Program-made: the position numbers and the translations under genes
Notes under the pieces: generated by a model
Seen by the model: only the letters and a program-made list of their open reading frames with translations
What the model was told of the DNA's origin: nothing
Databases searched by the model: none
In this document: positions 1 through 64,000 of the stretch, piece by piece
Layout of the letters: each line of letters starts with the position of its first letter
Numbering within the stretch: position 1 is the first letter of the stretch
Assembly (NCBI GenBank): GCA_030650425.1
Contig: JAUSED010000012.1
Span: 142,107 to 206,106, forward strand
Length of the DNA stretch: 64,000 bases
Source: Candidatus Omnitrophota bacterium
GTDB taxonomy: Bacteria; Omnitrophota; Gorgyraeia; Gygaellales; Profunditerraquicolaceae
Direction of reading: 5' to 3'

Positions 1-40
1 ACATTAACCCGTTTTTTAAGACTTTAAAAAAGTAAATGAG

Positions 41-81
41 GACATAACTTAGCGAGCCGCAGGTGAAGCTAAGTTATTGTC
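41..81 (+). promoter_or_regulatory. Imperfect hairpin (ataacttagc / gctaagttat, 14-nt loop) in the leader upstream of ccsA. It may be the upstream gene's terminator or an attenuator.
   Basis: Inverted repeat read directly. No T-run follows it. A strong SD (aaaggagg) lies just before ATG 145. Confidence 0.2.
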
Positions 82-144
82 CGAATTTATCCCGAGCCTC
101 AGCCATTTTTTCAAGTAAAAGGCGAGGGATCAACTAAAGGAGGA

Positions 145-918
145 GTGATGAATTCTACATACCTAAATATCGCCTTTGTGATGTATTTTCTGGCGACAGT
201 TTTTTATTGCGTAGGATTATTTTTCCGTAATAAATTCCTGCCGCTTTTGGGGAGAGTTTTTATTCTCTCGGGAGTTCTTAGCCTAACGCTGTATGCAGCT
301 ATGCGTTGGCAGGTCGCCGGAAGGCCGCCTTTAAGCAATATGTTCGAGTCGTTGGTGATCTTTGCCTGGGCAATCGGCTTGGTGCTTCTTTTCATTGATT
401 TAAGATATAAAATTAAAAGTGTTTCCGGCCTGACAGCCTTATTGGGTTTGTTGAGCTTGGGTTACGCCTCGTTTCTGGATAAAGAGTTAACCCCGCTGCT
501 GCCGGCCTTAAAAAGCAACTGGCTGACTATCCATGTATTAACCTGTTTTATCGGATACGCAGGCTTAACCGTGGGGTTTATTGCCAGCGCGGTTATCTTA
601 TTTAAGCAAAAAGAAATTGCTAAATTAGATACAATCGCGCATAAGGTGATTGCCTTTGGATTTTTATTTTTGACCTTGGGGATTATTACCGGCGCGGTTT
701 GGGCGAATTCTGCCTGGGGCACTTATTGGAGCTGGGATCCTAAAGAAACTTGGTCCTTGGTTACCTGGTTTATCTACGCCATCTATCTGCATATCCGTTT
801 TACCAAGGGTTGGAAAGAGCAGAAGGCAGCCTGGTTAGCGGTAATCGGGTTTTTAGCAATGTTATTTACTTATTTTGGGGTTAATTATTTACTATCAGGG
901 TTACATAGTTATGGATAA
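145..918 (+). CDS. ccsA: Cytochrome c biogenesis protein CcsA/ResC, the system II heme-handling membrane protein
   Basis: Polytopic membrane protein with the tryptophan-rich WWD-type motif WGTYWSWDPKETW. Two conserved His-containing loops are present. SD is aaaggagg. Confidence 0.75.
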   Translation: MMNSTYLNIAFVMYFLATVFYCVGLFFRNKFLPLLGRVFILSGVLSLTLYAAMRWQVAGRPPLSNMFESLVIFAWAIGLVLLFIDLRYKIKSVSGLTALLGLLSLGYASFLDKELTPLLPALKSNWLTIHVLTCFIGYAGLTVGFIASAVILFKQKEIAKLDTIAHKVIAFGFLFLTLGIITGAVWANSAWGTYWSWDPKETWSLVTWFIYAIYLHIRFTKGWKEQKAAWLAVIGFLAMLFTYFGVNYLLSGLHSYG

Positions 919-935
919 ATGAAAGGAGAAGTAAG

Positions 936-1589
936 TTGATGAGTAAAAACTTTTTAATCGGGTTATTGGTTTTAGCGGTAAGCCTTATAGCAGGGGATTT
1001 AGCTTTTGCTAAGATTACCGGTTCAGGTCATGATTTTTCATCGCAGGCATGGGAACTCAATCAGGAGATTTGTTTTCCGTGCCATATTCCGCATAATGCT
1101 ATGGCTAACACAGGCCAGGATAGATTGCCATTATGGAACCATGCTTTGACCACAGCCACATTCATCACCTATTCCAGTGATACCTTAGTTGCGGAAGACG
1201 TAGGTCAGCCGAGTTCTTCTTCTAAGGTCTGCTTAAGCTGTCATGATGGAACGGTTGCCCTGAATGCCTTTGGTGGTAGCACTGGGAGTTCTACCTTTGC
1301 GGTTGGGCCTTTAAAAGTCGGCACCGATCTTTCTCATAACCACCCCGTATCTTTTACTTATACTGCCACTTTAGTAAATAAGGACGGAGGCCTTAACGAT
1401 CCTTCAACGTCGGTATCTGCGTTAGGCGGTCAGACTATTGATTCAGGCATGCTTATCAAGGGTAAGGTTGAATGTTCCTCTTGTCATGATGTGCACGCAG
1501 CCAAAGGCAATGCTCAAACTGATAGTAGAAAACTATTGGTGGTAAGTATGGTACAAAGTGAGTTATGCTTAACTTGTCATAAGAAATAA
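936..1589 (+). CDS. Periplasmic tetraheme c-type cytochrome (doubled-CXXCH-like family)
   Basis: Signal peptide. Four CXXCH motifs: CFPCH, CLSCH, CSSCH, CLTCH. Its N-terminal module (CxxCHxPHNA...PLWN...CLSCHDGTVAL...HPVSF) is paralogous to the N-terminus of the ORF at 6483. Confidence 0.8.
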   Translation: MMSKNFLIGLLVLAVSLIAGDLAFAKITGSGHDFSSQAWELNQEICFPCHIPHNAMANTGQDRLPLWNHALTTATFITYSSDTLVAEDVGQPSSSSKVCLSCHDGTVALNAFGGSTGSSTFAVGPLKVGTDLSHNHPVSFTYTATLVNKDGGLNDPSTSVSALGGQTIDSGMLIKGKVECSSCHDVHAAKGNAQTDSRKLLVVSMVQSELCLTCHKK

Positions 1590-1596
1590 AATTAAA

Positions 1597-2658
1597 ATGC
1601 CAAGACTAAGGTTAGTTTATTTAATTCTTTTATTTTGTATTTCCGGCTGCGTAACCGCTTCCAAGATTACGCGGGAAAATATAGGGCCTATTTTTTACCC
1701 ATCTGCGCCTGATGCGCCGCGCATACAGTTTTTAGCCGCCTTTTCGTCTTCAGCTGACTTTGAAGGTTCGCCGAGTACATTTAGGAAATTCATTATCGGT
1801 GATGAGAAGGAGCGAAAGCCGATTGTCAAGCCTTATGGCGTGGCTGTGGATGGTCATAAGATCTATCTGTGTGATACGGTTAACAATACCATCGTTATAT
1901 TAGATTTTAGCGCAAGGAAATTTAGTTATTTTAATCCTAAGGGAAGGCTCCGTTTGCTTGAGCCGATTAATTTAGCCTTTGACGATAGTGGCAATATGTA
2001 TATTGCGGATGCCGGGCTGGGAGAAGTGGTAATTTTTGATAAGGATGGTAATTTTCTGGGGAGTATCGACAGGCAGGGGGAGCTTAAGCCCACCGGTGTT
2101 TTAATTAGCGGCCAAAATATTTATATTTGTGATTTAAAGACGCATTCGGTTAAAGCCTTTGACTTAAAAAGCAGGCAATATTTATTCAGCCTGCCCAGAG
2201 AAAACGCAAGCGAAGAAGCCAATCTTTTTTCTCCGACCAATATCGCCGCTGACGCGGAAGGGAATATTTATGTTTCAGATACCGGAGCATTTAGAGTGCA
2301 GAAATATAGCCCAAGCGGCGAATTCCTGCGCAGTATCGGCGCGCAGGGGGATTCTCTTGGCCGCTTCGCCCGGCCCAAAGGCATAGCGATAGATAAAAAT
2401 GGCAGGATCTATTGCGTTGACGCCGCCTTTGAAAATGTGCAGGTCTTTAACAAGCAGGCAAAGCTGCTTTTTTTCTTTGGAGAGCCGGCAAGCCCTGCAG
2501 CATTGGTTTTACCGGCAGGGATTGCTATAGATTATTCGTTAAAGGAATATTTTACCCCTTTGGCTGATCCGGGGTTTGAAATAGAATACCTTGTTTTAGT
2601 CACCAGCCAATATGGCGATAGAAAATTAAGCGTCTTTGGTTTTGGCCATAAAAAATGA
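1597..2658 (+). CDS. NHL-repeat (six-bladed beta-propeller) lipoprotein
   Basis: Signal peptide ending in a lipobox-like ISGC. Repeated NHL-like blades (IYVxD, IAxD, GxF). It is a paralog of the ORF at 5467, sharing the N-terminal motif P-AP--PRI-F. Confidence 0.65.
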   Translation: MPRLRLVYLILLFCISGCVTASKITRENIGPIFYPSAPDAPRIQFLAAFSSSADFEGSPSTFRKFIIGDEKERKPIVKPYGVAVDGHKIYLCDTVNNTIVILDFSARKFSYFNPKGRLRLLEPINLAFDDSGNMYIADAGLGEVVIFDKDGNFLGSIDRQGELKPTGVLISGQNIYICDLKTHSVKAFDLKSRQYLFSLPRENASEEANLFSPTNIAADAEGNIYVSDTGAFRVQKYSPSGEFLRSIGAQGDSLGRFARPKGIAIDKNGRIYCVDAAFENVQVFNKQAKLLFFFGEPASPAALVLPAGIAIDYSLKEYFTPLADPGFEIEYLVLVTSQYGDRKLSVFGFGHKK

Positions 2659-2710
2659 CAATGAAATTGTCATTGTGAGGCACGAAGTGCCGAATCAATC
2701 TTAAAATATT

Positions 2711-3256
2711 ATGATACGTAGATTATTTGTTTTATTTTTTTTTCTCCACTTTTTAAATGGCTGTAGTATCCAAGCCAAAGATAAATTATTACGCACTTTT
2801 TTTGACGGTGTGCCAGCCCCGGGGAAAGCTTCACCAATAGTTAAAGGAGAACACAAACAAGAGAACCAAGGAGTAAAGACAGAAAAGGTAGTACCGCAGG
2901 CCCCTATTCAATTCATCCATCAGCCTTTCTTAGAAAACCAGTGCGATGTCTGCCATGATACAAAATCTTCCCAGAAGCTGGTTTTAAAGGGTAAAGAATT
3001 ATGTTTTAGCTGTCACGATGATTTTACGAAAGATAAAAAGATAGCGCATTATCCGGTAAGCGAAGGCGCCTGTATTGATTGCCACGATCCGCATCAATCA
3101 GGGAATAAATTTATTTTAAAAGAAGCGCTGCCTAAGATTTGCTTTAATTGTCACGATGAAAAAGAGATAAGGGCAAACGTTGTTCATGAAGGCCAAAATA
3201 TTTGTAATGATTGCCATAATCCGCACGCTTCCAATGAGGAAAAATTACTGAAATGA
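2711..3256 (+). CDS. Pentaheme c-type cytochrome lipoprotein (c3/c7-like)
   Basis: Signal peptide with LNGC lipobox. Five CXXCH motifs: CDVCH, CFSCH, CIDCH, CFNCH, CNDCH. Confidence 0.8.
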   Translation: MIRRLFVLFFFLHFLNGCSIQAKDKLLRTFFDGVPAPGKASPIVKGEHKQENQGVKTEKVVPQAPIQFIHQPFLENQCDVCHDTKSSQKLVLKGKELCFSCHDDFTKDKKIAHYPVSEGACIDCHDPHQSGNKFILKEALPKICFNCHDEKEIRANVVHEGQNICNDCHNPHASNEEKLLK

Positions 3257-3576
3257 GAATCAAAGAAATCTTTCTTATAACTTTTATTCTGTTTTTGCCG
3301 TTAAGTATGATTTTGGCAGAAGGCCTGGACGAAAAAGCCCAGCTGCGCTATCAAGCGATGGAACAGGAGATGGATAAGCTTGCGGCGCGTAGAGATAAGG
3401 CAATGGAGGAAGCGATCAGGCCAAAGATAAGCAAAGATATGGCAGCCAGAGATAACTCGATGGATGAGACGATGGCTAAACTTACGCAAAAAAAGTCAAA
3501 AGAAAGGTTTTTTTTTACCCAAAAACCAAGCCTCTGGCTCTTGAGCCTAAAGCAGAATCCGATAATGCCCCGATAA
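3253..3576 (+). CDS. Small signal-peptide/coiled-coil ORF. It is probably the N-terminal part of the downstream outer-membrane protein gene, separated from it by a homopolymer frameshift.
   Basis: ATGA start/stop overlap with the upstream cytochrome gene. Clear signal peptide. A T9 run at 3508-3516 lies where the downstream ORF's frame is already open from 3480. Confidence 0.4.
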   Translation: MRIKEIFLITFILFLPLSMILAEGLDEKAQLRYQAMEQEMDKLAARRDKAMEEAIRPKISKDMAARDNSMDETMAKLTQKKSKERFFFTQKPSLWLLSLKQNPIMPR

Positions 3577-3632
3577 AGTTTTTCTCTCTGCAAAATACAC
3601 AAAATGCCGTTGAGTTTCGTTTTGAGAATGAA

Positions 3633-5465
3633 ATGGAAAGCAGCAGGACTACGTCTTCAGCAGTACCGTTTGATAGAAACAGATTATTATTTGAAGAACT
3701 GTTGGAGACTGATTTTAAGGGCTCAATCTACCATCCGAACTTTGCGGATATAGATATAAATTTGGAAAACGGTTTCAAGCAGACAAGCGAAAAATTTGAA
3801 CCCACTACAGAGGGTAAACTAAAGAATGGTTTCCTCAACCGTTTTCATATCTTATCCAGATTTTTCCGCCAGAAGCCCTATGCCTTTTCTTTATCCGCGG
3901 ATAGGTCAAGGCAGATCGAGAACCGGGAATTCTTCGAACGCCAGATTGTCGATGCTACTACCTACAGGGGTAGTTTTGGATTGAAGAATAAATTTATTCC
4001 TGCCAGTTTATTTGTGAGCAGTAGTTCCAAGACCATCGATAGGCAGGTAAGCCCGGTGGAGAAGATTGACGATAAACAGCTTAGGCTTAATTTAAGCAAT
4101 CAATCCGCGTTACTCGGAGAAACGCGTTTTGAGGCATCTCAAGATCAATTCTTACGCACAACATCCGACATCCCTGATCAAGAGGGGACAGCGCGCGATT
4201 TTGACCTTTGGAACCAAAAATCATTATCCGAAGATAATAAAAAACTCTTAAATTCCTCGTTACATTTTTATGGCCTTAGCGGAACAAGTAAAAGCAGCGC
4301 CTTCAATTTAAATGAAAACCTGAATATTGACCATACTGATTATTTAAACAGTGCCTACAATTACAATTTTCAGGATCGGACTTCTTCAGGCACAAGGATC
4401 AGGGATCATAAGTTTAACGCGGCTTTAAGGCACAGGTTCTATGAAAGCCTGACCTCTTTATTTAATCCGTATTATTTTAAAAGCGATAGCGCTTCTTTTT
4501 CACGGGAAACCCTTGGGTTTAATCTTGATGAAGATTATGTGAAAAAATTAGGTAAAATCGGAAGATTTAGCTCAGGTTTTGGTTTAAATTACGCGGAAGA
4601 ACAAAGAAAGGCATTCTCAGGCATTATTTCTATTATTGAAGAGCCGCATATCCTTAGGGCCGGCACCACTACATTTCTAGATCAGCCGAATGTGAATACA
4701 GCAACAGTGACTGTGAGAAGCTCAGATAAGCAGACTAAATATAACTTAGGCATTGATTATCAACTTAACAACGTCGGAGAGCGTACACAAATCCAAATAC
4801 TGTTGTCTGAACAGGGCCATACTATTACTGACGGAGCAGAAGTTTTAATTGATTATCAGGCGAGGGTTAGTCCATCCCTTAAATTCAATACCTTAGCTGA
4901 GAACTTTCGCTTACGTATGGATTTTCTTGATAACCTGTTTGGCGTATTCTATCGTTTAAATAAACAAGATCATCCAAGGGTTGTAGGCGATCAGGATAAC
5001 ACCTTGGAGACCCTTAGCGATACGGTTGTAGGCGTGGATTTTCATTTTAAAAACATAGACATCGAATTCGAAAATGAGGATTATGATTCTAATCTTTCTC
5101 CCTATAGGCAGATTAGGCTTAGGGAATCCGTATTTTTCAATCCTACTCCTGCGTCTACGTTAACCTTTCAATCTTCGCAAAGTAAAATTAGGCTGCTGAA
5201 TACGCGGGATACCCAGAAATTCTTTGATTTCATCAGCCGCTATTTTGTTAATTTAACTAGGCATATGCGTTTTAATGCTGAGGCAGGGTTTCGTTGGCAG
5301 GGTGGGGCAGGAGTTAGTTTGAATGATTTGATTGCCTCAGCAGGCTTTGAACTAAATTTAGGTAAATTCCTGATGGATATAAGGTATGATTTTAAGAATC
5401 AGTTAAATTTAGGCGAAAGATTAGTTAACCATTTCATCTTTACCAAGATCAAGCGTAAATTTTAA
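3633..5465 (+). CDS. Putative outer-membrane beta-barrel (porin-like) protein. It has no signal peptide of its own, and its frame is open upstream to 3480.
   Basis: 610 aa, rich in alternating-polarity beta-strand-like segments. The C-terminal residue is Phe (…KIKRKF), typical of OMP beta-barrels. No heme motifs. It is embedded in the cytochrome operon. Confidence 0.4.
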   Translation: MESSRTTSSAVPFDRNRLLFEELLETDFKGSIYHPNFADIDINLENGFKQTSEKFEPTTEGKLKNGFLNRFHILSRFFRQKPYAFSLSADRSRQIENREFFERQIVDATTYRGSFGLKNKFIPASLFVSSSSKTIDRQVSPVEKIDDKQLRLNLSNQSALLGETRFEASQDQFLRTTSDIPDQEGTARDFDLWNQKSLSEDNKKLLNSSLHFYGLSGTSKSSAFNLNENLNIDHTDYLNSAYNYNFQDRTSSGTRIRDHKFNAALRHRFYESLTSLFNPYYFKSDSASFSRETLGFNLDEDYVKKLGKIGRFSSGFGLNYAEEQRKAFSGIISIIEEPHILRAGTTTFLDQPNVNTATVTVRSSDKQTKYNLGIDYQLNNVGERTQIQILLSEQGHTITDGAEVLIDYQARVSPSLKFNTLAENFRLRMDFLDNLFGVFYRLNKQDHPRVVGDQDNTLETLSDTVVGVDFHFKNIDIEFENEDYDSNLSPYRQIRLRESVFFNPTPASTLTFQSSQSKIRLLNTRDTQKFFDFISRYFVNLTRHMRFNAEAGFRWQGGAGVSLNDLIASAGFELNLGKFLMDIRYDFKNQLNLGERLVNHFIFTKIKRKF

Positions 5466-5466
5466 T

Positions 5467-6486
5467 ATGTTTAAACCCAAACTCAAAAATTTATTTATAT
5501 TATTGATTTTCTTTTTTCAGGCTATAAATTGCGCATTTTGCGCTCAAGAAGAAGCTAGGATTGTCTGGCCAGCTGCGCCTTCTAGGCCGCGGATAGCTTT
5601 TGTCAGCTCTATTTATTCAGCGCAGGATCTAGGCATAAAAACAGGTTTTTTCCAGAAATTGAAGGCGATCATTTTTGGTACGCAGAGAGAAATTTTAAAT
5701 AAGCCGATGGCCGTGGCAGTGGATAAGGAGAGGGCAATTTACGTCTGTGACAGCGGGGATGCCTCGGTAAAGATATTTAAGCCGAAAGAAAAACTCTACC
5801 AGAAAATAACCAAGATTAACAATGAAGAGCTGATCTATCCTGTTGGTATAGCGGTAGCGGATGACGGCAGGGTTTTTATCTCTGATTCCACTTTGAAAAA
5901 AGTTTTCTGCTTGGACAAAAAGGCAAGGTATAAATTTACCATTGGCCAAGACAAAAGATTTTTAAGGCCTACAGGCTTAGCTGTGGCTTCCGGAAGGCTG
6001 TATGTTGTAGATACGCAGGCGCATAAGGTCATTATCTTTGATTTAATGGGTAATTTTATCCTAGAATTTGGCGCAAGAGGAAAAGGAGAGGGCGAATTTA
6101 ATTATCCTACCTCCATCGCTATTGATAATGAAAATAAAAGCTATATTGCGGATACAATGAACTGCAGGGCGCAGGTATTTGATAAAAATAACAAATTTTT
6201 ATACAGCTTGGGCCAGGCAGGGAACACCTCCGGTTCATTTAGCCGGCCTAAAGCTGTTGCGCTAGACAGCGAAGGCCATATCTATGTGGCCGATGGAATA
6301 TTTGATAATATTCAGATATTCAGCCAGAAGAGAGAATTCCTACTTTCAGTTGGCGAATCCGGACATAAGGATGGAGAATTTTGGATTCCCTCGGGTATTG
6401 CCATTGATGAGGATAATTATATCTATGTAGCGGATGCTTATAACCAGCGCATTCAAGTTTTTCGCTATATCGGGAGCGGGCAATGA
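5467..6486 (+). CDS. NHL-repeat beta-propeller protein (paralog of the ORF at 1597)
   Basis: Signal peptide and NHL-like repeats (IYVCD, VFISD, LYVVD, YIAD, IYVAD). Its stop overlaps the next start. Confidence 0.65.
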   Translation: MFKPKLKNLFILLIFFFQAINCAFCAQEEARIVWPAAPSRPRIAFVSSIYSAQDLGIKTGFFQKLKAIIFGTQREILNKPMAVAVDKERAIYVCDSGDASVKIFKPKEKLYQKITKINNEELIYPVGIAVADDGRVFISDSTLKKVFCLDKKARYKFTIGQDKRFLRPTGLAVASGRLYVVDTQAHKVIIFDLMGNFILEFGARGKGEGEFNYPTSIAIDNENKSYIADTMNCRAQVFDKNNKFLYSLGQAGNTSGSFSRPKAVALDSEGHIYVADGIFDNIQIFSQKREFLLSVGESGHKDGEFWIPSGIAIDEDNYIYVADAYNQRIQVFRYIGSGQ

Positions 6487-8204
6487 GTAAAGCCATCATC
6501 CATCATCCACTATTCGCTATAAGTTGTAGTCTTATGTTTTTGATTTTATCTTTTACGCCACCTTGCTTTGCCGGCAGTATTGTAAGTTCCAAACACAATC
6601 TTTCCTTAAGCGGGCCGGGAAATGTAAAAGCGTCTTCAGAAAGTGAAATTTGTATCTTCTGCCACACCCCGCATAATGCAAGCACGCAAGCGCCTTTATG
6701 GAACCGCTATGATTCAGGCCAGGTATATATTCCGTATACAAGCACGACCTTAAAAGCCAAAACCGGGCAGCCTACCGGCGCGTCTAAACTTTGCCTGAGC
6801 TGTCATGATGGAACGGTGGCTTTGGGTATGGTGCGTTCACGCAGCCAGCCTATTCAGTTTACCCAAGCTTTGACAGGAGAGGATAACCTTAGCACGGATT
6901 TATCTAATGACCATCCGGTATCGTTTAGATATGATTCCTCGCTTGCCTCTACAAATGGCCAGCTAAAAGATCCTGCTGGATTTAGCGGCTCTATTCGTCT
7001 GGATAAAGATGCTCAACTGCAATGCACAAGCTGTCATGATCCGCACAATGACCAGTTTGGGTCTTTCTTAAGAGTTGATGCTGCGCGGGGATCTTTATGC
7101 CTCACCTGTCACACGATGAACGGCTGGGATGAATCTATACACAAAAATTCAACCGCTTCCTGGAATGGCGCGTCTACCAACCCCTGGAAGCATACAGCGT
7201 GGAATAATGTGGCTGATAACGCCTGTCAGAATTGCCATACCCCCCATAACGCTGGAGGCAAGAAACGTTTATTGAATTATACCAACGAAGAGGATAACTG
7301 CTTATCTTGCCATAATGGAAATGTGGCGCAAAAGAATATACTTTCCGAATTTAATAAAATAAGCACTCATCCTATTTACAATGCTTCTGGTTTGCATGAT
7401 CCAGCGGAAGAGACGATCGTTACCTCCAATAGGCACGTGGAATGCGCGGATTGTCATAATCCTCATGCTGCCTCGGATACTGCTTCCGGTTCTCTTCCGG
7501 GCGCGTTAAGGAAGGTAAGAGGGGTAAACGCGCAAGGATTAGCTGTTGATGAGATTAAGAATGAATATGAACTATGTTTTCGTTGCCACGCGGACAGTAA
7601 TTATACAGGCCGTTTCTATACTAACCGTCAATACCCGGAGAGTAACGTGCGGCTTCAATTTGATCCTTCCAATCAGTCGTATCACCCGATAGAAAATATC
7701 GGCAGGAATGCGAATGTTCCGAGTTTAGTCGCGGGGTTGACAAACTCAAGCATAATCAGATGTATTGATTGTCATAATAACAATGCCAGCCGGGGAAATT
7801 TTGGTGTAGGCCCCGAAGGGCCGCACGGTTCGCTTTATAGCCCGCTCTTAGCGAGGAATTTAATCTTTGGAGATTATCAGGGGGAGAGCCTAAACACTTA
7901 CGCGCTCTGTTATAAATGCCATGATCGGAGCAGTATCTTAGGCAATAAGAGCTTTTCAAAACATAGAAAACATATTGTTGACGCGCATGCCCCTTGTACT
8001 GCCTGCCACGATCCGCATGGTGTAAGAAATACCCCGCATCTGATAAATTTTGACCGTAATATTGTCGGTGCGTATTCTTATGACGATGAAGCAGGAGAAG
8101 GATCTTCTTATACATCCGAGCCTTCTTATCAAAGCAACGGCCCTTTGCACGGGTCGTGCACGCTCACCTGCCATGGTAAAGGGCATAGGGGCAAACGCTA
8201 TTAA
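6483..8204 (+). CDS. Large periplasmic c-type cytochrome with 11-12 hemes
   Basis: Eleven CXXCH motifs plus one possible CX3CH (CTLTCH). The N-terminal module is paralogous to the ORF at 936. Confidence 0.8.
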   Translation: MSKAIIHHPLFAISCSLMFLILSFTPPCFAGSIVSSKHNLSLSGPGNVKASSESEICIFCHTPHNASTQAPLWNRYDSGQVYIPYTSTTLKAKTGQPTGASKLCLSCHDGTVALGMVRSRSQPIQFTQALTGEDNLSTDLSNDHPVSFRYDSSLASTNGQLKDPAGFSGSIRLDKDAQLQCTSCHDPHNDQFGSFLRVDAARGSLCLTCHTMNGWDESIHKNSTASWNGASTNPWKHTAWNNVADNACQNCHTPHNAGGKKRLLNYTNEEDNCLSCHNGNVAQKNILSEFNKISTHPIYNASGLHDPAEETIVTSNRHVECADCHNPHAASDTASGSLPGALRKVRGVNAQGLAVDEIKNEYELCFRCHADSNYTGRFYTNRQYPESNVRLQFDPSNQSYHPIENIGRNANVPSLVAGLTNSSIIRCIDCHNNNASRGNFGVGPEGPHGSLYSPLLARNLIFGDYQGESLNTYALCYKCHDRSSILGNKSFSKHRKHIVDAHAPCTACHDPHGVRNTPHLINFDRNIVGAYSYDDEAGEGSSYTSEPSYQSNGPLHGSCTLTCHGKGHRGKRY

Positions 8205-8260
8205 AAATAATGGGACCGTTTCTATTTTTCCCTAGTAGGGGATACTTTCCAACCTCTGCA

Positions 8261-8347
8261 GAAAGGGACACTTTCCGTCAGGGCTCTAACTAGAACTTCA
8301 AAAGGAAAATGTCCCTTTCTGACGTAAAGGAAAGTGTCCCCTGAGCG
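8261..8347. repeat. Intergenic hairpin element, copy 1. GGGACACTTTCC pairs with GGAAAGTGTCCC, and the 3' arm is duplicated.
   Basis: Read directly. A near-identical element sits at 51958-52059. Confidence 0.5.
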
Positions 8348-8370
8348 AAAAAATAGAACCGTCCCTTTTT

Positions 8371-8892
8371 TTAGATAATAGAAGAGAGTTTCTTATGCAG
8401 CTTTACAATATCTTCTAATTCCTTTTTCTTCAGCAGAGAGTCTATGGTAGTATGTAAATCAAGCCGACGGTGATCAAGATAACCCGCTGTGTGATTAAAT
8501 TCTTTAATCAGCTCACGGGTATCTTTGTTACCGCGTAGGTCTATTCGAAAAGCCGTGTTATTATTTTTAAGATTCTCTAAACCCTGGATAATTTTAGAAA
8601 ATAAGTTGTGGAGATTAAGATAGACGATTAATATAATAACGCAAGCCAAAAAGATACTCCCTAAAATCATCCAGATATTTACCTTGAGCACTATTGGGCT
8701 GATAATTTCCAAGCTTCGATTAAAGCTTACATGGGAACTGAATGCCGCATCCTCAAGCGCCTTTGCCGATAAGATATATATGGCAAATCCCGCGGCGATA
8801 ACTTCTATAAACAAAAACAGGGTAAAACCTAAAATAAAGGTAAGCTGAAAGTTTCCTTTTAGAAGAAATGGTTTTCTTTTTTGGTTACTCAT
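8371..8892 (-). CDS. Small membrane protein: 2 TM helices plus a HAMP-like domain, with no output domain
   Basis: Two hydrophobic helices are followed by a HAMP-like segment (…DTRELIKEFNHTAGYL). It overlaps the upstream cytochrome gene by 4 nt. Confidence 0.5.
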   Translation of the reverse strand: MSNQKRKPFLLKGNFQLTFILGFTLFLFIEVIAAGFAIYILSAKALEDAAFSSHVSFNRSLEIISPIVLKVNIWMILGSIFLACVIILIVYLNLHNLFSKIIQGLENLKNNNTAFRIDLRGNKDTRELIKEFNHTAGYLDHRRLDLHTTIDSLLKKKELEDIVKLHKKLSSII

Positions 8893-9668
8893 TTTTTATG
8901 GCAAGCTAAACAAAGCCTGCTTTTTCGGTTATCCATTACCAGCATATTACGATCTTTGCTATATATATCATGACAGGAGAGGCAGCCGAGCCTCCCGTTA
9001 AAAAGCTGGATTTCTTTCGGCAATAATTCTGAGTTCGTAAAATCTGCTGAGCGCGGATAATCTACGCCGATTGGATGGCTCATTCCGATACCGTGCTGCC
9101 ATAGGCCTTGTTTTACTTCCACCTGCGGGAATTTAGAAATAGTCCCGTCGTGGCAGCTCAAGCACTCAGTGGAAGTCTTATCCAGCATGGAGCCGCCGGT
9201 AGTTTCTAGGAGTTTACCCGCAGGGTGCGCGTACTGTATCACTGTTTGATGCCGCCAAGCCGCATCCTGCTTGGTATTGTCATGGCATAATAAGCAGAAG
9301 GCCTTGCCTTTTACGTGGCCCCAAAGCAGGCCGCTTAGTTCAGCCTTATTTTGGGTTTTATCTTCTTTGTGCACGTCATGACAGGTAGTGCAAGTCATCC
9401 GGCCGCCTTTATCCAGATGCATTGTTAAAGGAATAGCCTTGTTTGGCTTGATATTAATCGGATGAGATTTTTCTCGGTTTATTATATGGCACTTGTAACA
9501 TAGTACGTCAGTCTCGGCAACCAAGAAGGTTAAATCCTGGCTGCTCACATGGCAGATTGCGCATTTGCCTTCAAAGTTATGTACCTTAGAGTTTGAAATT
9601 GCCCAGATCAGGCAAAAGCCAGAAATTAAAAATAGAAAACCGAAGAATAAAATCCTAAACTTCTTCAT
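8889..9668 (-). CDS. Membrane-anchored heptaheme c-type cytochrome
   Basis: N-terminal TM/signal anchor. Seven CXXCH motifs: CAICH, CYKCH, CTTCH, CLLCH, CLSCH x2, CLACH. Confidence 0.8.
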   Translation of the reverse strand: MKKFRILFFGFLFLISGFCLIWAISNSKVHNFEGKCAICHVSSQDLTFLVAETDVLCYKCHIINREKSHPINIKPNKAIPLTMHLDKGGRMTCTTCHDVHKEDKTQNKAELSGLLWGHVKGKAFCLLCHDNTKQDAAWRHQTVIQYAHPAGKLLETTGGSMLDKTSTECLSCHDGTISKFPQVEVKQGLWQHGIGMSHPIGVDYPRSADFTNSELLPKEIQLFNGRLGCLSCHDIYSKDRNMLVMDNRKSRLCLACHKK

Positions 9669-9725
9669 TTAGAAAAACCGTCATTGCGAGGACCCGCCGC
9701 AGGCAGGGCCGAAGCAATCTCTTTC

Positions 9726-10301
9726 CTAATTATAAATATCCTTTATTTTCAGATAAATCTTCTCTAATTCTGTTAATTTAGGATTAAAATCTTCCTCACC
9801 AAGTTTACCTTCTTTTTTTAACGCTTCACAAACATCGATAATTCCCTGCGCTTCAGCCAAAAGGGATTGCGCTTTTATAGAATTTTCTTTTTGGCTCATA
9901 ACTACTTCGGAAAAAGCCTGCGCCAAGCCATGCAGTTGATCATTAGCCCTAAAGGTGATCGGTTCTTTAAGTGATTTTCCCTGGCCAATCTCTTTTAAAT
10001 ACCTTCTAAACCGAAACACCGGTCCGGCAATACTATGCGACCAGAATAAGGCAGCGAATAATGCAATCGTACCTAATGACACTGCTTGAATAAATGTAGT
10101 TACTAAAATTGTGTAGGGGAGAAGGGCTTTAAGCTGGTTAAGGCTGGCAATCCCTTCTAAATAGGTAGGCCCGATATTTTTGTTCAGAAAAATAAGTATG
10201 GTTAAGCCAAAGACCAAGCAGCCGGTTAAAACAATAACCGCGAAGCGAAAAACAAAGGTAACCGTATGTTTTGGTTCTAATATCCCTCTAAATTTACGCA
10301 C
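9726..10301 (-). CDS. Small membrane protein: 2 TM helices plus a HAMP domain, with no output domain
   Basis: TM-loop-TM followed by a canonical HAMP-like sequence (SIAGPVFRFRRYLKEIGQG…NDQLHGLAQAFSEV). It is the first gene of the minus-strand operon. Confidence 0.5.
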   Translation of the reverse strand: MRKFRGILEPKHTVTFVFRFAVIVLTGCLVFGLTILIFLNKNIGPTYLEGIASLNQLKALLPYTILVTTFIQAVSLGTIALFAALFWSHSIAGPVFRFRRYLKEIGQGKSLKEPITFRANDQLHGLAQAFSEVVMSQKENSIKAQSLLAEAQGIIDVCEALKKEGKLGEEDFNPKLTELEKIYLKIKDIYN

Positions 10302-10429
10302 TTTTATATTATATCATAATCTTAGAGAATTAAGGCCTTATTTTATGCAGGAAAAAATATCCTTGCAAATTCAAGAGTTATGTGTTACATTTTATTTGTT
10401 AAAGCCACGGGACAACTCGAAGGAGAGTA

Positions 10430-11866
10430 ATGTTCCAGAAGGAAAAGGTTCACCCACATCATTTTTACCGGAGGAGGCAAAGTACAAGGGTCAGTTTACT
10501 GGCTCTATTTTTTTGCCTTTTACCCGCCTTAATCTTTGCTGCTCCCCTGAAAATCAATAACGACAGCCAATATACCAACTCTACTGCCGTTACTCTCAAC
10601 CTCTCCCTGCAAGATATCCCCAACGGAAACAATGTTTCTCAGATGAGTTTTTCTAACAATAATGCAAGCTGGACAACTCCAGAATCCTATAATTCAACTA
10701 AAAGCTGGAATCTATCTCCGCAGGGAAATGTTACAGGCAATGGAAAGGTTAATATAGGGGACGCTATGTTTATAGCTCAATACCTCGCAGGCAAACGTCA
10801 GTTTACCCCTGAGCAGCTTGCCTTAGCTGATGTTAACCAGAATAACAAGATTGATATTGGGGATTCTATGTTTATTGCCCAATATCTTGCCCGTATAAGA
10901 CCAAGCTTACCTCTTGTCAGCGGCGAGGCCCAACGGACTGTCTATGTAAAATTTAAGGATAAGGCAGGAAACTGGTCAAATGTTTATTCTGATACGATTA
11001 TGTTGGTTCCTCTGCCGCCGACCACTACTTTTTCTAAAGACGAAGGTAGCAATTGGAGAAATACATCGTTAACTTTTGCCCTTACATCTGTTGATTCTTC
11101 GGGCGCAGGGGTAGATAAGATCTATTACTCAATTGATGGCTCAAGTCCTTCAATACTATATACCGGGCCCGTGACCTTTTCGAAAGAAGGGATATACGAT
11201 GTTAAGTTTTATGCCGTAGATAAACTTGGCCAAGCAGAACCGATAAAATCCGCTTTAAAATATGATTATATTATCATAGATAAAACACCTCCGCAGAAGG
11301 GTTCAATAAAAATTAATAATGGCAGCCAACACACTAATTCGCGTTCGGTTGTCTTAGATTTATCCGCCGAAGATTCGCTTACTGGGATGAGCGAAATGCA
11401 AAACTCCAATGAGAACGCTAATTGGGATAATCCTAAGGACTACCGGTCTGGTCCTAGAGACTATGATACTCAAAGGAACTGGAGTTTAACTCTTGGTGAT
11501 GGCGTAAAGACTGTGTATGTTAGATTTAAGGATAGAGTGGGTAACTGGTCAAATCCGGTTTCTGCTACTATAATTCTTGATACGACACCGCCGCAGATTA
11601 CCAGTTTAAATGTTGCTAACGGCTCAACTTTATATGAAAATGATGAGGCCATAATTTCTCCTCAAATTAGTGATCTTAGTTTTTTAGAATACCAATTTAA
11701 TATTGATGGCGTAATAAAACAGGCTTGGTCAGAAAAAAATAATTATAAGTGGGTTCCTGCTTCTCCTGGCAGGCATAACATAAAAGTAGAAGCTAAGGAC
11801 ATTAGCGGCCAAGATAATAAGTGGATGGATGTCTATGTTTTTAGAAAACCCATTGAGCCATTATGA
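10430..11866 (+). CDS. Secreted protein with a dockerin-like Ca-binding repeat pair and two repeated Ig-like/CHB_HEX_C-like domains
   Basis: Signal peptide. Dockerin-like loops NVTGNGKVNIGD and DVNQNNKIDIGD. Two internal repeats of the form VYVKFKD+AGNWSN…PP. ATGA overlap with the Rhs gene. Confidence 0.5.
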   Translation: MFQKEKVHPHHFYRRRQSTRVSLLALFFCLLPALIFAAPLKINNDSQYTNSTAVTLNLSLQDIPNGNNVSQMSFSNNNASWTTPESYNSTKSWNLSPQGNVTGNGKVNIGDAMFIAQYLAGKRQFTPEQLALADVNQNNKIDIGDSMFIAQYLARIRPSLPLVSGEAQRTVYVKFKDKAGNWSNVYSDTIMLVPLPPTTTFSKDEGSNWRNTSLTFALTSVDSSGAGVDKIYYSIDGSSPSILYTGPVTFSKEGIYDVKFYAVDKLGQAEPIKSALKYDYIIIDKTPPQKGSIKINNGSQHTNSRSVVLDLSAEDSLTGMSEMQNSNENANWDNPKDYRSGPRDYDTQRNWSLTLGDGVKTVYVRFKDRVGNWSNPVSATIILDTTPPQITSLNVANGSTLYENDEAIISPQISDLSFLEYQFNIDGVIKQAWSEKNNYKWVPASPGRHNIKVEAKDISGQDNKWMDVYVFRKPIEPL

Positions 11867-14800
11867 AACGGATTCTTTATAAAACTATTTGTATAGCCTT
11901 AGTATCAATCCATATTCTTACTATTTCTCTTCATGATGTAAGTTTTGCAGATTCTTCTGGGACTCAAACAACTATTCAAAGTTCTCCATCTGTTGAATCT
12001 ACCCAACAATCCAGTCAAACAGCGTCTGTTTCTGAACAGCCTCAATCTGAGTCGGGTAATGCAAAAACTAACTATGTGAAACCTACAAGGCTTAATAGCC
12101 CGGAGGAAGGCTCATCAAGTCAGGCTTCAAATTCCTTTGGTTTTAACTTAGGCGCCCTGCGGTCTTTTCAGAGTGATCCCTTTACTGGTAAGGCAACATT
12201 TTCTATTCCTATATCTGTTCCAGCTGGAAGAAATGGCATTCAACCCAATATTACGCTTAATTATTCTTCAGGAGCTGGAAATGGTATCTTAGGCTTAGGT
12301 TGGTCTTTAGAGTTAGGCTCTATTGAGCGCTCAACCAAAAAAGGCGCGCCTAAATATGATTCCACAGATACCTTTGTATTTAACTCCGGAGGCTCAAATT
12401 CAGAATTAGTCAGTATCGGAAACAACGAATATCGCGCTAATCTTGAAGGCGCCTTTATGAAGTTTATCTTTGACGGCTCATACTGGTTAGCAATAGATAA
12501 ATCAGGAACCAAATATTACTTTGGGCAGAATAGCGCTAACCAGATCTTTGACGGCTCGCGGATTTTTAAATGGGCATTGGAAAAGGTTATAGATATTAAT
12601 GACAATTACCTCGTTGTTATCTATTATAAAAACGATAATCAGCTTTACCCCTACAGGATATACTATACTGTTAATGAGAATAAGCCTTTATACCGCACTT
12701 ATAACGAAATATGGTTTAGCTGGGATGATAGAAAGGATGGGGTCTTAAGTTATCGAGCAGGTTTCAGAATATTTACTGGAAAAAAGTTAGATAGTATTTA
12801 TATTTCCTTTGCCCATTTTTATGCCTATGATATCATCCTTGATTTCTCTAATATGGCCGGTAGAGATATATTCACTAAATATTCTTTTGGATATAGTTTT
12901 ACTGATTCGTTTCAAAGCCTGCTTACATCTATTACTCAAATCGGCTCGGATTTGAAGACTTCATTGCCACCGATAACCTTTGACTATCAACGGTCTAATC
13001 CTGGCTGGACATTAGCTAGTGATAAATTTCCCGGTAAAGGAATATTTAGTGGGGTAACCACTGTAGTAGATGTAAATAATGACGGTTTACCGGATATAAC
13101 TGATAAAAATAGTGGCAAGTTTTATTTAGGGAAAAGCGATGGTTCTTGGCAGGAAACTATCGACTGGAGTCATTGGAAGTTACCAAGCACGAATGTAGAT
13201 ACCTTTGTTGATTTAGAAAATTTTCGTTTTGCGGATTTAAACGGTGATGGGTGGGTGGATATTATCTATCATCAACATGGAGATACAAGAGGACCTCAGC
13301 CAGCGTATATCGGTATTAACAATAAGAAAAATGGTTGGGATTATGATGAAGTCTTAAGCAAAAAATTCCCCTGTGATGCATATTTTGTAAATAACCATGA
13401 TTTCCTTAAAGCCTCTGAATCGATGGGTTATGTCTTAGCTGATGTTAATGGAGACAGCCTCGTGGATATAATCAGAGCAAGTCCAAGCGGCCATGAATTT
13501 TATCTTAATTCCGGATCATCAGGATGGATAAGAGACGCTACTTATGATACCCCAACCGAGACTGATTTTACCGACGGCTCTACGCAATTAGGCGATATTA
13601 ATGCTGATGGTCTGTCTGATTTAGTAATTGCTACCAAAAATGGAAACCCCAAGGGGAATATTAAAGAAACATTTCTGAGTACAGGGGCAGGTTGGTTTAG
13701 AGACACTGCTTTACGCCCAAATGAATGGTATATGGATTTCAGTGATAACTCAACTAAATTAGCAGATATAAATAGCGACGGCTTAGTGGACATTGTTCTT
13801 ACAGATAGTGTATTCTTAAATATACGCGGCGACTGGACGATTTGGCGCAAGGATCAAAATTATATGATTCCAGAAGGAAATAATGATTATCCTCCACATC
13901 TAGGAACTAAATTGATAGATACCCAGGGTAAATTTTTACCTGACCTTGTAATAAACCGAATGGAATATGATGGAGGCAGCCATTTGGTAAGCAAAGTTTA
14001 CAGGAATAAAAACAAAATGCCGTCCGACTATCTTACTAAAATCTCTAATGGTATTGGCGGCGAAGTACAAATTACTTATAAACCTTCTACCCAATTTGAT
14101 AATACCGGCGGTGACGATATCTGTGATTTACCTTTTCCTGTTTATGTGGTAGATACAGTTACCAACCACGATACGGTTAACCCAAATAATCCTGACATAA
14201 CCACAAGGTACGAATACAAGGACGGCTTATTTGACTTTAGCGAAAGGGAATTCCGCGGTTTTGGAGATGTTAAGACGATTGACAGCGAAGGAAATTACTC
14301 AGAGAGTTATTTTAAACAAGATTCAATATTTAAAGGAAGGCCTTATAAGCAAGAAGTCAAATATAAAGACGGTAAACTTTATAGCAGGACTGAAAATACT
14401 TGGAAGAGTATACAGCCGTATCTGGGAGTCAACTTCGCATATTTAGAGCGCACAGATAATTATCTTTATGAAGGAGATATAGATTATAAAAAGCGTACAG
14501 GAAGTTCATTTGAATATGATTCCTATGGTAATCCTTCTAAGGTTATTTCAGAAGGAGAGACGGATAAAACCGGCGATGAGAAAACGCAGGTTACTGAATA
14601 TACCTATAATACTCAAGATTGGATTGTATCTACTCCTAAACGCACCTATCTTATAGATCAAAACCAAAATAAAGTTTCAGAGGAATGGTTTTATTATGAT
14701 GATGCAGCTTCAATTGATAGTGCCCCTGTAAAAGGCCTTTTAACCCAAGATGAAGTTTTAATCTTTAACCCTATCACTCAAACTAATTATACTACTGCAA

Positions 14801-17800
14801 CCAAATATTCTTATGATGCCCACGGTAATCTAGTTCAAGTTATTGGTCCTGAAGGGAGGATTACTACTACTGAATACGATTCTTTTTTACAAACCTATCC
14901 TATAAAGCTAACTAATGCTTTAGGACAGAGAATAGAAACGGTTTACTATGGAATAAGCAATTATCCAAACGTAACAGCTGATTCTTTCGAAGGATATGGT
15001 TTATTTGGTCAAGTTAAATACACCAAAGATCCTAATAACCAAAAGACCTATAATGTTTATGATACTTTAGGCCGCTTAACTAAGGTAATCGGGCCGCTTG
15101 ATACAGAGGATTACCCGGGAGTTATTTATGAATACGATTTAACTACTCGGCCCATTAAGATGACCAAGAAAGTCAAGGCTGATTATGCCTCGCCGCCAAA
15201 CTACCTTATAACCTACTCTTTTTATGACGGCTTAGGCAGGCTTATCGAAAGCAAATCTCCTGCTGAAGCTGATCCCCAAACCCGGCAACCTCGCCAGATA
15301 ATCTCTGGAATAAGTAAAATTGATGCAAAAGGCCAGCTTAAGGAAAAGTATTTACCCTATTACCTTTTATCTACAACCTATAACCCTGAAGAATATGTGC
15401 CGCTTACTTTTGATACGCCGTATACTACCTTCAATTACGACTTTCTAGGCAGGTTAACCCAAGCTGCTAACCCCGATCAAACCTCTTCTAAAATTACCTA
15501 CTCAGATTGGTCTAGAACCATAACCGATGAAAACAGCCACTATAAAACCGAATATTACGATGTCTATGGCAGAGTCGTGAAGATAGAGGAGCATAACGGT
15601 AGCCAAACCTACACCACCACTTATGAATATGATGCTCAAGGTAACCTCATCAAAGTTACTGATAATCAAAACAATATCACTCAAATCTGGTATGATTCTT
15701 TAGGTAGAAAAATTAAGATGGATGATCCTGATATGGGTGAGTGGAAATACGAATATGATAAGGCCGGCAACCTCAAGAAACAAACTGATGCCAAAGGGCA
15801 AGAGTTAAGTTTTCAATACGACAGCTTAAACCGTTTAACCACTAAAGAAGGATTTGCAGTTAATTCGGTTAACGCGAGTGATTCAGTTAATGTAGCTAAT
15901 TCAAATAACTATATAGTTGATTTTTACACAAAATTACTCTTGAATTTTGATAGCTTTGAAGACCTTTCTCTTGGCCATAAAAAGCTAAGCCTATATGGTA
16001 ATACTATGGTAGATACCAAACAAGGCAAATCTAATAATACTTCTTTATATTTTGATGGCAAAACAAGCTATTTAACTTTGGAAGATTCTGATGATTGGAG
16101 CTTTGGAAACCAAGATTTTACCATAGATTTCTGGGTGAAGTTTAATGATCTTGAAAAGGCTCAGATGCTTCTAAGCCAAGGCGAAGGATATAATAACAAG
16201 TGGCATATAGTAAAGGATTGGGGCCCCGGCAATAGGCTCTATTTTCTGTTTACCTATGCCCGAACTGTTGAAGTAAGATATTCAATGCTTAAAAACTGGC
16301 CAGTCTCAATAGGGAGGTGGTACCATATTGCTATTGTAAGGACTGGTAAAACCGCGAAGTTATTCATAGATGGCGTCTCCCAAGCGCTTGGCACTTGGGC
16401 TGAATTTGGTGATAATGATGTTGGGAATGTCTCTGCACCTTTATTTATTGGAGGTTTTGATGGAACAAGCAATATGCTTCTTAACGGTTGGATAGATGAT
16501 TTAAGAGTAACCAAAGGCAAAGCGCTTTGGACGTCTGACTTTACTCCTCCTCAAGAAGAGACGGTTCCTCCAGTAGAAGGGACAATACTTCTTGCCACTT
16601 ACGACTACGACGACTTAACCAAGCCCAATTGTATTGGCCGGCTTTCTAAGGTAACAGATCAATCCGGTTCAACTGAATTTTTCTATGATACCTTAGGCAG
16701 GGAGATTAAATCTATAAAGACAGTAGATAATAGTCAGTATGTAGTAGTTAGGGATTATGATACCTTAGGCAGGCTTACTAAGCTTACTTATCCTGATAAC
16801 TCTATTGTTCAATACGAATACAATCCTCAGGGTATTGAAAAGGTTTACGCAAACAACTCAACAAGTTATATTTCAAATATTGACTATTCGCCAACTGGTC
16901 AAATCACTAACATCCAATACGCTAACGGCACAGAAACAAAATATGACTATGACCCAAAGACCCTAAGATTAACTAACCTGGTTACCCAATCCCCATCAGG
17001 AAAAATTCAGGAACTTGAATATAAATTTGACAACGTAGGTAATATTGCTAACCTTACAGATAAAGTTAATACTGCCACGCAATCCTTTATCTATGATGAT
17101 TTAAACCGGTTAACGCAGGCAACGGGGACTTATGTTTCCTTTAGCTATGATTATGATTCGATCGGAAATATGCTCCATAAGGAAGGTATCAGTTTAGTCT
17201 ATGGTAAGAATGGCAGGCTGCCTCATGCGGTAACTCAATACGCAGATAAATTAATAGACTACGATGCCAACGGTAATATGATTTCAAAAGGGCCCTCCTC
17301 AGGAGAAGGAGCTGCTCTTACTTATGATATTGAAAATCGTCTTACTAAAATAGAAGATCAATCACTGAGTCCTGTTTCAGAAGTTAAGAGTGTAACGCTT
17401 ACCTTAAAACCCGGTTGGAATTTCATTTCTTCGCCTTTTATACTTCAGGATCCAAAAATCAGCTCCGTGTTTTCTGCAATTGCCGGTAAATATGATCAGG
17501 TTTCGCGCTATAATCCTGAGACTAAGCAATTTGAGCATTATGTGGGTGACCCTGAATTCAACCAGTTTGATACTTTTGAGTATGGGAGAGGATATCAGAT
17601 ATGTATTACCACTCCAACCAGCCTAACCTTTACTATTACAGGCAGCTTGGCTGAAGGGACTAAATTAATTCCGCTTAAAACCGGCGCAAATTTAGTTTTC
17701 TATCCCAAGACAGTTGAAGCCGAAGTTGAAGCTGCGTTAGCTTCGCTAAAAGTAGGCGTAGACTATTCCAAAGTTTTATATTATGACAAATCTCAAAATA

Positions 17801-19371
17801 GATTCTTGGAATACTCTCCAGCGAAAAAAGAATTTGACACTTTTAAACCGGGAGTAGCATATTATCTTTATTGTTTGCAGGATACAAACTGGAAATTAGA
17901 CTTTCCAGCATTTAGCACTAACTTTGTCTACGACGGAGATGGGGGCAGGGTAAAAAAAGCCGTAGGCTCTTCCTCAACTACCTACATCGGTTCGCTCTTT
18001 GAAAAAGATTCAACCGGTAAAACAACCAAGCACATCTTTGCCGGAGCGAACCGTATAGCCTCAGTGTCATTGCGAGGAGCTGCCGAAGGCAGCGACGAGG
18101 CAATCTCTTACTATCATAGCGATCATCTGGGTTCATCCAATGTGATTACCGACAAAGATGGTAACCAGATAGGCCTTACAGAATTCACTCCCTATGGTTC
18201 TATCTCTAAGCAGTCAGGCTCCTATGATCCCAAGTATAAATTTAATGGTAAAGAATTAGAGAGTACGGGATTATATTTTTATGGTGCGCGATATTACGAT
18301 CAGGAGTTAGGCAGGTTTATAAGTGCGGATACGATAGTGCAGGCGTCCTATGATCCCCAGAGCCTTAATCGCTATAGTTATTGTAGGAATAATCCCATAA
18401 ATTACATCGATCCTACCGGACATTGGTGGTTTATTGGTATTATAGTAGGCGCAATACTTGGCGGCGTTAGTTCTGCAGTCAACAATCAACCGGTATGGCA
18501 GGGGGCGCTTATGGGTGCCTTGGGCGGAGCATTAGTTGCCGGAGGTGCTGCTTTAGCTACAGAAATGGGGCTTTCAGCAGGTTTGGGTGCAACGATTGGA
18601 GGAATAGTAGGTGGTGTAGCTAGCTCTGCAGTTAATGGTGGAAATATCGGAGTTAGCGCACTTACTGGTGGATTGGGTGCAGGAATAGGGTACGGTCTTG
18701 GCTCTTGGGCGAGTGGATGGAATAGTGGAAGTTTTTGGGGTGGATTAGGCGCTTCAGCAGTTGCCGGTGGTATTGCTGGAGGAGTAGGCGCAGAACTTTC
18801 GGGAGGTAGCTTTGGCCAAGGCGCATTGATGGGGGCAGCATACAGTAGCGCGGGATTTTTAGGATCATATGGTGCCAATAGTTTAGACCCTCGTGCTGTT
18901 CAAGCAAGAGCCTATGAACGTGAAGTAAAACAAATGCACGATCTTAACGTAAAAAAGAATGATATGGTAAAGATAGAAACTGGTGGTAGACCAGTTGCCG
19001 GAACTGGTGCATCACATCGCTTTATCTCTGGGTTTGAAATGGGGCCAAAACAACCGGGAGGAGGACCAATAACAACCACAAACACAGTTAATGATTTGTC
19101 AAGTTGGCGTACTTTCAAAAATACGCAGGATGCTTTTGGGACAAGAACCGCTAATACTGTTACCACTGAAGTTAGCTTTTCTGGTTTAGTTGATGCGATA
19201 GATCTATATAACGGCTCTTGGGGTGGTAGCCAGTATAGCGCATTCAGTTACAATAGCAATTATGCCGTCAATACGGTAATCTATGCGGCAGGTGGAAATA
19301 CCCCCGGTGCATTTTGGGCACCAGAATTTAGGAGTTCAACCCTATATTATTCACAGAACCCAAATAATTGA
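11863..19371 (+). CDS. Giant Rhs/YD-repeat polymorphic toxin (TcB-TcC fusion-like). Domain order: Sec signal, SpvB domain, FG-GAP-like repeats, YD repeats with an inserted LamG domain, RHS core (…NYIDPTGHWWF), glycine-zipper C-terminal toxin.
   Basis: SpvB/TcaC N-terminal motif (FTGKATFSIPISVPAGRNGIQPNITLNYSSGAGNGILGLGWSL). Repeated DxNxDGxxD loops. Many YD repeats. LamG-like jellyroll around 15930-16545. RHS core with the DPxGH motif. Gly-rich C-terminus. Confidence 0.85.
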   Translation: MKRILYKTICIALVSIHILTISLHDVSFADSSGTQTTIQSSPSVESTQQSSQTASVSEQPQSESGNAKTNYVKPTRLNSPEEGSSSQASNSFGFNLGALRSFQSDPFTGKATFSIPISVPAGRNGIQPNITLNYSSGAGNGILGLGWSLELGSIERSTKKGAPKYDSTDTFVFNSGGSNSELVSIGNNEYRANLEGAFMKFIFDGSYWLAIDKSGTKYYFGQNSANQIFDGSRIFKWALEKVIDINDNYLVVIYYKNDNQLYPYRIYYTVNENKPLYRTYNEIWFSWDDRKDGVLSYRAGFRIFTGKKLDSIYISFAHFYAYDIILDFSNMAGRDIFTKYSFGYSFTDSFQSLLTSITQIGSDLKTSLPPITFDYQRSNPGWTLASDKFPGKGIFSGVTTVVDVNNDGLPDITDKNSGKFYLGKSDGSWQETIDWSHWKLPSTNVDTFVDLENFRFADLNGDGWVDIIYHQHGDTRGPQPAYIGINNKKNGWDYDEVLSKKFPCDAYFVNNHDFLKASESMGYVLADVNGDSLVDIIRASPSGHEFYLNSGSSGWIRDATYDTPTETDFTDGSTQLGDINADGLSDLVIATKNGNPKGNIKETFLSTGAGWFRDTALRPNEWYMDFSDNSTKLADINSDGLVDIVLTDSVFLNIRGDWTIWRKDQNYMIPEGNNDYPPHLGTKLIDTQGKFLPDLVINRMEYDGGSHLVSKVYRNKNKMPSDYLTKISNGIGGEVQITYKPSTQFDNTGGDDICDLPFPVYVVDTVTNHDTVNPNNPDITTRYEYKDGLFDFSEREFRGFGDVKTIDSEGNYSESYFKQDSIFKGRPYKQEVKYKDGKLYSRTENTWKSIQPYLGVNFAYLERTDNYLYEGDIDYKKRTGSSFEYDSYGNPSKVISEGETDKTGDEKTQVTEYTYNTQDWIVSTPKRTYLIDQNQNKVSEEWFYYDDAASIDSAPVKGLLTQDEVLIFNPITQTNYTTATKYSYDAHGNLVQVIGPEGRITTTEYDSFLQTYPIKLTNALGQRIETVYYGISNYPNVTADSFEGYGLFGQVKYTKDPNNQKTYNVYDTLGRLTKVIGPLDTEDYPGVIYEYDLTTRPIKMTKKVKADYASPPNYLITYSFYDGLGRLIESKSPAEADPQTRQPRQIISGISKIDAKGQLKEKYLPYYLLSTTYNPEEYVPLTFDTPYTTFNYDFLGRLTQAANPDQTSSKITYSDWSRTITDENSHYKTEYYDVYGRVVKIEEHNGSQTYTTTYEYDAQGNLIKVTDNQNNITQIWYDSLGRKIKMDDPDMGEWKYEYDKAGNLKKQTDAKGQELSFQYDSLNRLTTKEGFAVNSVNASDSVNVANSNNYIVDFYTKLLLNFDSFEDLSLGHKKLSLYGNTMVDTKQGKSNNTSLYFDGKTSYLTLEDSDDWSFGNQDFTIDFWVKFNDLEKAQMLLSQGEGYNNKWHIVKDWGPGNRLYFLFTYARTVEVRYSMLKNWPVSIGRWYHIAIVRTGKTAKLFIDGVSQALGTWAEFGDNDVGNVSAPLFIGGFDGTSNMLLNGWIDDLRVTKGKALWTSDFTPPQEETVPPVEGTILLATYDYDDLTKPNCIGRLSKVTDQSGSTEFFYDTLGREIKSIKTVDNSQYVVVRDYDTLGRLTKLTYPDNSIVQYEYNPQGIEKVYANNSTSYISNIDYSPTGQITNIQYANGTETKYDYDPKTLRLTNLVTQSPSGKIQELEYKFDNVGNIANLTDKVNTATQSFIYDDLNRLTQATGTYVSFSYDYDSIGNMLHKEGISLVYGKNGRLPHAVTQYADKLIDYDANGNMISKGPSSGEGAALTYDIENRLTKIEDQSLSPVSEVKSVTLTLKPGWNFISSPFILQDPKISSVFSAIAGKYDQVSRYNPETKQFEHYVGDPEFNQFDTFEYGRGYQICITTPTSLTFTITGSLAEGTKLIPLKTGANLVFYPKTVEAEVEAALASLKVGVDYSKVLYYDKSQNRFLEYSPAKKEFDTFKPGVAYYLYCLQDTNWKLDFPAFSTNFVYDGDGGRVKKAVGSSSTTYIGSLFEKDSTGKTTKHIFAGANRIASVSLRGAAEGSDEAISYYHSDHLGSSNVITDKDGNQIGLTEFTPYGSISKQSGSYDPKYKFNGKELESTGLYFYGARYYDQELGRFISADTIVQASYDPQSLNRYSYCRNNPINYIDPTGHWWFIGIIVGAILGGVSSAVNNQPVWQGALMGALGGALVAGGAALATEMGLSAGLGATIGGIVGGVASSAVNGGNIGVSALTGGLGAGIGYGLGSWASGWNSGSFWGGLGASAVAGGIAGGVGAELSGGSFGQGALMGAAYSSAGFLGSYGANSLDPRAVQARAYEREVKQMHDLNVKKNDMVKIETGGRPVAGTGASHRFISGFEMGPKQPGGGPITTTNTVNDLSSWRTFKNTQDAFGTRTANTVTTEVSFSGLVDAIDLYNGSWGGSQYSAFSYNSNYAVNTVIYAAGGNTPGAFWAPEFRSSTLYYSQNPNN

Positions 19372-19382
19372 GATAAGCTATT

Positions 19383-19784
19383 ATGGGAAAAATTAAGTTG
19401 CTTTTATTCATATTGCCAATTTTTATACTAATTAATAATTTTAGAGGAGTAGCTATGGCAAAAGGACCGGATTACAAAGCAGTGATTCAAGAAAAATTTA
19501 AACAGCTCGATTTATCTGATGGCGTTAGCAAAGAAGAGGCGATTATTATTGCTCAGAATTATCTTATTGAGCAAGAATTAGATAAGAAATATGTTTTAAG
19601 AAAACCTGAAGTTGATGAGCGTGATTTCGGTACAGAATGGGTTATAACTTTTAACGCAACATATTGGGAAAGTATAAAACAAGCTAACATTTTTGGTCTC
19701 ACAGGGATAATGAAATGGTGGATTAGCGTGGATATTGATAAAAAAACAGGAAAGATAGAAAGCGTAGGCGGTCCTGATTTATAG
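19383..19784 (+). CDS. Small secreted protein, candidate immunity protein for the Rhs C-terminal toxin
   Basis: Starts 12 nt after the Rhs stop. Signal peptide. 133 aa. Confidence 0.4.
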   Translation: MGKIKLLLFILPIFILINNFRGVAMAKGPDYKAVIQEKFKQLDLSDGVSKEEAIIIAQNYLIEQELDKKYVLRKPEVDERDFGTEWVITFNATYWESIKQANIFGLTGIMKWWISVDIDKKTGKIESVGGPDL

Positions 19785-19807
19785 CAGAGTTTTGCCCACT
19801 TTCCCAC

Positions 19808-19836
19808 TTGACAAAATTCCCACTATATGTTATGCT
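19808..19836 (+). promoter_or_regulatory. Candidate sigma70 promoter: TTGACA, 17-nt spacer, TATGCT. Three CCCACT repeats surround it.
   Basis: Read directly. Lies upstream of the toxin-antitoxin pair. Confidence 0.3.
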
Positions 19837-19862
19837 TTGGTTGGGAAAGGAGGTTAATAGAA

Positions 19863-20204
19863 ATGAAAACTATGAAAATTCCACTTAAAAAGAGAGAAGT
19901 AGTCGAGATAAAGGAAAAGTTTATGCCTGTAGATACACGGCCGCTTGATTCAAAGCACAGGATAACTTTAGGGGGAAGGCTTTATAGGCTGATAATGAGC
20001 AAGATGAAGATCGACTCTTATCAGGTGTTTGTGGGTAAGAGCGGGGATATACTTCTTAGGCCGGCAGTTTCGATTCCCTCAAGCGAAGCCTGGGTTTATA
20101 AAAACCCTGAAGTTATTGGTAAAATCCGCAAGGGATTGCAAGAAGCGGGCGAAGCCAAGACAGAGAAGGTCAGTGATTTAGAAGGCTTTTTGAATGAACT
20201 ATGA
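19863..20204 (+). CDS. AbrB/SpoVT/MazE-like swapped-hairpin antitoxin (start refined to the ATG after the GGAGG SD)
   Basis: SD ggaaaggagg lies 9 nt upstream of ATG 19863. Weak AbrB-like pattern (RITLGGRL…GDILLRP). Its stop overlaps the next gene's start. Confidence 0.4.
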   Translation: MKTMKIPLKKREVVEIKEKFMPVDTRPLDSKHRITLGGRLYRLIMSKMKIDSYQVFVGKSGDILLRPAVSIPSSEAWVYKNPEVIGKIRKGLQEAGEAKTEKVSDLEGFLNEL

Positions 20205-20497
20205 GTTGTTTTTTAAGCTTTACTCCCAGCGCAAAGCAAAGCTTGAAAGAACTAAAAGATTCGGCGCACTTGGAAAAACGCTTTAAAGCAGTCACTAAGG
20301 CGCTGAAATATCTCGTAGAAAATCCGCGCCATCCAAGCCTGCAGACCCATCAGTATTTCTCGTTATTCGGCCCAAGCAGAGAAAAGGTTTTTGAGGCCTA
20401 CGCAGAGCAGGATACGCCCGCTGCTTATAGAATTTTCTTTTATTATGGTTCAAGCCGCGGAGAAATAGTAGTTTTTGCGATTACTCCACATCCCTAA
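20201..20497 (+). CDS. RelE/ParE-superfamily toxin
   Basis: 98 aa. C-terminal YRIFFYY…EIVVFAITPHP pattern typical of RelE/ParE-fold toxins. Coupled by a 4-nt overlap to the upstream small gene. Confidence 0.45.
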   Translation: MSCFLSFTPSAKQSLKELKDSAHLEKRFKAVTKALKYLVENPRHPSLQTHQYFSLFGPSREKVFEAYAEQDTPAAYRIFFYYGSSRGEIVVFAITPHP

Positions 20498-20576
20498 GGG
20501 AGAATAGGAAATTCTCGCCCGCCAATAGATAAGCCTTGACAGAATATATGAATAAATGTAGTATAATGAAATCAAG

Positions 20577-20783
20577 ATGGAAAAATTACTCACTTTATAT
20601 GAATTGGCGGATTATCTTAAGGTAGATAAGTTTACTATCTACCGTATGGTTTATCGGAAACAGCTGCCTGCGATTAAGGTCGCCAACCAGTGGCGCTTTA
20701 AGGAAAAAGATATAGAGCGCTGGCTGGAAAAGAATAAAAATTACACAATCAAAAGAAAGAAGAGGAGGGCGTTTATATGTTAG
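20577..20783 (+). CDS. Excisionase-type (HTH_17/MerR-like) DNA-binding protein, partner of Fic
   Basis: YELADYLKVDKFTIYRMVYRKQLPAIKVANQWRF motif. Overlaps the fic start. Confidence 0.55.
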   Translation: MEKLLTLYELADYLKVDKFTIYRMVYRKQLPAIKVANQWRFKEKDIERWLEKNKNYTIKRKKRRAFIC

Positions 20784-21511
20784 AGATACTTTCAGAGATA
20801 GACAGGCTTCAAGAAGAAATTAATTCTTTTAGGCCGCTAGCGCCAAACACGCTAAAGCAGTTAAAAGAATATTATCGAGTGGGTTTGACTTATAGCTCTA
20901 ACGCCTTAGAAGGTAACTCTCTTACCGAAACTGAGACAAAGGTAGTTTTAGAGGATGGAATAACCATAGGAGGAAAGCCGATTAAAGATTACTACGAGGC
21001 ATTGGGGCATAGCGAGGCTTATGATTATATCTATAAGTTATCCAAAGAGAGAGGGTTCACAGAAAACGACATTAAGAAACTGCATAAACTATTTTACCAT
21101 AGAATTGACGAGGCGCGCTCGGGCAGATACAGAAAAGAAAAAGTTTTAATCTCCGGCTCAAAATATCCTTTGCCGGGCCCTGAAAAAGTTCCCGAACTTA
21201 TGGAAGGATTTATCAAAAAGATGGAAGGTTCGGCGAAGAAAAACCACCCGGTTGTGTATTCAGCCCTTGCTCATAAAGAACTTGTTTTTATACATCCTTT
21301 CGTGGATGGTAACGGCAGGGTTGCAAGGCTCTTAATGAATCTGATCTTGCTGCAAAATGGCTATTGTATAGCGCTAATCCCGCCTATACTACGAAGGGAC
21401 TATATCAACGCATTAGAGAAGGCGCATACAGATGATAAGGAGTTTAGCGAGTTTATTTCAAGAGCGGTAAGGGAAACGCAGAAAGATTACCTGAGGCTTT
21501 TAAGGGGATAA
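20777..21511 (+). CDS. fic: Fic/Doc family protein (AMPylase-type)
   Basis: Canonical Fic motif HPFVDGNGRVARLL. Confidence 0.85.
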   Translation: MLEILSEIDRLQEEINSFRPLAPNTLKQLKEYYRVGLTYSSNALEGNSLTETETKVVLEDGITIGGKPIKDYYEALGHSEAYDYIYKLSKERGFTENDIKKLHKLFYHRIDEARSGRYRKEKVLISGSKYPLPGPEKVPELMEGFIKKMEGSAKKNHPVVYSALAHKELVFIHPFVDGNGRVARLLMNLILLQNGYCIALIPPILRRDYINALEKAHTDDKEFSEFISRAVRETQKDYLRLLRG

Positions 21512-21527
21512 AAATAGAACCGTCCCC
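21508..21527. repeat. AAAAATAGAACCGTCCCC motif copy at the fic 3' end, with a short hairpin (agaacc…ggttct)
   Basis: The same 18-mer occurs at 8348-8366 and twice, inverted, at 40327-40391. Confidence 0.4.
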
Positions 21528-21698
21528 AGGTTCTTCTGAGGTGTTTCTGGTAGGGCTAAAGGCCTAGAATAATATAGGTCTTTTTATTTTTAGGGAAAAG
21601 GACTTTCGGCCCTTGTGGGTAGGCTTAAAATCACTATAATGATTGAAAAAAACTAACAATTCGCCCGCCAGTAAATCCTTGGCCGGCTCACTAAAAAT

Positions 21699-22346
21699 AT
21701 GAAGTGGTTTATTTCCCACGAGACAATCAGGTCGCCCTTTCTAAAGACTTTGGAAAAAGATTGCGGCGAAAAGATCAGCCATTGTTATCAATGCGGCAAA
21801 TGTTCCGCGGGCTGTCCTATCTCTTATCAGATGGACTACCTGCCGAATCAAATTATCCGGATGGTCCAGTTGGGGATGGAGGAGCAGGTTTTATCCAGTA
21901 AAACCATCTGGCTCTGCGCCTCTTGCCTTACTTGCACCTCCAGATGCCCCCGTCAGATCAATGTTGCTGAAATTATGGATTATCTGCGCAGGCGCGCTTA
22001 TACCAAGCATATGACCCCGCCGGGAGAAATCGAGGTCCCTCTCTTTAATAAGATTTTTTTAAGGAACATAGAATTACACGGAAGGCTTTTTGAATTAGGG
22101 CTTATCGGTATGTTTAATCTCTTAAGCGGAAAATTTTTTAAAGACGTGGCTTTGGCGCCAAGGATGTTCCTCAAGCGTAAAATCGGCTTGTTCCCGCACA
22201 AAATTAATAATTCAAAAGAGGTCAAGGAAATTTTTAAGAAATCCGGTAAATTAGGGAGAGCCAGAAGAGATAAATTATGGCAGCCTAAGCTTTTATTTTT
22301 GAATTTATCCAGAAAACTTATCGAGCGAATAGAGAGACTAAAATGA
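21699..22346 (+). CDS. hdrC: Heterodisulfide reductase subunit C-like protein (two 4Fe-4S clusters)
   Basis: Two CxxCxxCxxxCP motifs (CYQCGKCSAGCP, CASCLTCTSRCP). Confidence 0.6.
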   Translation: MKWFISHETIRSPFLKTLEKDCGEKISHCYQCGKCSAGCPISYQMDYLPNQIIRMVQLGMEEQVLSSKTIWLCASCLTCTSRCPRQINVAEIMDYLRRRAYTKHMTPPGEIEVPLFNKIFLRNIELHGRLFELGLIGMFNLLSGKFFKDVALAPRMFLKRKIGLFPHKINNSKEVKEIFKKSGKLGRARRDKLWQPKLLFLNLSRKLIERIERLK

Positions 22347-22398
22347 ACATTTCGATTACACTCAGTGTTCATGGTGAGCGAGCGAAGCGAGTCGAACC

Positions 22399-23280
22399 AT
22401 GAAATACGCCTATTATCCCGGTTGTTCTTTGCATTCAACCGCCAAAGAATATGACCTTTCCACAAGAGAGGTAGCTAAAGCGCTGGGTATCGAACTTATT
22501 GAGATCCCCGATTGGATCTGCTGCGGAGCAACACCCGCGCATATCACCATGCACCTCTTGTCGCTTGCCCTACCGGTTAAAAATATCATTAAAGCCCGGG
22601 CAATGGGTTCTTATGAGATAGTTACCTGCTGCGCCGCTTGTTTTAGCCGCTTAAAGACCGCCAATTATTTTATGCGGACTGATGATGAGCACCGGCAAAA
22701 GGTTGAGCAAATAGTGGGCGAGCCGTATAAAGGCGAAGTTAAGGTGAGGCATTTTCTGGATGTGCTGGTAAATGATTTTGGCTTAAAAAACCTAAAAGGA
22801 AATTTGGTGAAGGAGCTGAAGGGTTTGAAAGTCGCTTGTTATTATGGTTGCCTGCTTACCCGTCCTCCGGAAATTACCGAGTTAGATGATTTAGAAGATC
22901 CGCATTTAATCGATGACCTTATGCGCACGATCGGCGTAGAACCTGTGCAATGGCCTTATAAAACCGAATGCTGCGGAGCAAGTTTTTCTCTGACTAAAAC
23001 TGATATTGTCTTAAAGCTTTCTTGCGATATATTGCAAATGGCCTATGACGAAGGCGCTCAGGCGATTGTGGTTGCCTGTCCGCTCTGCCAGTCGAATCTT
23101 GACCTTAGGCAGTCAACAATTAATAAAAAATACAAAAAAGATTTTAATCTGCCTATTTTTTATTTTACGCAATTAATAGGGCTCGCCTTAGGCATTGATG
23201 GTAAAAAGTTAGGATTAGATAAACATATTGTTCCTCCTGCAGCGTTATTAGGAGAGAAAGATAAGTTAGCTAAAATATGA
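22399..23280 (+). CDS. hdrB: Heterodisulfide reductase subunit B-like protein (CCG domains)
   Basis: MKYAYYPGCS N-terminus and two CCG-domain motifs (WICCGATP, CCGASFS). Confidence 0.75.
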   Translation: MKYAYYPGCSLHSTAKEYDLSTREVAKALGIELIEIPDWICCGATPAHITMHLLSLALPVKNIIKARAMGSYEIVTCCAACFSRLKTANYFMRTDDEHRQKVEQIVGEPYKGEVKVRHFLDVLVNDFGLKNLKGNLVKELKGLKVACYYGCLLTRPPEITELDDLEDPHLIDDLMRTIGVEPVQWPYKTECCGASFSLTKTDIVLKLSCDILQMAYDEGAQAIVVACPLCQSNLDLRQSTINKKYKKDFNLPIFYFTQLIGLALGIDGKKLGLDKHIVPPAALLGEKDKLAKI

Positions 23281-25241
23281 AAATCGGTGTTTTTGTCTGT
23301 CACTGTGGAACAAATATCGCCGCTACCGTGGATGTAGAAAAGGCGGCCAAGGCCGCCTTAAATTTGGCGAAGGTAAAATTTTCCACTACTTATAAATATA
23401 TGTGTTCTTCACCCGGGCAGGCTTTAATTAAAGACGCGATCAAAGAAAAAGGATTGGACAGGATTGTAGTTTGCGCCTGCAGCCCCAGCCTTCACGAAAA
23501 AACATTCAGAGAATGCTTGAAAGAAAGCGGGATAAATCCTTATTTATTAGAGATTGCCAATATCCGCGAGCATTGTTCTTGGGTCCATCGGGATAGAGAG
23601 ACTGCCACGCGGAAGGCGATTGAAATTATGAAGCTTGCCGTAACTAAAGTTACGCATAATCGGCCCCTTGAGAAAACCCATATGCCGATAGAAAAGAGAG
23701 TTTTGGTGATCGGAGGCGGGATTTCAGGTATCCAGTCAGCCATCGATATTTCTTTCGCTAAATTCCCTGTGGTGATTGTGGAGAGAGAGGCCTCAATCGG
23801 CGGGAGAATGGCAAGGTTTGATAAGACCTTTCCTACCTTAGATTGCGCGGCTTGTATTTTAACGCCTAAGATGGTCACGGTCGCTCAGAATAAATATGTA
23901 ACATTGCATACTTATGCTGAAATAGAAGAGGTTACCGGCCATGTGGGTGATTTTAAGGTTAAGATTAGAAAAAAGGCACGCTTTGTAGATACGTCTAAAT
24001 GTACCGGCTGCGGCGCCTGTTGGAATAAATGTCCGGCAAAAGTAGCTTCTGAATTTGACTTAGGTTTATGCAAAAGAACCGCCATCTATACCCCCTTTCC
24101 TCAAGCTGTCCCCAATATACCGGTGATCGACCGCGAAAACTGCCTTTATCTTAAATCCAAGAAATGCGGCCTCTGCCAAAAAGTTTGCCCTTTTGGGGCG
24201 ATAAACTACCAGATGCAAGATGAAATCATTGAAGAGAAATTCGGGGCGATTATCGTGGCTACCGGTTTTACGCAATTTGACCATTCTGTCTATGGCGAGT
24301 ACGGTTACGGAAAATATAGAGATGTGATTACCGGTTTGCATTTTGAACGCATGGCAAATTCTTCCGGCCCCACCGGGGGTAAGATTATCCGGCCATCTGA
24401 TGGTAAGGTTGCGCGGGATGTAGTTTTTATCCAGTGCGTAGGCTCGCGTGATGAACAAAAGGGCGTATCTTATTGTTCAAGGCTCTGCTGTATGTATACG
24501 GCAAAACACGCATTGCTGCTTAAAGAACATAATCCGGACTCCCAAGCCTATGTCTTTTATATTGATATCCGGGCAGCGGGTAAAAATTACGAAGAGTTTG
24601 TGAAAAAAGTACAGAATGAATACGGAGCGGTTTATTTAAGAGGGAGGGTTTCCCGGATTTTTGAAAAGGGAGGAAAGCTCATTGTCAGAGGCGCGGATAC
24701 TTTAAGCGGCGCTCAAATTGAAATCAAGGCGGATCTGGTGGTTTTGGCTGTGGGTTTAATCGCCCAGAACGATGCGGCAAAACTCGCCCAGATGCTGCAT
24801 ATACCTTATGATCAGAACAATTTATTTACCGAAGCGCATCCTAAGTTGGCGCCGGTAGAGACGATCACTAGCGGCGTATTCTTAACCGGAGCCTGCCAAT
24901 CGCCCAAGGATATCCCCGATACGGTTGCCACAGCCTCAGCTGCTTCAGTCAAGGCGTTAGGGCTTTTAGTACAGGATCAATTGGAAAAAGAGCCATTAGT
25001 GGCCCGGGTAGATAAAAATCTCTGTTCCGGTTGTCAGGCCTGCATTAAAGCCTGTTCTTTTAATGCCATCGAAACAAAAGAAGTAGAAGATAGGGCGCTT
25101 AAAAGGAAGAGAACTGTGGCTGAGGTGATTGAGGGTGTATGTTCTGGTTGCGGCAATTGCACAGCAGTATGCCGTATGTCCGCGATAGATTTGGAAGGAT
25201 TTTCTAACCGGCAGATTATGGAAGAGATAGAGGTTTTATGA
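23277..25241 (+). CDS. hdrA: Heterodisulfide reductase subunit A-like FAD/FeS flavoprotein
   Basis: FAD-binding motif VLVIGGGISG and several ferredoxin-type Cys clusters. 654 aa. Confidence 0.75.
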   Translation: MKIGVFVCHCGTNIAATVDVEKAAKAALNLAKVKFSTTYKYMCSSPGQALIKDAIKEKGLDRIVVCACSPSLHEKTFRECLKESGINPYLLEIANIREHCSWVHRDRETATRKAIEIMKLAVTKVTHNRPLEKTHMPIEKRVLVIGGGISGIQSAIDISFAKFPVVIVEREASIGGRMARFDKTFPTLDCAACILTPKMVTVAQNKYVTLHTYAEIEEVTGHVGDFKVKIRKKARFVDTSKCTGCGACWNKCPAKVASEFDLGLCKRTAIYTPFPQAVPNIPVIDRENCLYLKSKKCGLCQKVCPFGAINYQMQDEIIEEKFGAIIVATGFTQFDHSVYGEYGYGKYRDVITGLHFERMANSSGPTGGKIIRPSDGKVARDVVFIQCVGSRDEQKGVSYCSRLCCMYTAKHALLLKEHNPDSQAYVFYIDIRAAGKNYEEFVKKVQNEYGAVYLRGRVSRIFEKGGKLIVRGADTLSGAQIEIKADLVVLAVGLIAQNDAAKLAQMLHIPYDQNNLFTEAHPKLAPVETITSGVFLTGACQSPKDIPDTVATASAASVKALGLLVQDQLEKEPLVARVDKNLCSGCQACIKACSFNAIETKEVEDRALKRKRTVAEVIEGVCSGCGNCTAVCRMSAIDLEGFSNRQIMEEIEVL

Positions 25242-25663
25242 CAGGGGACAGAAGTGAGTGGGAGCCGAAAATAGTGGGATTCTTGTGCAATTGGTGCAGT
25301 TATGCCGGAGCGGATTTGGCCGGGCAATCACGCTTGGAATATCCGCCAAATGTAAAGATTATCCGGGTGCCTTGTTCAGGGAGGGTAAATCCTCTTTTTG
25401 TTTTGAAGTGCCTGTCCAGCGGCGTAGATGGGGTACTGATTTCAGGTTGCCATACCGGTGATTGCCATTATTCCGAGGGAAATTTTCACGCGCGCAGAAG
25501 ATTCACTATATTAAGGAAACTTTTTGAATATTTAGGCATAGATCCCAAGAGGTTTCAGATGGCCTGGGTTTCTGCTTCTGAGGCGGATAAATGGGCAAAA
25601 TTAGTTAAAGGGTTGGTGGAAGAGATTAGACAGGCAGGGCCGAATAAGCTGGGGCATAGGTAA
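25238..25663 (+). CDS. mvhD: MvhD/FlxD-type hydrogenase delta-subunit-like [2Fe-2S] protein
   Basis: KIVGFLCNWCSYAGADLAG…IRVPCSGRV…SGCHTGDCHY. Confidence 0.8.
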   Translation: MTGDRSEWEPKIVGFLCNWCSYAGADLAGQSRLEYPPNVKIIRVPCSGRVNPLFVLKCLSSGVDGVLISGCHTGDCHYSEGNFHARRRFTILRKLFEYLGIDPKRFQMAWVSASEADKWAKLVKGLVEEIRQAGPNKLGHR

Positions 25664-25664
25664 A

Positions 25665-26549
25665 ATGAGCGAAGAATTAAAAAACAAGGCCAAAGAATTA
25701 TTAACCAATAAAAAAGTAGATTTGATTATCGGCTATCAAAGGGCAGCGGACGGAGTTTTAGCCGCGCCTTGTTTTATCGATAGCCAAGATGACGCGGAGA
25801 AACTGATCTGGGATTCCTACTGCGTATATAATCTGGCTAGTTATTTAAAGGATTTCCCCGCGAAAAGAAAAGGGATAGTTGTAAAGGTCTGCGATCTAAA
25901 GTCAATCACCGTCCTGCTTCAGGAGAATCAAGTGAAGCGGGAGGAGCTGTTGATCATCGCTGCTTCCTGTCCGGGTGTAATCGATGAAAAAAGATTAAAC
26001 CCGCTTGATCAGCAGGCCCAAGAGATCGTCTTTGCGGGAAAATGTAAAACCTGTAAAACCATAACACCCGCCTATTATGATATCTTGATCAACGAACCGC
26101 AAAAAAATGACAAGCTATCTGAAATCGGGCAGGATGAATATGAGCCTGTGCGTAAATTAGAAGCAAAGTCTATAGAGGAGAGGTTTAAATTCTGGGAGAG
26201 TGAATTCTCCCGCTGCATCCGTTGTTATGCCTGCCGGCAGATCTGTCCTTTATGTTACTGTCCGAAGTGCGTGGCAGAGCAGATTACGCCGGGTTATTTC
26301 TCAAAAGGCGTTAATTTAGAAGGGAATCTCTCCTGGAATATTACGCGGGCGATGCATCTGGCCGGCAGGTGCATTGATTGCGGGGAGTGCGAAAGGGCCT
26401 GTCCCGTAGGTATTCCATTAAGAGATATCAATAAAAAAATAGAAAAAGAGATCAAGGAATTATTTAAATATGAAGCCGGCTTAAGCGTAGAGCAAAAGCC
26501 TCTCTTAAGTTGTTTTGATAAAAGCGACCCGGAAGATTTTATTAAATAG
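25665..26549 (+). CDS. Iron-sulfur protein (FlxC-like)
   Basis: Cys clusters CIRCYACRQICPLCYCPKC and CIDCGECERACP. Sits directly downstream of mvhD. Confidence 0.5.
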   Translation: MSEELKNKAKELLTNKKVDLIIGYQRAADGVLAAPCFIDSQDDAEKLIWDSYCVYNLASYLKDFPAKRKGIVVKVCDLKSITVLLQENQVKREELLIIAASCPGVIDEKRLNPLDQQAQEIVFAGKCKTCKTITPAYYDILINEPQKNDKLSEIGQDEYEPVRKLEAKSIEERFKFWESEFSRCIRCYACRQICPLCYCPKCVAEQITPGYFSKGVNLEGNLSWNITRAMHLAGRCIDCGECERACPVGIPLRDINKKIEKEIKELFKYEAGLSVEQKPLLSCFDKSDPEDFIK

Positions 26550-26556
26550 AAAAATT

Positions 26557-27546
26557 ATGTTAAGAATAGCGCAAAAAGAAGAGTTGCAGAAGATGATCGA
26601 CGGGTTCCTGGCTGATTACGAGGTTATCGGCCCGCGGGAATTACCGGGTAAGGGTATATTCTACCAGCCAATCACTAATGCCCAAGATTTATATTTAGGC
26701 GAAAGGTTCGCCATTGAACCGGTAAAAAAATTCTTCTTCAGGCCGTCAGAGTATCTTTTTGAAGGAGGTTTAAAAGAGGGAAGCGAATTTTTAGAAGGCA
26801 TTCCTTTAGCCCAAAATAAACGGATGATTATCGGAGTACGGCCTTGCGAAGCAAGAGGCCTGGCTTTATTAGATAAGATATTTAATACGGAATATAAAGA
26901 TGAGGCGTATGTCAGCCTGCGGGAAAAAACTATTTTAGTCGGTTTGAGTTGTCAGGCTCCGGGAAAAGATTGTTTTTGTACCTCAATCGGAGGCTCGCCA
27001 GTCCAGGCCCGGGGTATGGATGCGCTTATTTTCTCAGCCGGCAGTAAATACGTCATAGAAATAATTACCGATAAAGGAAAAGATATTTTTGACACTTGCC
27101 CAAAAGAGCCGGATAAAGAAGAAATAAAGGCTTGGGAATCTCTTAAGGAAAAAAGCAATGCGGCGTTGCGCAAAAAAATTAAAATTCCTGAAAGCCTGGA
27201 TAATATTTTTGAAAGCGGTTATTGGGGTAAGGTTTCTTCCGCCTGCATCAGCTGCGGAGTCTGCACTTATCTTTGCCCTACCTGTCATTGTTTTGACTTA
27301 GTGGACGAAGAACGTAAGAAGCTGCGTTGTTATGATGGCTGCGCGTTTAGCGATTTTACCTTGGAGGCTTCCGGAGGAAATCCCCGGCCGACAAAAATGG
27401 AGCGTTACCGGCAAAGGGTTTTCCATAAATTTGATTATTTCAAAAAGAATTTTGGTGAACACCTTTGCGTTGGCTGTGGAAGATGTATCAGGCATTGTCC
27501 GGTGAAGATGAATATAGCGGAGATTGTTGATCAAGCGCCTGTTTAA
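26557..27546 (+). CDS. AsrA / sulfhydrogenase beta (HydB)-like FeS subunit (FlxB-like). The start is uncertain; the alternative is 26515.
   Basis: Cys clusters CISCGVCTYLCPTCHC and CVGCGRCIRHCP. AsrA-like N-terminus. Confidence 0.55.
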   Translation: MLRIAQKEELQKMIDGFLADYEVIGPRELPGKGIFYQPITNAQDLYLGERFAIEPVKKFFFRPSEYLFEGGLKEGSEFLEGIPLAQNKRMIIGVRPCEARGLALLDKIFNTEYKDEAYVSLREKTILVGLSCQAPGKDCFCTSIGGSPVQARGMDALIFSAGSKYVIEIITDKGKDIFDTCPKEPDKEEIKAWESLKEKSNAALRKKIKIPESLDNIFESGYWGKVSSACISCGVCTYLCPTCHCFDLVDEERKKLRCYDGCAFSDFTLEASGGNPRPTKMERYRQRVFHKFDYFKKNFGEHLCVGCGRCIRHCPVKMNIAEIVDQAPV

Positions 27547-27554
27547 GAGGAGAG

Positions 27555-28382
27555 ATGAATAGCCTATATTTACCACATTTAGCCCAAATTACCGGGATCA
27601 AACAAGAAACGCAGGATATCAAAACTTTCAAATTGGCTCTCTTGGATTTGTCCGCAGGAAGTTTTTTTAATTATAGGCCGGGGCAGTTTGTGGAATTTTC
27701 TGTAATTGGCGAAGGGGAAGCCCCATTTTGCCTCTCTAATTCTCCTACGCGCATGCCTAAAGGCAGCATTGAATGCAGCGTAAAGAAAATAGGTAAGCTT
27801 ACTCAGGCGCTGCATGATTTAGATATCGGCGATAGAGTGGGAATAAGGGGGCCATATGGAAATGGATTTCCTGTTGAGCAATTGAAGAATAAGAACCTTT
27901 TGTTTATAGCAGGAGGAATTGGCTTGGCACCGCTCAGGTCTTTAATAAATTATTGTCTGGATAAGAGAACTGAGTTTAAGGGTATCACTATTCTAAACGG
28001 AGCAAGAACACCTAAGGATTTAGTTTATCAGGATGAATATGAGCATTGGCGAAAAGCCAAAGATACTCAGCTGCATCTGACCGTTGATTGTCAGGAAGAA
28101 AACTGGGCCTGTATGGTGGGAGTGGTGCCAAAGATTTTAGAGACATTGGCGCCAACCTGTGAGGATAGTGTGGCGATACTCTGCGGCCCGCCAGTAATGA
28201 TTAAATACACCTTACCTGTCCTGCTGAAATTGGGATTTTGCGAGACAGCCATAATTACTACGATGGAAATGAAGATGAAATGCGGGCTGGGTAAATGCGG
28301 AAGGTGCAATATTGGCCCTCTTTATATCTGTAAGGATGGCCCTGTATTTAACTACGCTCAAGTAAAAAATTTTATTCACTAA
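27555..28382 (+). CDS. FAD/NAD(P)-binding oxidoreductase with a C-terminal 2Fe-2S (PyrK/HydG/AsrB/FlxA-like)
   Basis: RPGQF…FS, GPYG, and a CGLGKCGRC C-terminal cluster. Confidence 0.6.
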   Translation: MNSLYLPHLAQITGIKQETQDIKTFKLALLDLSAGSFFNYRPGQFVEFSVIGEGEAPFCLSNSPTRMPKGSIECSVKKIGKLTQALHDLDIGDRVGIRGPYGNGFPVEQLKNKNLLFIAGGIGLAPLRSLINYCLDKRTEFKGITILNGARTPKDLVYQDEYEHWRKAKDTQLHLTVDCQEENWACMVGVVPKILETLAPTCEDSVAILCGPPVMIKYTLPVLLKLGFCETAIITTMEMKMKCGLGKCGRCNIGPLYICKDGPVFNYAQVKNFIH

Positions 28383-28394
28383 AGGGAGGTAAAA

Positions 28395-28793
28395 ATGGAG
28401 AGTAAGGCAAGGATTTTGATCATTGATGACGATCCGGATATCGTTCAGTCAATGCGGGTGGTCTTGGAAAGCAAGAATTACCGGGTAGAGAATGCCACTA
28501 GCGGGGAAGAAGGCCTGAGGATGGTTAAGGCGGAGAAACCGGATCTGGTTATACTTGATGTGATGATGGAGACCAGCGATAAAGGGTTTGATGTCGCCAG
28601 AAAGATCAAGTGGGATAAAGACTGTAAGGATATTCCCATACTTATGCTGACGGCAATAAAAGAAAATACCGGTTTGGATTTTAAGAATGAGGCAGGCGAT
28701 GAAGTATGGCTTCCGGTGGATGATTATTGCGATAAGCCGCTTGATCCCCAAGTTCTGATTTCCAAGGTCGAATCACTCACTAAGAGTAATTAA
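28395..28793 (+). CDS. Stand-alone response-regulator receiver protein
   Basis: ILIIDDDPDI…DLVILDVMM receiver motifs. Confidence 0.75.
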   Translation: MESKARILIIDDDPDIVQSMRVVLESKNYRVENATSGEEGLRMVKAEKPDLVILDVMMETSDKGFDVARKIKWDKDCKDIPILMLTAIKENTGLDFKNEAGDEVWLPVDDYCDKPLDPQVLISKVESLTKSN

Positions 28794-28800
28794 TTTCCTT

Positions 28801-30114
28801 ATGGGAATCGCTGCTGCGCGAGAAGGGTTGCTGGAAAGGCTCTATTGGCTCATAAAACTGAGATGGTTGGCTGTCTTGGGGGCTTTTTGCACAGTTTTAT
28901 TTGTTAACCATGGGCTTAAATTTAAGCTTCCAATTTTTCCGCTTTATGCTACAATTGCACTGCTCTTTATGGGAAATGTCGCGTTTTTTTTCCGGTTGAT
29001 TCGACTAAAGAATAAATCAGCGTTATCAATGAACCGGATTGCTAATGTCCAGATTGCCTTTGATCTTTTGGTTTTAGCTGTTTTGATACATTTTTCCGGT
29101 GGTATTGAAAATCCGTTTATCTTTTATTTTATATTTCATATGATTATTGCCAGCACGTTACTTTCGCGCAAGGCTTCTTTTTTACAGGCAACATTGGCCG
29201 CTGTTTTTTTCTTTGCCATGGTTAACTTGGAATATTTAGGTATCCTCCCGCATTACTGTTTAAAAGGTTTTATGATCGATTGCCAGCGCCATAACCCCAT
29301 TTATCTGGGAGGGGTTTCTTTTGTCTTGGTGAGCACTTTATATATTGCCGTATATTTCGCGACTTCCATTGCCAACAGATTAAAGCAGCGCGAAATGGCC
29401 TTAAATATCAGCAATGAACAATTGCGAGAGAAGGATAATGTGAAATCCGAGTATGTTTTGCGGGTTTCCCACGACATTAAGGAAGACCTTGCCGCGATCC
29501 AAGGCTGCCTTGAGCCGGTAGCCAGAGGTATTACCGGAGAGCTTAATCCGAAGCAGTTGGATTTGATCCAAAGGGCGACGCGAAGAACCGGAAGCCTTTT
29601 GTTTTTTATTAAGGCGCTATTAGAAATCACGCGCATGAAACTGAGCCGGGAAGTGAAAATGGATTATTTTTCTTTTAGCGAAACGCTTTCCGAAGCTGTC
29701 GCGCAGATTGCTTCTAAGGCGCTTGACAAAAATATTTCCTTGAATTTGTACTTAGAGCCAGGCATCAACAGGATAAGGGGGTCTAAGGAATATATTCAAG
29801 AAACCCTGGTTAATCTTTTGGCAAATTCAGTCAAGTATACGCCCCGTAACGGAAGAATTGATCTAAAGGGGAGCGATAAGGGTAACCGTATTTTAATCGA
29901 CATTTCCGATAACGGTATCGGGATCCCCAAAGGCGAATTACCGAAGATCTTCGAAGAGTTTTATCGGGCTTCCAACGCGAAAGAAGTGGAAAGAGACGGT
30001 ACAGGGCTGGGCCTTTCCATAGCCAAGCGTATCGTAGAAATACATAACGGTAAAATTTGGGTAGATTCGCAAGAGGGAAAGGGCAGTGTATTCCATATAG
30101 AATTACCCAAATAA
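28801..30114 (+). CDS. Membrane sensor histidine kinase (multi-TM sensor with HisKA and HATPase domains)
   Basis: H-box VSHDIKEDL. G-boxes DNGIGIP and GTGLGLSIAKRIVE. Confidence 0.8.
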   Translation: MGIAAAREGLLERLYWLIKLRWLAVLGAFCTVLFVNHGLKFKLPIFPLYATIALLFMGNVAFFFRLIRLKNKSALSMNRIANVQIAFDLLVLAVLIHFSGGIENPFIFYFIFHMIIASTLLSRKASFLQATLAAVFFFAMVNLEYLGILPHYCLKGFMIDCQRHNPIYLGGVSFVLVSTLYIAVYFATSIANRLKQREMALNISNEQLREKDNVKSEYVLRVSHDIKEDLAAIQGCLEPVARGITGELNPKQLDLIQRATRRTGSLLFFIKALLEITRMKLSREVKMDYFSFSETLSEAVAQIASKALDKNISLNLYLEPGINRIRGSKEYIQETLVNLLANSVKYTPRNGRIDLKGSDKGNRILIDISDNGIGIPKGELPKIFEEFYRASNAKEVERDGTGLGLSIAKRIVEIHNGKIWVDSQEGKGSVFHIELPK

Positions 30115-30130
30115 TCAGTGAAGGCGCCCG

Positions 30131-30904
30131 ATGGAAGAAAAAAACGGAAAATTTTCAGGATGGCATAAGAAATACGCTTCCTCAGATGTGATTATCGCAG
30201 GGGCCGGGCCAAGCGGGCTGATGGCAGCCTTGGATTTGGCAAGATTACACCTGAAGACGCTGGTTATCGAGCGTAATGATCATGCCGGAGGAAGATTGTG
30301 GACTAGTGATTTTTTGATCGATACCTCTTTGGCTGCCTCTGGATTTAGGGAGATCTTAGATGAGTTTAATATTCCTTATAAAAAAGGAAAAAACGGTTTA
30401 TATGTTAATGCCGGAGCAAATTTATCCTCAAAGCTTATTTCCGCCGCCTGTGATGCGGGGGTGAGAATCCTTAATATGGCGGAGTTTAATGAGATTATTT
30501 ATACTGATGGAAAGATAGAGGGAGTAGCGATGAATTGGAGTCCTGCTCTTTCATTGGAAGATGCGGTACGTACATCCGTTTCCGTTACTTTAAAGTCTAA
30601 GTTAGTTGTTGATGCTAGTGGAAGGGATGCCTGCGTTTTTAAAAGTCTGATTAAAAAAGGAATCGCCAGCACGGAAAAATACAGCCAAATAGATTTACGT
30701 AACGCTCAAACGCTATTACTGGAGAAAACAGGCCTGCTTTATCCGGGTTTGGCAGTTACGGGGATGGCTGTTTCAACGATTTATGGGATTCCTGCGGCAG
30801 GACTAAGTTTGGCTAGTTTGTTACTTTCGGGAAGAAAGGCAGCGCAGGAAGTAGAATTGTTTTTTGCGGAGGATTACTTGGGATTACAGAAGAGGCGCGC
30901 TTAA
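30131..30904 (+). CDS. thi4: Thi4-family thiazole biosynthesis-like flavoprotein
   Basis: DVIIAGAGPSGL…VVDASGRDA…YPGLAVTGMAVSTIYG pattern, typical of archaeal/bacterial Thi4. Confidence 0.55.
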   Translation: MEEKNGKFSGWHKKYASSDVIIAGAGPSGLMAALDLARLHLKTLVIERNDHAGGRLWTSDFLIDTSLAASGFREILDEFNIPYKKGKNGLYVNAGANLSSKLISAACDAGVRILNMAEFNEIIYTDGKIEGVAMNWSPALSLEDAVRTSVSVTLKSKLVVDASGRDACVFKSLIKKGIASTEKYSQIDLRNAQTLLLEKTGLLYPGLAVTGMAVSTIYGIPAAGLSLASLLLSGRKAAQEVELFFAEDYLGLQKRRA

Positions 30905-30906
30905 AG

Positions 30907-31263
30907 ATGATCGCTGATTACGGTTATGTAGGTTTATTTTTTCTCTTTGGGATAGTCTTTGTGGCTAGCGCATTTATTGTCTCTTGGCTGCTTAGGCCGC
31001 GGGCAGCCAACCCTGTCAAGAATTCTCCCTATGAATGCGGTGAAGCGGTGAAGGGAAATTCCTGGATTCAATTCAATGTGCATTATTACTTAATTGCGCT
31101 TATATTTGTTATATTTGATGTAGAAGTATTATTTCTTACGCCTTGGGCTATTATCTTGCGTGAATTAGGGCACGTGGCTTATGTCGAAATGCTGGTCTTT
31201 ATCGCGATCTTAATTTTTGGCCTGATTTATGCTTGGAAGAAAGGAGCTTTCGATTGGCAATAA
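30907..31263 (+). CDS. nuoA: NADH-quinone oxidoreductase subunit A
   Basis: PYECGE…FDVEVLFL motif. Confidence 0.85.
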   Translation: MIADYGYVGLFFLFGIVFVASAFIVSWLLRPRAANPVKNSPYECGEAVKGNSWIQFNVHYYLIALIFVIFDVEVLFLTPWAIILRELGHVAYVEMLVFIAILIFGLIYAWKKGAFDWQ

Positions 31264-31769
31264 CCGAACAAATCCCCGGAGCTGAATTTATCCATAAATT
31301 ACCGGGAGGCCCAGTAGTCTTAGCCTCTACGGAAAAAATATTTAAGTGGGCCAAATCCTCTTCATTATGGCCGTTGACTTTTGGGCTTGCCTGTTGCGCT
31401 ATCGAGATGATTGCCGCCGGCGCCTCACGTTTTGATATCGACAGGTTCGGGGCAGGGGTTTTTCGGGCCAGCCCCCGGCAGTGCGACGTAATGATTGTCG
31501 CCGGAACTATTTCCGTGAAGATGGGTGAGTGCGTAAAATTACTCTATGAGCAGATGCCTGAGCCAAAGTATGTGATGGCCTTAGGTAATTGCGCCATCTC
31601 AGGGGGGATTTTTTATTATGATACCTATTCGGTGGTCAAGGGAACCGAAAGCCTCGGCATCCCGGTTGATGTTTATATTCCCGGCTGCCCGCCGCGGCCG
31701 GAGAATCTTTTCTTTGGCTTAATGAAATTACAGGAAATAGTAAGGAAGGAAAGGCATGCGGCAAAGTAA
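31254..31769 (+). CDS. nuoB: NADH-quinone oxidoreductase subunit B. The start is refined to the TTG after the AAGGAG SD; the track start is 31233.
   Basis: GLACCAIEM, GNCAISGG and PGCPPRPE motifs. Confidence 0.85.
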   Translation: MAITEQIPGAEFIHKLPGGPVVLASTEKIFKWAKSSSLWPLTFGLACCAIEMIAAGASRFDIDRFGAGVFRASPRQCDVMIVAGTISVKMGECVKLLYEQMPEPKYVMALGNCAISGGIFYYDTYSVVKGTESLGIPVDVYIPGCPPRPENLFFGLMKLQEIVRKERHAAK

Positions 31770-32202
31770 AGTTTTTGAGTTGATCAAACTAAAATTTCCG
31801 CAAGTTAGCGAAGAAGATCTAACCAAGGCAGTGATCGTGCCTCAAGAATTGCTTCCGGCAGTGGCCAATTACTTAAAGGGGCAAGATTTATCTTTTGATA
31901 ATTTGCATTGCATTACCGCGGTGGATAGGCTGGAGCGGATAGAATTGGTTTATATCTTTTATTCTTTTAAAAACCGTCAACAGGCCATAGTTAAGGTTTA
32001 TTTACCTATTGACGCAGCGGAAGTGGAGAGCCTGACTAAGTTTTATCGCTCGGCAGATTGGTTTGAGCGGGAGGTTTACGATTTATTCGGCGTAAAATTT
32101 CTTAACCATCCTAATTTGGCGAGGATTCTTAATCCTCAAGACTGGAAGGGTTATCCTTTGAGAAAAAATTATACCAATCCAAATTTGATCAGAAAGCCAT
32201 GA
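31756..32202 (+). CDS. nuoC: NADH-quinone oxidoreductase subunit C
   Basis: ADWFEREVYDLFGVKF motif. Confidence 0.85.
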   Translation: MRQSKVFELIKLKFPQVSEEDLTKAVIVPQELLPAVANYLKGQDLSFDNLHCITAVDRLERIELVYIFYSFKNRQQAIVKVYLPIDAAEVESLTKFYRSADWFEREVYDLFGVKFLNHPNLARILNPQDWKGYPLRKNYTNPNLIRKP

Positions 32203-33311
32203 AAATGAGTAATATGCATAGCGAGCAGTTGTGTGTGAATATGGGGCCGCAGCATCCTTCTACCCACGGTGTACTATATTTAGATCTACGTTTAGATGGA
32301 GAAGAGGTTGTTGATTGCATTACGCATATTGGCTATCTGCACCGTTCAATGGAAAAGATAGCGGAAAATCGCACTTACACTCAATTTATTCCTTTTACTG
32401 ACCGCTTGGATTATGTAGCCTCGATGAATAATAATCTGGCCTATGTCTTGGCTGTAGAGAAACTGCTGAATTTAGATGTCCCTGAGCGGGCAAAATATAT
32501 CCGGGTTATTGTCGCCGAGTTAAACCGTATTGCCAGCCACTTACTGGCTATCGGCACCTTTGCGCAGGATTTAGGCGCTTTTGCCACGCCTTTGTTTTAT
32601 TGTTTTCGCGAACGCGAGAAAGTAATCGAGATCTTTGATGAAGTCTGCGGTAATCGGCTTACCTATAATTATATGCGTATCGGAGGAGTGCAATTTGACC
32701 TGCCTGAGGGTATAGACAGGCGGATTAAAGATTTTATAAAATATATGCGGCCGAAGATAAATGATTATGAAGGGCTTCTGACTAATAATCCCATATTTTT
32801 GGAGCGGACAAAGAATATAGGGATTTTATCCAAAGAAACGGCGATAAATTATAGTATAACCGGCCCGAACCTGCGCGCTTCAGGGGTACAATGGGATTTA
32901 AGAAAAGATGAGCCTTATTTGGTCTATGATAAATTCGAATTTGCTATACCCACAGGTAAAAATGGTGATATGTGGGATAGATATAGAGTGAGAATGGATG
33001 AACTTTCTCAAAGTTTGAAAATTATTGAACAGGCAATTGCAGGTATCCCTGAGGCTCAAGCAACGGTAAAAGCAGGCCGGATGATTAAGCCCGCGGCTGG
33101 AGAGGTTTATTTTAGGGCAGAAAGCCCTCGCGGAGAACTAGGGTTCTATATTGTTAGCGATGGCTCAGTCAATCCCTATAGGTTAAAGATAAGGGCTCCG
33201 TCATTTTCGAACTTAGCCGTACTCAGGGAGTTAGTTAAAGGGGTAAAGGTTGCCGATGTGGTGGGGATATTAGGGAGCCTGGATATTTTGATGGGAGAGA
33301 TAGACAGGTAA
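32199..33311 (+). CDS. nuoD: NADH-quinone oxidoreductase subunit D
   Basis: NMGPQHPSTHGVL…HIGYLHRSMEK motif. Confidence 0.9.
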   Translation: MKMSNMHSEQLCVNMGPQHPSTHGVLYLDLRLDGEEVVDCITHIGYLHRSMEKIAENRTYTQFIPFTDRLDYVASMNNNLAYVLAVEKLLNLDVPERAKYIRVIVAELNRIASHLLAIGTFAQDLGAFATPLFYCFREREKVIEIFDEVCGNRLTYNYMRIGGVQFDLPEGIDRRIKDFIKYMRPKINDYEGLLTNNPIFLERTKNIGILSKETAINYSITGPNLRASGVQWDLRKDEPYLVYDKFEFAIPTGKNGDMWDRYRVRMDELSQSLKIIEQAIAGIPEAQATVKAGRMIKPAAGEVYFRAESPRGELGFYIVSDGSVNPYRLKIRAPSFSNLAVLRELVKGVKVADVVGILGSLDILMGEIDR

Positions 33312-34273
33312 TGGTTACGCTTTCAAGCTTAATAGTCATGGTGTTGGTAGTTTCTGCAGTGCTGGGATTTATCTCAGCCTCTGCGATGTTTTTAATCTGG
33401 TGGGAGAGAAAGGTCTCTGCGCATATCCAAACTAGGTTTGGCCCCATGCGTGTTGGTTGGCACGGAGTCCTGCAACCCATCGCGGACGCTATTAAACTTC
33501 TCTGTAAAGAGGATATTGTGCCTGTTGGTGTGGATAAATGGGTTTGGTGGCTGGCACCTTTTTTTGTCACGGTTCCGGCAGTGATGGCCTTTGTGGCTAT
33601 TCCCTTTGGTAAGAATTTGATTGTTCAAGATTTAAATCTGGGGATTCTCTATATCATCGCGATAACTTCTACGGGTATTTTTGGGATATTTATGGCTGGC
33701 TGGGGCTCGAATAACAAATATTCCCTTTTAGGAGGGATGCGTTCCGCGGCCCAGATCATCAGTTACGAAATTCCCCTGCTCATATCGATCATTACCGTGC
33801 TTTTGTTTTCAGGCTCACTTTCTATGCAGAAGATTGTTACAGCTCAGGCAAAATATTGGTTTATCCTTAATCCCAGTCTTTTTGTGGCATTCTTCGTTTA
33901 TATAATTTCCGCGACCGCTGAGGTGAATCGCGCGCCCTTTGATCTCCCCGAAGCCGAATCAGAGCTGGTTGCCGGTTTTCATACCGAATATTCCGGGATG
34001 AAATTCGCGATGTTCTTCATCGCGGAGTATACCAACATGTTCACTATTTCTGCCATTGCCGCCACGCTTTTTCTGGGTGGGTGGAGAGGCCCGCTATTGC
34101 CCGGCCCGGTATGGTTTTTAATTAAAACTTACACGATTATCTTTGTATTGATGTGGGTGAGATGGACTTTTCCCCGGGTAAGAGTAGATCAACTGATGGG
34201 TTTTGCTTGGAAGGTCTTAACTCCCATATCTCTAGTGAATTTGATAATCGCGGGATGGTTTATACTTAAATGA
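33311..34273 (+). CDS. nuoH: NADH-quinone oxidoreductase subunit H. It follows nuoD directly; no nuoE, nuoF or nuoG is present.
   Basis: RFGPMRVGWHGVLQPIADAIKLL motif. Confidence 0.9.
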   Translation: MVTLSSLIVMVLVVSAVLGFISASAMFLIWWERKVSAHIQTRFGPMRVGWHGVLQPIADAIKLLCKEDIVPVGVDKWVWWLAPFFVTVPAVMAFVAIPFGKNLIVQDLNLGILYIIAITSTGIFGIFMAGWGSNNKYSLLGGMRSAAQIISYEIPLLISIITVLLFSGSLSMQKIVTAQAKYWFILNPSLFVAFFVYIISATAEVNRAPFDLPEAESELVAGFHTEYSGMKFAMFFIAEYTNMFTISAIAATLFLGGWRGPLLPGPVWFLIKTYTIIFVLMWVRWTFPRVRVDQLMGFAWKVLTPISLVNLIIAGWFILK

Positions 34274-34710
34274 AAAATTATTTTAAAAGATTAATCTTTG
34301 GCCCGATAGACCTTATTAAGGGGTTAATTGTCACATTTAGGAATCTTATTACTCCGGCGATAACCTTGCAGTATCCTACGCAAAAACAAGCGATGACCCA
34401 AAGATATAGGGGACTGATTGATTTGTATCCTGTTAAGTGTATTATGTGTTCTCAATGCGTTAAGATTTGTCCAACCAATTGCCTTGCGTTAACGCATAAG
34501 GAAGGGCCGGATAAAAAGAAGGAGCTGGAGAGTTTTAAATACAAGATGGAACTTTGCTGTTTTTGCGGGCTATGCGCGCAGGTTTGCCCCACAGCGGCTC
34601 TTTATATGAACAAGATCTATGAGATCGCGACTAGTAACCGTAAGGAATTAGAGATTAATTTATTAAATCCTGATAAATATGCAGAGTGGGCTCATCCAAC
34701 AGTTAGGTAA
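34270..34710 (+). CDS. nuoI: NADH-quinone oxidoreductase subunit I (2x4Fe-4S)
   Basis: CIMCSQCVKICP and CCFCGLCAQVCP motifs. Confidence 0.85.
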   Translation: MKNYFKRLIFGPIDLIKGLIVTFRNLITPAITLQYPTQKQAMTQRYRGLIDLYPVKCIMCSQCVKICPTNCLALTHKEGPDKKKELESFKYKMELCCFCGLCAQVCPTAALYMNKIYEIATSNRKELEINLLNPDKYAEWAHPTVR

Positions 34711-35236
34711 TTTAGGGCTGCCGCAACAAGATATAATCATTGCAACCTTTTATCTGGTCGCGGGCCTGACCGTATTTTTTGCCTTGCGCGTGGTCATCTC
34801 CAAAAATATCTTCCACAGCGCTATCTTTTTGGCGATGACCCTTATCGGCATAGCTTGCGTTTACTTATACCTAAACGCGGAATTCCTGGCCGTCGCGCAG
34901 GTATTAATTTATGTGGGAGCAATAGTAACCTTGTTTATCTTTGTGATTATGCTTACCGCCAATATCCAGGACCGCGCGATCAGACAGACCAATGAACAGG
35001 TGTTTATTTCAGCGGTAAGCGCGGCGGTCTTCCTGTTTATCTTAATCAAGGTAATCAAGAATAATCACTGGCAGTTGGCGGCTAATAAAGGTACGCAGAA
35101 TTTAGGCATCGCCCAACTGGGAAGGTCGCTAATGACCACCTATGTCTTGCCTTTTGAAATTATCTCTTTAATTTTAATTGCGGTATTAGTGGGTGCGATA
35201 GTCATCGCAAAATCGGATAAAAATGATACCACTTGA
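34679..35236 (+). CDS. nuoJ: NADH-quinone oxidoreductase subunit J
   Basis: Membrane subunit with a typical NuoJ hydrophobic profile, in its expected position. Confidence 0.75.
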   Translation: MQSGLIQQLGNLGLPQQDIIIATFYLVAGLTVFFALRVVISKNIFHSAIFLAMTLIGIACVYLYLNAEFLAVAQVLIYVGAIVTLFIFVIMLTANIQDRAIRQTNEQVFISAVSAAVFLFILIKVIKNNHWQLAANKGTQNLGIAQLGRSLMTTYVLPFEIISLILIAVLVGAIVIAKSDKNDTT

Positions 35237-35531
35237 GTCTTTTTTGATCTTAGGGGCAATTCTTTTTTCTATCGGCGTTTTTGGCGCTCTGACCAGGCGT
35301 AACGCCATCGGTATTCTTATCTCCATAGAATTAATCTTAAATGCCGCGAATATAAATTTTATTGCCTTTAATCAATTCCTGGGCAGCCCCGACTGTTTAG
35401 GCCAGATATTTACCTTATTAGTGATCACGATTGCCGCTGCCTCTGCTGTTATCGGCCTAGTTCTGGTAATCGCCCTTTACAGGAATACAAAAAATATCTT
35501 TGCGGAGAAGATAAACCTAATGAAATGGTAA
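35223..35531 (+). CDS. nuoK: NADH-quinone oxidoreductase subunit K
   Basis: GILISIELILNAANINF motif. Confidence 0.85.
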   Translation: MIPLESFLILGAILFSIGVFGALTRRNAIGILISIELILNAANINFIAFNQFLGSPDCLGQIFTLLVITIAAASAVIGLVLVIALYRNTKNIFAEKINLMKW

Positions 35532-37435
35532 ATTACGCGCATTTAATTCCCATATTTCCTTTTCTGGCTTTTACGGTGAATATTTTATTCGGCCGGAAAC
35601 TAAAAAAACTAAGCGCATTGATTTCTATTCTGGCTTCTGCCTGCGCCTTCTTATTTTCTTTACTGACGCTCTTGGGGTATTTAAACGGTAGGGGCTCATA
35701 CACTTTCTTAAACTGGTTCCAATGGAAGGGTTTTTCTTTAGACTTCGGGGTATTGATTGACCCTTTAAGCTGCACTATGCTTTTAGTGGTGACTTTCGTC
35801 GGCACGCTGATCCAGATTTATTCCATTGGTTATATGCATGATGATCCGCGCTTCTCAAGGTTTTTTGCCTATATTTCTCTGTTTACTGCCTCAATGCTGG
35901 GTTTAGTGCTGGCGGATAACCTGCTTCTTTTGTTCATCTTTTGGGAGGGTGTGGGTGTGTGTTCCTATCTTCTGATTTCTTTTTGGTTTGAACGCGAAAG
36001 CGCAGCCAATGCTGGTATGAAAGCATTTATTACCACACGTATCGGGGATATTGGGCTGCTTATAGGAATATTAATCCTATTTTCTGCGACGCACACCTTT
36101 AACTTTAGCGCTCTACAGGGGGCCAGTGGTAATTATACCTTATTTACGATTGCGGCATTTTTAATTTTTAGCGGCGCGGTAGGAAAATCCGCTCAATTTC
36201 CTTTACACGTATGGCTTCCTGATGCCATGGAGGGACCCACGCCGGTATCTGCGCTTATCCATGCCGCGACCATGGTTGCGGCCGGCGTATATCTGGTGGG
36301 CCGCACATTCTGGTTATTCTCCAGCCATCCGTTGGCCTTAAATTGGGTAGCTTATATCGGAGCGATAACCGCCTTATTTGCCGCATCAATTGCTACGGTG
36401 AATAATGATATCAAACGTATCCTCGCTTATTCTACTATCAGCCAGTTAGGTTTTATGATGATGGGTTTGGGGATGGGCGGGTATTCAGCCGGTATATTCC
36501 ACTTAGTTACGCATGCTTTTTTTAAGGCCCTGCTTTTCTTATGCGCCGGCAGTGTGATACACGCGGTTCATACTCAGGATATTCAGAAGATGGGAGGGCT
36601 GTTTTCAAAATTAAAAGTTACTGGAGCTACCTTTATCATTGCCAGTTTAGCTATTGCCGGCATACCGCCATTTGCCGGATTCTGGTCAAAAGATGAAATT
36701 CTTTCGGAAGCCTTACGAGCAGGGCATCCGGTTCTATTTAGTATAGGCATAGTGACCAGCCTGCTCACTGCTTTTTATATGTTTCGGCTAATCTTCTTGG
36801 TTCTCTTGGGAAAGGCGCGCTCAAAGCTCTCTGCGCATGAATCTCCTAGAGTGATGACCATACCTTTAAGCATACTGGCATTATGCGCCATAACCATCGG
36901 CTTGATCGGTTCACCTTTTATGCATTATGCCTTTCAAAACTTTATTCATCCTGAAGTAGAGAGCCTGAAACCGGATTATTTGGTAATGTTGGTTTCTACT
37001 CTGGTAGCGCTTTTAGGAATAGGTATTGCCTATTCATTCTATATCCTGAATAATAAGATATTACCCGTTGCTTTGCGCGCCAAATTCGCGCCATTTTATA
37101 GAGTTGTCTATAATAAATATTACGTAGATGAGATTTATGATGCTGTGTTTATCAAGCCCTGTATCGCGCTGGCTAAATTATCCAGTAAATTCGATTCAGG
37201 GATAATAGATGGGGCAGTTAATGGAACGGCCCGGGTAACGGTATTGGTAAGCCGGGTAAAGTCCTGGTTTGACCTGCGTATTATTGATGGCGTGGTAAAC
37301 TTGACTGCCAAGATCGTCAATGTTTTTTCGCGCTCTTTACGCTTGGCTCAGACTGGCCGCGTGCAGTCTTATCTCTTGGTGGGATTCTTGGGTTTAGTAA
37401 TTATTATACTTATTAAATTTATGGGGGGAATATGA
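35525..37435 (+). CDS. nuoL: NADH-quinone oxidoreductase subunit L
   Basis: Antiporter-like subunit, 636 aa, with an HLVTHAFFKALLF motif. Confidence 0.9.
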   Translation: MVNYAHLIPIFPFLAFTVNILFGRKLKKLSALISILASACAFLFSLLTLLGYLNGRGSYTFLNWFQWKGFSLDFGVLIDPLSCTMLLVVTFVGTLIQIYSIGYMHDDPRFSRFFAYISLFTASMLGLVLADNLLLLFIFWEGVGVCSYLLISFWFERESAANAGMKAFITTRIGDIGLLIGILILFSATHTFNFSALQGASGNYTLFTIAAFLIFSGAVGKSAQFPLHVWLPDAMEGPTPVSALIHAATMVAAGVYLVGRTFWLFSSHPLALNWVAYIGAITALFAASIATVNNDIKRILAYSTISQLGFMMMGLGMGGYSAGIFHLVTHAFFKALLFLCAGSVIHAVHTQDIQKMGGLFSKLKVTGATFIIASLAIAGIPPFAGFWSKDEILSEALRAGHPVLFSIGIVTSLLTAFYMFRLIFLVLLGKARSKLSAHESPRVMTIPLSILALCAITIGLIGSPFMHYAFQNFIHPEVESLKPDYLVMLVSTLVALLGIGIAYSFYILNNKILPVALRAKFAPFYRVVYNKYYVDEIYDAVFIKPCIALAKLSSKFDSGIIDGAVNGTARVTVLVSRVKSWFDLRIIDGVVNLTAKIVNVFSRSLRLAQTGRVQSYLLVGFLGLVIIILIKFMGGI

Positions 37436-38910
37436 ATTTTCCGATTTTAACTTATATCATTGCTAGTACGGTTTTAGGCGCGCTTGTTGTTTTATGTATT
37501 CCAAAGAAAAACGTATTTCTGATCAAAACGGTTGCCACTATTTCCACGGGCATCGTACTTTTACTTTCCATCTTCTTAGTTGCAAAATTTAATCTGGCCA
37601 ATACGGATATGCAGTTTCAGGAAAAAATAATCTGGATTCCGCAGATAAATATTTGGTATCATCTTGGCCTTGACGGGATAAGCATCGGCTTGATTTTTCT
37701 GACCAGCTTATTGGGATTTTTAGCTTGTATTGCTTCTTACCGGATAAACACAAGAGAGAAGGAGTATTTTTTCTTTTATCTTTTACTGAATACCGGGATG
37801 CTCGGGACATTTATGGCCCTGGATTTGTTTTTGTTCTATATATTCTGGGAAATTGTGCTGGTGCCGATGTATTTCCTGATTGCCATCTGGGGCGGCCCGA
37901 GAAAAGAATACGCGGCGATTAAATTCTTCCTCTATACCTTGGCCGGCTCGGTATTTATGCTCTTGGGCATAATCGCGCTTTATTTTACCTCCAATCCGCA
38001 TACCTTCAATATGCTGGAGTTGGCCAAACCAACTCAAGCCTTGGCCTTAGGCCTGCAAATAGTAATCTTTATTGCCTTCTTTTTAGGATTCGCGGTCAAA
38101 GTTCCCTTATTTCCTTTTCATACCTGGCTTCCCGATGCGCACGTGGAGGCGCCGACTCCAATCAGCGTTCTCCTCGCCGGAGTTTTACTGAAGATGGGAG
38201 GGTACGGATTTTTCAGGATCAGTTTTCCTATTCTCAAAGAAGCCGCGCATTATTTTGCTCTGCCTTTGGCAATTTTAGCGGTGATCAATATAATTTATGC
38301 GGCCTTTGTAGCGATGGCCCAGCGCGATTTTAAAAAAATGGTGGCTTATTCATCGGTTAGCCATATGGGATTTGTCATTCTGGGATTGGCGAGTATGACG
38401 ATAACCGGGTTTAATGGGGCGTTATTAGAGATGTTTAATCACGGCATCATCACCGGCGCAATGTTTTTATTGGTTGGCGTGCTTTATGAGCGTACGCATA
38501 CCCGGGAACTGGATGCCTTCGGAGGATTAGGCGCGAAAATGCCGGTTTACGCGGGATTTCTGACCATCTTTACCTTGGCTTCCTTGGGGCTGCCCGGCTT
38601 AAGCGGATTTGTCAGCGAATTTCTCTCTTTATTAGGGGCTTATCCGGTCTTCAAATTAATCACCATCATTTCGGTTCTAGGAATGGTGATTACCGCGGGT
38701 TATTTCCTATATATGTTACAACGTGTGCTCTTGGGTAAATTAAATGAAAAGTGGGTAAATATTATAGATATGAACAAGGTAGAATTGCTCACTCTCCTGC
38801 CTCTGACACTTATCGTAATAGCGGTAGGAGTCTATCCGCTGGTTGTCTTGAAATATCAGTCATCGTCAATTAGTTTACTGGTAGGGAAGTTAGGGGGTTT
38901 CTTATTTTAA
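37432..38910 (+). CDS. nuoM: NADH-quinone oxidoreductase subunit M
   Basis: Antiporter-like subunit with a WLPDAHVEAPTP motif. Confidence 0.9.
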   Translation: MNFPILTYIIASTVLGALVVLCIPKKNVFLIKTVATISTGIVLLLSIFLVAKFNLANTDMQFQEKIIWIPQINIWYHLGLDGISIGLIFLTSLLGFLACIASYRINTREKEYFFFYLLLNTGMLGTFMALDLFLFYIFWEIVLVPMYFLIAIWGGPRKEYAAIKFFLYTLAGSVFMLLGIIALYFTSNPHTFNMLELAKPTQALALGLQIVIFIAFFLGFAVKVPLFPFHTWLPDAHVEAPTPISVLLAGVLLKMGGYGFFRISFPILKEAAHYFALPLAILAVINIIYAAFVAMAQRDFKKMVAYSSVSHMGFVILGLASMTITGFNGALLEMFNHGIITGAMFLLVGVLYERTHTRELDAFGGLGAKMPVYAGFLTIFTLASLGLPGLSGFVSEFLSLLGAYPVFKLITIISVLGMVITAGYFLYMLQRVLLGKLNEKWVNIIDMNKVELLTLLPLTLIVIAVGVYPLVVLKYQSSSISLLVGKLGGFLF

Positions 38911-38975
38911 ATTTAGCTGAAAGCATAAAATATATCTATCCGGAAATAATCCTGCTTGTTTTTGCGCTGGCCATC

Positions 38976-40328
38976 TTGATTCTAGGATTATTTTTTAAGA
39001 AGCCTAATCTCTGGGGAATATTCGCTCTTATAGGGATTATTCTTGCCGCAGCCTTTCTGCCTAAAAGCTTCCTGGCTCGGCCGCCGATATTTTCCGGCTT
39101 ACTGGTGAATGAAACTTTTTCCGCTTTCTTTAAGGGAATATTCCTTTTGATTTCTTTTATCGCTGTGCTTATCTCAATGGGCTATAAATTATTTACTAAA
39201 GAAAATAGCGCGGAGTATTATTTTTTGCTTCTTGTGAGCACTGTGGCGATGATGCTGGTTGCCTGCGCGAATAATTTAATGGTGATTTATGTGGCGTTGG
39301 AGGCTGTTTCCCTAACTTCCTACATCTTGGTAGGTTTTCTTAAGCGCGATAACTTATCAAATGAAGCGGCTTTAAAATATTTTCTTTTTGGCACGCTGGC
39401 AACCGGCATCATGCTTTACGGGATCTCGTTTATCTACGGTTTATTCGGCACTACGGATCTTTCTATTTTGCACAGCGGATTGGCCAGTGGCGGCGCAAGC
39501 AGCCTTCTTGTTTCTGTTGCCTTGCTCTTGATTTTTAGCGGCATTGCCTTTAAATGCTCGCTTTTCCCATTCCATATGTGGGCGCCTGACGCGTATGAGG
39601 GAGCGCCTACCCCTGTTTCGGCATTCATATCAGTGGGGCCAAAGGCTGTGGGTTTTGCCATCCTACTCAGAATTTTTATGCAGGATATTTTTCTTCTCTT
39701 TCCCGCTTGGGTGCATTTTTTTACTTTTGTATCAATTGCCACCATGACCGTAGGAAACATCATTGCGCTTTCTCAAGACAATATAAAGCGGATGCTCGCC
39801 TATTCTTCTATCGCGCAGGCCGGGTATATTTTAATCGGTTTTGTCGCAGGAGCGGAATTAGGGACCAAGGCAGTATTGTTTTATATTTTTTCATATGCCT
39901 TTATGAATCTGGGCGCCTTCGGTTGCGTAACTCTCATTAACAATTCCATCAGAAGCGATTTGATCAAAGATTATGCCGGATTGCACAAAAAAGACCCGCT
40001 CTCGGCATTTATGCTGACTGTATTTTTATTATCCCTTGCCGGGATACCGCCGCTTGCCGGTTTCCTGGGAAAATTTCTCTTATTTTCCGCGGCTATTCAA
40101 ACGAACCTCATGCTACTTGCGATCGCGGCTGCCATAAATAGCGTGATTGCGTTTTACTATTATATCAATGTGATTAAATGCATGTATATCGATGAGCCGA
40201 AGATTTTAACTCTCCAGCCAAAACCAACCGCGCTCCAGATAGCCTTGATTGTTGCGCTTATCGGCGTATTAATTATGGGTATTTGGCCGCTTCCTTTTCT
40301 CAACCTCGTTAGTGCTTCAATTCATTAA
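38976..40328 (+). CDS. nuoN: NADH-quinone oxidoreductase subunit N. The true start is probably upstream: the frame is open from 38874 with a NuoN-like N-terminal sequence.
   Basis: WAPDAYEGAPTPVS motif. The TTG start in the track lies inside a conserved-looking N-terminal helix. Confidence 0.8.
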   Translation: MILGLFFKKPNLWGIFALIGIILAAAFLPKSFLARPPIFSGLLVNETFSAFFKGIFLLISFIAVLISMGYKLFTKENSAEYYFLLLVSTVAMMLVACANNLMVIYVALEAVSLTSYILVGFLKRDNLSNEAALKYFLFGTLATGIMLYGISFIYGLFGTTDLSILHSGLASGGASSLLVSVALLLIFSGIAFKCSLFPFHMWAPDAYEGAPTPVSAFISVGPKAVGFAILLRIFMQDIFLLFPAWVHFFTFVSIATMTVGNIIALSQDNIKRMLAYSSIAQAGYILIGFVAGAELGTKAVLFYIFSYAFMNLGAFGCVTLINNSIRSDLIKDYAGLHKKDPLSAFMLTVFLLSLAGIPPLAGFLGKFLLFSAAIQTNLMLLAIAAAINSVIAFYYYINVIKCMYIDEPKILTLQPKPTALQIALIVALIGVLIMGIWPLPFLNLVSASIH

Positions 40329-40391
40329 AAAAGGGGACGGTTCTATTTTTCCGGCATTAGACGAAAGAAAAATAGAACCGTCCCCTTTTTT
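40327..40391. terminator. Near-perfect hairpin (22-bp stem, 17-nt loop) flanked by an A-run and a T-run, built from two inverted copies of AAAAATAGAACCGTCCCC. Likely a bidirectional rho-independent terminator after nuoN.
   Basis: Read directly: aaaaaaggggacggttctattttt … aaaaatagaaccgtcccctttttt. Confidence 0.7.
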
Positions 40392-40511
40392 CTGTACCAT
40401 AAACAGGTAGAAATAAGTCAGTAAGAAGAGGAATTATCCTATTCAATTATTTAGAATATTGTATAATATAAATGTAATATTTATTAATAATGCAATAATA
40501 TAAAAGAGGAG

Positions 40512-40958
40512 GTGGATATGTTTAGAAGCGGGATATTCTGTTTGTTGATCGCGATGGCCTTAGTTTTAACCGGATGCGAAAGCATGGGGCCTAAGACAAA
40601 GACCGGGGCTGTGGCTGGAGGGTTAATTGGTGCTACTGCCGGAGGGATAATCGGGCACCAGAGCGGAAGCGGCTTAGGGGGGGCTGCGATAGGCGGGGTA
40701 GTAGGAGCGCTTAGCGGCGGATTAATCGGAAGCGCGATAGATGATTCTGACAAGAAAGCGTTGGCAGTAAATTCTGATTATCTGACTTTAACAAAAATTG
40801 CGGAGATGGGAGATCAGGGTGTGCCTGATTCCGTGATTATCAATGAAATTCAAAGGACGCATTCCACCTATCGGCTTAACTCCGAGATTATCAGTTATTT
40901 AAAGCAGCATAAGGTAAGCAATCGGGTAATTGATTACATGCTTCAGGTCGGCGGATAA
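40512..40958 (+). CDS. Lipoprotein with a glycine-zipper segment and a ~55-aa C-terminal module shared with the next gene
   Basis: LTGC lipobox. GxxxG-rich run (GAVAGGLIGATAGGIIGH…). C-terminal VPDSVIINEIQRT…VIDYMLQ. Strong SD aagaggagg. Confidence 0.55.
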   Translation: MDMFRSGIFCLLIAMALVLTGCESMGPKTKTGAVAGGLIGATAGGIIGHQSGSGLGGAAIGGVVGALSGGLIGSAIDDSDKKALAVNSDYLTLTKIAEMGDQGVPDSVIINEIQRTHSTYRLNSEIISYLKQHKVSNRVIDYMLQVGG

Positions 40959-40992
40959 AAGCTGCTCTTGCCTTTTATCTAAAGGAGGGGAA

Positions 40993-41463
40993 ATGAGATT
41001 CCCAAAAATAAACTTAGCAGCAGGTGTGGTTTTTACGCTTTTAATCTTTTTAACACAAAATGCTTACGCCAATGGCGGCCGCGGCCGCGGCCACGGACGC
41101 GATGATGATTATGGCAACCGGAAAAGATATTACAGGTACCAGCGTTATTACCCTACGAGTTATTACTATTACCGAAAACTATATTTTTATCCGCATAAAC
41201 GATATTATTACTACTATGATGTTTATCCCGGGAAAATATATTACTATAACTGGGAAAAAACGACTAGCGTCAATAATCCGGCTTACCTGCCGGTTACCAG
41301 CATTGTGAATATGGCATCTCAGGGAGTGCCCAGCTCGGTGATTATTTCCGAAATAGAGCGGACAAAGTCAATTTACAGGCTTGATGCGGATACGCTAGTT
41401 TACTTGCAACAGAACGGCGTAGGCGATTCGGTAATTGATTATATGCTTTCAACCAGCCGATAG
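40993..41463 (+). CDS. Secreted protein with an extremely Tyr-rich basic segment and the same C-terminal module as the ORF at 40512. The start is refined to ATG 40993.
   Basis: SD aggagggg. Signal peptide. YYRYQRYYPTSYYYYRKLYFYPHKRYYYYYDVYPGKIYYY. C-terminal VPSSVIISEIERT…VIDYMLS. Confidence 0.5.
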   Translation: MRFPKINLAAGVVFTLLIFLTQNAYANGGRGRGHGRDDDYGNRKRYYRYQRYYPTSYYYYRKLYFYPHKRYYYYYDVYPGKIYYYNWEKTTSVNNPAYLPVTSIVNMASQGVPSSVIISEIERTKSIYRLDADTLVYLQQNGVGDSVIDYMLSTSR

Positions 41464-41474
41464 GGGGGGGGGAC

Positions 41475-41957
41475 ATGAATAGCCAATTAAAAATAAGGTT
41501 AAGTTTGTTTTTTTTACTCTTTGGGTTGGTAACGTTAGTTTATGCCGCGGGAACGAGTTCTTCGTCTTGGGGCAGCAGAAAAAGCTCAAACACTAGCCAA
41601 GAAGCGGCCTCCGTAAGTCTGTATGACCAAGGGGTAGCAGCGCATAAGAACGGGGATTATCAAAAAGCCAAGAGATTGTTCGAACAGGCATTAAGAGAAG
41701 ATAGCAATAATCCCGATATACTTAACATGCTCGCCCACACACAACTTAAACTTGGGATGATTGATCAATCACTGGCGAATTACAAGAGGGCTTTAAGTAT
41801 ACGTCCGAGGTTTCCGGAAGCAAGGGAGTATTTAGGGGAGGCTTATATCCAAGCCGCACTGCGCGAAATCGAAACCCTCAAAGGCTACGGCACAGAAGGG
41901 GCAGAACAATTAGAAGACCTGGTGAAAGAATTTAAAAAGGCAGCCGGGACATTGTAG
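41475..41957 (+). CDS. Secreted TPR-repeat protein
   Basis: Signal peptide. TPR-like helices (AKRLFEQALRED…, LANYKRALSIRP…). Confidence 0.55.
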   Translation: MNSQLKIRLSLFFLLFGLVTLVYAAGTSSSSWGSRKSSNTSQEAASVSLYDQGVAAHKNGDYQKAKRLFEQALREDSNNPDILNMLAHTQLKLGMIDQSLANYKRALSIRPRFPEAREYLGEAYIQAALREIETLKGYGTEGAEQLEDLVKEFKKAAGTL

Positions 41958-41975
41958 TTTAAAAAAGGGATAAAT

Positions 41976-42107
41976 ATGGCTACCAAGTGCATAGGGGAGA
42001 AATACCGTTGTAATGTCTGCGGGAATGAAGTAACTGTAACCAAGGCAGGCGGAGGAGAGCTTGTTTGCTGCAACCAGCCAATGGAAAAAATCTCGGAATC
42101 AAAGTAA
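41976..42107 (+). CDS. dsr: Desulforedoxin (Dx), a 43-aa rubredoxin-like FeCys4 protein. It is absent from the ORF track because it is shorter than 60 aa.
   Basis: My translation is MATKCIGEKYRCNVCGNEVTVTKAGGGELVCCNQPMEKISESK. The CxxC…GGG-LVCC signature matches desulforedoxin and domain I of desulfoferrodoxin. Confidence 0.6.
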   Translation: MATKCIGEKYRCNVCGNEVTVTKAGGGELVCCNQPMEKISESK

Positions 42108-42129
42108 ATACAGCATAAGGATTGGCAAG

Positions 42130-43395
42130 ATGAAGAATGGCGTGGTTAAAGTCAAACAGCAGGTTAATCAGATTGCTGATTTTGACTCCTTTACTATAAT
42201 GGGAGACCCTGGATGTGATGGGCTCGGCGCGGAAATAATGGCCACCTTTGCCAAAGGGCTAACGGCGACGCGTTCAGATTTTGCAGTGATCTTGGGAGAC
42301 ATTGTTGCGATCAGTGAAGAGGTGCTTTATCAACGCATAAGTGAATTCATCAATATGATCGCTCCCTATCCAACTTATCTTGTATGCGGCAATCACGATA
42401 CAGATTATTATCAAAAATATTTTGGTCTCAAGGATTACCTGCTTGTTAATGACAGGATATTATTTGTTGTGCTTGATAATTCTACGCGGAAGTTTGAAGA
42501 AGCTACCCTTGACTTTTTGCAAAAGAGCCTGAAAGATTACGCGCGTGATAATATCATCTTGATGTTTCACATACCGCCCCCTACTGGTATGACTTTTAAC
42601 ACAGTAACGGCCGAAGAATGGGAGAAAGTCGCGTCAGTCTATCGTCCCTATAAAGAGAAGATAAAATATCTTTTGAGCGGGCATGTGCATACCTATTTTG
42701 AGGATATGGTTGATGGTATCCGGATGATTGTATCTGCCGGCGCCGGCGCGCGGCTTGAAAATATCAATAAACCGGTTGATAAAATGAAAGCCTTCCATCA
42801 TGTGCTCCGGTTCTTTTTTGACGCCGCAGGAGTCCTTAAGTTCGAACATATTACGCTGGACGGTAAACTCTACAAAAAGGAGTTATCCGATCGGTCATTA
42901 AGGAAAATACTGCAGGAGGCATTTCAGGATGAGTGCGAGGCCTACGTGAAATACAAGTTGTTCGCGCAAGATGCCCTTGAAAAGGGGCTTGGCGGAACAG
43001 CAAAGCTATTGAGGGCGATAGCCGAATCAGAGTTCTATCAAGCCCGTAATCATTTTAATAATCTTAATTATCTGAATACGGTTCTGAATAACCTGGAAGA
43101 TTGCCAAAATAACGAGGACCGGGAGATACGCCAGAAGTACCCGGGCTATCTATCTTTGGCTGAAAAGAAAAAACACGGGCTGGCAAAATATACTTTCTTT
43201 GAGGCCCTTGAGGCGGAAAGGGTGCACAAGGGATTATTTGAGGAAGCAGTAAAGGCGGCAAAAAGCGGTAAGGATATCGAGTTGGCCCAATATTATACCT
43301 GTAGTTCCTGTGGTTTTAGCGTTAGAGGCACAGAGTTACCAACGAATTGTCCTATTTGCGGCGCGCCTATCGATAAGATATTTGAGGTTCATTGA
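42130..43395 (+). CDS. Fusion protein: an N-terminal calcineurin-like metallophosphoesterase domain and a C-terminal rubrerythrin (ferritin-like diiron domain plus a rubredoxin-like CxxC…CxxC). The start is refined to ATG 42130.
   Basis: Metallophosphoesterase motifs GDPG, LGDIV, GNHD and GHVH. Rubrerythrin-like E…Y / E-x-x-H helices, then CSSCG…CPICG. Confidence 0.65.
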   Translation: MKNGVVKVKQQVNQIADFDSFTIMGDPGCDGLGAEIMATFAKGLTATRSDFAVILGDIVAISEEVLYQRISEFINMIAPYPTYLVCGNHDTDYYQKYFGLKDYLLVNDRILFVVLDNSTRKFEEATLDFLQKSLKDYARDNIILMFHIPPPTGMTFNTVTAEEWEKVASVYRPYKEKIKYLLSGHVHTYFEDMVDGIRMIVSAGAGARLENINKPVDKMKAFHHVLRFFFDAAGVLKFEHITLDGKLYKKELSDRSLRKILQEAFQDECEAYVKYKLFAQDALEKGLGGTAKLLRAIAESEFYQARNHFNNLNYLNTVLNNLEDCQNNEDREIRQKYPGYLSLAEKKKHGLAKYTFFEALEAERVHKGLFEEAVKAAKSGKDIELAQYYTCSSCGFSVRGTELPTNCPICGAPIDKIFEVH

Positions 43396-43484
43396 TATAG
43401 CCCTCTTTCGTATTAAATTCTTCTTTTTAAATTCCAAGCAGTTTACATATATTCCCTTAATATTTTACTATATCTTGAACTTCA

Positions 43485-43512
43485 TTGAAGATGTGATCCT
43501 CTATGGTATAAT
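43485..43512 (+). promoter_or_regulatory. Candidate promoter: TTGAAG, 16-nt spacer, extended -10 (TGGTATAAT)
   Basis: Read directly. Lies 78 nt upstream of the small ORF at 43590. Confidence 0.35.
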
Positions 43513-43589
43513 ATTTTTTGAAATCTAATGCCCCCGGGATTGTATTAGTTTCGCTTAATTGATTAAGATTGAACGTAAAAGGAGGTTAA

Positions 43590-43742
43590 ATGAGGATTCA
43601 GGCATATCAGATGGTAGCAGTATTAGGTTCGTTACTTCTTATGGTTGCAGGATTATTGAGGATGGTGCGCTCAGGTAGCCCTAAGGAACTGGTAGTTGCC
43701 ATTTTGTACTTTTTCGCGAATATTCTTATATTTTGTTTCTAA
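43590..43742 (+). CDS. 50-aa hydrophobic small membrane peptide, absent from the ORF track
   Basis: Strong SD aaaaggagg 7 nt upstream of the ATG. My translation is MRIQAYQMVAVLGSLLLMVAGLLRMVRSGSPKELVVAILYFFANILIFCF. Confidence 0.35.
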   Translation: MRIQAYQMVAVLGSLLLMVAGLLRMVRSGSPKELVVAILYFFANILIFCF

Positions 43743-43788
43743 TTTTTCAATAGTTACGCAATCTCTAGGTAAAGAAAGGGGAGAGGAG

Positions 43789-44457
43789 ATGAAACGTTTT
43801 TTATGGGTTTTTCTAGGAGGGTTAATCTTTTTAGCGGCGTTGAGCAGCTTTATTCTTTTCGAATACCGGTTGCACGATACTTTTAGCAGAATCAGGGAAC
43901 GGCTGATACTTATCGCTTCAAATGCCGCGATCAGCATAGATGCGGACGAGATACTTAAGATACCGTTAGTGCAAAGAAGCGAAGGGATTCCGGAATACAT
44001 GGCAGTGTACCGAAAACTGGTCAAGGTCAAAGAATCTAATCCCTCCGTCAAATATGCCTATATAATGACTACTACTGACCAGCCGGGAATCCTGCAGTAT
44101 GTGGTTGATGCTGATCCGGTTCCGGAGATAATTACCGCGCACTGCCCTACCGCGCTGCCCGGAGATAAGTATGACGCGCGCAATCTTCCTGAAATGCTGG
44201 AGGCTTATAGCGGGCCTACCGCGGATAGAAAAATCACTACTGATGTGTGGGGCGTATTTATTTCGGGGTACGCGCCTATCCGCGATGCCAGCGGAAAGGC
44301 AGTAGCTATTTTAGGCGTGGATACCGAAGCTGGTTTTGTGCGGAATATGCGAAAAGACGCTAAACTCGCCGCAAGAATAGCCTTATTAGCGGGGTTGTTA
44401 TTTCTCGCCTCGCCGCTTAGCTTAATTAAATTTTCCGGCAGGGAAGGCGTAAACTAA
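43789..44457 (+). CDS. Membrane-anchored periplasmic Cache-like sensor-domain protein with no output domain. The start is refined to ATG 43789.
   Basis: SD ggggagagga. N-terminal TM helix. Cache-like fold signature (…ILGVDTEA…). Confidence 0.45.
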   Translation: MKRFLWVFLGGLIFLAALSSFILFEYRLHDTFSRIRERLILIASNAAISIDADEILKIPLVQRSEGIPEYMAVYRKLVKVKESNPSVKYAYIMTTTDQPGILQYVVDADPVPEIITAHCPTALPGDKYDARNLPEMLEAYSGPTADRKITTDVWGVFISGYAPIRDASGKAVAILGVDTEAGFVRNMRKDAKLAARIALLAGLLFLASPLSLIKFSGREGVN

Positions 44458-44481
44458 AGATTTTTATCTATATGCGTAATG

Positions 44482-44516
44482 AATATTGCTATATGCATTA
44501 TGCATATAGCAATATT
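44482..44516. terminator. Perfect 17-bp-arm palindrome (aatattgctatatgcat t atgcatatagcaatatt) between convergent genes. Likely a bidirectional terminator or an operator.
   Basis: Read directly. Confidence 0.5.
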
Positions 44517-44544
44517 TGTTTAATAAGCAGGAAGGGGCTTAACT

Positions 44545-45003
44545 TTACTTGATTAGCGCTTTATCGTTCTCAGCTAATTCACCGCAGAAAATCCACAGCG
44601 AAATCTGTAACCGCTCATCGATGATTCTGATTATCTTCCCATCCTTTTGAAGATCTTCTCCTTTATCGATATCCTTTGCCTTAGCTTTGTCCTTGAATAA
44701 GAATATCAGCTGGTAAACAACATTATTTTTTGTTTTTTGGGGTTCTGTGGTTATCTGATAATAAGTCCCTTTCCGGTCGTTAGTTGTATCAAAAAGGTCG
44801 TACTCTCCAACATTGTTTACCTTCCCGGCCGCGGAAACCTCTTTACTTAAATTATCTTTTAATATCTGATCCCTCTGCAGGTCAGTCGCCTTATAGAAAT
44901 TATCAACTAACCCTCCGATATCCATTGTTTCAGCATAGGTAAACTTACAGGCTCCGAGAATAAAAATTAAAAAAAACGCGCAAACTGCCAATATTTTCTT
45001 CAT
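44545..45003 (-). CDS. Lipoprotein of unknown function
   Basis: Signal peptide with LGAC lipobox. SD ggaggaaaaa. Confidence 0.5.
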   Translation of the reverse strand: MKKILAVCAFFLIFILGACKFTYAETMDIGGLVDNFYKATDLQRDQILKDNLSKEVSAAGKVNNVGEYDLFDTTNDRKGTYYQITTEPQKTKNNVVYQLIFLFKDKAKAKDIDKGEDLQKDGKIIRIIDERLQISLWIFCGELAENDKALIK

Positions 45004-45061
45004 TTTTTCCTCCTCGTAACATTATACTTTTAAAAGAATAAATTTCAAGTATTTAAAAAGC

Positions 45062-45090
45062 TTGACAACTATATGCTAAGTACATATAAT
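45062..45090 (+). promoter_or_regulatory. Consensus sigma70 promoter: TTGACA, 17-nt spacer, TATAAT
   Basis: Read directly. Lies upstream of the TolC-HlyD-ABC operon. Confidence 0.55.
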
Positions 45091-45140
45091 TATATCCAAA
45101 TGAATATTATTATATGCAAAAGGAATATAGCTACTAAAAG

Positions 45141-46775
45141 ATGAAACAGTTTTCAAAGAATACGCTTAAGCTCCTGAAACTTTTTTACGCCCATCCCCAA
45201 GAGCAATATTATATCCAGGAGCTGGGAAGGCTGCTTAAACTTAAGCCGGGAGTTTTCCAGAGGACCCTTTATAATCTTCAGAGAGAGGGGGTGCTGAAGA
45301 GTTACTACAGGGCAAACGCCCGCTTCTTTAGCGCAAATACGAAGTATCATTTCTACAAGGAATTCAAGAGTATTGTCCAGAAGGCCTCTAAGTTTGCGGT
45401 AATCGCGGTTACTTTAGTCATGTTTTTATTTAACCTGAGAGCAGGTTTTTGCGAAGAGGGGAAAAGCGGCGCCTTGACGCTTTCGTCGCTAAAAGAGGCT
45501 GTCCAGATAGCCTATAAGTATAATAAAGATATCCAGATCCAGGAGTATTCGCTTAAAGTAGCTAGCGCGGATATATTAAACGCCAGAAGTGAATTCCTGC
45601 CAAAGGTTGATTTTAATGCCGGCTATACGCGTAACGCCGACGTATTAAAAAGCACCGCCAGCACAAAAAAAGATATCGGTGTATTTACCGGTTATAAAAA
45701 CAATAATAATATGGGTGTCAGCGTAACCGACACTATATATAACGGCGGAGCTAATATTGCCAGCCTAAGACAGGCGCAGCTTGCCTTAAAAGAACAAAAT
45801 GAGACTTTGCGAGCGATCAGGCTGAATGTCGAACTTGAAGCCAGGAGGCTTTATTACGGGCTTTTGCTGGCCTACGAAACAAAACGTATTGCCGAAGACC
45901 TTGTGGCGCAGGCAGAGAGCCATTACGAGGAGGTAAATAATAATTTTAAACAGGGGACGGCTTCAAGGTTTGATGTCTTGCAATCCAAGGTGCAGGTTTC
46001 CCTATTGGTGCCGCAGTTAATCAACGCCCAGAATTCCATAGACCTGATTATGGCGGAAATGAATAAATTACTTGGCCAAAAGGTGGGTGATAAAATCACG
46101 GTCAATGATAAATTGATTTATGATCCATTTGAAATCAAAGAGGAGGCGTTCCTGCAAGAGGCTTATTTGAATGAGCCGGAGATGATTTTAAAGGCCTTGG
46201 GCATAGATATCAGCAAATGGTCGATTAAATACGCCCGGGCAGGCTGGCTGCCGCAGATCGAGACCAACGCGGAGTATACTTATCAATCTAACAATCTCGG
46301 GAATATGTTCAATAACAGGCATAATAATTGGAATATCGGTTTTGCCGTGCGCCTGGCTATTTTCGACGGGTTCTCAACTAAGGCAAAGGTAGATGCCGCG
46401 AAGGCAAAATATATGCAGGCGGTCATCGGGAAAGAAAATCTGGCTGACCAAGTAGCCGTTGATCTGCGGCAGGCTTGCCTTGATTTAACTCAGGCAGCCG
46501 CAATCATAAAATCACAGGAAGACAATCTTCAGGATGCCAAAGAGGCCCTGCAGATTTCTTATGTGCGTTTCAATAACGGAGTGGGGATCAATTTAGATGT
46601 AATGGATGCCCAGGTATCTTTGGCTAATGTGCAAAAGAATCTGGTCGAGGGAACTTATGATTATATTATGGCCAAGGCAAGGCTGGATAGGATTATGGGA
46701 AGAAGTTTTATGGAGACACCCGACGCTGATCCGAATTGCGTCGGTGTTGTCCCGGTGGACAAGGAGGTTAAATGA
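45141..46775 (+). CDS. TolC-like outer-membrane efflux protein. The first ~85 aa look like a cytoplasmic winged-helix DNA-binding domain; the start or a gene fusion is questionable.
   Basis: Two TolC-like repeats of coiled-coil plus beta segments, seen in the typical OEP pattern. A signal-like segment (AVIAVTLVMFLFNLRAGFC) occurs only at residues ~85-105. Confidence 0.65.
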   Translation: MKQFSKNTLKLLKLFYAHPQEQYYIQELGRLLKLKPGVFQRTLYNLQREGVLKSYYRANARFFSANTKYHFYKEFKSIVQKASKFAVIAVTLVMFLFNLRAGFCEEGKSGALTLSSLKEAVQIAYKYNKDIQIQEYSLKVASADILNARSEFLPKVDFNAGYTRNADVLKSTASTKKDIGVFTGYKNNNNMGVSVTDTIYNGGANIASLRQAQLALKEQNETLRAIRLNVELEARRLYYGLLLAYETKRIAEDLVAQAESHYEEVNNNFKQGTASRFDVLQSKVQVSLLVPQLINAQNSIDLIMAEMNKLLGQKVGDKITVNDKLIYDPFEIKEEAFLQEAYLNEPEMILKALGIDISKWSIKYARAGWLPQIETNAEYTYQSNNLGNMFNNRHNNWNIGFAVRLAIFDGFSTKAKVDAAKAKYMQAVIGKENLADQVAVDLRQACLDLTQAAAIIKSQEDNLQDAKEALQISYVRFNNGVGINLDVMDAQVSLANVQKNLVEGTYDYIMAKARLDRIMGRSFMETPDADPNCVGVVPVDKEVK

Positions 46776-47620
46776 AGAAAAAAATAAAGTTTATTATTAT
46801 TTTAATAATTTTAGCAATCGCAGCGAGCGCGGCTGTAGTTTACTTGATTAAGGAAAACTCTGGCAATGGAAAAGTAATCAAAGTTTCCGGTAATATCGAA
46901 GGGGACGATGTGCGTATATCTTTCAGAGTGGCAGGGCAGATCGAAGAACTTTTGACTGATGAGGGAAAGATTATCAAGAAAAATGATATTGTCGCCCGGC
47001 TCAAAAAGGATGAATTAAGCAAAGTTCAGGCGGAAGCGGCGGCGGCGCTTAAGCTGGCCGAGTACCAATATAAACTGGATTATGATGATTATCTAAGGGC
47101 CGAAAACTTACTTAAGGCCGGCGCGATTTCAGCGCAAAAACGCGACGCGGCTAAGACACTGGCGGATACTGATTTGGCAAACATAAAACAGTTGAATGCC
47201 TCTTTGGAATTAGCTAACACAAAATTAGGCTGGACAGATCTAGAGAGCCCGCTTGATGGCTATGTGTTGGTAAAAAGCGCTTTAGCCGGCGAGGTAGTGC
47301 AGGCAGGGACTCCGGTTTTTACCGCCGTAAACCTCGATGACCTCTGGGTTACTGCTTATATCAATGAAACTGATTTGGGTAAAGTAAAATTAGGGCAGAA
47401 GGTATATGCGCAGACCGATACTTATAAGGGTAAGAAATATGACGGTTGGGTTTCCTTTATCTCTTCGCAAACTGAATTCACTCCTAAGTTTATCCAGACT
47501 ACCGAAGAAAGAGTAAAATACGTTTACAGGATAAAAGTGAGGGTTAACAATTCCAGCCTTGACCTCAAACCCGGGATGCCTGCGGACGCCTACATTATCA
47601 TTAATAATTCCCTGCAATGA
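46772..47620 (+). CDS. HlyD-family periplasmic adaptor (membrane fusion protein)
   Basis: N-terminal TM helix, coiled coil, and a beta-barrel/lipoyl-like segment. ATGA overlap with the upstream gene. Confidence 0.8.
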   Translation: MKKKIKFIIILIILAIAASAAVVYLIKENSGNGKVIKVSGNIEGDDVRISFRVAGQIEELLTDEGKIIKKNDIVARLKKDELSKVQAEAAAALKLAEYQYKLDYDDYLRAENLLKAGAISAQKRDAAKTLADTDLANIKQLNASLELANTKLGWTDLESPLDGYVLVKSALAGEVVQAGTPVFTAVNLDDLWVTAYINETDLGKVKLGQKVYAQTDTYKGKKYDGWVSFISSQTEFTPKFIQTTEERVKYVYRIKVRVNNSSLDLKPGMPADAYIIINNSLQ

Positions 47621-48357
47621 TTACCATAAGAACCGAAAACCTCACCCGTAAATTCGGAACGCTTACTGCCCTTGATTCTCTTAACCTGGAAGTCCAAGAG
47701 GGAGAGATTTTTGGATTAGTTGGCCCGGATGGAGCGGGAAAGTCCACGACGATGCGCCTTTTAACCGGAATCTTAGATCCTACGGAAGGTCAAGCTTGGG
47801 TTTATAACAAGCATACCCAAAGAGAATCCGAGAGCCTGAAAGACCATATTGCCTATATGTCTCAGCGTTTTGGGCTTTATGAAGAACTAAGCGTCTTGGA
47901 AAATATTAATTTTTACGCCGATGTTTATGGTGTGGCAAAAGAAAAGCGTCTTGCGGCTATTGACCGGCTGCTTGGTTTTTCCGGGCTTCTGCCTTTTAAA
48001 GAGCGTTTTGCCGGAAAGCTTTCCGGAGGAATGAAACAGAAGTTAGGCTTGGCCTGCGCCCTTATTCATACCCCCAAGGTTTTATTTCTCGATGAGCCGA
48101 CTAATGGCGTTGACCCGGTCTCTCGCAGGGATTTCTGGAATATACTTTACGACTTACTTAAAGAAAAAGTCACTATATTTTGTTCAACTTGTTATCTTGA
48201 TGAAGCTGAGCGCTGCCGCAGGGTCGGCCTGCTGCACAAGGGAAAACTTTTACGCTGTGATTCACCCGAGAAGATCAAAAAAGAATATCATGCTAAAACT
48301 CTGGAAGAAGCATTTATTACAATAATCAATGAATATGAGCGAGAAGAGCCCAAATAA
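47617..48357 (+). CDS. ABC transporter ATP-binding protein
   Basis: Walker A GPDGAGKST. Signature LSGGMKQK. Walker B LFLDEP. Confidence 0.85.
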   Translation: MITIRTENLTRKFGTLTALDSLNLEVQEGEIFGLVGPDGAGKSTTMRLLTGILDPTEGQAWVYNKHTQRESESLKDHIAYMSQRFGLYEELSVLENINFYADVYGVAKEKRLAAIDRLLGFSGLLPFKERFAGKLSGGMKQKLGLACALIHTPKVLFLDEPTNGVDPVSRRDFWNILYDLLKEKVTIFCSTCYLDEAERCRRVGLLHKGKLLRCDSPEKIKKEYHAKTLEEAFITIINEYEREEPK

Positions 48358-49300
48358 TACCGCAGTCAGTGTCCAGAATCTTGAGAAAAAATTCGGTGAA
48401 TTTACCGCGGTTAACCGGATTAATTTCGAAGTTAAGGAAGGCGAGATTTTTGGATTTCTAGGGCCCAATGGCGCGGGAAAATCAACCACCATTAGGATGC
48501 TCTGTGGAATTATCGCGCCTACTTCGGGAAGCGGTTTAGTCGGCGGCTACGACATTATCAAAGAGCAGTATAAGATCAAGGAGCATATCGGGTATATGTC
48601 GCAAAAATTCTCCCTCTATAACGACTTGACCGTGGAAGAAAATATTAATTTCTATAGCGGTATATATAAAATCCCAAAGAGTGAAAAGAAAGAGCGTTTT
48701 GAGGCGACTATCCATACCGCGGGATTGGAAGGGATGGAGTCGAAACTTACCGCCACCCTTGCCGGCGGCTGGAAGCAGCGCCTGGCCTTAGGTTGCGCGT
48801 TGATCCATAAACCAAGAATTATTTTTTTGGATGAACCGACTTCGGGAGTTGATCCGATCACCCGGGCTAATTTCTGGGGGATTATTAAGAATCTTGCCAG
48901 TCAGGGGGTAACTATTTTTGTGACTACCCATTATATGGATGAGGCGGAAAATTGTAACCGTATGGTTTTGATTTACCATGGTACGATCATCGCTACGGGT
49001 ACGCCGGAGGAGATGAAAACTAGCTGTATGGAGAATGAGCTTCTGGAAATAGTTTTAGCTGATTCACAGAGTTGGCTGGATAAAATAGCTAAAATCGAAG
49101 GAATTAAGGAAGCCGCGCTTTTTGGCGCGACTATCCATGCTGTTGTTTTTGACAGTTCCAAGGCGATTGAGGCAGTCAAAGAATTACTGCAAAAAGAGAA
49201 CGCCGGGGAGTTTAGCGTGAAGAAGATTATGCCTTCGCTGGAAGACGTATTTGTTTGTTCCATAGAAAACTATGATAAGAGAGAGCCTAAGAAGAATTAA
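48329..49300 (+). CDS. ABC transporter ATP-binding protein (second ATPase)
   Basis: Walker A GPNGAGKST. Signature LAGGWKQR. Walker B IFLDEP. Confidence 0.85.
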   Translation: MNMSEKSPNNTAVSVQNLEKKFGEFTAVNRINFEVKEGEIFGFLGPNGAGKSTTIRMLCGIIAPTSGSGLVGGYDIIKEQYKIKEHIGYMSQKFSLYNDLTVEENINFYSGIYKIPKSEKKERFEATIHTAGLEGMESKLTATLAGGWKQRLALGCALIHKPRIIFLDEPTSGVDPITRANFWGIIKNLASQGVTIFVTTHYMDEAENCNRMVLIYHGTIIATGTPEEMKTSCMENELLEIVLADSQSWLDKIAKIEGIKEAALFGATIHAVVFDSSKAIEAVKELLQKENAGEFSVKKIMPSLEDVFVCSIENYDKREPKKN

Positions 49301-50414
49301 GGCCATAGCCTGGAAAGAATTTGTGCAGATTAAGCGCGACCCTCGCAGCTTAGGGCTGGCTTTAGCGATCCCGGTATTCCTCTTATTGATTTTCGGTTAT
49401 GGGCTTTCTTTAGATATAGACCACGTGGCTACGGTTGTCTGGAATCAGGACGCCTCCAGTGTACTCACCCGTAATTTCCTGCTTAATTTTAAGAATTCCA
49501 AATATTTTAAAATAACCGGCTACACCGATAACTACCGGGATATACAGAGGATGATTGACAGCGGAGAAGTAATGCTGGCTTTAGTCATACCTAAAGATTT
49601 TTCCCATGATCTTGAATCCGGTAAGCCTGCGCCTTTACAATTGATTGTCGATGGAAGCGATGCGAATACCGCCACCATTGCCATGGGCTATGTGCGTTCG
49701 GTTATCTCCAGCTACAATGTAAACCTGTTAATCGATACTTTTGCCGCGCATGGAGTTAAGCCTCCTCAAACAGTAGATGCCCGTTCAAGAGTCTGGTTTA
49801 ATATGGGCCTCGTGAGTACCTGGTTTATTGTACCCGGGGTGATCGCCATGATTATTATGATTATTGCGGCATTGCTTACCTCTATTTGCATTGCCCGGGA
49901 ATGGGAGCGGGGGACAATGGAGCAACTAATCTCTACTCCGGTAAAATCCCCGGAACTGGTTTTTGGTAAATTTATACCTTATTTCGCCATCGGTTTTTTC
50001 GACCTTACGGTAGGAGTATTAATGTCCAAATTTTTGTTTGGCGTTCCCTTTAGAGGAAATTATTTCTTATTTATTACCTTAAGCGCTCTCTTTTTAACCG
50101 GCGCCTTATCGCAGGGGATCTACATATCTGTAGTCGCCCGGAGCCAGTTAATGGCCAGTCAATTAGCCAGTCTTACTACTCTTATACCGACTTTGCTTCT
50201 TTCTGGGTTTATCTATCCTATTTTCAATATGCCGAAGTTAGTTCAGGGGATCACTTATTTTATTCCGGCGCGCTATTATATTGTTGTATTAAGGGAAATA
50301 TTCCTTAAAGGCGGCACGATTAATACTTTGTGGGATGAAGCGCTTTTTTTATTTTTATTTGCTTTTTTAATGTTGGGTTTAGCAGTAAGAAGATTTAGAA
50401 AGAAGGTAGCTTAG
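49272..50414 (+). CDS. ABC-2 family transporter permease
   Basis: N-terminal TM helix, a large periplasmic loop, and five C-terminal TM helices. Confidence 0.8.
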   Translation: MIRESLRRIKAIAWKEFVQIKRDPRSLGLALAIPVFLLLIFGYGLSLDIDHVATVVWNQDASSVLTRNFLLNFKNSKYFKITGYTDNYRDIQRMIDSGEVMLALVIPKDFSHDLESGKPAPLQLIVDGSDANTATIAMGYVRSVISSYNVNLLIDTFAAHGVKPPQTVDARSRVWFNMGLVSTWFIVPGVIAMIIMIIAALLTSICIAREWERGTMEQLISTPVKSPELVFGKFIPYFAIGFFDLTVGVLMSKFLFGVPFRGNYFLFITLSALFLTGALSQGIYISVVARSQLMASQLASLTTLIPTLLLSGFIYPIFNMPKLVQGITYFIPARYYIVVLREIFLKGGTINTLWDEALFLFLFAFLMLGLAVRRFRKKVA

Positions 50415-50415
50415 C

Positions 50416-51543
50416 ATGTTTGAGCGGGCAAAGGCGATACTGGTAAAAGAATTCAAGCAGATCTTCCGCGACCCACGAATGAAGACCGTGATTTTTATCA
50501 CTCCGCTTATCCAGATCATCCTCTTTGGTTATGCCGCGAATAAAGATATTACCTACGTTCCAACAGCTGTTTACGATAAGGATAATACCAAAGAGAGCCG
50601 CGAACTCCTGCGCAGGTTCACTTATTCCAAATATTTTGTTCCTGAACATTATATCTTTAGCGATCAAGAGCAAAATAAAGTTTTGGATAGGGGGCAGGTG
50701 AACGTGGTGATCCATATTGACCGGGGTTTTGGCCGCGCATTATCCGCCGGTAAAGACGCATCCATTCAGCTTGCCTTTGACGGCACAGATTCAAATACGG
50801 CGATGATTGTGATGGGTTATGCCAATACGATAGTCAGTGATTACCAGTATGATTTATTGAAGCAGCAGGCAGAAGTAAGCGGCTGGCTGAATAGCGCGCC
50901 AAGCGTAGATTTAAGGGATCGCGCCTGGTTTAACGGAAATCTTATCTCCAGAAATTATTATCTGCCGGGAGTAATCGCTACAATCGTGACGATGATGTCG
51001 CTTTTGTTGACGGCGATGGCCATCGTTAAAGAAAAAGAGATCGGCACGATGGAGCAATTGATTGTTAGCCCAATCAGGCCAATCGAGCTTATTATAGGGA
51101 AACTTCTTCCTTTTGGGGTAATCGCGCTTATTCAGATTACCTTGATTACCGTCTTGGGAGTACTCTGGTTTCATATACCGTTAAGAGGGAATCTGTTTTT
51201 GTTGCTTTTTTCAACCTGTATATATTTATTTACCACATTAGGGATAGGCCTGGCTATTTCCACAATATCCGCTACCCAGCAGGAAGCAATGATGTCAGTT
51301 TTTCTTTTTTATATGCCGGCCGTTTTACTCTCAGGGTTTGCCTATCCGATAGCTAATATGCCGCAGGTGATCCAGTGGTTTACTTTCTTGAATCCTTTAC
51401 GTTATTTTCTGGTGGTGATCAGAAGTATTTTCTTAAAAGGTGTAGGGATGGAAGTCCTTTGGGAGCAGCTTATTCCGTTGTTGATCATGGGTATGGTTGT
51501 GATTGCCTCGAGCACGCTTAAATTCCGTAGAAGTTTGGGGTAG
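50416..51543 (+). CDS. ABC-2 family transporter permease (paralog)
   Basis: Same architecture as the ORF at 49272. Confidence 0.8.
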   Translation: MFERAKAILVKEFKQIFRDPRMKTVIFITPLIQIILFGYAANKDITYVPTAVYDKDNTKESRELLRRFTYSKYFVPEHYIFSDQEQNKVLDRGQVNVVIHIDRGFGRALSAGKDASIQLAFDGTDSNTAMIVMGYANTIVSDYQYDLLKQQAEVSGWLNSAPSVDLRDRAWFNGNLISRNYYLPGVIATIVTMMSLLLTAMAIVKEKEIGTMEQLIVSPIRPIELIIGKLLPFGVIALIQITLITVLGVLWFHIPLRGNLFLLLFSTCIYLFTTLGIGLAISTISATQQEAMMSVFLFYMPAVLLSGFAYPIANMPQVIQWFTFLNPLRYFLVVIRSIFLKGVGMEVLWEQLIPLLIMGMVVIASSTLKFRRSLG

Positions 51544-51643
51544 AAAAAAGTCAGAAGATAGCGGATTTAGCCGATTTAATAATATTAAAGGATAGCTAAG
51601 ATGTTATTGTTAGTAACAGTGTCAAAACAAAAAGGAGGATGGT

Positions 51644-51940
51644 ATGTGTATGGAAACGCAGGGGGGGACTTATGCTTTAGTGCATGCGGTGGTGTTGTTA
51701 GCCGTAAGTTTTTTTGTCTTGTTGGCTACCATTAAAAACGATTCCAAGGCGCTAAAAACATTTGGATACGCCATCGCAGTTCTGTTATGGCTTTCTGCGG
51801 CGCTGGTCTTTGGTAAAAGTATGGCAAGCCGTCATTGCGGAATGGGCAAAATGCATATGATGGGAGGCAAGGAATGCGGCTCGATGATGGGCAAGGAGAT
51901 GATGGGGCATAAAATGGAAAATCTTGCGCCAGCCAAGTAA
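51644..51940 (+). CDS. Small membrane protein with a Met/His-rich C-terminal tail, a candidate soft-metal (Cu/Ag)-binding protein
   Basis: Two TM helices, then MGKMHMMGGKECGSMMGKEMMGHKM. SD aaaggagg. Confidence 0.45.
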   Translation: MCMETQGGTYALVHAVVLLAVSFFVLLATIKNDSKALKTFGYAIAVLLWLSAALVFGKSMASRHCGMGKMHMMGGKECGSMMGKEMMGHKMENLAPAK

Positions 51941-51957
51941 AAATAGCGCGCTCAGGG

Positions 51958-52059
51958 CGCGCGCTCAGGGGACACTTTCCGTCAGGGTGATAATGGTACT
52001 CTCAAAAGGAAAGTGTCCCCTGACAGTACCCTGACAGTAAGGAAAGTGTCCCCTTCTGT
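51958..52059. repeat. Intergenic hairpin element, copy 2 (GGGGACACTTTCC … GGAAAGTGTCCCC x2)
   Basis: Near-identical to 8261-8347. Preceded by a direct repeat gcgctcaggg x2. Confidence 0.5.
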
Positions 52060-52121
52060 CCCTCCAAAACCCAGCCCAGAATATTCTTGATGAATTAAGT
52101 TATTATGTTTATAATAAAACA

Positions 52122-52823
52122 ATGACTATAAGCAGGGAATCGATCAAAATAATCATTGTTTCAGTTTTTTTCTACTCCTGCGTCTTTTTCTGCTCCAGGT
52201 TTTCTTTTGCGGCGCAGGAGGCATTGGAAATAATCTCCTATGAGATAAAACCCATAGGTACCTGCGAGTATCAGGATTTCGGACCCATAGAATTCCAGGG
52301 AAAAAAAGCAAATTTAATAATTTTTAAGACGCTTGTTACGGGGTTTAAGGATAAAGAAGTGATTATTAGCGAACCGCAGAAGCGCCTGCCCATCCTGGTC
52401 CGGCGCGACATCTCTATATTATTTCATAAAGAAAATATCACCGAAGAATATTTTCCATCGAAAAATAGTTTTAAGCTGACTAAATTCGAAGGCGGTAAGA
52501 AGGTTGAAGAATATTACGTAAAAGGAAATGGCCCTATACAAAATGCGATTCTCATGCCTTTTTCTTTGCGCGGCAATTCGGAACTAAAGGTAGGGAGCTC
52601 ATTTAAGGTAATCTTACCCGGAGAATACACGGTAAAGTTATCCTCTATCGAAGAGGTCACTGTTCCGGCCGGTAAATTTAAGACATACCATTTTACCAGT
52701 ACGCCCGAGAAATTCGAGATCTGGATTAGCGCCGATGATTTAAGGATCCCGGTTAAAATCAAAGGGCTGGGAGCCTTTCCTTACACTATGGAGATGAAGA
52801 GCCGCGTGGCTAAACAAAGGTAA
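52122..52823 (+). CDS. Secreted protein of unknown function
   Basis: Signal peptide. No recognisable motif. Confidence 0.45.
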   Translation: MTISRESIKIIIVSVFFYSCVFFCSRFSFAAQEALEIISYEIKPIGTCEYQDFGPIEFQGKKANLIIFKTLVTGFKDKEVIISEPQKRLPILVRRDISILFHKENITEEYFPSKNSFKLTKFEGGKKVEEYYVKGNGPIQNAILMPFSLRGNSELKVGSSFKVILPGEYTVKLSSIEEVTVPAGKFKTYHFTSTPEKFEIWISADDLRIPVKIKGLGAFPYTMEMKSRVAKQR

Positions 52824-52831
52824 GCCAAGAT

Positions 52832-53305
52832 TTGAAACTCAAGATTAAAAAAATATTTTTAAAACTTATCCTTGAAAACAGCACGCCCGGAGGCATTGCT
52901 TTGGGCGCGTCTATCGGAGCTTTCATCGCTGTCCTGCCGGTCTACGGCTTGCATACCGTCTTGGTGGTTATCGCCGCGATAATTGTGCCTCCTGCTAATA
53001 AAGTTGCTATCTTTCTGGGAACGAATATTTCTCTTTTGCCAACCCTGCCTTTTATAACTTGGGCAGGTTATGAATTAGGCAGGCTTATCTTGTGGGGGAA
53101 ATTTGACCCTTTAACTTGGTCGGATTTAAAAAATATTAATTTCCAAAAGATTGCCTGCTACTATCAGCCGTTATTTTTAGGAAGTATTGTCTTAGGGCTT
53201 ATTTGCGCGATAATCGTCTATTTCATTACCTTATTTACGGTAAAAGGAATCAGGGGAAGAAGAGGAGATGGCCGAAAAGCCGGTAGTAAAGATAAGGAAA
53301 TTTGA
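52832..53305 (+). CDS. DUF2062-family membrane protein (TTG start)
   Basis: GGIALGASIGAFIAVLPVYGLHTVLVV…NK pattern typical of DUF2062. Confidence 0.55.
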   Translation: MKLKIKKIFLKLILENSTPGGIALGASIGAFIAVLPVYGLHTVLVVIAAIIVPPANKVAIFLGTNISLLPTLPFITWAGYELGRLILWGKFDPLTWSDLKNINFQKIACYYQPLFLGSIVLGLICAIIVYFITLFTVKGIRGRRGDGRKAGSKDKEI

Positions 53306-53933
53306 AAGCCGGGATAAAGGAGCAGTAAGAAGGATTTTTTATGATACTGCGTTTATCGGTGAACCTGCGTCGGCATTCTTCGAAGGCCGGGATGCCATTA
53401 GCGATGCCCTGACCGCGTACTTTACGGATTATGAGCCGCAGTCTTGCTTTGTTGCCGAAGCCGGAGAGGAAGTCGTAGGCTCTCTTGTCGGGACCAAAGA
53501 CAAAGCTGCCGCAGAGAAGATTTTTAGTGATAAGATTGCCCCCGGCCTATTTTGCAAAGCTTTTAGAGAAGGTCTGTTTTTAAAAAAGAAGAATATTATT
53601 TTTCTTGGCTGGTGCATTTTGGATGCCCTAAAAGGCAGATTCATTACTCCGGATTTTACGCGAGAATATCCCGCTTCTTTGCATATCAATGTAAGCAGGG
53701 GGTTCCGTGGAGAAAAGATCGGCTCCGGGCTGATGAAGAACTATCTAGATTACCTTCAGCATGAAAAAGTCAGAGGGGTGCATTTAGCCACTATGTCTAG
53801 TGCAACTGCGAATTTTTTTACCGGCCTTGGCTTTAAGTTATTACATACCAGCGTAAGGTCGTATTTTCGGCATATTCTGCATCAGGATGTACCGCTTTAT
53901 ATTTTCGGAATGAAGTTGCTTAGTTTAAAGTAA
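53268..53933 (+). CDS. Putative GNAT-like acyltransferase
   Basis: Weak GNAT-like core (…VVGSLVG…). Low certainty. Confidence 0.35.
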   Translation: MAEKPVVKIRKFESRDKGAVRRIFYDTAFIGEPASAFFEGRDAISDALTAYFTDYEPQSCFVAEAGEEVVGSLVGTKDKAAAEKIFSDKIAPGLFCKAFREGLFLKKKNIIFLGWCILDALKGRFITPDFTREYPASLHINVSRGFRGEKIGSGLMKNYLDYLQHEKVRGVHLATMSSATANFFTGLGFKLLHTSVRSYFRHILHQDVPLYIFGMKLLSLK

Positions 53934-53950
53934 GAAAGTAGGGGGTTATT

Positions 53951-54643
53951 ATGGAACTAATCAGTAATATATTTGAGAACATTATTCATCTCGACAGACA
54001 CTTGGATGTCGTAATCAATGTTCTGGGTAATTGGTCGTATTTATTGATTTTTGTAATAGTTTTTTGCGAAACCGGATTAGTGGTAACGCCTTTTCTTCCG
54101 GGAGATTCTCTGCTCTTTGTGGTTGGGGCGGTTAGCGCTAAAGGGGATTTCGACCTTTTTTGGGTTTTTTTGATTTTATCCGGCGCGGCTATCATTGGCG
54201 ATAGCGTAAATTACAGTTTCGGAAAGATTTTCGGTAAAAGAATCCTCCTTAGAAGCAGTCATCGCTTGATCAAAAAAGAACATATTGACCGTACGCACAA
54301 ATTTTTTGAGAAATACGGAGGCAAGACCATCATTATAGCCAGATTTGTCCCGGTGGTGCGCACCTTTGCGCCGTTTGTCGCGGGGATAGGGAGCATGAGC
54401 TATTACAAGTTCTTTATTTATAATGTTAGCGGAGCTTTATTATGGGTGGCTATTTTTGTCTTCGGAGGATATTATTTTGGGAATATTCCTCTTATTAAGG
54501 AGAATTTTTTAATCACTATATTAGCGATGATGTTGGTTTCTTTTTTACCGATCGTGATTGAAGTGTGCAGGCATCGCAAGAGTAAGAAAGAATCGCTTAG
54601 CCAAGGCTCTACGATTAGTCAGGTTGAATCCGAGCTGCCTTAA
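53951..54643 (+). CDS. DedA/VTT-family membrane protein
   Basis: FCETGLVVTPFLPGDSLLFVVGA motif. Confidence 0.8.
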   Translation: MELISNIFENIIHLDRHLDVVINVLGNWSYLLIFVIVFCETGLVVTPFLPGDSLLFVVGAVSAKGDFDLFWVFLILSGAAIIGDSVNYSFGKIFGKRILLRSSHRLIKKEHIDRTHKFFEKYGGKTIIIARFVPVVRTFAPFVAGIGSMSYYKFFIYNVSGALLWVAIFVFGGYYFGNIPLIKENFLITILAMMLVSFLPIVIEVCRHRKSKKESLSQGSTISQVESELP

Positions 54644-54845
54644 GCCTTGGGGGAGTGACGGGGAGAAGATGCCGTCTTTGGTAGTGGTTTCAAAGTGGAA
54701 AAAAGTCAAAGATTAGCGGAAAATTGAAATTGGCAGGATTCAATTTTAGAGATAAAATAATTTGTTTTTGATGAAAAGAATCAGGCGCTTATAACTTTAT
54801 TATTTTCTGATAAAAAGGTTCTCGTAAACGAGAAAGGAGCAAACT

Positions 54846-55292
54846 GTGTGTAAAAAACTGCTTAGCACGGATGCGGATATTTCGGCATTTATCCTTAGGC
54901 TGATGCTTGGAATTGTATTTTTTCCACACGGTGCTCAGAAAGTGCTCGGTTGGTTCGGCGGCCACGGTTTAAGCGCGACCTTGGCGGCTTTTACCGATAA
55001 AATGCACATACCTTTTATCTTCGCGCTCTTGGCCGTGATGGCCGAGTCTATCGGAGCGGTCGCCTTGATTATCGGGTTTTTTACCCGTTTGGCGGCTTTG
55101 GGTATCGCGGTAGTGATGGCCGTAGCCATCTATATGGTACATGGCCGCTTCGGTTTTTTTATGAATTGGTCCGGGGCGCAAAAGGGGGAAGGTATTGAAT
55201 ATCATCTTTTGGCTATGGCCATAGCTATAACGTTGATCATTAAAGGCGCCGGTTCATTTTCAATTGACAGAAAGATCTCCAAGAAGTTATAA
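54846..55292 (+). CDS. DoxX-family membrane protein
   Basis: LRLMLGIVFFPHGAQKVLGWFGG motif. Four TM helices. Confidence 0.75.
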   Translation: MCKKLLSTDADISAFILRLMLGIVFFPHGAQKVLGWFGGHGLSATLAAFTDKMHIPFIFALLAVMAESIGAVALIIGFFTRLAALGIAVVMAVAIYMVHGRFGFFMNWSGAQKGEGIEYHLLAMAIAITLIIKGAGSFSIDRKISKKL

Positions 55293-55342
55293 TAAAATGG
55301 CATTTATCACATCTGCGCGGCGCAGATGGGCAGGAGAGGAAT

Positions 55343-56098
55343 ATGGCGGATAAAATATTAATCGTTGATGATGATGATGATTTGCGGAGCGAATTAGCCA
55401 GCTTTCTCGATGGTTACGAAGTTGTAGAGGCGCGTAACGGAGAAGAGGCCTTAAAGATCCTGAAGCGGGCTAACGAAATCGGCCTGGTGATTTTGGATGT
55501 GTTGATGCCGGGCATAAACGGATTGGATGTCTTAGCCGAGATTAAGAAGGATAATCCCGCGTTAAAGACGGTTATCTTGACCGGTCATAGTTCAAAAGAT
55601 ACTGCCATCGAAGCCTTAAAAAGCCGCGCGGATGATTATATCGAGAAACCAATATTTGTTGACAAAATTAAAGAGATCGTTGAGAAATTCATGGAGAAAG
55701 GGGGAGGGGCTGATCTTAACCCTCTTGATTTAAAGGCTAAGATTGAGAAAGTAAAGCGTTTTGTGGAAAGAAATTGCTACAAAAAAACTACTCTCCAAGA
55801 GGCGGCTAAATCCATCTATCTTAGCCCGAAATATTTAAGCCGGATATTTAAGCAAGAGGCGGGGATGGGCTTTAGCGAGTATAAATTAAGTATAAAAATA
55901 GCCAAAGCTAGAGAGCTTTTAGTTAAAACCGCGCTCAACGTGAACCAGATCTCCGATAGATTGGGTTACGAGAATGCCGAATCTTTCATCAGGCAATTTA
56001 AGAAATTTACCAAGCAGACCCCTACCGAATACCGCAAGAAAACCCGAGGGAAGAAAACCCGGGGAAAACCCAGATTAAAATATGGCCGAAAGAGATAA
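55343..56098 (+). CDS. Response regulator with a receiver domain and an AraC-type HTH
   Basis: ILIVDDDDDL…VILDVLMPG receiver. AraC HTH (…NVNQISDRLGYENAESFIRQFKK…). Confidence 0.8.
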   Translation: MADKILIVDDDDDLRSELASFLDGYEVVEARNGEEALKILKRANEIGLVILDVLMPGINGLDVLAEIKKDNPALKTVILTGHSSKDTAIEALKSRADDYIEKPIFVDKIKEIVEKFMEKGGGADLNPLDLKAKIEKVKRFVERNCYKKTTLQEAAKSIYLSPKYLSRIFKQEAGMGFSEYKLSIKIAKARELLVKTALNVNQISDRLGYENAESFIRQFKKFTKQTPTEYRKKTRGKKTRGKPRLKYGRKR

Positions 56099-56142
56099 AA
56101 ATAAGCTATCCACATCATCATATAATTATATCTAGGATTATT

Positions 56143-58035
56143 ATGCCTATAAGATTAAAGCTCACGATTATGTTTTTGGCAGTTGCCTTGGCTCCCTTGC
56201 TCCTGATCAGTTTTTTAACCTTTAATAATTATAAAGATTCCCTGAAGGATACGCGTATTTCGTATCTGCAGAATCTTACCGCCTTTAAGGCGGATAAAAT
56301 AGAAACATACTTTGCCCGGTTAAAGGAAGAAATTGAAATAGCCCAAGCCTTTTACAATATTAAGAAAAACCTTCCTATATTAATTCAGTTTGTTCGGGAA
56401 CCGGATAATCCAGAATTTATTGCAGCAAAAAAAATACTGGATGAACAATTACAGCGGATGCAGTCAATTTTAGGCCTTTTTGATATTATGCTGGTTAATC
56501 CTGATGGGAGGATTGTTTACTCAAGTAATCCCAAGCATTACCCAAAAGACCTGCTGCATTTACTTCACGACCCTCAGCAAAAGGCCTTTACAGAAGGCAG
56601 AAATAAAGTCTATTTTTCAGATTTGTTTCGCAACAACGGTGAGGGGAATCGGCTGGGAATGTTAATTACTGCTCCGGTTTTTGATCTTGATAACGCGTTT
56701 ATCGGTGAAGTTGTTTTCGAAATAGATATGGAGTCTATTTCTGACCTGATGCAAGATGTAAGCGGTTTAGGCAATACAGGGGAAACTCTCGTGGGCAAGA
56801 AGATAGGTAGCGAAATACTATTTTTAAATCCCCTGAGGCATGATCCGGATGCGGCTTTGAAAAGGCGTGTGGCTATTGGTGATAAAATTGGTTTTGGCAT
56901 ACAAGAAGCTAGCCAAGGTAAAAGCGGTACCGGCCAGTTCATTGATTATCGCGGTAAGCAGGTTATCGGAGCCTTTAGGTATATTCCTTCTTTAGATTGG
57001 GGCTTGGTGGCTAAAATGGACACAGATGAAGCCTTCGTTGATATAACAAATTTAAAAAGACTGGTAATTATCAGCCTCATTATTATTTTTGTGTTTAGTG
57101 CTATAATGGCATTTTCTGTTGCCCAGTCTATCTCCGGGCCGATAAAAAAGCTAACCAAAGGAGCGGAGGAAGTCGGAAGAGGGAATTTAGATTATAAAGT
57201 CGGGACGGATTTAAAGGATGAGATTGGACAGCTTTCAAGGTCTTTTGACAAGATGACACAGGACTTAAAAAAGGTAACTACATCGCGCGACAAATTAGAC
57301 AGAGAAGTAGTTGAACGTAAGAAGGCGGAAGAGTCGCTTAAGCGCTCCAATGAAAATTTAGAGCAGTTTGCCTATGTGGCTTCACATGACCTTCAGGAAC
57401 CTTTGAGGATGATGGCCAGTTATTCAGAGCTTCTGGAGAGGCGCTATAAGCATAAGTTGGATAAGGATGCGGATGAATTTATAAGCTATATTGTTGATGG
57501 CGCTAAGCGTCTGCAAGGATTAATCAATGACCTTTTGGCATATTCCCGGATAGGCCGGATAGATAAGCCCGCTAACGAGTTTGATTGTAATCTAGTTTTG
57601 AATAGAGTCCTTGCCGGCATGGCTAAAACGATAGAAGAAAATAAGGCAATAATAACCCATGATAACCTTCCGCAGTTAGTTGGAAACGAGAATAGTTTTG
57701 TCCATTTATTCCAGAATCTTATAGGTAATGCCATAAAATTCCACGCTGAAGAAACTCCGTATATCCATATTAGCGCCAAGAAACAGGATAGTGAGTGGGT
57801 ATTTTCCGTAAAGGATAATGGCATAGGTATAGAACCGCAGTATAAAGAGCGCATTTTTCTGATCTTTCAGCGCCTGCACGCAAGGGATAAATATTCCGGA
57901 ACAGGCATAGGGCTTTCCATATGTAAAAAGATAATCGAAACCCAGGGCGGCAGGATATGGGTGGAATCTGAAACGGACAAAGGTTCCACTTTCTATTTTA
58001 CGGTTCCCGTAAAGGAAGGAGTTAGATATGGCTAA
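56143..58035 (+). CDS. Sensor histidine kinase: Cache periplasmic domain, HAMP, HisKA, HATPase
   Basis: TM-Cache-TM-HAMP. H-box [10 protein letters not shown]-boxes DNGIGI and [12 protein letters not shown]. Confidence 0.85.
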
Positions 58036-58480
58036 CGGCAGCTGTTTTCAAACTGTGGAGATTCTATTAGTGGAAGATAATCCTGCGGATGTGCGCTTGA
58101 CTACAGAAGCGCTTAAAGAAGAGAAGTTCTGTAATAATTTACACGTTGTTAATGACGGAGTAGAGGCGATGGCCTTCCTGCGTAAGGAAGGTAAGTTTGC
58201 CAAGGCCGTAAGGCCCGACCTTATCTTGCTGGATTTAAATCTTCCGAAGAAAGACGGCCGCGAAGTGTTGAAGGAGATAAAGGAAGATAATGAATTAAAA
58301 AATATACCGGTAGTAATATTAACGGTATCAAAATCAGAGGAAGATATATTAAAATCCTACAATTTACACGCGAATTGTTATATCAGCAAGCCCGTAGACC
58401 TTGCGCAGTTTATGAAAATAGCAAGGTCTATTCAGGAATTCTGGCTAACCATAGTTAAATTGCCTCCTAAAAGCCGTTAG
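58028..58480 (+). CDS. Stand-alone response-regulator receiver protein
   Basis: [10 protein letters not shown]…LILLDLNLP motif. Confidence 0.8.
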
Positions 58481-58492
58481 GAAATATAGTTT

Positions 58493-61400
58493 ATGGATAA
58501 TAAAGAGATAAATATACTTCTGGTGGAAGATAATCCCGGAGACGCGCGGCTGGTAGCTGAGATGTTAAGGGAGTGCGGGGTTCCTTTATTTAAGATTACT
58601 CATGCCAAAAGGCTTGATGAATCTTTAGGCTTTCTTAGCCACGGGAAGTATGAAGTTATACTTTTGGATATGAACCTGCCTGATAGCCACGGTTTGAATG
58701 GTTTGGAGAGGATTACTAATCAGGCGCCGGAAACACCCGCTATAGTTTTGACAGGCATAAAAGATGATGCTACGGGCTTTGCGGCTCTTAAAAGTAATGC
58801 TGAAGATTATCTTGTGAAAGGAGAAATAAATGCGAATTCCTTGTCCCGCAGTATACGCTATGCCATGGAGCGTAAAAGCAAAGAGTCACAGCTTCAACGG
58901 CTTAACCGGACGCTTCGGGCTTTGAGTAACAGCAGGAAAGCGATGGTCTACGCTCAGAATGAACAGGCTTATTTAAATGAAGTCTGCAAGATTATAGCGG
59001 AAGATTGCGGGCATACTATGGTATGGATAGGCTTTGTTGAAAATGATAAAAATAAGACGGTGCGTCCGGTAGCCCAAGCCGGGCTTGAAAGCGGTTATCT
59101 TAAAACATTAAATATCACTTGGGCGGATACCGAGCGCGGACGCGGGCCCACAGGTACAGCCATTCGCACAGGCAAGCCCAGCATCTGCAGCAATATGCTT
59201 ACTGATCCTAATTTCAAGCCGTGGCTTAGAGAGGCAACGAAGAGAGGGTATGCTTCTTCGCTTGTCCTTCCTTTGGTTAACAATGGCAAGTCTTTTGGGG
59301 CAGTAAATATATATTCAAAAGAGGCCAATCCATTCTCCGAAGATGAAGTGCAACTACTTGGTGAATTAGCCGATGACCTTAGTTATGGGATAAGGGCAAT
59401 CAGATTGAAGGTTGAACATCAACAAGCGGAAGATAGCTTGCGGCAGACCCGCAATTATCTGGAAAATCTCTTTAATTGCGCGAACGCGCCGATCGTCTGC
59501 TGGGACATAAAATTTAAGATTACCCGTTTCAATCCCGCTTTTGAGCATTTGTCTGATTACAAAGCAGAAGAGGTCCTCGGTAAAAACTTGAGTATATTAT
59601 TTCCTAAAGGGAGCAGGGATAAATCGTTGCGCGAAATTAAACGCACCTTAGCCGGAGAGTATTGGGAAGTGGTAGAAATCCCTATTCTGCGTAAAGACGG
59701 GCGCATCCGCATAGCGCTTTGGAACTCGGCGAATGTATACGCGCAGGATGGGGAGACCCTTGTAGCCACTATCGCGCAAGGGCAGGATATTACGGAACGT
59801 AAGAAAGCCGAAGAAGAACTTTTGAAAGCCCACGAAGAGTTAGAGGAAAAGGTAATTGAGCGCACCAGCGAACTGATTAAAACAAACGAACAACTAAGCC
59901 GCGAGATTGCCGAGCGCCAGAATGTGGAAATGGAGATTCGGGCCAGGAATGCATTATTGAGGCTTGCCTCCCAGGTGGGTTCGCGGAAAGAATATTTGGA
60001 TGCGGTAATTAAGCTTTTTAAGTTTTGGAGCGGCGCCGGTTGCGTAGGCATAAGGTTATTGAATGAAGATGGGAATATCCCTTATGAATCTTATATAGGT
60101 TTTAGCCGGGAGTTCTGGGAGAAAGAAAACTGGCTTTCCGTTAAAGAAGATAAATGCGCCTGCATCCGTGTGATTACGGGAGAATTTACCTCCGCGGATG
60201 CTAAAGTTATTACGCCGAGAGGTTCATTCTATTGCAGGAATACCTTGGAGTTAGCTTCTTTTCCTCGAGAAGGCCAAGAGATTCAATTCCGTGGCCGGTG
60301 TATTAGAGAAGGGTTTAAATCTTTAACCATTATTCCGATACGCTTTAAAGAAAAAATCATCGGGGCAATTCACTTCGCGGATAAAAATAAAGATTTGCCT
60401 GAACCAAAGATGGTTGAGCATCTTGAATCATTGGCTATCTGCGTGGCCGAAGATATTATTAAATTTAACCTTTCGGCAAAGATAGTAAAGAGTAACGAAT
60501 TATTAGAAAGGTTTTTTTCCAGCACTAATTTCCATATCGCCTATATGGATATCGATTTCAATTTTATCCGCGTAAACCAGGCTTACTCGCAGATGGTCAA
60601 TCGTGCGCCTGATTTTTTTGTTGGAAAAAATCATTTTACTATTTATCCGGATGAGGAAAATGAAGATATTTTTAAGAAAGTTGTAGAGACGGGTAAGTCA
60701 TATACTACGTTTGATAAACCATTAGTTTACAAAGATCATCCTGAGAGAGGGATCACCTATTGGGATTGGAGCCTCCAACCGCTAAAAGATATTTCAGGCA
60801 AGGTGGAAGGGCTCATCCTTTTTTTGGTTGATACAACTAAGCGAAAACAAGCCGAAGAAGCGCTGGTAAAAGCGCAAATGCAGCTGGTTGAAGCCAGGCG
60901 GCTTTCCGATATAGGGACTCTTGCCGCAACCGTTGCCCATGAGTTACGCAATCCTTTAGCCGCGATACAAATGGCTTCCTATAACATTAAAAGAAAAGCC
61001 CAGAATCCATTGCTGGATAAGCATCTATTAACCATAGAAAATAAGGTTAATGAAAGTGAGCAGATTATCAGTAATTTATTATTTTATTCCCGTTTAAGGC
61101 CACCGCAGCATGAGAATATAAATATATGTGAAAGTATGAATGAATGTATCACATTGGTAAAAAGGCGTTTTGCGCAAGAAAAAATAAACCTCGATGTTAA
61201 TCTTAACTCAATTAAGAGGGTTTCTATTGAAGCAGATCCTCTGCAGATAAAGGAAGTATTCTGTAATATTTTAAATAATGCTTATGAAGCTCAGACAAAA
61301 GAGAATAAACGCGTAGAGATAAAAGCTGAAATAGAAGATAAGAGTGTTAAATTTATAGTGAAGGATAGCGGGGAAGGAATAGATAAAAATGATTTAGAGA

Positions 61401-61570
61401 GGATATTCGATCCTTTCTTTACCACCAAGGCCAGAGGGACCGGTCTGGGCCTTACTGTATGTAAACAGGTAATTAATCTTCACGGCGGTTCGATCAAGAT
61501 TGAGAGTGAAAAAGGCAAAGGGACGGTGGTTAGCGTAAGGTTGCCCATAAAAAAGGAGCTGGCATCGTAA
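58493..61570 (+). CDS. Multi-sensor hybrid histidine kinase (REC-GAF-PAS-GAF-PAS-HisKA-HATPase)
   Basis: N-terminal receiver. GAF/PAS-like segments. H-box AHELRNPL. G-boxes DSGEGI and GTGLGLTVCKQV. Confidence 0.85.
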   Translation: MDNKEINILLVEDNPGDARLVAEMLRECGVPLFKITHAKRLDESLGFLSHGKYEVILLDMNLPDSHGLNGLERITNQAPETPAIVLTGIKDDATGFAALKSNAEDYLVKGEINANSLSRSIRYAMERKSKESQLQRLNRTLRALSNSRKAMVYAQNEQAYLNEVCKIIAEDCGHTMVWIGFVENDKNKTVRPVAQAGLESGYLKTLNITWADTERGRGPTGTAIRTGKPSICSNMLTDPNFKPWLREATKRGYASSLVLPLVNNGKSFGAVNIYSKEANPFSEDEVQLLGELADDLSYGIRAIRLKVEHQQAEDSLRQTRNYLENLFNCANAPIVCWDIKFKITRFNPAFEHLSDYKAEEVLGKNLSILFPKGSRDKSLREIKRTLAGEYWEVVEIPILRKDGRIRIALWNSANVYAQDGETLVATIAQGQDITERKKAEEELLKAHEELEEKVIERTSELIKTNEQLSREIAERQNVEMEIRARNALLRLASQVGSRKEYLDAVIKLFKFWSGAGCVGIRLLNEDGNIPYESYIGFSREFWEKENWLSVKEDKCACIRVITGEFTSADAKVITPRGSFYCRNTLELASFPREGQEIQFRGRCIREGFKSLTIIPIRFKEKIIGAIHFADKNKDLPEPKMVEHLESLAICVAEDIIKFNLSAKIVKSNELLERFFSSTNFHIAYMDIDFNFIRVNQAYSQMVNRAPDFFVGKNHFTIYPDEENEDIFKKVVETGKSYTTFDKPLVYKDHPERGITYWDWSLQPLKDISGKVEGLILFLVDTTKRKQAEEALVKAQMQLVEARRLSDIGTLAATVAHELRNPLAAIQMASYNIKRKAQNPLLDKHLLTIENKVNESEQIISNLLFYSRLRPPQHENINICESMNECITLVKRRFAQEKINLDVNLNSIKRVSIEADPLQIKEVFCNILNNAYEAQTKENKRVEIKAEIEDKSVKFIVKDSGEGIDKNDLERIFDPFFTTKARGTGLGLTVCKQVINLHGGSIKIESEKGKGTVVSVRLPIKKELAS

Positions 61571-61578
61571 AGAGAATA

Positions 61579-61923
61579 TTGATGATTGATGATGATCTTG
61601 AACTCTGTCAGGAGCTGGATGAAATTTTGAAAGACGAGGGCTACTTGGTAGAATCCGTAGCAGACGGTTCTTTAGGAAAAACAGCGCTTATTAGTAATCC
61701 CTACGATCTGGTAATTATTGACTATCGAATGCCTTCGTTTAATGGGGTGGAAGTACTTAAATTTATTAAAGAAAAGGGCTTAAAGATTAAAGTGTTTCTT
61801 ATCAGCGGAAGGCCGTTTGTTGAAAAATTGCTTAAAGAGGAAGGCTTAAGCAGCCTGGTGACCAGCGTTCTTAATAAACCATTTTGTATTAAAACCCTGC
61901 TTGACAATATCAAGAGACTTTAA
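61579..61923 (+). CDS. Stand-alone response-regulator receiver protein
   Basis: MMIDDDLEL…DLVIIDYRMP motif. Confidence 0.75.
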   Translation: MMIDDDLELCQELDEILKDEGYLVESVADGSLGKTALISNPYDLVIIDYRMPSFNGVEVLKFIKEKGLKIKVFLISGRPFVEKLLKEEGLSSLVTSVLNKPFCIKTLLDNIKRL

Positions 61924-62656
61924 AAAATACTTAAGGAGGCCCTTGTCCCCGCGTATTTTTTCCCAAAACTCCCAGCCTTTTCAGGATAGAGAGGAAGCCG
62001 GCCGGCTCCTGGCTAAAGAATTAAGGAATTTAGGCGGTAAGGAAACGGTGGTCTTGGGTATTCCGCGCGGAGGGATGATCGTAGCAGCGGAAGTCAGCCG
62101 GCTGTTGGGAGCGGATTTAGATATAGTGTTAGCGCGTAAAATAGGCGCTCCGGGAAACCCTGAATTTGCTATCGGAGCTGTCTCCGAAGACGGCCGGGAA
62201 TTTGTTGATCAGAGTATTGCATTACAAGTTGGAGCGGATGAGTTTTTTATCCAAGAGGCCAAAGCAAGGCAGTTAGAGATGATCGCCAATCGTAAGAATT
62301 TATACCGCAAGGCCCAGCCTAAAGTCTCCTTAAAGCAAAGATTAGTTATTATTGTAGACGATGGTTTGGCGACCGGAGCTACTATGCAGGCAGCGCTTTG
62401 GTCAGCGCGGGAGGAAGGGCCTGGAAGCATTATAGCGGCTCTCCCTGTAGCTTCTAAAGATGGCTTAGAAAAAATAGCAGGATACGCGGATGAAGCGTTT
62501 TGTTTGCGCGCGCCGGATTACTTTAGCGCGGTGAGCCAATTTTATAGGCAGTTTCCCGAGGTAACCGATAAAGAAGTATTAGAAATTTTAGCGCGAATGA
62601 AATCCTTTAGGGAAAAAAGTCAGGAAAAAGCGGAACGCGAAAATTTACATAATTGA
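61901..62656 (+). CDS. Phosphoribosyltransferase-domain protein. The start is probably downstream of the track start.
   Basis: REEAGRLLAKEL…VLGIPRGG, and the PRTase motif VIIVDDGLATGATM. Confidence 0.7.
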   Translation: MTISRDFKKYLRRPLSPRIFSQNSQPFQDREEAGRLLAKELRNLGGKETVVLGIPRGGMIVAAEVSRLLGADLDIVLARKIGAPGNPEFAIGAVSEDGREFVDQSIALQVGADEFFIQEAKARQLEMIANRKNLYRKAQPKVSLKQRLVIIVDDGLATGATMQAALWSAREEGPGSIIAALPVASKDGLEKIAGYADEAFCLRAPDYFSAVSQFYRQFPEVTDKEVLEILARMKSFREKSQEKAERENLHN

Positions 62657-62725
62657 ATACTTCTTATAGTATAAGCCAATGGATAAGGATAAACCTTTGA
62701 AAAATCAATCACAAGGAGGAAGAAA

Positions 62726-63109
62726 TTGGCTAAAAATAAGAAAGTGCTGATCGTAGATGACGATAAGGGGTTCCTGGAGGAATTGGAAGAAAATCTTTCT
62801 CTGAGCGGTTATGATATGGTCGCGGTTAATGATCCGGTTTCATTTTTACCTATCGCTCTTAGGGAGAAGCCGGATATTGTCCTGCTTGACCTGAAGATGC
62901 CCGGTAAAAGCGGGTTTCAGTTGGCGGATGAGATGAGCAGGCTTTTTGAATTACAGAACGTCCCGATCATTGCCATGTCCGCTTACTTTAAAGACGAATA
63001 CCGTATGCTGATGAATGTCTGCGGCATAAAAAAATGCCTCAAAAAACCGTTTAATCCTTTAGATGTAATTTCTGAGATAGAAGGTGCGTTGGCGGAAAAA
63101 CAATTTTGA
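62726..63109 (+). CDS. Stand-alone response-regulator receiver protein
   Basis: VLIVDDDKGF…DIVLLDLKMPG motif. Confidence 0.75.
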   Translation: MAKNKKVLIVDDDKGFLEELEENLSLSGYDMVAVNDPVSFLPIALREKPDIVLLDLKMPGKSGFQLADEMSRLFELQNVPIIAMSAYFKDEYRMLMNVCGIKKCLKKPFNPLDVISEIEGALAEKQF

Positions 63110-63184
63110 TAACAATAAGGATGAGACACCCGGCGCTAATCGGAATTGCGCCGGTGTTGTGTCCGTACACAAGGAGAAGAAAAA

Positions 63185-63580
63185 ATGGCGGATTTAAAAG
63201 ATTTATTGCAAAGCGCTGACTGGAAAACAGAAAAACACGTTCCGGTGATTGAGGCGCAGGATTTGGCCAAGAAAGGGGAATTTTTTAAGATTACCGTCAG
63301 CGTAGGCAAAGAAATTCCTCATCCGAATAAAACGGAGCATTATATAAGCTGGATCGGGGTTTATTTCCAGCCGCAGGGAGAAAAATATCCTTATCAAATC
63401 GCGAAAACCGAGTTTACCAGCCATGGCGCCTCGATTAACGGCGCGGATACCAGCACGGTTTACACTCATCCTGAAATGTCAGCTGTTTTTAAGACAGATA
63501 AGCCGGGGGTAATTTACGCGTCAAGTTACTGTAATATCCACGGCCTCTGGCAAAGCAGCAGGGAATTAAAGATTGGATAG
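63185..63580 (+). CDS. sor: Superoxide reductase (neelaredoxin-type 1Fe-SOR). The start is refined to the ATG after the AAGGAGAAG SD.
   Basis: EKHVPVIE motif, internal His ligands, and C-terminal CNIHGLW. Confidence 0.8.
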   Translation: MADLKDLLQSADWKTEKHVPVIEAQDLAKKGEFFKITVSVGKEIPHPNKTEHYISWIGVYFQPQGEKYPYQIAKTEFTSHGASINGADTSTVYTHPEMSAVFKTDKPGVIYASSYCNIHGLWQSSRELKIG

Positions 63581-63610
63581 CATAAAATACAATTTAAGGG
63601 AGATTTATAT

Positions 63611-63796
63611 ATGAAAGCAATTGTAGATCAGGATAAATGTATCGGTTGCACTTTATGCACGCAGATTTCTCCGGAAGTTTTTAGAATGGAAGGGGATAAA
63701 GCTATAGCCTATACTAATCCGATTCCGGATGGATTAATCGATGCCTGCAAGGATGCAGCCAGCCAATGCCCGGTAGAAGCGATAACGGTGGCCTAA
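63611..63796 (+). CDS. fdx: Small [4Fe-4S] ferredoxin
   Basis: CIGCTLC…CP. 61 aa. Confidence 0.75.
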   Translation: MKAIVDQDKCIGCTLCTQISPEVFRMEGDKAIAYTNPIPDGLIDACKDAASQCPVEAITVA

Positions 63797-63800
63797 AAAG

Positions 63801-64000
63801 ATGACAGAACTTACCATAAAGATAGCAGGTGAGGCTGGCCAAGGCATGCAGACTATTGGCAGCGCCTTGTGCCGTGTATTCAAAAAAATGGGGTTGTATA
63901 TCTTCGCGAATCAGGATTATATGTCCCGGGTGCGCGGAGGAAATAATTTCTTCCAATTAAGGATTTCTGATAAGCCAATATATTGCCCGCTCCAGAAATC
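63801..64000 (+). CDS. Gamma-domain subunit of a 2-oxoacid:ferredoxin oxidoreductase (PorG/KorC-like), truncated at the window edge
   Basis: N-terminal IKIAGEAGQGMQT…SRVRGG pattern of OFOR domain III. Confidence 0.5.
   Translation, partial: MTELTIKIAGEAGQGMQTIGSALCRVFKKMGLYIFANQDYMSRVRGGNNFFQLRISDKPIYCPLQK

Follow-up and report, generated by a model that had tools for sequence, protein, structure and literature searches.

Does a compact group of genes for multihaem cytochromes, NHL propellers and a large outer-membrane barrel in a Candidatus Omnitrophota bacterium encode a new type of electron conduit, or is it a copy of a kind that is already known? The Omnitrophota are very small, mostly uncultured bacteria. 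In the window, as we call the whole stretch of 64,000 nucleotides that was analysed, the group lies directly downstream of ccsA/ccsB, and the first-pass annotation read it as six tightly coupled plus-strand genes that encode a porin-cytochrome conduit of unusual composition. Comparison of the encoded proteins leads us to conclude that the cluster is the Omnitrophota copy of a kind known from Geobacter-like metal reducers and not a new conduit type. With a probability of about 0.6, the locus is an OmcE/Uet-type extracellular electron-transfer module of Omnitrophota.

The grouping itself is real, packed and conserved: ccsA/ccsB is followed on the same strand by the genes for the tetrahaem cytochrome, NHL protein A, the pentahaem cytochrome, the barrel, NHL protein B and the dodecahaem cytochrome (Table 1), with intergenic gaps of 1-52 nt and, as had been noticed, ATGA start/stop overlaps at 3253-3256 and 6483-6486. 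What does not stand is the number of intact genes and the downstream limit, given that the barrel gene is split over two frames and that the conserved unit reaches past 8204, to 10301 on the minus strand. All cluster products are Sec-exported, and the cytochrome genes adjoin the CcsBA haem-attachment system, a placement of ccsA/ccsB that is the same as in Geobacter-type omcE clusters; the protein is 44% identical to CcsB of the Geobacter sulfurreducens omcE locus, and its gene is syntenic in four related loci (L001, L015, L018, L020). The resB gene is expected upstream of the window start, and L001 has it. Scans for promoters and terminators returned no more sites than in shuffled sequence. 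A complex I-type respiratory chain is encoded elsewhere in the window and was counted for the electron-transfer reading.

Table 1. Features of the cytochrome cluster and its flanks, in window coordinates
Coordinates	Strand	Feature	Supporting detail
145..918	+	ccsA/ccsB, system II cytochrome c haem lyase/exporter	PF01578 E=5.6e-51; TIGR03144 E=1.4e-78
936..1589	+	OmcE-family tetrahaem cytochrome, 217 aa, Sec signal peptide AFA/K (cleavage at the slash)	4 CXXCH; 4 conserved distal His; ninth subfamily-conserved His (H69, PLWNH)
1597..2658	+	NHL six-bladed beta-propeller lipoprotein A, 353 aa, lipobox ISGC, N-terminal YPxAPxxPRIxF	Pfam NHL E=1.4e-19
2711..3256	+	Pentahaem lipoprotein cytochrome, 181 aa, lipobox LNGC, FFDGVP motif	5 CXXCH; Paired_CXXCH_1 E=3.8e-30
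3253..3576	+	N-terminal barrel-gene fragment, 107 aa (signal peptide and coil)	Aligns to residues 1 to ~90 of full-length 720-740-aa homologues
3480..5465	+	Outer-membrane beta-barrel body, ~28-30 strands	Inserted domain near residues 382-462 of the 661-aa reading; C-terminal KRKF
3488..3516	.	Homopolymers A7 (3488-3494) and T9 (3508-3516)	One-base shortfall in one run breaks the barrel frame
5467..6486	+	NHL six-bladed beta-propeller protein B, 339 aa, atypical lipobox AINC	Pfam NHL E=3.6e-35
6483..8204	+	Dodecahaem cytochrome, 573 aa, Sec signal peptide	11 CXXCH and one CX3CH (CTLTCH)
8371..8892	-	Membrane protein, 173 aa, 2 TM helices and HAMP-like segment	Weak NblS HAMP-region match
8889..9668	-	Heptahaem cytochrome, 259 aa, N-terminal hydrophobic anchor or signal, ends CHKK	7 CXXCH
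9726..10301	-	Membrane protein, 191 aa, 2 TM helices and HAMP-like segment	No Pfam family

The co-occurrence of these genes, on which the first-pass annotation had staked its case, is strongly conserved in relatives with enough flank: gene order is identical in L001, L013-L015 and L018-L020 and, as far as the flank reaches, in L016, L017 and L021-L024. At 25-29% barrel identity, L004 and L005 keep the order lipoprotein cytochrome, barrel, NHL, 12-haem cytochrome, the distant L005 without an OmcE-like gene within 10 kb; at 19%, L006 keeps the order barrel, NHL, 12-haem cytochrome, has c7-type genes and looks intermediate to Uet (see below). The downstream minus-strand genes are part of this pattern, the first being syntenic in L001, L014, L015 and L018-L020 and the third in L001, L015 and L018-L020, and the heptahaem gene between them, likewise syntenic, is co-directional with the cluster in L019; in its C-terminal half, the heptahaem protein is similar to the latter part of OmcE (residues 102-232, E=8e-6). 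As judged from such comparisons, the conserved three-gene unit at 8371-10301 belongs to the same system.

OmcE-like modules in two cytochromes

The decisive result for placing the cluster among known kinds is one that the first-pass annotation overlooked, namely, the homology of the tetrahaem protein to nanowire subunits. In phmmer searches, this protein matched over its full length the OmcE filament subunits 7tfs_A (E=2e-21) and 9yuq_N (E=5e-17), the former from the Geobacter OmcE structure 7TFS (PMC12954529) and the latter from OmcE of Desulfuromonas, 9YUQ (bioRxiv 10.1101/2025.10.22.684050), and it is 34% identical to OmcE of G. sulfurreducens (E=4e-27). The eight histidines and eight cysteines of the OmcE-type ligand set are invariant in an 11-sequence alignment that includes it, and the count of four CXXCH motifs made earlier is correct. 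By these matches, the protein is a full-length member of the OmcE nanowire-subunit family, whose members have about 200-235 aa. The G. sulfurreducens reference locus (L008) was found by a search with the OmcE sequence from the PDB alignment and then through its contig; another candidate for this locus, L007, which was reached with the GSU0616 primer (PMC1829397), turned out to be a chance match in a Verrucomicrobia TonB-receptor gene.

OmcE filaments are joined by inter-subunit His-haem coordination (PMC12307469, PMC12954529). Polymerisation runs through one such bond, so that four haems are served by eight histidines. The window protein and all its orthologues encoded beside this barrel family possess a ninth histidine, in the motif PLWNH, at a position where polymerising OmcEs have arginine; this histidine might ligate the interfacial haem. 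This nine-histidine signature, as far as can be read from an alignment, argues against polymerisation of the sole free OmcE-like protein.

A second OmcE-like module forms the head of the dodecahaem cytochrome. Residues ~15-211 (nt 6525-7115) make up a tetrahaem unit with all eight His ligands and with arginine in the respective motif (PLWNR), as in polymerising OmcE; the protein matched 7tfs_A with E=3.7e-28 and 9yuq_N with E=4.5e-24, and the OmcE-family HMM scored E=7.6e-54 over residues 19-211. With a pLDDT of 65.4, and of less than 50 in the stretch of residues 36-144, the AlphaFold2 model is too poor for shape arguments, so that only its OmcE match in Foldseek, where 7TFS was the sole significant hit, was used. 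The tetrahaem protein and the N-terminal part of the dodecahaem cytochrome are indeed paralogous, as had been recognised in the first-pass annotation (41% identity, E=2e-32), but what was proposed to be a duplicated cytochrome-plus-NHL module around the barrel is more aptly seen as one OmcE-like protein and one 12-haem protein with an OmcE-like head. The twelve haem motifs are likewise present, with the qualification that only 11 are CXXCH; the twelfth is the CX3CH motif, which does not vary among 72 aligned homologues, and the cysteines and histidines of the protein are invariant as well.

We also considered a dodecahaem protein composed of three fused OmcE modules; only the first match is significant, and the later colinear ones (E=6e-4 to 0.03) are short haem-motif fragments, which leaves this idea weak. 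Nor does the cluster have a member of the DmsE/MtrA decahaem family, with DmsE scores of 61.7 and 58.2 bits, far under the 192-bit cutoff. Homologues of the dodecahaem protein number more than 7,976, at identities of at least 51%, and span Omnitrophota, Kiritimatiellia, Verrucomicrobia, Nitrospinota and Nitrospirota.

The barrel, its frame break and its lipoprotein partners

The barrel had been annotated as one protein of ~700 aa encoded at 3253-5465. The product of 3480-5465 is a large outer-membrane beta-barrel, and a barrel is predicted for the 610-aa protein on which that annotation had been made to depend; a single open reading frame, however, does not exist. The 107-aa N-terminal piece and the 610-aa piece (3633-5465), which lacks a signal peptide, are in different frames, whereas the full-length homologues comprise ~720-740 aa and the genes of the relatives are intact. 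Addition of one base to either the A7 or the T9 run restores a 737-aa frame without stops that aligns with full-length homologues end to end. An independent Logan contig has the identical break and agrees at all of 4,833 bases; the break thus is not an artefact of one assembler. The barrel may therefore be inactive in this population, or rescued only by slippage.

No match of the barrel to porin families was detected in Pfam or NCBIfam, so that it is not placed in the MtrB/PioB or Geobacter porin families, and the weak resemblance of its inserted domain to an NCBIfam family of phage tail tubes (32.5 bits, with the cutoff at 60) is not regarded as meaningful. The barrel family comprises 3,150 clusters, with no Pfam barrel family assigned in the copy used.

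The pentahaem gene is always directly upstream of the barrel gene, and its product, in which five CXXCH motifs had been counted correctly, grows to as much as 874 aa in relatives. It is similar to MtrA (6r2q_A, E=1.9e-15) and shows 39% local identity to a 370-aa 9-haem protein of the G. sulfurreducens cluster. The gene for NHL protein B is always directly downstream of the barrel gene. Both NHL proteins are related to the NHL protein of the G. sulfurreducens omcE cluster (E=1e-33 for A; 35% identity, E=4e-60 for B) and to each other (31% identity, E=3e-50), and share the N-terminal motif P-xP-xPRI-F, as had been seen earlier; protein A keeps its lipobox and N-terminal motif in relatives. The Pfam families anticipated in the first-pass annotation, NHL and Paired_CXXCH_1, were recovered (Table 1), and its lipoprotein assignments hold for NHL protein A and the pentahaem protein, with clear lipoboxes, and less well for NHL protein B, whose lipobox is atypical. 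Matches of the NHL proteins to scytonemin ScyF and CIS12 reflect generic NHL similarity, far under the respective cutoffs.

Known systems and rival readings

Is the composition unusual, as the presence of NHL propellers had been taken to indicate? Propeller lipoproteins next to multihaem cytochromes and barrels have already been described: in the omcE nanowire cluster (bioRxiv 10.1101/2025.10.22.684050), in the Uet cluster (bioRxiv 10.1101/2022.05.06.490989; PMC9900912), in the DFE_0448-0465 island of D. ferrophilus (PMC8322314, PMC9769857), in the 'core four' of the partner bacteria of anaerobic methanotrophic archaea (PMC5539420) and in the osc operon of OmcS (as cited in PMC13194489). The closest likeness is to the first of these. 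In the smallest omcE clusters, which lie beside resB/ccsB, OmcE and a large beta-barrel are accompanied by a pair of multihaem cytochromes and a pair of beta-propeller lipoproteins (bioRxiv 10.1101/2025.10.22.684050), and the window has the same parts list and the same post-resB/ccsB position as the clusters of G. sulfurreducens (GSU0615-0618 plus barrel) and D. soudanensis (DSOUD_2954), with demonstrable homology of OmcE, NHL, ccsB and the smaller cytochrome to those of the G. sulfurreducens locus and with barrels of similar size (750 aa in Geobacter-type clusters, ~740 aa here).

Nevertheless, gene order differs from that in Desulfuromonadia, the glycosylation gene block is missing here, and orthology does not extend to the barrel and both multihaem cytochromes, only the pentahaem protein being locally similar. 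The window barrel has no BLASTP match to the 750-aa Geobacter-type omcE barrel, hhalign probabilities were 0.5% and 9%, and a barrel profile of 172 sequences gave no more than 8 bits, at the C-terminus. For the 12-haem protein, an orthologue is lacking in G. sulfurreducens, the best match in its locus being OmcE itself, so that the core found here is not the same as the characterised cluster. The real differences, then, are a barrel without detectable homology, the OmcE-like head fused to a large 12-haem cytochrome, and the ninth histidine of the free OmcE-like protein.

By composition, the Uet (undecahaem electron transfer) cluster of Ca. Tenderia electrophaga and Gallionella shares with the window a tetrahaem cytochrome, a large barrel, two NHL proteins, an 11/12-haem 'doubled CXXCH / cytochrome c3 family' gene directly after an NHL gene, and ccsA/ccsB next to the cluster. 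For its barrel, UetC, 28 strands were predicted, and possible polymer formation was raised by the authors (bioRxiv 10.1101/2022.05.06.490989; PMC9900912). Uet lacks a pentahaem lipoprotein in the position that it has here and contains a prolyl isomerase (UetB), three c7-type trihaem cytochromes (UetDEG) and a cupredoxin (UetF), none of which is encoded within 1-10301 according to ORF and Pfam/NCBIfam annotation. Of the porin-cytochrome conduits, such as MtrCAB and those of Geobacter (OmaB/OmbB/OmcB, ExtEFG), the window has the parts list, as had been recognised from the start: the barrel gene invariably lies with that of a lipoprotein multihaem cytochrome and that of a long, Sec-exported one, which may be inserted in the barrel. 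The window barrel differs, in that it matches no porin family of Pfam or NCBIfam and has more strands, and NHL propellers and OmcE-like modules come in addition. The D. ferrophilus island, the 'core four' and the osc operon, loci implicated in extracellular electron transfer (PMC8322314, PMC9769857, PMC5539420; PMC13194489), couple six-bladed propeller lipoproteins to large multihaem cytochromes and a pentahaem lipoprotein, as far as their descriptions go; the same descriptions include 16- and 26-haem cytochromes and a prolyl isomerase, unlike the window, and no porin is apparent in the D. ferrophilus island.

Could the locus instead be a plain porin-cytochrome conduit without an OmcE-type assembly, as the first-pass annotation had it? 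The 12-haem protein would then thread the barrel, the pentahaem protein would form the outer face, the tetrahaem protein would be a monomeric periplasmic or surface shuttle, and the NHL proteins would be passive structural partners. This is possible but doubtful, considering that the tetrahaem protein has lost none of the ligands of polymerising OmcE, nor its N-terminal histidine, that the 12-haem protein keeps its eight-histidine head with the arginine of polymerising OmcE, and that relatives have up to five tandem OmcE-like genes. An improbable alternative, built by analogy, is that the main task of the barrel is to secrete OmcE-family subunits, in the manner of an usher, and to anchor them, with the propeller lipoproteins as export chaperones and no conduit at all. 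The precedent is OmcS, for which the OscEFG channel and the OscD propeller have been proposed to act in export; yet the barrel is always bracketed by the lipoprotein and 12-haem cytochromes, even in L005 with no OmcE-like gene nearby, and the cluster contains no chaperone or prolyl isomerase gene. That the cluster is a decaying, non-functional copy, with the frameshift as a pseudogene mark in this population, appears highly improbable: recovery of the break in two assemblies and the intact barrel genes of all relatives speak for decay, but the lesion is single and at a homopolymer, all other genes are intact, the 610-aa frame is free of stops and 43-60% identical to close (Omnitrophota-type) relatives, and the T9 run could permit slippage, or else the consensus may under-call the homopolymer.

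Implications of a probable OmcE/Uet-type module in Omnitrophota

If the locus is an OmcE/Uet-type module, the 12-haem cytochrome might be seated in the barrel or pass through it, in the way that MtrA occupies MtrB, and form together with the pentahaem lipoprotein a haem chain across the outer membrane. Electrons could flow outwards, to reduce external acceptors, or be taken up. The OmcE-like head could dock OmcE-family subunits through the inter-subunit His-haem bond that is known from OmcE filaments. Because the sole free subunit in this genome is of the nine-histidine type, it may cap the head, giving a short, defined stack instead of building a long wire; relatives with tandem 5-haem paralogues, in turn, may build wires. 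By analogy with OscD, the NHL lipoproteins would be scaffolds or assembly factors, and the trio of membrane proteins and heptahaem cytochrome might supply or sense electrons at the inner side.

A more specific, and rather unlikely, proposal is that the 12-haem protein is the base or anchor of OmcE-type wires, its head accepting or donating the inter-subunit His-haem bond and its eight further haems passing through the barrel, with the nine-histidine tetrahaem protein as the stopper or cap that was predicted by Petersen et al. and not found in omcE operons (bioRxiv 10.1101/2025.10.22.684050). Were this the case, it would explain how nanowires are joined to the cell both electrically and mechanically and how wire length is set, and the window would represent a minimal, capped, wire-less form.

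The list of phyla from which omcE clusters have been reported comprises five and does not include Omnitrophota (bioRxiv 10.1101/2025.10.22.684050), and our literature search found no paper that names Omnitrophota together with OmcE. The present findings place OmcE-type cytochrome machinery in this phylum, outside those five, and show the core of barrel, NHL protein and 12-haem cytochrome to be among the more frequent cytochrome modules of the outer membrane in metagenomes.

Gene row and its OmcE-like cytochromes

The first-pass annotation described a six-gene cytochrome, NHL and barrel operon at 936-8204, an observation that is largely correct (see the table) apart from a frame break in the barrel gene and the haem count of the last cytochrome, in which a CTLTCH motif stands beside 11 CXXCH motifs. 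There are two ATGA overlaps, at 3253 and 6483; the NHL proteins are paralogues (E=3e-50), and the tetrahaem and 12-haem cytochromes have a common N-terminal module (41% identity, E=2e-32).

The tetrahaem protein can be aligned from end to end with the subunits of the OmcE filaments of G. sulfurreducens (7tfs_A, E=2e-21; 7TFS is OmcE, PMC12954529) and D. soudanensis (9yuq_N, E=5e-17; 9YUQ is identified in bioRxiv 10.1101/2025.10.22.684050), and neither the four CXXCH motifs nor any of the four distal histidines vary in an 11-sequence alignment. The same OmcE module occupies residues 15-211 of the 12-haem protein (7tfs_A, E=3.7e-28; OmcE-family HMM, E=7.6e-54), for which 7TFS is the sole significant Foldseek match. 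The family of the 12-haem protein is conserved and very large: more than 7,976 homologues at 51% identity or more span Omnitrophota, Kiritimatiellia, Verrucomicrobia, Nitrospinota and Nitrospirota. The pentahaem lipoprotein matches MtrA (E=1.9e-15).

Features of the window discussed in the text
Feature	Position	Strand	Description
ccsA/ccsB	145-918	+	precedes the compact gene row
Tetrahaem cytochrome	936-1589	+	217 aa, 4 CXXCH
NHL protein A	1597-2658	+	353 aa, NHL
Pentahaem cytochrome	2711-3256	+	181 aa, 5 CXXCH
Barrel gene, first piece	3253-3576		signal peptide plus coil
Barrel gene, second piece	3633-5465		frame differs from first piece
NHL protein B	5467-6486	+	339 aa, NHL
12-haem cytochrome	6483-8204	+	573 aa, 11 CXXCH plus CTLTCH
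Trio	8371-10301	-	heptahaem cytochrome between two small proteins
Secreted protein, then RHS/YD-repeat protein	10430-19371		478 aa, dockerin, PKD and Fn3-associated domains; 2,502 aa
Fic-domain protein, PilS-like histidine kinase	20777-40328		
Hdr/Mvh-like genes	21699-28382		iron-sulfur flavoproteins
Complex I subunits	32199-40328		NuoD, NuoH and NuoL/M/N types
Metallophosphoesterase-rubrerythrin fusion	42061-43395		
TolC-like protein	45141-46775		outer-membrane efflux

A broken barrel gene in a large family

The two pieces of the barrel gene are both covered by full-length homologues of ~720-740 aa, and one additional base in A7 (3488-3494) or T9 (3508-3516) yields a 737-aa ORF. The identical sequence of the break is present in an independent Logan contig (run SRR13727527). 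Because all relatives are intact, the break is not a conserved recoding site. Pseudogenization of the locus appears highly improbable. The AlphaFold2 model of the barrel (53-sequence alignment, pLDDT 87.7) is all-beta with an inserted domain, and ~30 long strands can be counted from its DSSP string. A role of this protein in secretion or as an usher is improbable.

The barrel family is large but uncurated in the libraries searched, given that representative clusters number 3,150 at E<=1e-3 and 1,551 at E<=1e-30 in an exhaustive profile search and that no porin family match was found in Pfam and NCBIfam. The inserted domain (~residues 391-486 of the 661-aa reading) gives a sub-threshold NCBIfam phage tail-tube match (E=5.8e-8; 32.5 bits, cutoff 60), and some homologues carry the Pfam family PF27730.

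Synteny and comparison with known clusters

Related loci were collected via barrel homologues (five; 19-54% identity) and via a metagenome scan (twelve). In every locus with enough flank, the gene order is ccsA, one to four OmcE-like genes, NHL, lipoprotein cytochrome, barrel, NHL and 12-haem cytochrome, after which come two small membrane proteins and a heptahaem cytochrome, a trio that is convergent in most loci. The order of lipoprotein cytochrome (with an FFDGV motif), barrel, NHL and 11+1-haem cytochrome is kept in L004 and L005 (25-29% barrel identity), and that of barrel, NHL and 11+1-haem cytochrome in L006 (19%). The first-pass annotation had named the lack of a predicted barrel, or of conserved co-occurrence, as grounds for rejecting its proposal; the all-beta model and the gene order kept among the related loci count against both.

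By synteny, the conserved unit exceeds 936-8204 and includes the trio, which six related loci keep beside the cluster and which is co-directional in L019. The small proteins each carry a HAMP-like segment and two TM helices but lack an output domain, and the heptahaem cytochrome is similar in its C-terminal half to OmcE's second half. The trio may sense redox state or let electrons in at the inner membrane. The lipoprotein cytochrome 5' of the barrel is enlarged in L004 (7380-10004; 874 aa, ~six pentahaem-like repeats) and L005 (8811-10004; 397 aa), with lipobox and FFDGV motif kept; neither product has a match in the precomputed Pfam annotation.

Elsewhere in the window there are genes for complex I subunits and Hdr/Mvh-like proteins; the ORFs scanned contained no NuoEFG-type module. 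The region 10430-19371 looks like a polymorphic toxin locus; its RHS/YD-repeat protein contains a glycine-rich hydrophobic stretch followed by a C-terminal domain of unknown function.

By composition, the gene cluster is very close to the Uet cluster of Ca. Tenderia, with tetrahaem UetA, predicted 28-strand barrel UetC, NHL proteins UetH/I, undecahaem UetJ and ccsAB (bioRxiv 10.1101/2022.05.06.490989; PMC9900912); Uet additionally has a prolyl isomerase, c7 cytochromes and a cupredoxin. Propeller lipoproteins also accompany multihaem cytochromes in D. ferrophilus (PMC8322314, PMC9769857), in partner bacteria of anaerobic methanotrophic archaea (PMC5539420), in Dethiobacter and, as cited in PMC13194489, in the OmcS osc operon. 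Thus, we have to abandon the view that NHL propellers have no place in such systems, since the combination is documented in several of them.

Homologues of omcE clusters have been described in five phyla, Omnitrophota not among them (bioRxiv 10.1101/2025.10.22.684050). The reference loci here were that of G. sulfurreducens (L008) and three further Geobacter-type loci. In BLASTP against L008, the window ccsB shows 44% identity, the tetrahaem protein 34% to OmcE (E=4e-27), the NHL proteins E=1e-33 and 4e-60, and the pentahaem protein 39% local identity to a 370-aa 9-haem protein. In contrast, the barrel shows no detectable homology to the Geobacter-type barrel (hhalign probability 0.5% with a single sequence and 9% with a four-sequence profile; only an 8-bit C-terminal match with a 172-sequence HMM), and L008 lacks an orthologue of the 12-haem protein, these being the two unmatched components. 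When a published 20-nt primer for GSU0616 of G. sulfurreducens was matched against the species-representative genomes, that species was not retrieved; the hit in a TonB-dependent receptor gene of a high-GC Verrucomicrobia MAG (L007, CAIYFP010000399.1) is a chance match.

Wires, caps and the haem chain

Which OmcE-like proteins might extend a wire and which might end it? A ninth conserved histidine, in the motif PLWNH (H69 in the window protein), is present in every tetrahaem OmcE-like protein encoded alongside this barrel family; the position is occupied by Arg in the 12-haem head, in the two OmcEs shown by experiment to polymerise and in two other Geobacter-type OmcEs, and by Gly in the 5-haem paralogues of L001 and L021. 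In OmcE filaments, a single His-haem bond joins each subunit to the next (PMC12307469), and Petersen et al. (bioRxiv 10.1101/2025.10.22.684050) expected a filament stopper to resemble OmcE and to have four haems and nine histidines, but did not find such a gene in omcE operons. This residue pattern suggests that the window tetrahaem protein could be a cap, and that the 12-haem head could be anchored at the barrel as an open module of the polymer type. In three loci, OmcE-like paralogues in tandem that have a fifth CXXCH and Gly at PLWN(H/R) (L001 6345-8349; L020 5159-7157; L021 219-866) sit between nine-histidine tetrahaem genes and fit the 'leaky' 5-haem family of OmcE-like proteins that Petersen et al. 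predicted; longer wires may be built at such loci.

The evidence best supports a haem chain across the outer membrane in which the 12-haem protein, the barrel and the pentahaem lipoprotein would take part and which would couple to one or more OmcE-family modules; the NHL lipoproteins would be scaffolds or assembly factors. A simple porin-cytochrome conduit, in which the tetrahaem protein would be a monomeric shuttle, is a rather unlikely alternative to such a coupled chain. The original interpretation as a barrel-cytochrome electron-transfer system is sustained in kind, but not the novelty of the conduit, its OmcE cluster or Uet-type composition being already known. This is a known type of cluster, now found in a new phylum, Omnitrophota, and the lineage-specific features of the Omnitrophota cluster merit structural follow-up.

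Follow-up and report, generated by a model that had tools for sequence, protein, structure and literature searches.

In bacteria that are mostly uncultured, multiheme cytochrome clusters of the Uet/OmcE type have been proposed to serve in the oxidation of iron, the uptake of electrons from electrodes, and the respiration of minerals. Periplasmic c-type heme is coupled to the cytoplasm through transmembrane (TM) helices and a HAMP domain in DcrA of Desulfovibrio and GSU0582/GSU0935 of Geobacter, which are chemoreceptors or sensors proposed to sense redox state. Each of them is a single polypeptide in which a PAS-like domain binds one heme and the output, MCP or another, is complete, and known c-heme sensors contain one or two hemes. 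A cofactor-bearing membrane protein is encoded beside a separate 2TM-HAMP transducer in the haloarchaeal phototaxis pair of sensory rhodopsin II (SRII) and HtrII, of which the former is a 7TM retinal protein and the latter a homodimer that continues into a full MCP signaling domain. A receptor without an output domain is exemplified by Af1503 of Archaeoglobus fulgidus, the source of the first HAMP structure; its extracytoplasmic domain is sizeable, and nothing follows its HAMP. The inner-membrane end of multiheme pathways is represented by the membrane-anchored quinol dehydrogenase cytochromes NapC/NirT/CymA/NrfH and Geobacter ImcH, the last of which is described with seven hemes. The Uet (undecaheme electron transfer) cluster is that of Ca. 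Tenderia electrophaga, in which uetA-J includes the PPIase UetB, the triheme c7 proteins UetDEG, and the cupredoxin UetF (bioRxiv 10.1101/2022.05.06.490989; PMC10734462). The PCC3/PCC4 inner-membrane proteins of Fe(II) oxidizers lie within porin-cytochrome clusters as a proposed link to the cytoplasmic membrane, and they are b-heme-like with five TM helices and WX3HX13H motifs (PMC5566968).

The locus described here appears undescribed so far, as a literature search found no published description of it. It lies in a 64,000-nucleotide stretch of DNA from a Candidatus Omnitrophota bacterium (the window), and its center is a trio of genes designated A, B, and C:

9726..10301, minus strand: gene A, GTG start, 191 aa; two TM helices, HAMP, and a C-terminal helical hairpin, output domain absent
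8889..9668, minus strand: gene B, 259 aa; heptaheme cytochrome c; hydrophobic helix at the N-terminus (probable signal-anchor), triheme module, and OmcE-like tetraheme module (residues 122–259)
8371..8892, minus strand: gene C, 173 aa; two TM helices and a degenerate HAMP

The three minus-strand reading frames, the 57-nt spacing between A and B (9669–9725), and the 4-nt ATGA overlap of B and C (8889–8892) are exactly as an earlier note on this DNA had located them. A neighborhood survey showed that the A-B-C order on one strand is kept in 24 independent loci, frequently with 4-nt overlaps, and that its carriers belong to Omnitrophota, Nitrospirota, Desulfobacterota, Aminicenantes, and Proteobacteria (Burkholderiales, Gammaproteobacteria, and Magnetococcales). 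This recurrence indicates that the arrangement is not due to chance, and it shows strong co-conservation of the three genes, the lack of which the earlier note had named as a ground for refutation. The fixed order points to a stoichiometric complex.

Hydrophobic spans were located at residues 21–39 and 65–83 of A, separated by a loop of 25 residues, and at residues 20–38 and 73–91 of C, separated by 34 residues, so that the TM-short loop-TM layout of the earlier note was recovered. The HAMP pattern sought in these proteins consisted of an AS1 helix, a non-helical connector of ~14 residues, and an AS2 helix, with an early Pro in AS1, a Gly in the connector, and an acidic residue opening AS2. 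For A, the AF2 model comprised helices at 10–42 and 47–106, a non-helical connector at 107–123, and helices at 124–163 and 169–190, which gives the TM2-AS1 helix, connector, and AS2 helix expected of HAMP. Taken with the family alignment, both the helix-connector-helix arrangement and the residue pattern were found in A. Residues Y47, G93, P94, R118, and D121 were invariant in its family and R97 nearly so, and the canonical HAMP residues among them (P94 and R118-x-x-D121 at the AS2 start), together with the connector Gly, were retained across phyla. Conservation in A peaked in AS1, at 0.59 versus 0.25–0.28 in the C-terminal helices. Gene C encodes a conserved N-terminal juxtamembrane motif, KRRxYxIKxxFQ, and an aromatic-x-S-H motif in the loop, and its HAMP in the window was called degenerate because the AS1 Pro is absent. 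A Foldseek search of the PDB with the A monomer model gave nothing significant (Aer2 poly-HAMP and CpxA at E 2.5–5), which is uninformative for an all-helical monomer.

The window copies themselves fell below the Pfam threshold. A scored 13.2 bits (E 0.11) against PF00672, whose gathering score is 25, and C gave no match in Pfam. Since HAMP was sub-threshold for these proteins in both Pfam and NCBIfam, the question was settled by family profiles. PF00672 was matched by 23 of 54 A-type relatives (best 2.3e-8) and 9 of 24 C-type relatives (best 3e-9). The A-family profile matched the TM2-HAMP regions of PcaY and HtrII (E 6e-3 for HtrII), and the C-family profile matched those of PcaY (6e-8), Tsr (1e-7), HtrII at 2e-5 (1.7e-5), and NarQ (2e-4); Af1503-EnvZ chimeras were weak PDB matches of the latter, at E of about 0.01–0.07. 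Judged from these profiles, the HAMP domain is genuine in both families, so that the other refuting condition of the earlier note, a lack of HMM support for HAMP, does not apply; the assignment stands at the level of the family, whereas the window copies do not reach the Pfam threshold. Pairwise BLASTP detected no similarity between A and C, and their relationship emerged at the profile level only: hhalign of the two families gave a probability of 99.6 and E 7.8e-24 across 157 columns, which indicates that A and C are distant, anciently diverged paralogues along the whole length. This paralogy was overlooked in the earlier note, as was the link of the trio to an electron-transfer cluster on the other strand.

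The absence of an output domain, also noted before, was confirmed from several sides. Pfam and NCBIfam revealed no kinase, MCP, or GGDEF domain in A or C, and the best 150 relatives among 1.84 billion cluster representatives were all short (≤281 aa) and without any output domain. At least 252 cluster representatives (50% identity) matched at E ≤ 1e-10, all similarly short. The shortness of the whole family indicates that the output-less form is the native state, and on this ground an origin of A and C as truncated pseudogenes was rejected. Some family members are named methyl-accepting chemotaxis protein in NCBI/JGI annotation; this identity was rejected, as PF00015 (the MCP signaling domain) matched neither A, C, nor their relatives and the proteins are merely 170–210 aa long. 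A sensor histidine kinase identity was likewise rejected, since A and C have no HisKA/DHp or HATPase_c domain and no conserved His after HAMP; the NCBIfam kinase matches were confined to the TM2-HAMP stretch. No b-heme or quinone motif was recognized in the TM helices, which contain no conserved His pairs and no quinone-site motifs. Analogy with the PCC3/PCC4 inner-membrane proteins was rejected, since these span the membrane five times and contain HX13H motifs; A and C span it twice, have a HAMP domain, and show no such motifs. They are similar to Af1503 as membrane proteins ending in HAMP with no kinase or MCP output, but they have loops of only 25–34 aa and a helical tail of 35–55 aa, and they come as two paralogues linked to a cytochrome gene.

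B contains seven CxxCH motifs, at residues 36, 57, 93, 125, 169, 229, and 253, which agrees with the heme count of the earlier note. Seven more His residues (H30, 69, 100, 140, 148, 192, and 198) were invariant across 20 homologues, which implies all-bis-His ligation. With a match to Paired_CXXCH_1 at 2.6e-15, B is assigned from its sequence to the multiheme cytochromes c, as a class III-like protein with predicted bis-His hemes. Residues 122–259, containing hemes 4–7, were collinear with residues 43–217 of the OmcE-like tetraheme cytochrome of the window (E 1e-11, all four CxxCH aligned), and the B family profile matched 9yuq_N at 3e-11 and 7TFS at 5.5e-8. These alignments indicate that the last four hemes of B constitute an OmcE-like tetraheme module; as compared with OmcE (PDB 7TFS), B has in addition an N-terminal hydrophobic helix and a triheme module. 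This helix is a run of 19 contiguous apolar residues (6–24, KD 2.58) and likely anchors B in the membrane, as had been suggested. Small residues at −3/−1 in 88 of 93 homologues, however, make signal-peptide cleavage possible as well. The helix was poorly conserved, with indels, in the 20-homologue alignment. Like NapC/NirT/CymA/NrfH and ImcH, B has a single N-terminal helix, with its first heme motif only 8–15 residues away, and would occupy the inner-membrane end of a multiheme pathway. These enzymes need no HAMP partners, and B gave no match to PF03264 (NapC/NirT) at E ≤ 1 and no quinone-site residues were identified in it; NrfH matched at E 4e-4 only, across 31 C-terminal residues. An AF2 model of B from the 20-sequence alignment was poor (pLDDT 63, pTM 0.47), and Foldseek found nothing for it in the PDB (best E 3.7).

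The genes adjoining the trio at window positions 145–8204, on the opposite strand, encode an extracellular-electron-transfer cluster, which is listed here with the DNA elements around the trio:

145..918, plus strand: CcsA-type cytochrome c assembly protein (PF01578, E 5.6e-51)
936..1589, plus strand: 217-aa tetraheme cytochrome, full-length homologue of the OmcE filament subunit (phmmer 7TFS_A, E 2e-21, residues 8–217)
1597..2658, plus strand: NHL-repeat beta-propeller, 353 aa (PF01436, 1.4e-19)
2711..3256, plus strand: pentaheme cytochrome, 181 aa, possibly with a lipoprotein signal (5 CxxCH; Paired_CXXCH_1, 3.8e-30)
3253..5465, plus strand: putative outer-membrane barrel, split into a 107-aa signal-peptide piece (3253–3576) and a 610-aa piece in another frame (3633–5465)
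5467..6486, plus strand: NHL-repeat beta-propeller, 339 aa (PF01436, E 3.6e-35), syntenic with the trio
6483..8204, plus strand: 573-aa undecaheme cytochrome (11 CxxCH and one CxxxCH) with an OmcE-like N-terminus, UetJ-like by description
8205..8372, no strand: nested imperfect palindrome with three nested inverted-repeat pairs, which occupies the whole convergent spacer separating the undecaheme gene from C
10340..10369, minus strand: weak promoter-like site ~39 nt upstream of the GTG of A (TTGCAA-17-TAAAAT, 9/12 matches)

The 217-aa tetraheme cytochrome also matched 9yuq_N (5e-17), and residues 15–211 of the undecaheme protein matched 7TFS at E 3.7e-28; in total, the locus encodes one OmcE homologue and two more proteins with OmcE-like modules. 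The putative barrel gave no match in Pfam, and its assignment as an outer-membrane barrel is inferred from its size, position, C-terminal Phe, and analogy with UetC (bioRxiv 10.1101/2022.05.06.490989). A single 726-aa reading frame in locus L001 spans both of its pieces, and the stop is visible in the window copy. The palindrome was predicted to fold as RNA at −79 kcal/mol (z = −9), and its core 12-mer occurs in 7 copies in the window versus 0.09 expected; it probably acts as a terminator in both directions or else represents a palindromic repeat. The number of promoter-like sites in the region was not above chance, and the hairpin between A and B was no better than shuffles (z = −1.07).

By its published description, the Uet cluster is similar to this region in having a tetraheme cytochrome, a beta-barrel (putative here), two NHL propellers, an undecaheme cytochrome, and CcsA. 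No PPIase or cupredoxin gene was seen in window positions 1–10400, and the published uetA-J has neither a heptaheme nor 2TM-HAMP genes, unlike the trio-bearing cluster. The association was observed repeatedly: the trio adjoins or sits within a barrel/NHL/undecaheme/OmcE-like cluster, which resembles the Uet cluster, in 17 of the 23 scored loci, and the undecaheme gene is syntenic with it in 13 loci. In L008, L011, L013, L017, L082, and L091 it shares an operon with structural genes, being embedded mid-operon in L013 and L091. The trio stands by itself in L090, where the surrounding 9 kb contain neither an OmcE-like nor an NHL gene, and only one small cytochrome accompanies it in L007, which suggests that it can be self-contained. 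Conversely, B-like paralogues without A/C adjoin the same undecaheme/NHL/barrel cluster type in L027, L029, and L034; this suggests that A/C are dispensable for the basic role of B and form a modulatory add-on.

The idea that the trio signals to orphan kinases and REC proteins elsewhere in the window was dropped. Such genes are present at 28395–30114 and 55343–61570, but the loci examined showed no conserved neighbor of the trio that is a kinase, a REC protein, or a cytoplasmic partner of another kind, which leaves this signaling unsupported. Neighbors that did not recur included REC and kinase genes in L001, a PAS kinase and a sigma-54 regulator in L091, Crp in L092, REC-GGDEF-EAL in L007, molybdopterin genes in L004, and nitrogen genes in L006.

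We tentatively favor the explanation that A and C are the two halves of a heterodimeric transducer, which would keep B at the inner membrane and link the redox state of B to the cytoplasm. The three products would then constitute one cytoplasmic-membrane complex, presumably of 1:1:1 stoichiometry, as an add-on to a Uet/OmcE-type multiheme pathway for extracellular electron transfer. B would be the redox-active subunit, an all-bis-His heptaheme chain whose OmcE-like module may dock onto the cluster's other OmcE-like cytochromes. A and C probably form a single asymmetric heterodimer with four TM helices and one four-helix HAMP bundle, which may bind one B through the short periplasmic loops and the TM helices. 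The redox or occupancy state of B would shift the conformation of TM2 and HAMP, as sensory rhodopsin II does to HtrII, and the signal may leave by protein contacts, made either by the C-terminal hairpin or by the cytoplasmic face close to the membrane, or alternatively act back on B as a gate. The more specific proposal of a split redox receptor is possible but somewhat doubtful. It holds that B is an antenna equilibrating with the periplasmic/extracellular chain and that an obligate HAMP-only heterodimer reads its redox state, which would be reported across the membrane, or used to gate electron flow, without a classical output domain. A precedent for the transducer is given by HtrII, whose TM2-HAMP region ranked near the top of the PDB matches for either profile. 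The self-contained occurrence of the trio favors it as well, as do the genuine HAMP of both families with the well-conserved AS1 of A, the A-C paralogy, the native output-less state, the fixed gene order, and the add-on character of A/C. The trio departs from SRII/HtrII in that two paralogous transducers flank the cofactor protein, which is a periplasmic multiheme cytochrome with no evident TM-TM interface, and from DcrA-type sensors in that the hemes, seven in number and wire-like, reside in a protein of their own and the output is absent.

Several observations argue against a transducer, namely the missing output domain together with the lack of a conserved cytoplasmic neighbor, the C-terminal helices, which would be the obvious output surface and are the least conserved part of A, and the position of the trio amid a structural operon in L013 and L091. 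The indels in the N-terminal helix of B speak against a specific TM-TM signaling interface, and seven bis-His hemes, which are typical of electron wires, against a sensor role. The redox-sensing membrane complex of the earlier note is still plausible as a proposal, with the wire-like cytochrome and the mid-operon setting of the trio in some genomes counting against it. The main rival is a purely structural or electron-coupling anchor, in which A/C would not signal but would dock B at the cytoplasmic membrane, where the cytochrome chain would have its inner end; the four TM helices of A/C, the helix of B, and heme 1 may form an electron-exchange site with quinone or a membrane complex, and the HAMP bundle would be a mere dimerization scaffold inherited from a receptor ancestor. 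The OmcE-like module of the B wire, the co-operonic structural genes, the variable C-terminal tail with no conserved signaling partner, the quinone-linked Nuo complex encoded in the same window, and the standing of the trio as the only inner-membrane-associated element of the cluster are all in its favor. We regard the anchor as somewhat less likely than the transducer. Against it, conserved His pairs and quinone-site motifs are missing from A/C, B does not match PF03264, and B-like paralogues serve the same cluster type without A/C. The HAMP-specific residues are, moreover, conserved beyond the need of a plain coiled coil, and we know of no purely structural role for HAMP.

A biogenesis or assembly factor is distinctly improbable. 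A/C would in this case mature, position, or polymerize OmcE-like cytochromes at the inner membrane, with B as a primer or base. The OmcE content of the cluster, the CcsA gene at its edge, and the NHL propellers, which are like proposed nanowire accessory proteins (PMC13194489; bioRxiv 10.1101/2022.05.06.490989), are consistent with such a role. Accessory proteins, those of the osc cluster, were reported for OmcS nanowires (summarized in PMC13194489), and A/C would be like them in role and not in sequence. Chaperone, ATPase, and protease domains are all absent, however, the Pfam and NCBIfam searches gave no homology to known assembly factors, and the trio occurs in L090 with no OmcE-like or NHL gene nearby. 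A chance placement beside a cytochrome gene, with A and C being small membrane reading frames of no common origin or remnants of truncated receptors, is scarcely credible; the sub-threshold HAMP scores of the window copies and the lack of BLASTP similarity between A and C would fit it, but the 252 short representatives, the order kept in 24 loci, and the A-C profile match contradict it.

The transducer thus remains the reading that we tentatively prefer. On any reading, the trio is the only inner-membrane-associated element travelling with Uet/OmcE-type clusters in many lineages, and A/C represent a large natural family of output-less HAMP proteins in a paralogous pair, which is a useful test case for HAMP acting alone. 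As a membrane terminus, the trio would supply the missing step of Uet/OmcE-type pathways at the inner membrane; if it is a sensor or gate, electron conduits would carry their own redox feedback. As a split receptor, the trio would parallel the rhodopsin-transducer pair with a cytochrome in place of the rhodopsin, and a built-in sensor would be present in many conduits for extracellular electron transfer, across at least five phyla.

The three open reading frames of the trio were found exactly at the coordinates assigned in the earlier note, and the 57-nt gap between A and B and the 4-nt overlap (ATGA) of B and C were both confirmed in the sequence:

9726-10301, minus strand, gene A, 191 aa, GTG start
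8889-9668, minus strand, gene B, 259 aa, seven CxxCH motifs, in agreement with the heme count of the earlier note
8371-8892, minus strand, gene C, 173 aa

Identical proteins are on record for this Candidatus Omnitrophota metagenome-assembled genome (Q7K98_07940 and Q7K98_07930). Hydropathy analysis placed two transmembrane spans in each flanking protein, at 21-39 and 65-83 in A, enclosing a loop of 25 residues, and at 20-38 and 73-91 in C, enclosing one of 34; no kinase, MCP or GGDEF domain was detected in either protein with Pfam and NCBIfam, which bears out the output-less 2TM architecture proposed for the flanking proteins.

The HAMP assignment held for the families and fell short for the two window proteins, from whose sequences alone HAMP is not proven. 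Against PF00672, window A scored 13.2 bits (threshold 25); window C had no Pfam match, its NCBIfam matches, to the TM2-HAMP stretch in the kinases NblS and BaeS, were weak, and its HAMP is considered degenerate because the proline of AS1, the first HAMP helix, is lost. At the family level, both A and C carry HAMP. An A-type profile (31 proteins) matched TM2-HAMP in the chemoreceptor PcaY (E 8e-4) and in HtrII (E 6e-3), and a C-type profile (24 proteins) matched PcaY (6e-8), Tsr (1e-7), HtrII (2e-5), NarQ (2e-4) and, weakly, Af1503 chimeras. PF00672 was matched individually by 23 of 54 diverse A-type relatives (best E 2.3e-8) and 9 of 24 C-type relatives (best E 3e-9). In an AF2 model of A (pLDDT 76), TM2 and AS1 form one helix to residue 106, followed by a non-helical connector (107-123) and the AS2 helix from 124, with a C-terminal hairpin of 124-163 and 169-190. 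G93, P94, R118 and D121 are invariant in the A family, and R97 is nearly so.

BLASTP showed no similarity between A and C, but their family profiles can be aligned across 157 columns (probability 99.6%, E 7.8e-24) spanning the N-terminal juxtamembrane segment, TM1, loop, TM2 and HAMP, which identifies A and C as paralogues at the profile level. With the A profile, HMMER was run exhaustively against 1.84 billion cluster representatives and returned 252 proteins at E <= 1e-10 and 2476 at E <= 1e-3. The 150 best matches are short, mostly 170-210 aa and none longer than 281; the family is natively output-less. Where its members have a database name, it is "methyl-accepting chemotaxis protein", an identity that was ruled out because the signalling domain is lacking. 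The C-family N-terminus carries a cytoplasmic juxtamembrane motif, KRRxYxIKxxFQ (window C residues 5-18), which is the most conserved segment of that family (0.56), with R6 nearly invariant and Q16 invariant; A has no equally strong counterpart.

In cytochrome B, all seven hemes are probably bis-His, since the seven CxxCH motifs and seven further histidines (H30, 69, 100, 140, 148, 192 and 198) are invariant among 20 homologues down to 33% identity. Such ligation of every heme characterises an electron wire. Hemes 4-7 (residues 122-259) are collinear with the OmcE homologue of the window (E 1e-11), and the B family profile matches the solved structure chain 9yuq_N and the OmcE filament subunit 7TFS; B is thus predicted to comprise a hydrophobic N-terminal helix, a triheme module and an OmcE-like tetraheme module. 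As the helix has 19 contiguous apolar residues and the first heme motif of A/C-associated orthologues lies 8-15 residues past it, a signal-anchor is suggested, though small residues at -3/-1 are common and compatible with cleavage. The AF2 model of B was poor.

HMMs trained solely on close Omnitrophota-clade relatives already found A-type and C-type ORFs around B orthologues in distant genomes. The A-B-C order on a single strand was kept in 24 loci, often with 4-nt overlaps, and four further loci are interrupted by contig ends; the co-conservation sought for the HAMP-only and cytochrome genes is therefore present, and the three genes are conserved as one genetic unit. By record title the loci belong to Nitrospirota, Desulfobacterota/"Deltaproteobacteria", Aminicenantaceae, Burkholderiales/Rhodoferax, Gammaproteobacteria and Magnetococcales, to which the window and L092 add Omnitrophota; nearly all carriers found are metagenome-assembled genomes. 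The C-types of six loci outside the training alignment (L021, L023, L025, L026, L030 and L033) were recovered at E 5.5e-6 to 1.9e-13. A Nitrospirae MAG locus (L009, 7001-8690) has one 2TM-HAMP gene only, 287 nt downstream of the heptaheme gene; its product may represent the undiverged, homodimeric state of the A/C pair, because both profiles match it (A 45 bits, C 35 bits). Several Nitrospirota and Desulfobulbaceae loci have a fourth gene 3' of C, whose product, a small cytochrome of some 135-140 aa, is similar to the C-terminal portion of B:

L007, 8406-8822
L016, 3736-4158
L019, 7385-7792
L020, 7403-7825

A plus-strand cluster for extracellular electron transfer (145-8204) converges on the trio in the window:

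within 145-8204, plus strand, CcsA-type cytochrome assembly protein
936-1589, plus strand, tetraheme, 217 aa, full-length homologue of the OmcE subunit 7TFS (E 2e-21) and of 9yuq_N
within 145-8204, plus strand, two NHL propellers, one before the pentaheme and one after the putative outer-membrane protein
within 145-8204, plus strand, pentaheme cytochrome, between the first NHL propeller and the putative outer-membrane protein
3253-3576 (107 aa, signal peptide) and 3633-5465 (610 aa), plus strand, putative outer-membrane protein in two pieces, no Pfam match
6483-8204, plus strand, undecaheme, 573 aa, 11 CxxCH, first four hemes OmcE-like (E 3.7e-28)

The undecaheme has a twelfth, atypical motif (CTLTCH) at residue 559. 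The two outer-membrane protein pieces lie in different frames; a single 726-aa ORF spans both in L001 (N-terminal piece E 2e-12), and the same split occurs in L004 (103 + 616 aa). It could reflect a frameshift or pseudogene, an assembly error or programmed frameshifting. Compared by description, the cluster agrees in composition with the uet (undecaheme electron transfer) cluster of Ca. Tenderia electrophaga, which comprises tetraheme UetA, barrel UetC, NHL proteins UetH/I, undecaheme UetJ and CcsA, but neither a heptaheme nor HAMP proteins (bioRxiv 10.1101/2022.05.06.490989; PMC10734462). The trio adjoins cluster-type genes in 17 of 23 scored loci and is thus attached to an OmcE/undecaheme pathway. 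It lies downstream of undecaheme-containing genes in the same orientation in L008, L011, L017 and L082, and mid-operon in L013 and L091. Other cytochromes are its sole company in L007, L016, L019 and L020. In L090 (GCA_023268315.1, 8417-10515) the trio is isolated: no other cytochrome gene and no NHL gene lie within 9 kb of it, and among the neighbouring genes are those for methionine sulfoxide reductase and a dCache-HAMP protein and two YaaA-type peroxide-stress genes. Lower-scoring B-like paralogues with 5-7 hemes (L027, L029 and L034, about 5800-8600, from Phycisphaerae/Phycisphaeraceae and Desulfobacterales MAGs) are convergent to 11-heme, NHL-sized and barrel-sized genes, tend towards classical AXA signal peptides and have no flanking 2TM-HAMP genes. 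Because these paralogues in the same cluster type lack A/C, the pair is an add-on to B and no universal requirement.

Signalling to the orphan kinases and REC proteins of the window had also been envisaged. Such genes are present:

28395, REC
28801, PilS-like kinase
55343, REC-AraC
56143, Cache-HAMP kinase
58493, REC-GAF-PAS kinase

A comparable set lies beside the trio in L001, but the neighbours at other loci are quite different, and no conserved link to the trio emerged. Beyond gene C, the convergent spacer (8205-8372) is a nested palindrome of about 165 nt with three inverted-repeat pairs (RNA fold -79 kcal/mol, z = -9). The 12-mer at its core, GGGACACTTTCC, has seven copies in the window (0.09 expected), four here and three in a spacer near 52 kb (51969-52052); the palindrome resembles a REP/MITE-like palindromic repeat and a terminator in one. 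Divergent from gene A (10430-19371) are genes for a dockerin/PKD/Ig-like surface protein of 478 aa and for a much longer protein (2502 aa) resembling, by eye, an RHS/YD-repeat toxin. The stretch at 20777-40328 holds a Fic protein, an Hdr/MvhD-like iron-sulfur/flavin gene set (21699-28382), the REC and PilS-like kinase pair, Thi4, and a nuo (complex I) set from 30907 with subunit families confirmed to 35236. From this gene content, a membrane quinone pool is likely in this organism.

On sequence grounds, the trio combines a predicted bis-His heptaheme with two membrane proteins that are HAMP-only and paralogous. We infer that A, B and C form one complex, in which an asymmetric A/C heterodimer would hold a single B; binding of one asymmetric partner commonly arises when a homodimeric ancestor is duplicated. 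Chance juxtaposition of the three genes is effectively excluded. We tentatively favour A/C as a transducer or gate after the HtrII-SRII pattern, because HAMP-specific residues are kept, AS1 is the most conserved segment, related clusters do without A/C and the trio is found alone in some genomes. The state of B would be read via the short loops, through invariant Y47 in A and an aromatic-x-S-H motif in C, and relayed through TM2 to HAMP. Against a transducer or gate stand the absent output domain, the lack of a conserved partner in the trio neighbourhoods searched, the C-terminal tail as the least conserved part, the wire-like look of the seven hemes and the mid-operon position in some genomes. 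In the main rival, rather unlikely in our estimate, A/C do not signal and serve as an anchor or coupling subunit where the wire meets the membrane; a role in biogenesis is improbable.

No description of the trio was found in the available literature. A and C form a family separate from the inner-membrane proteins of the PCC3/PCC4 clusters, which are a five-TM family (PMC5566968). HAMP, multiheme cytochrome c and Uet/OmcE-type clusters are known components; what appears new is a heptaheme flanked by a conserved pair of HAMP-only paralogues.
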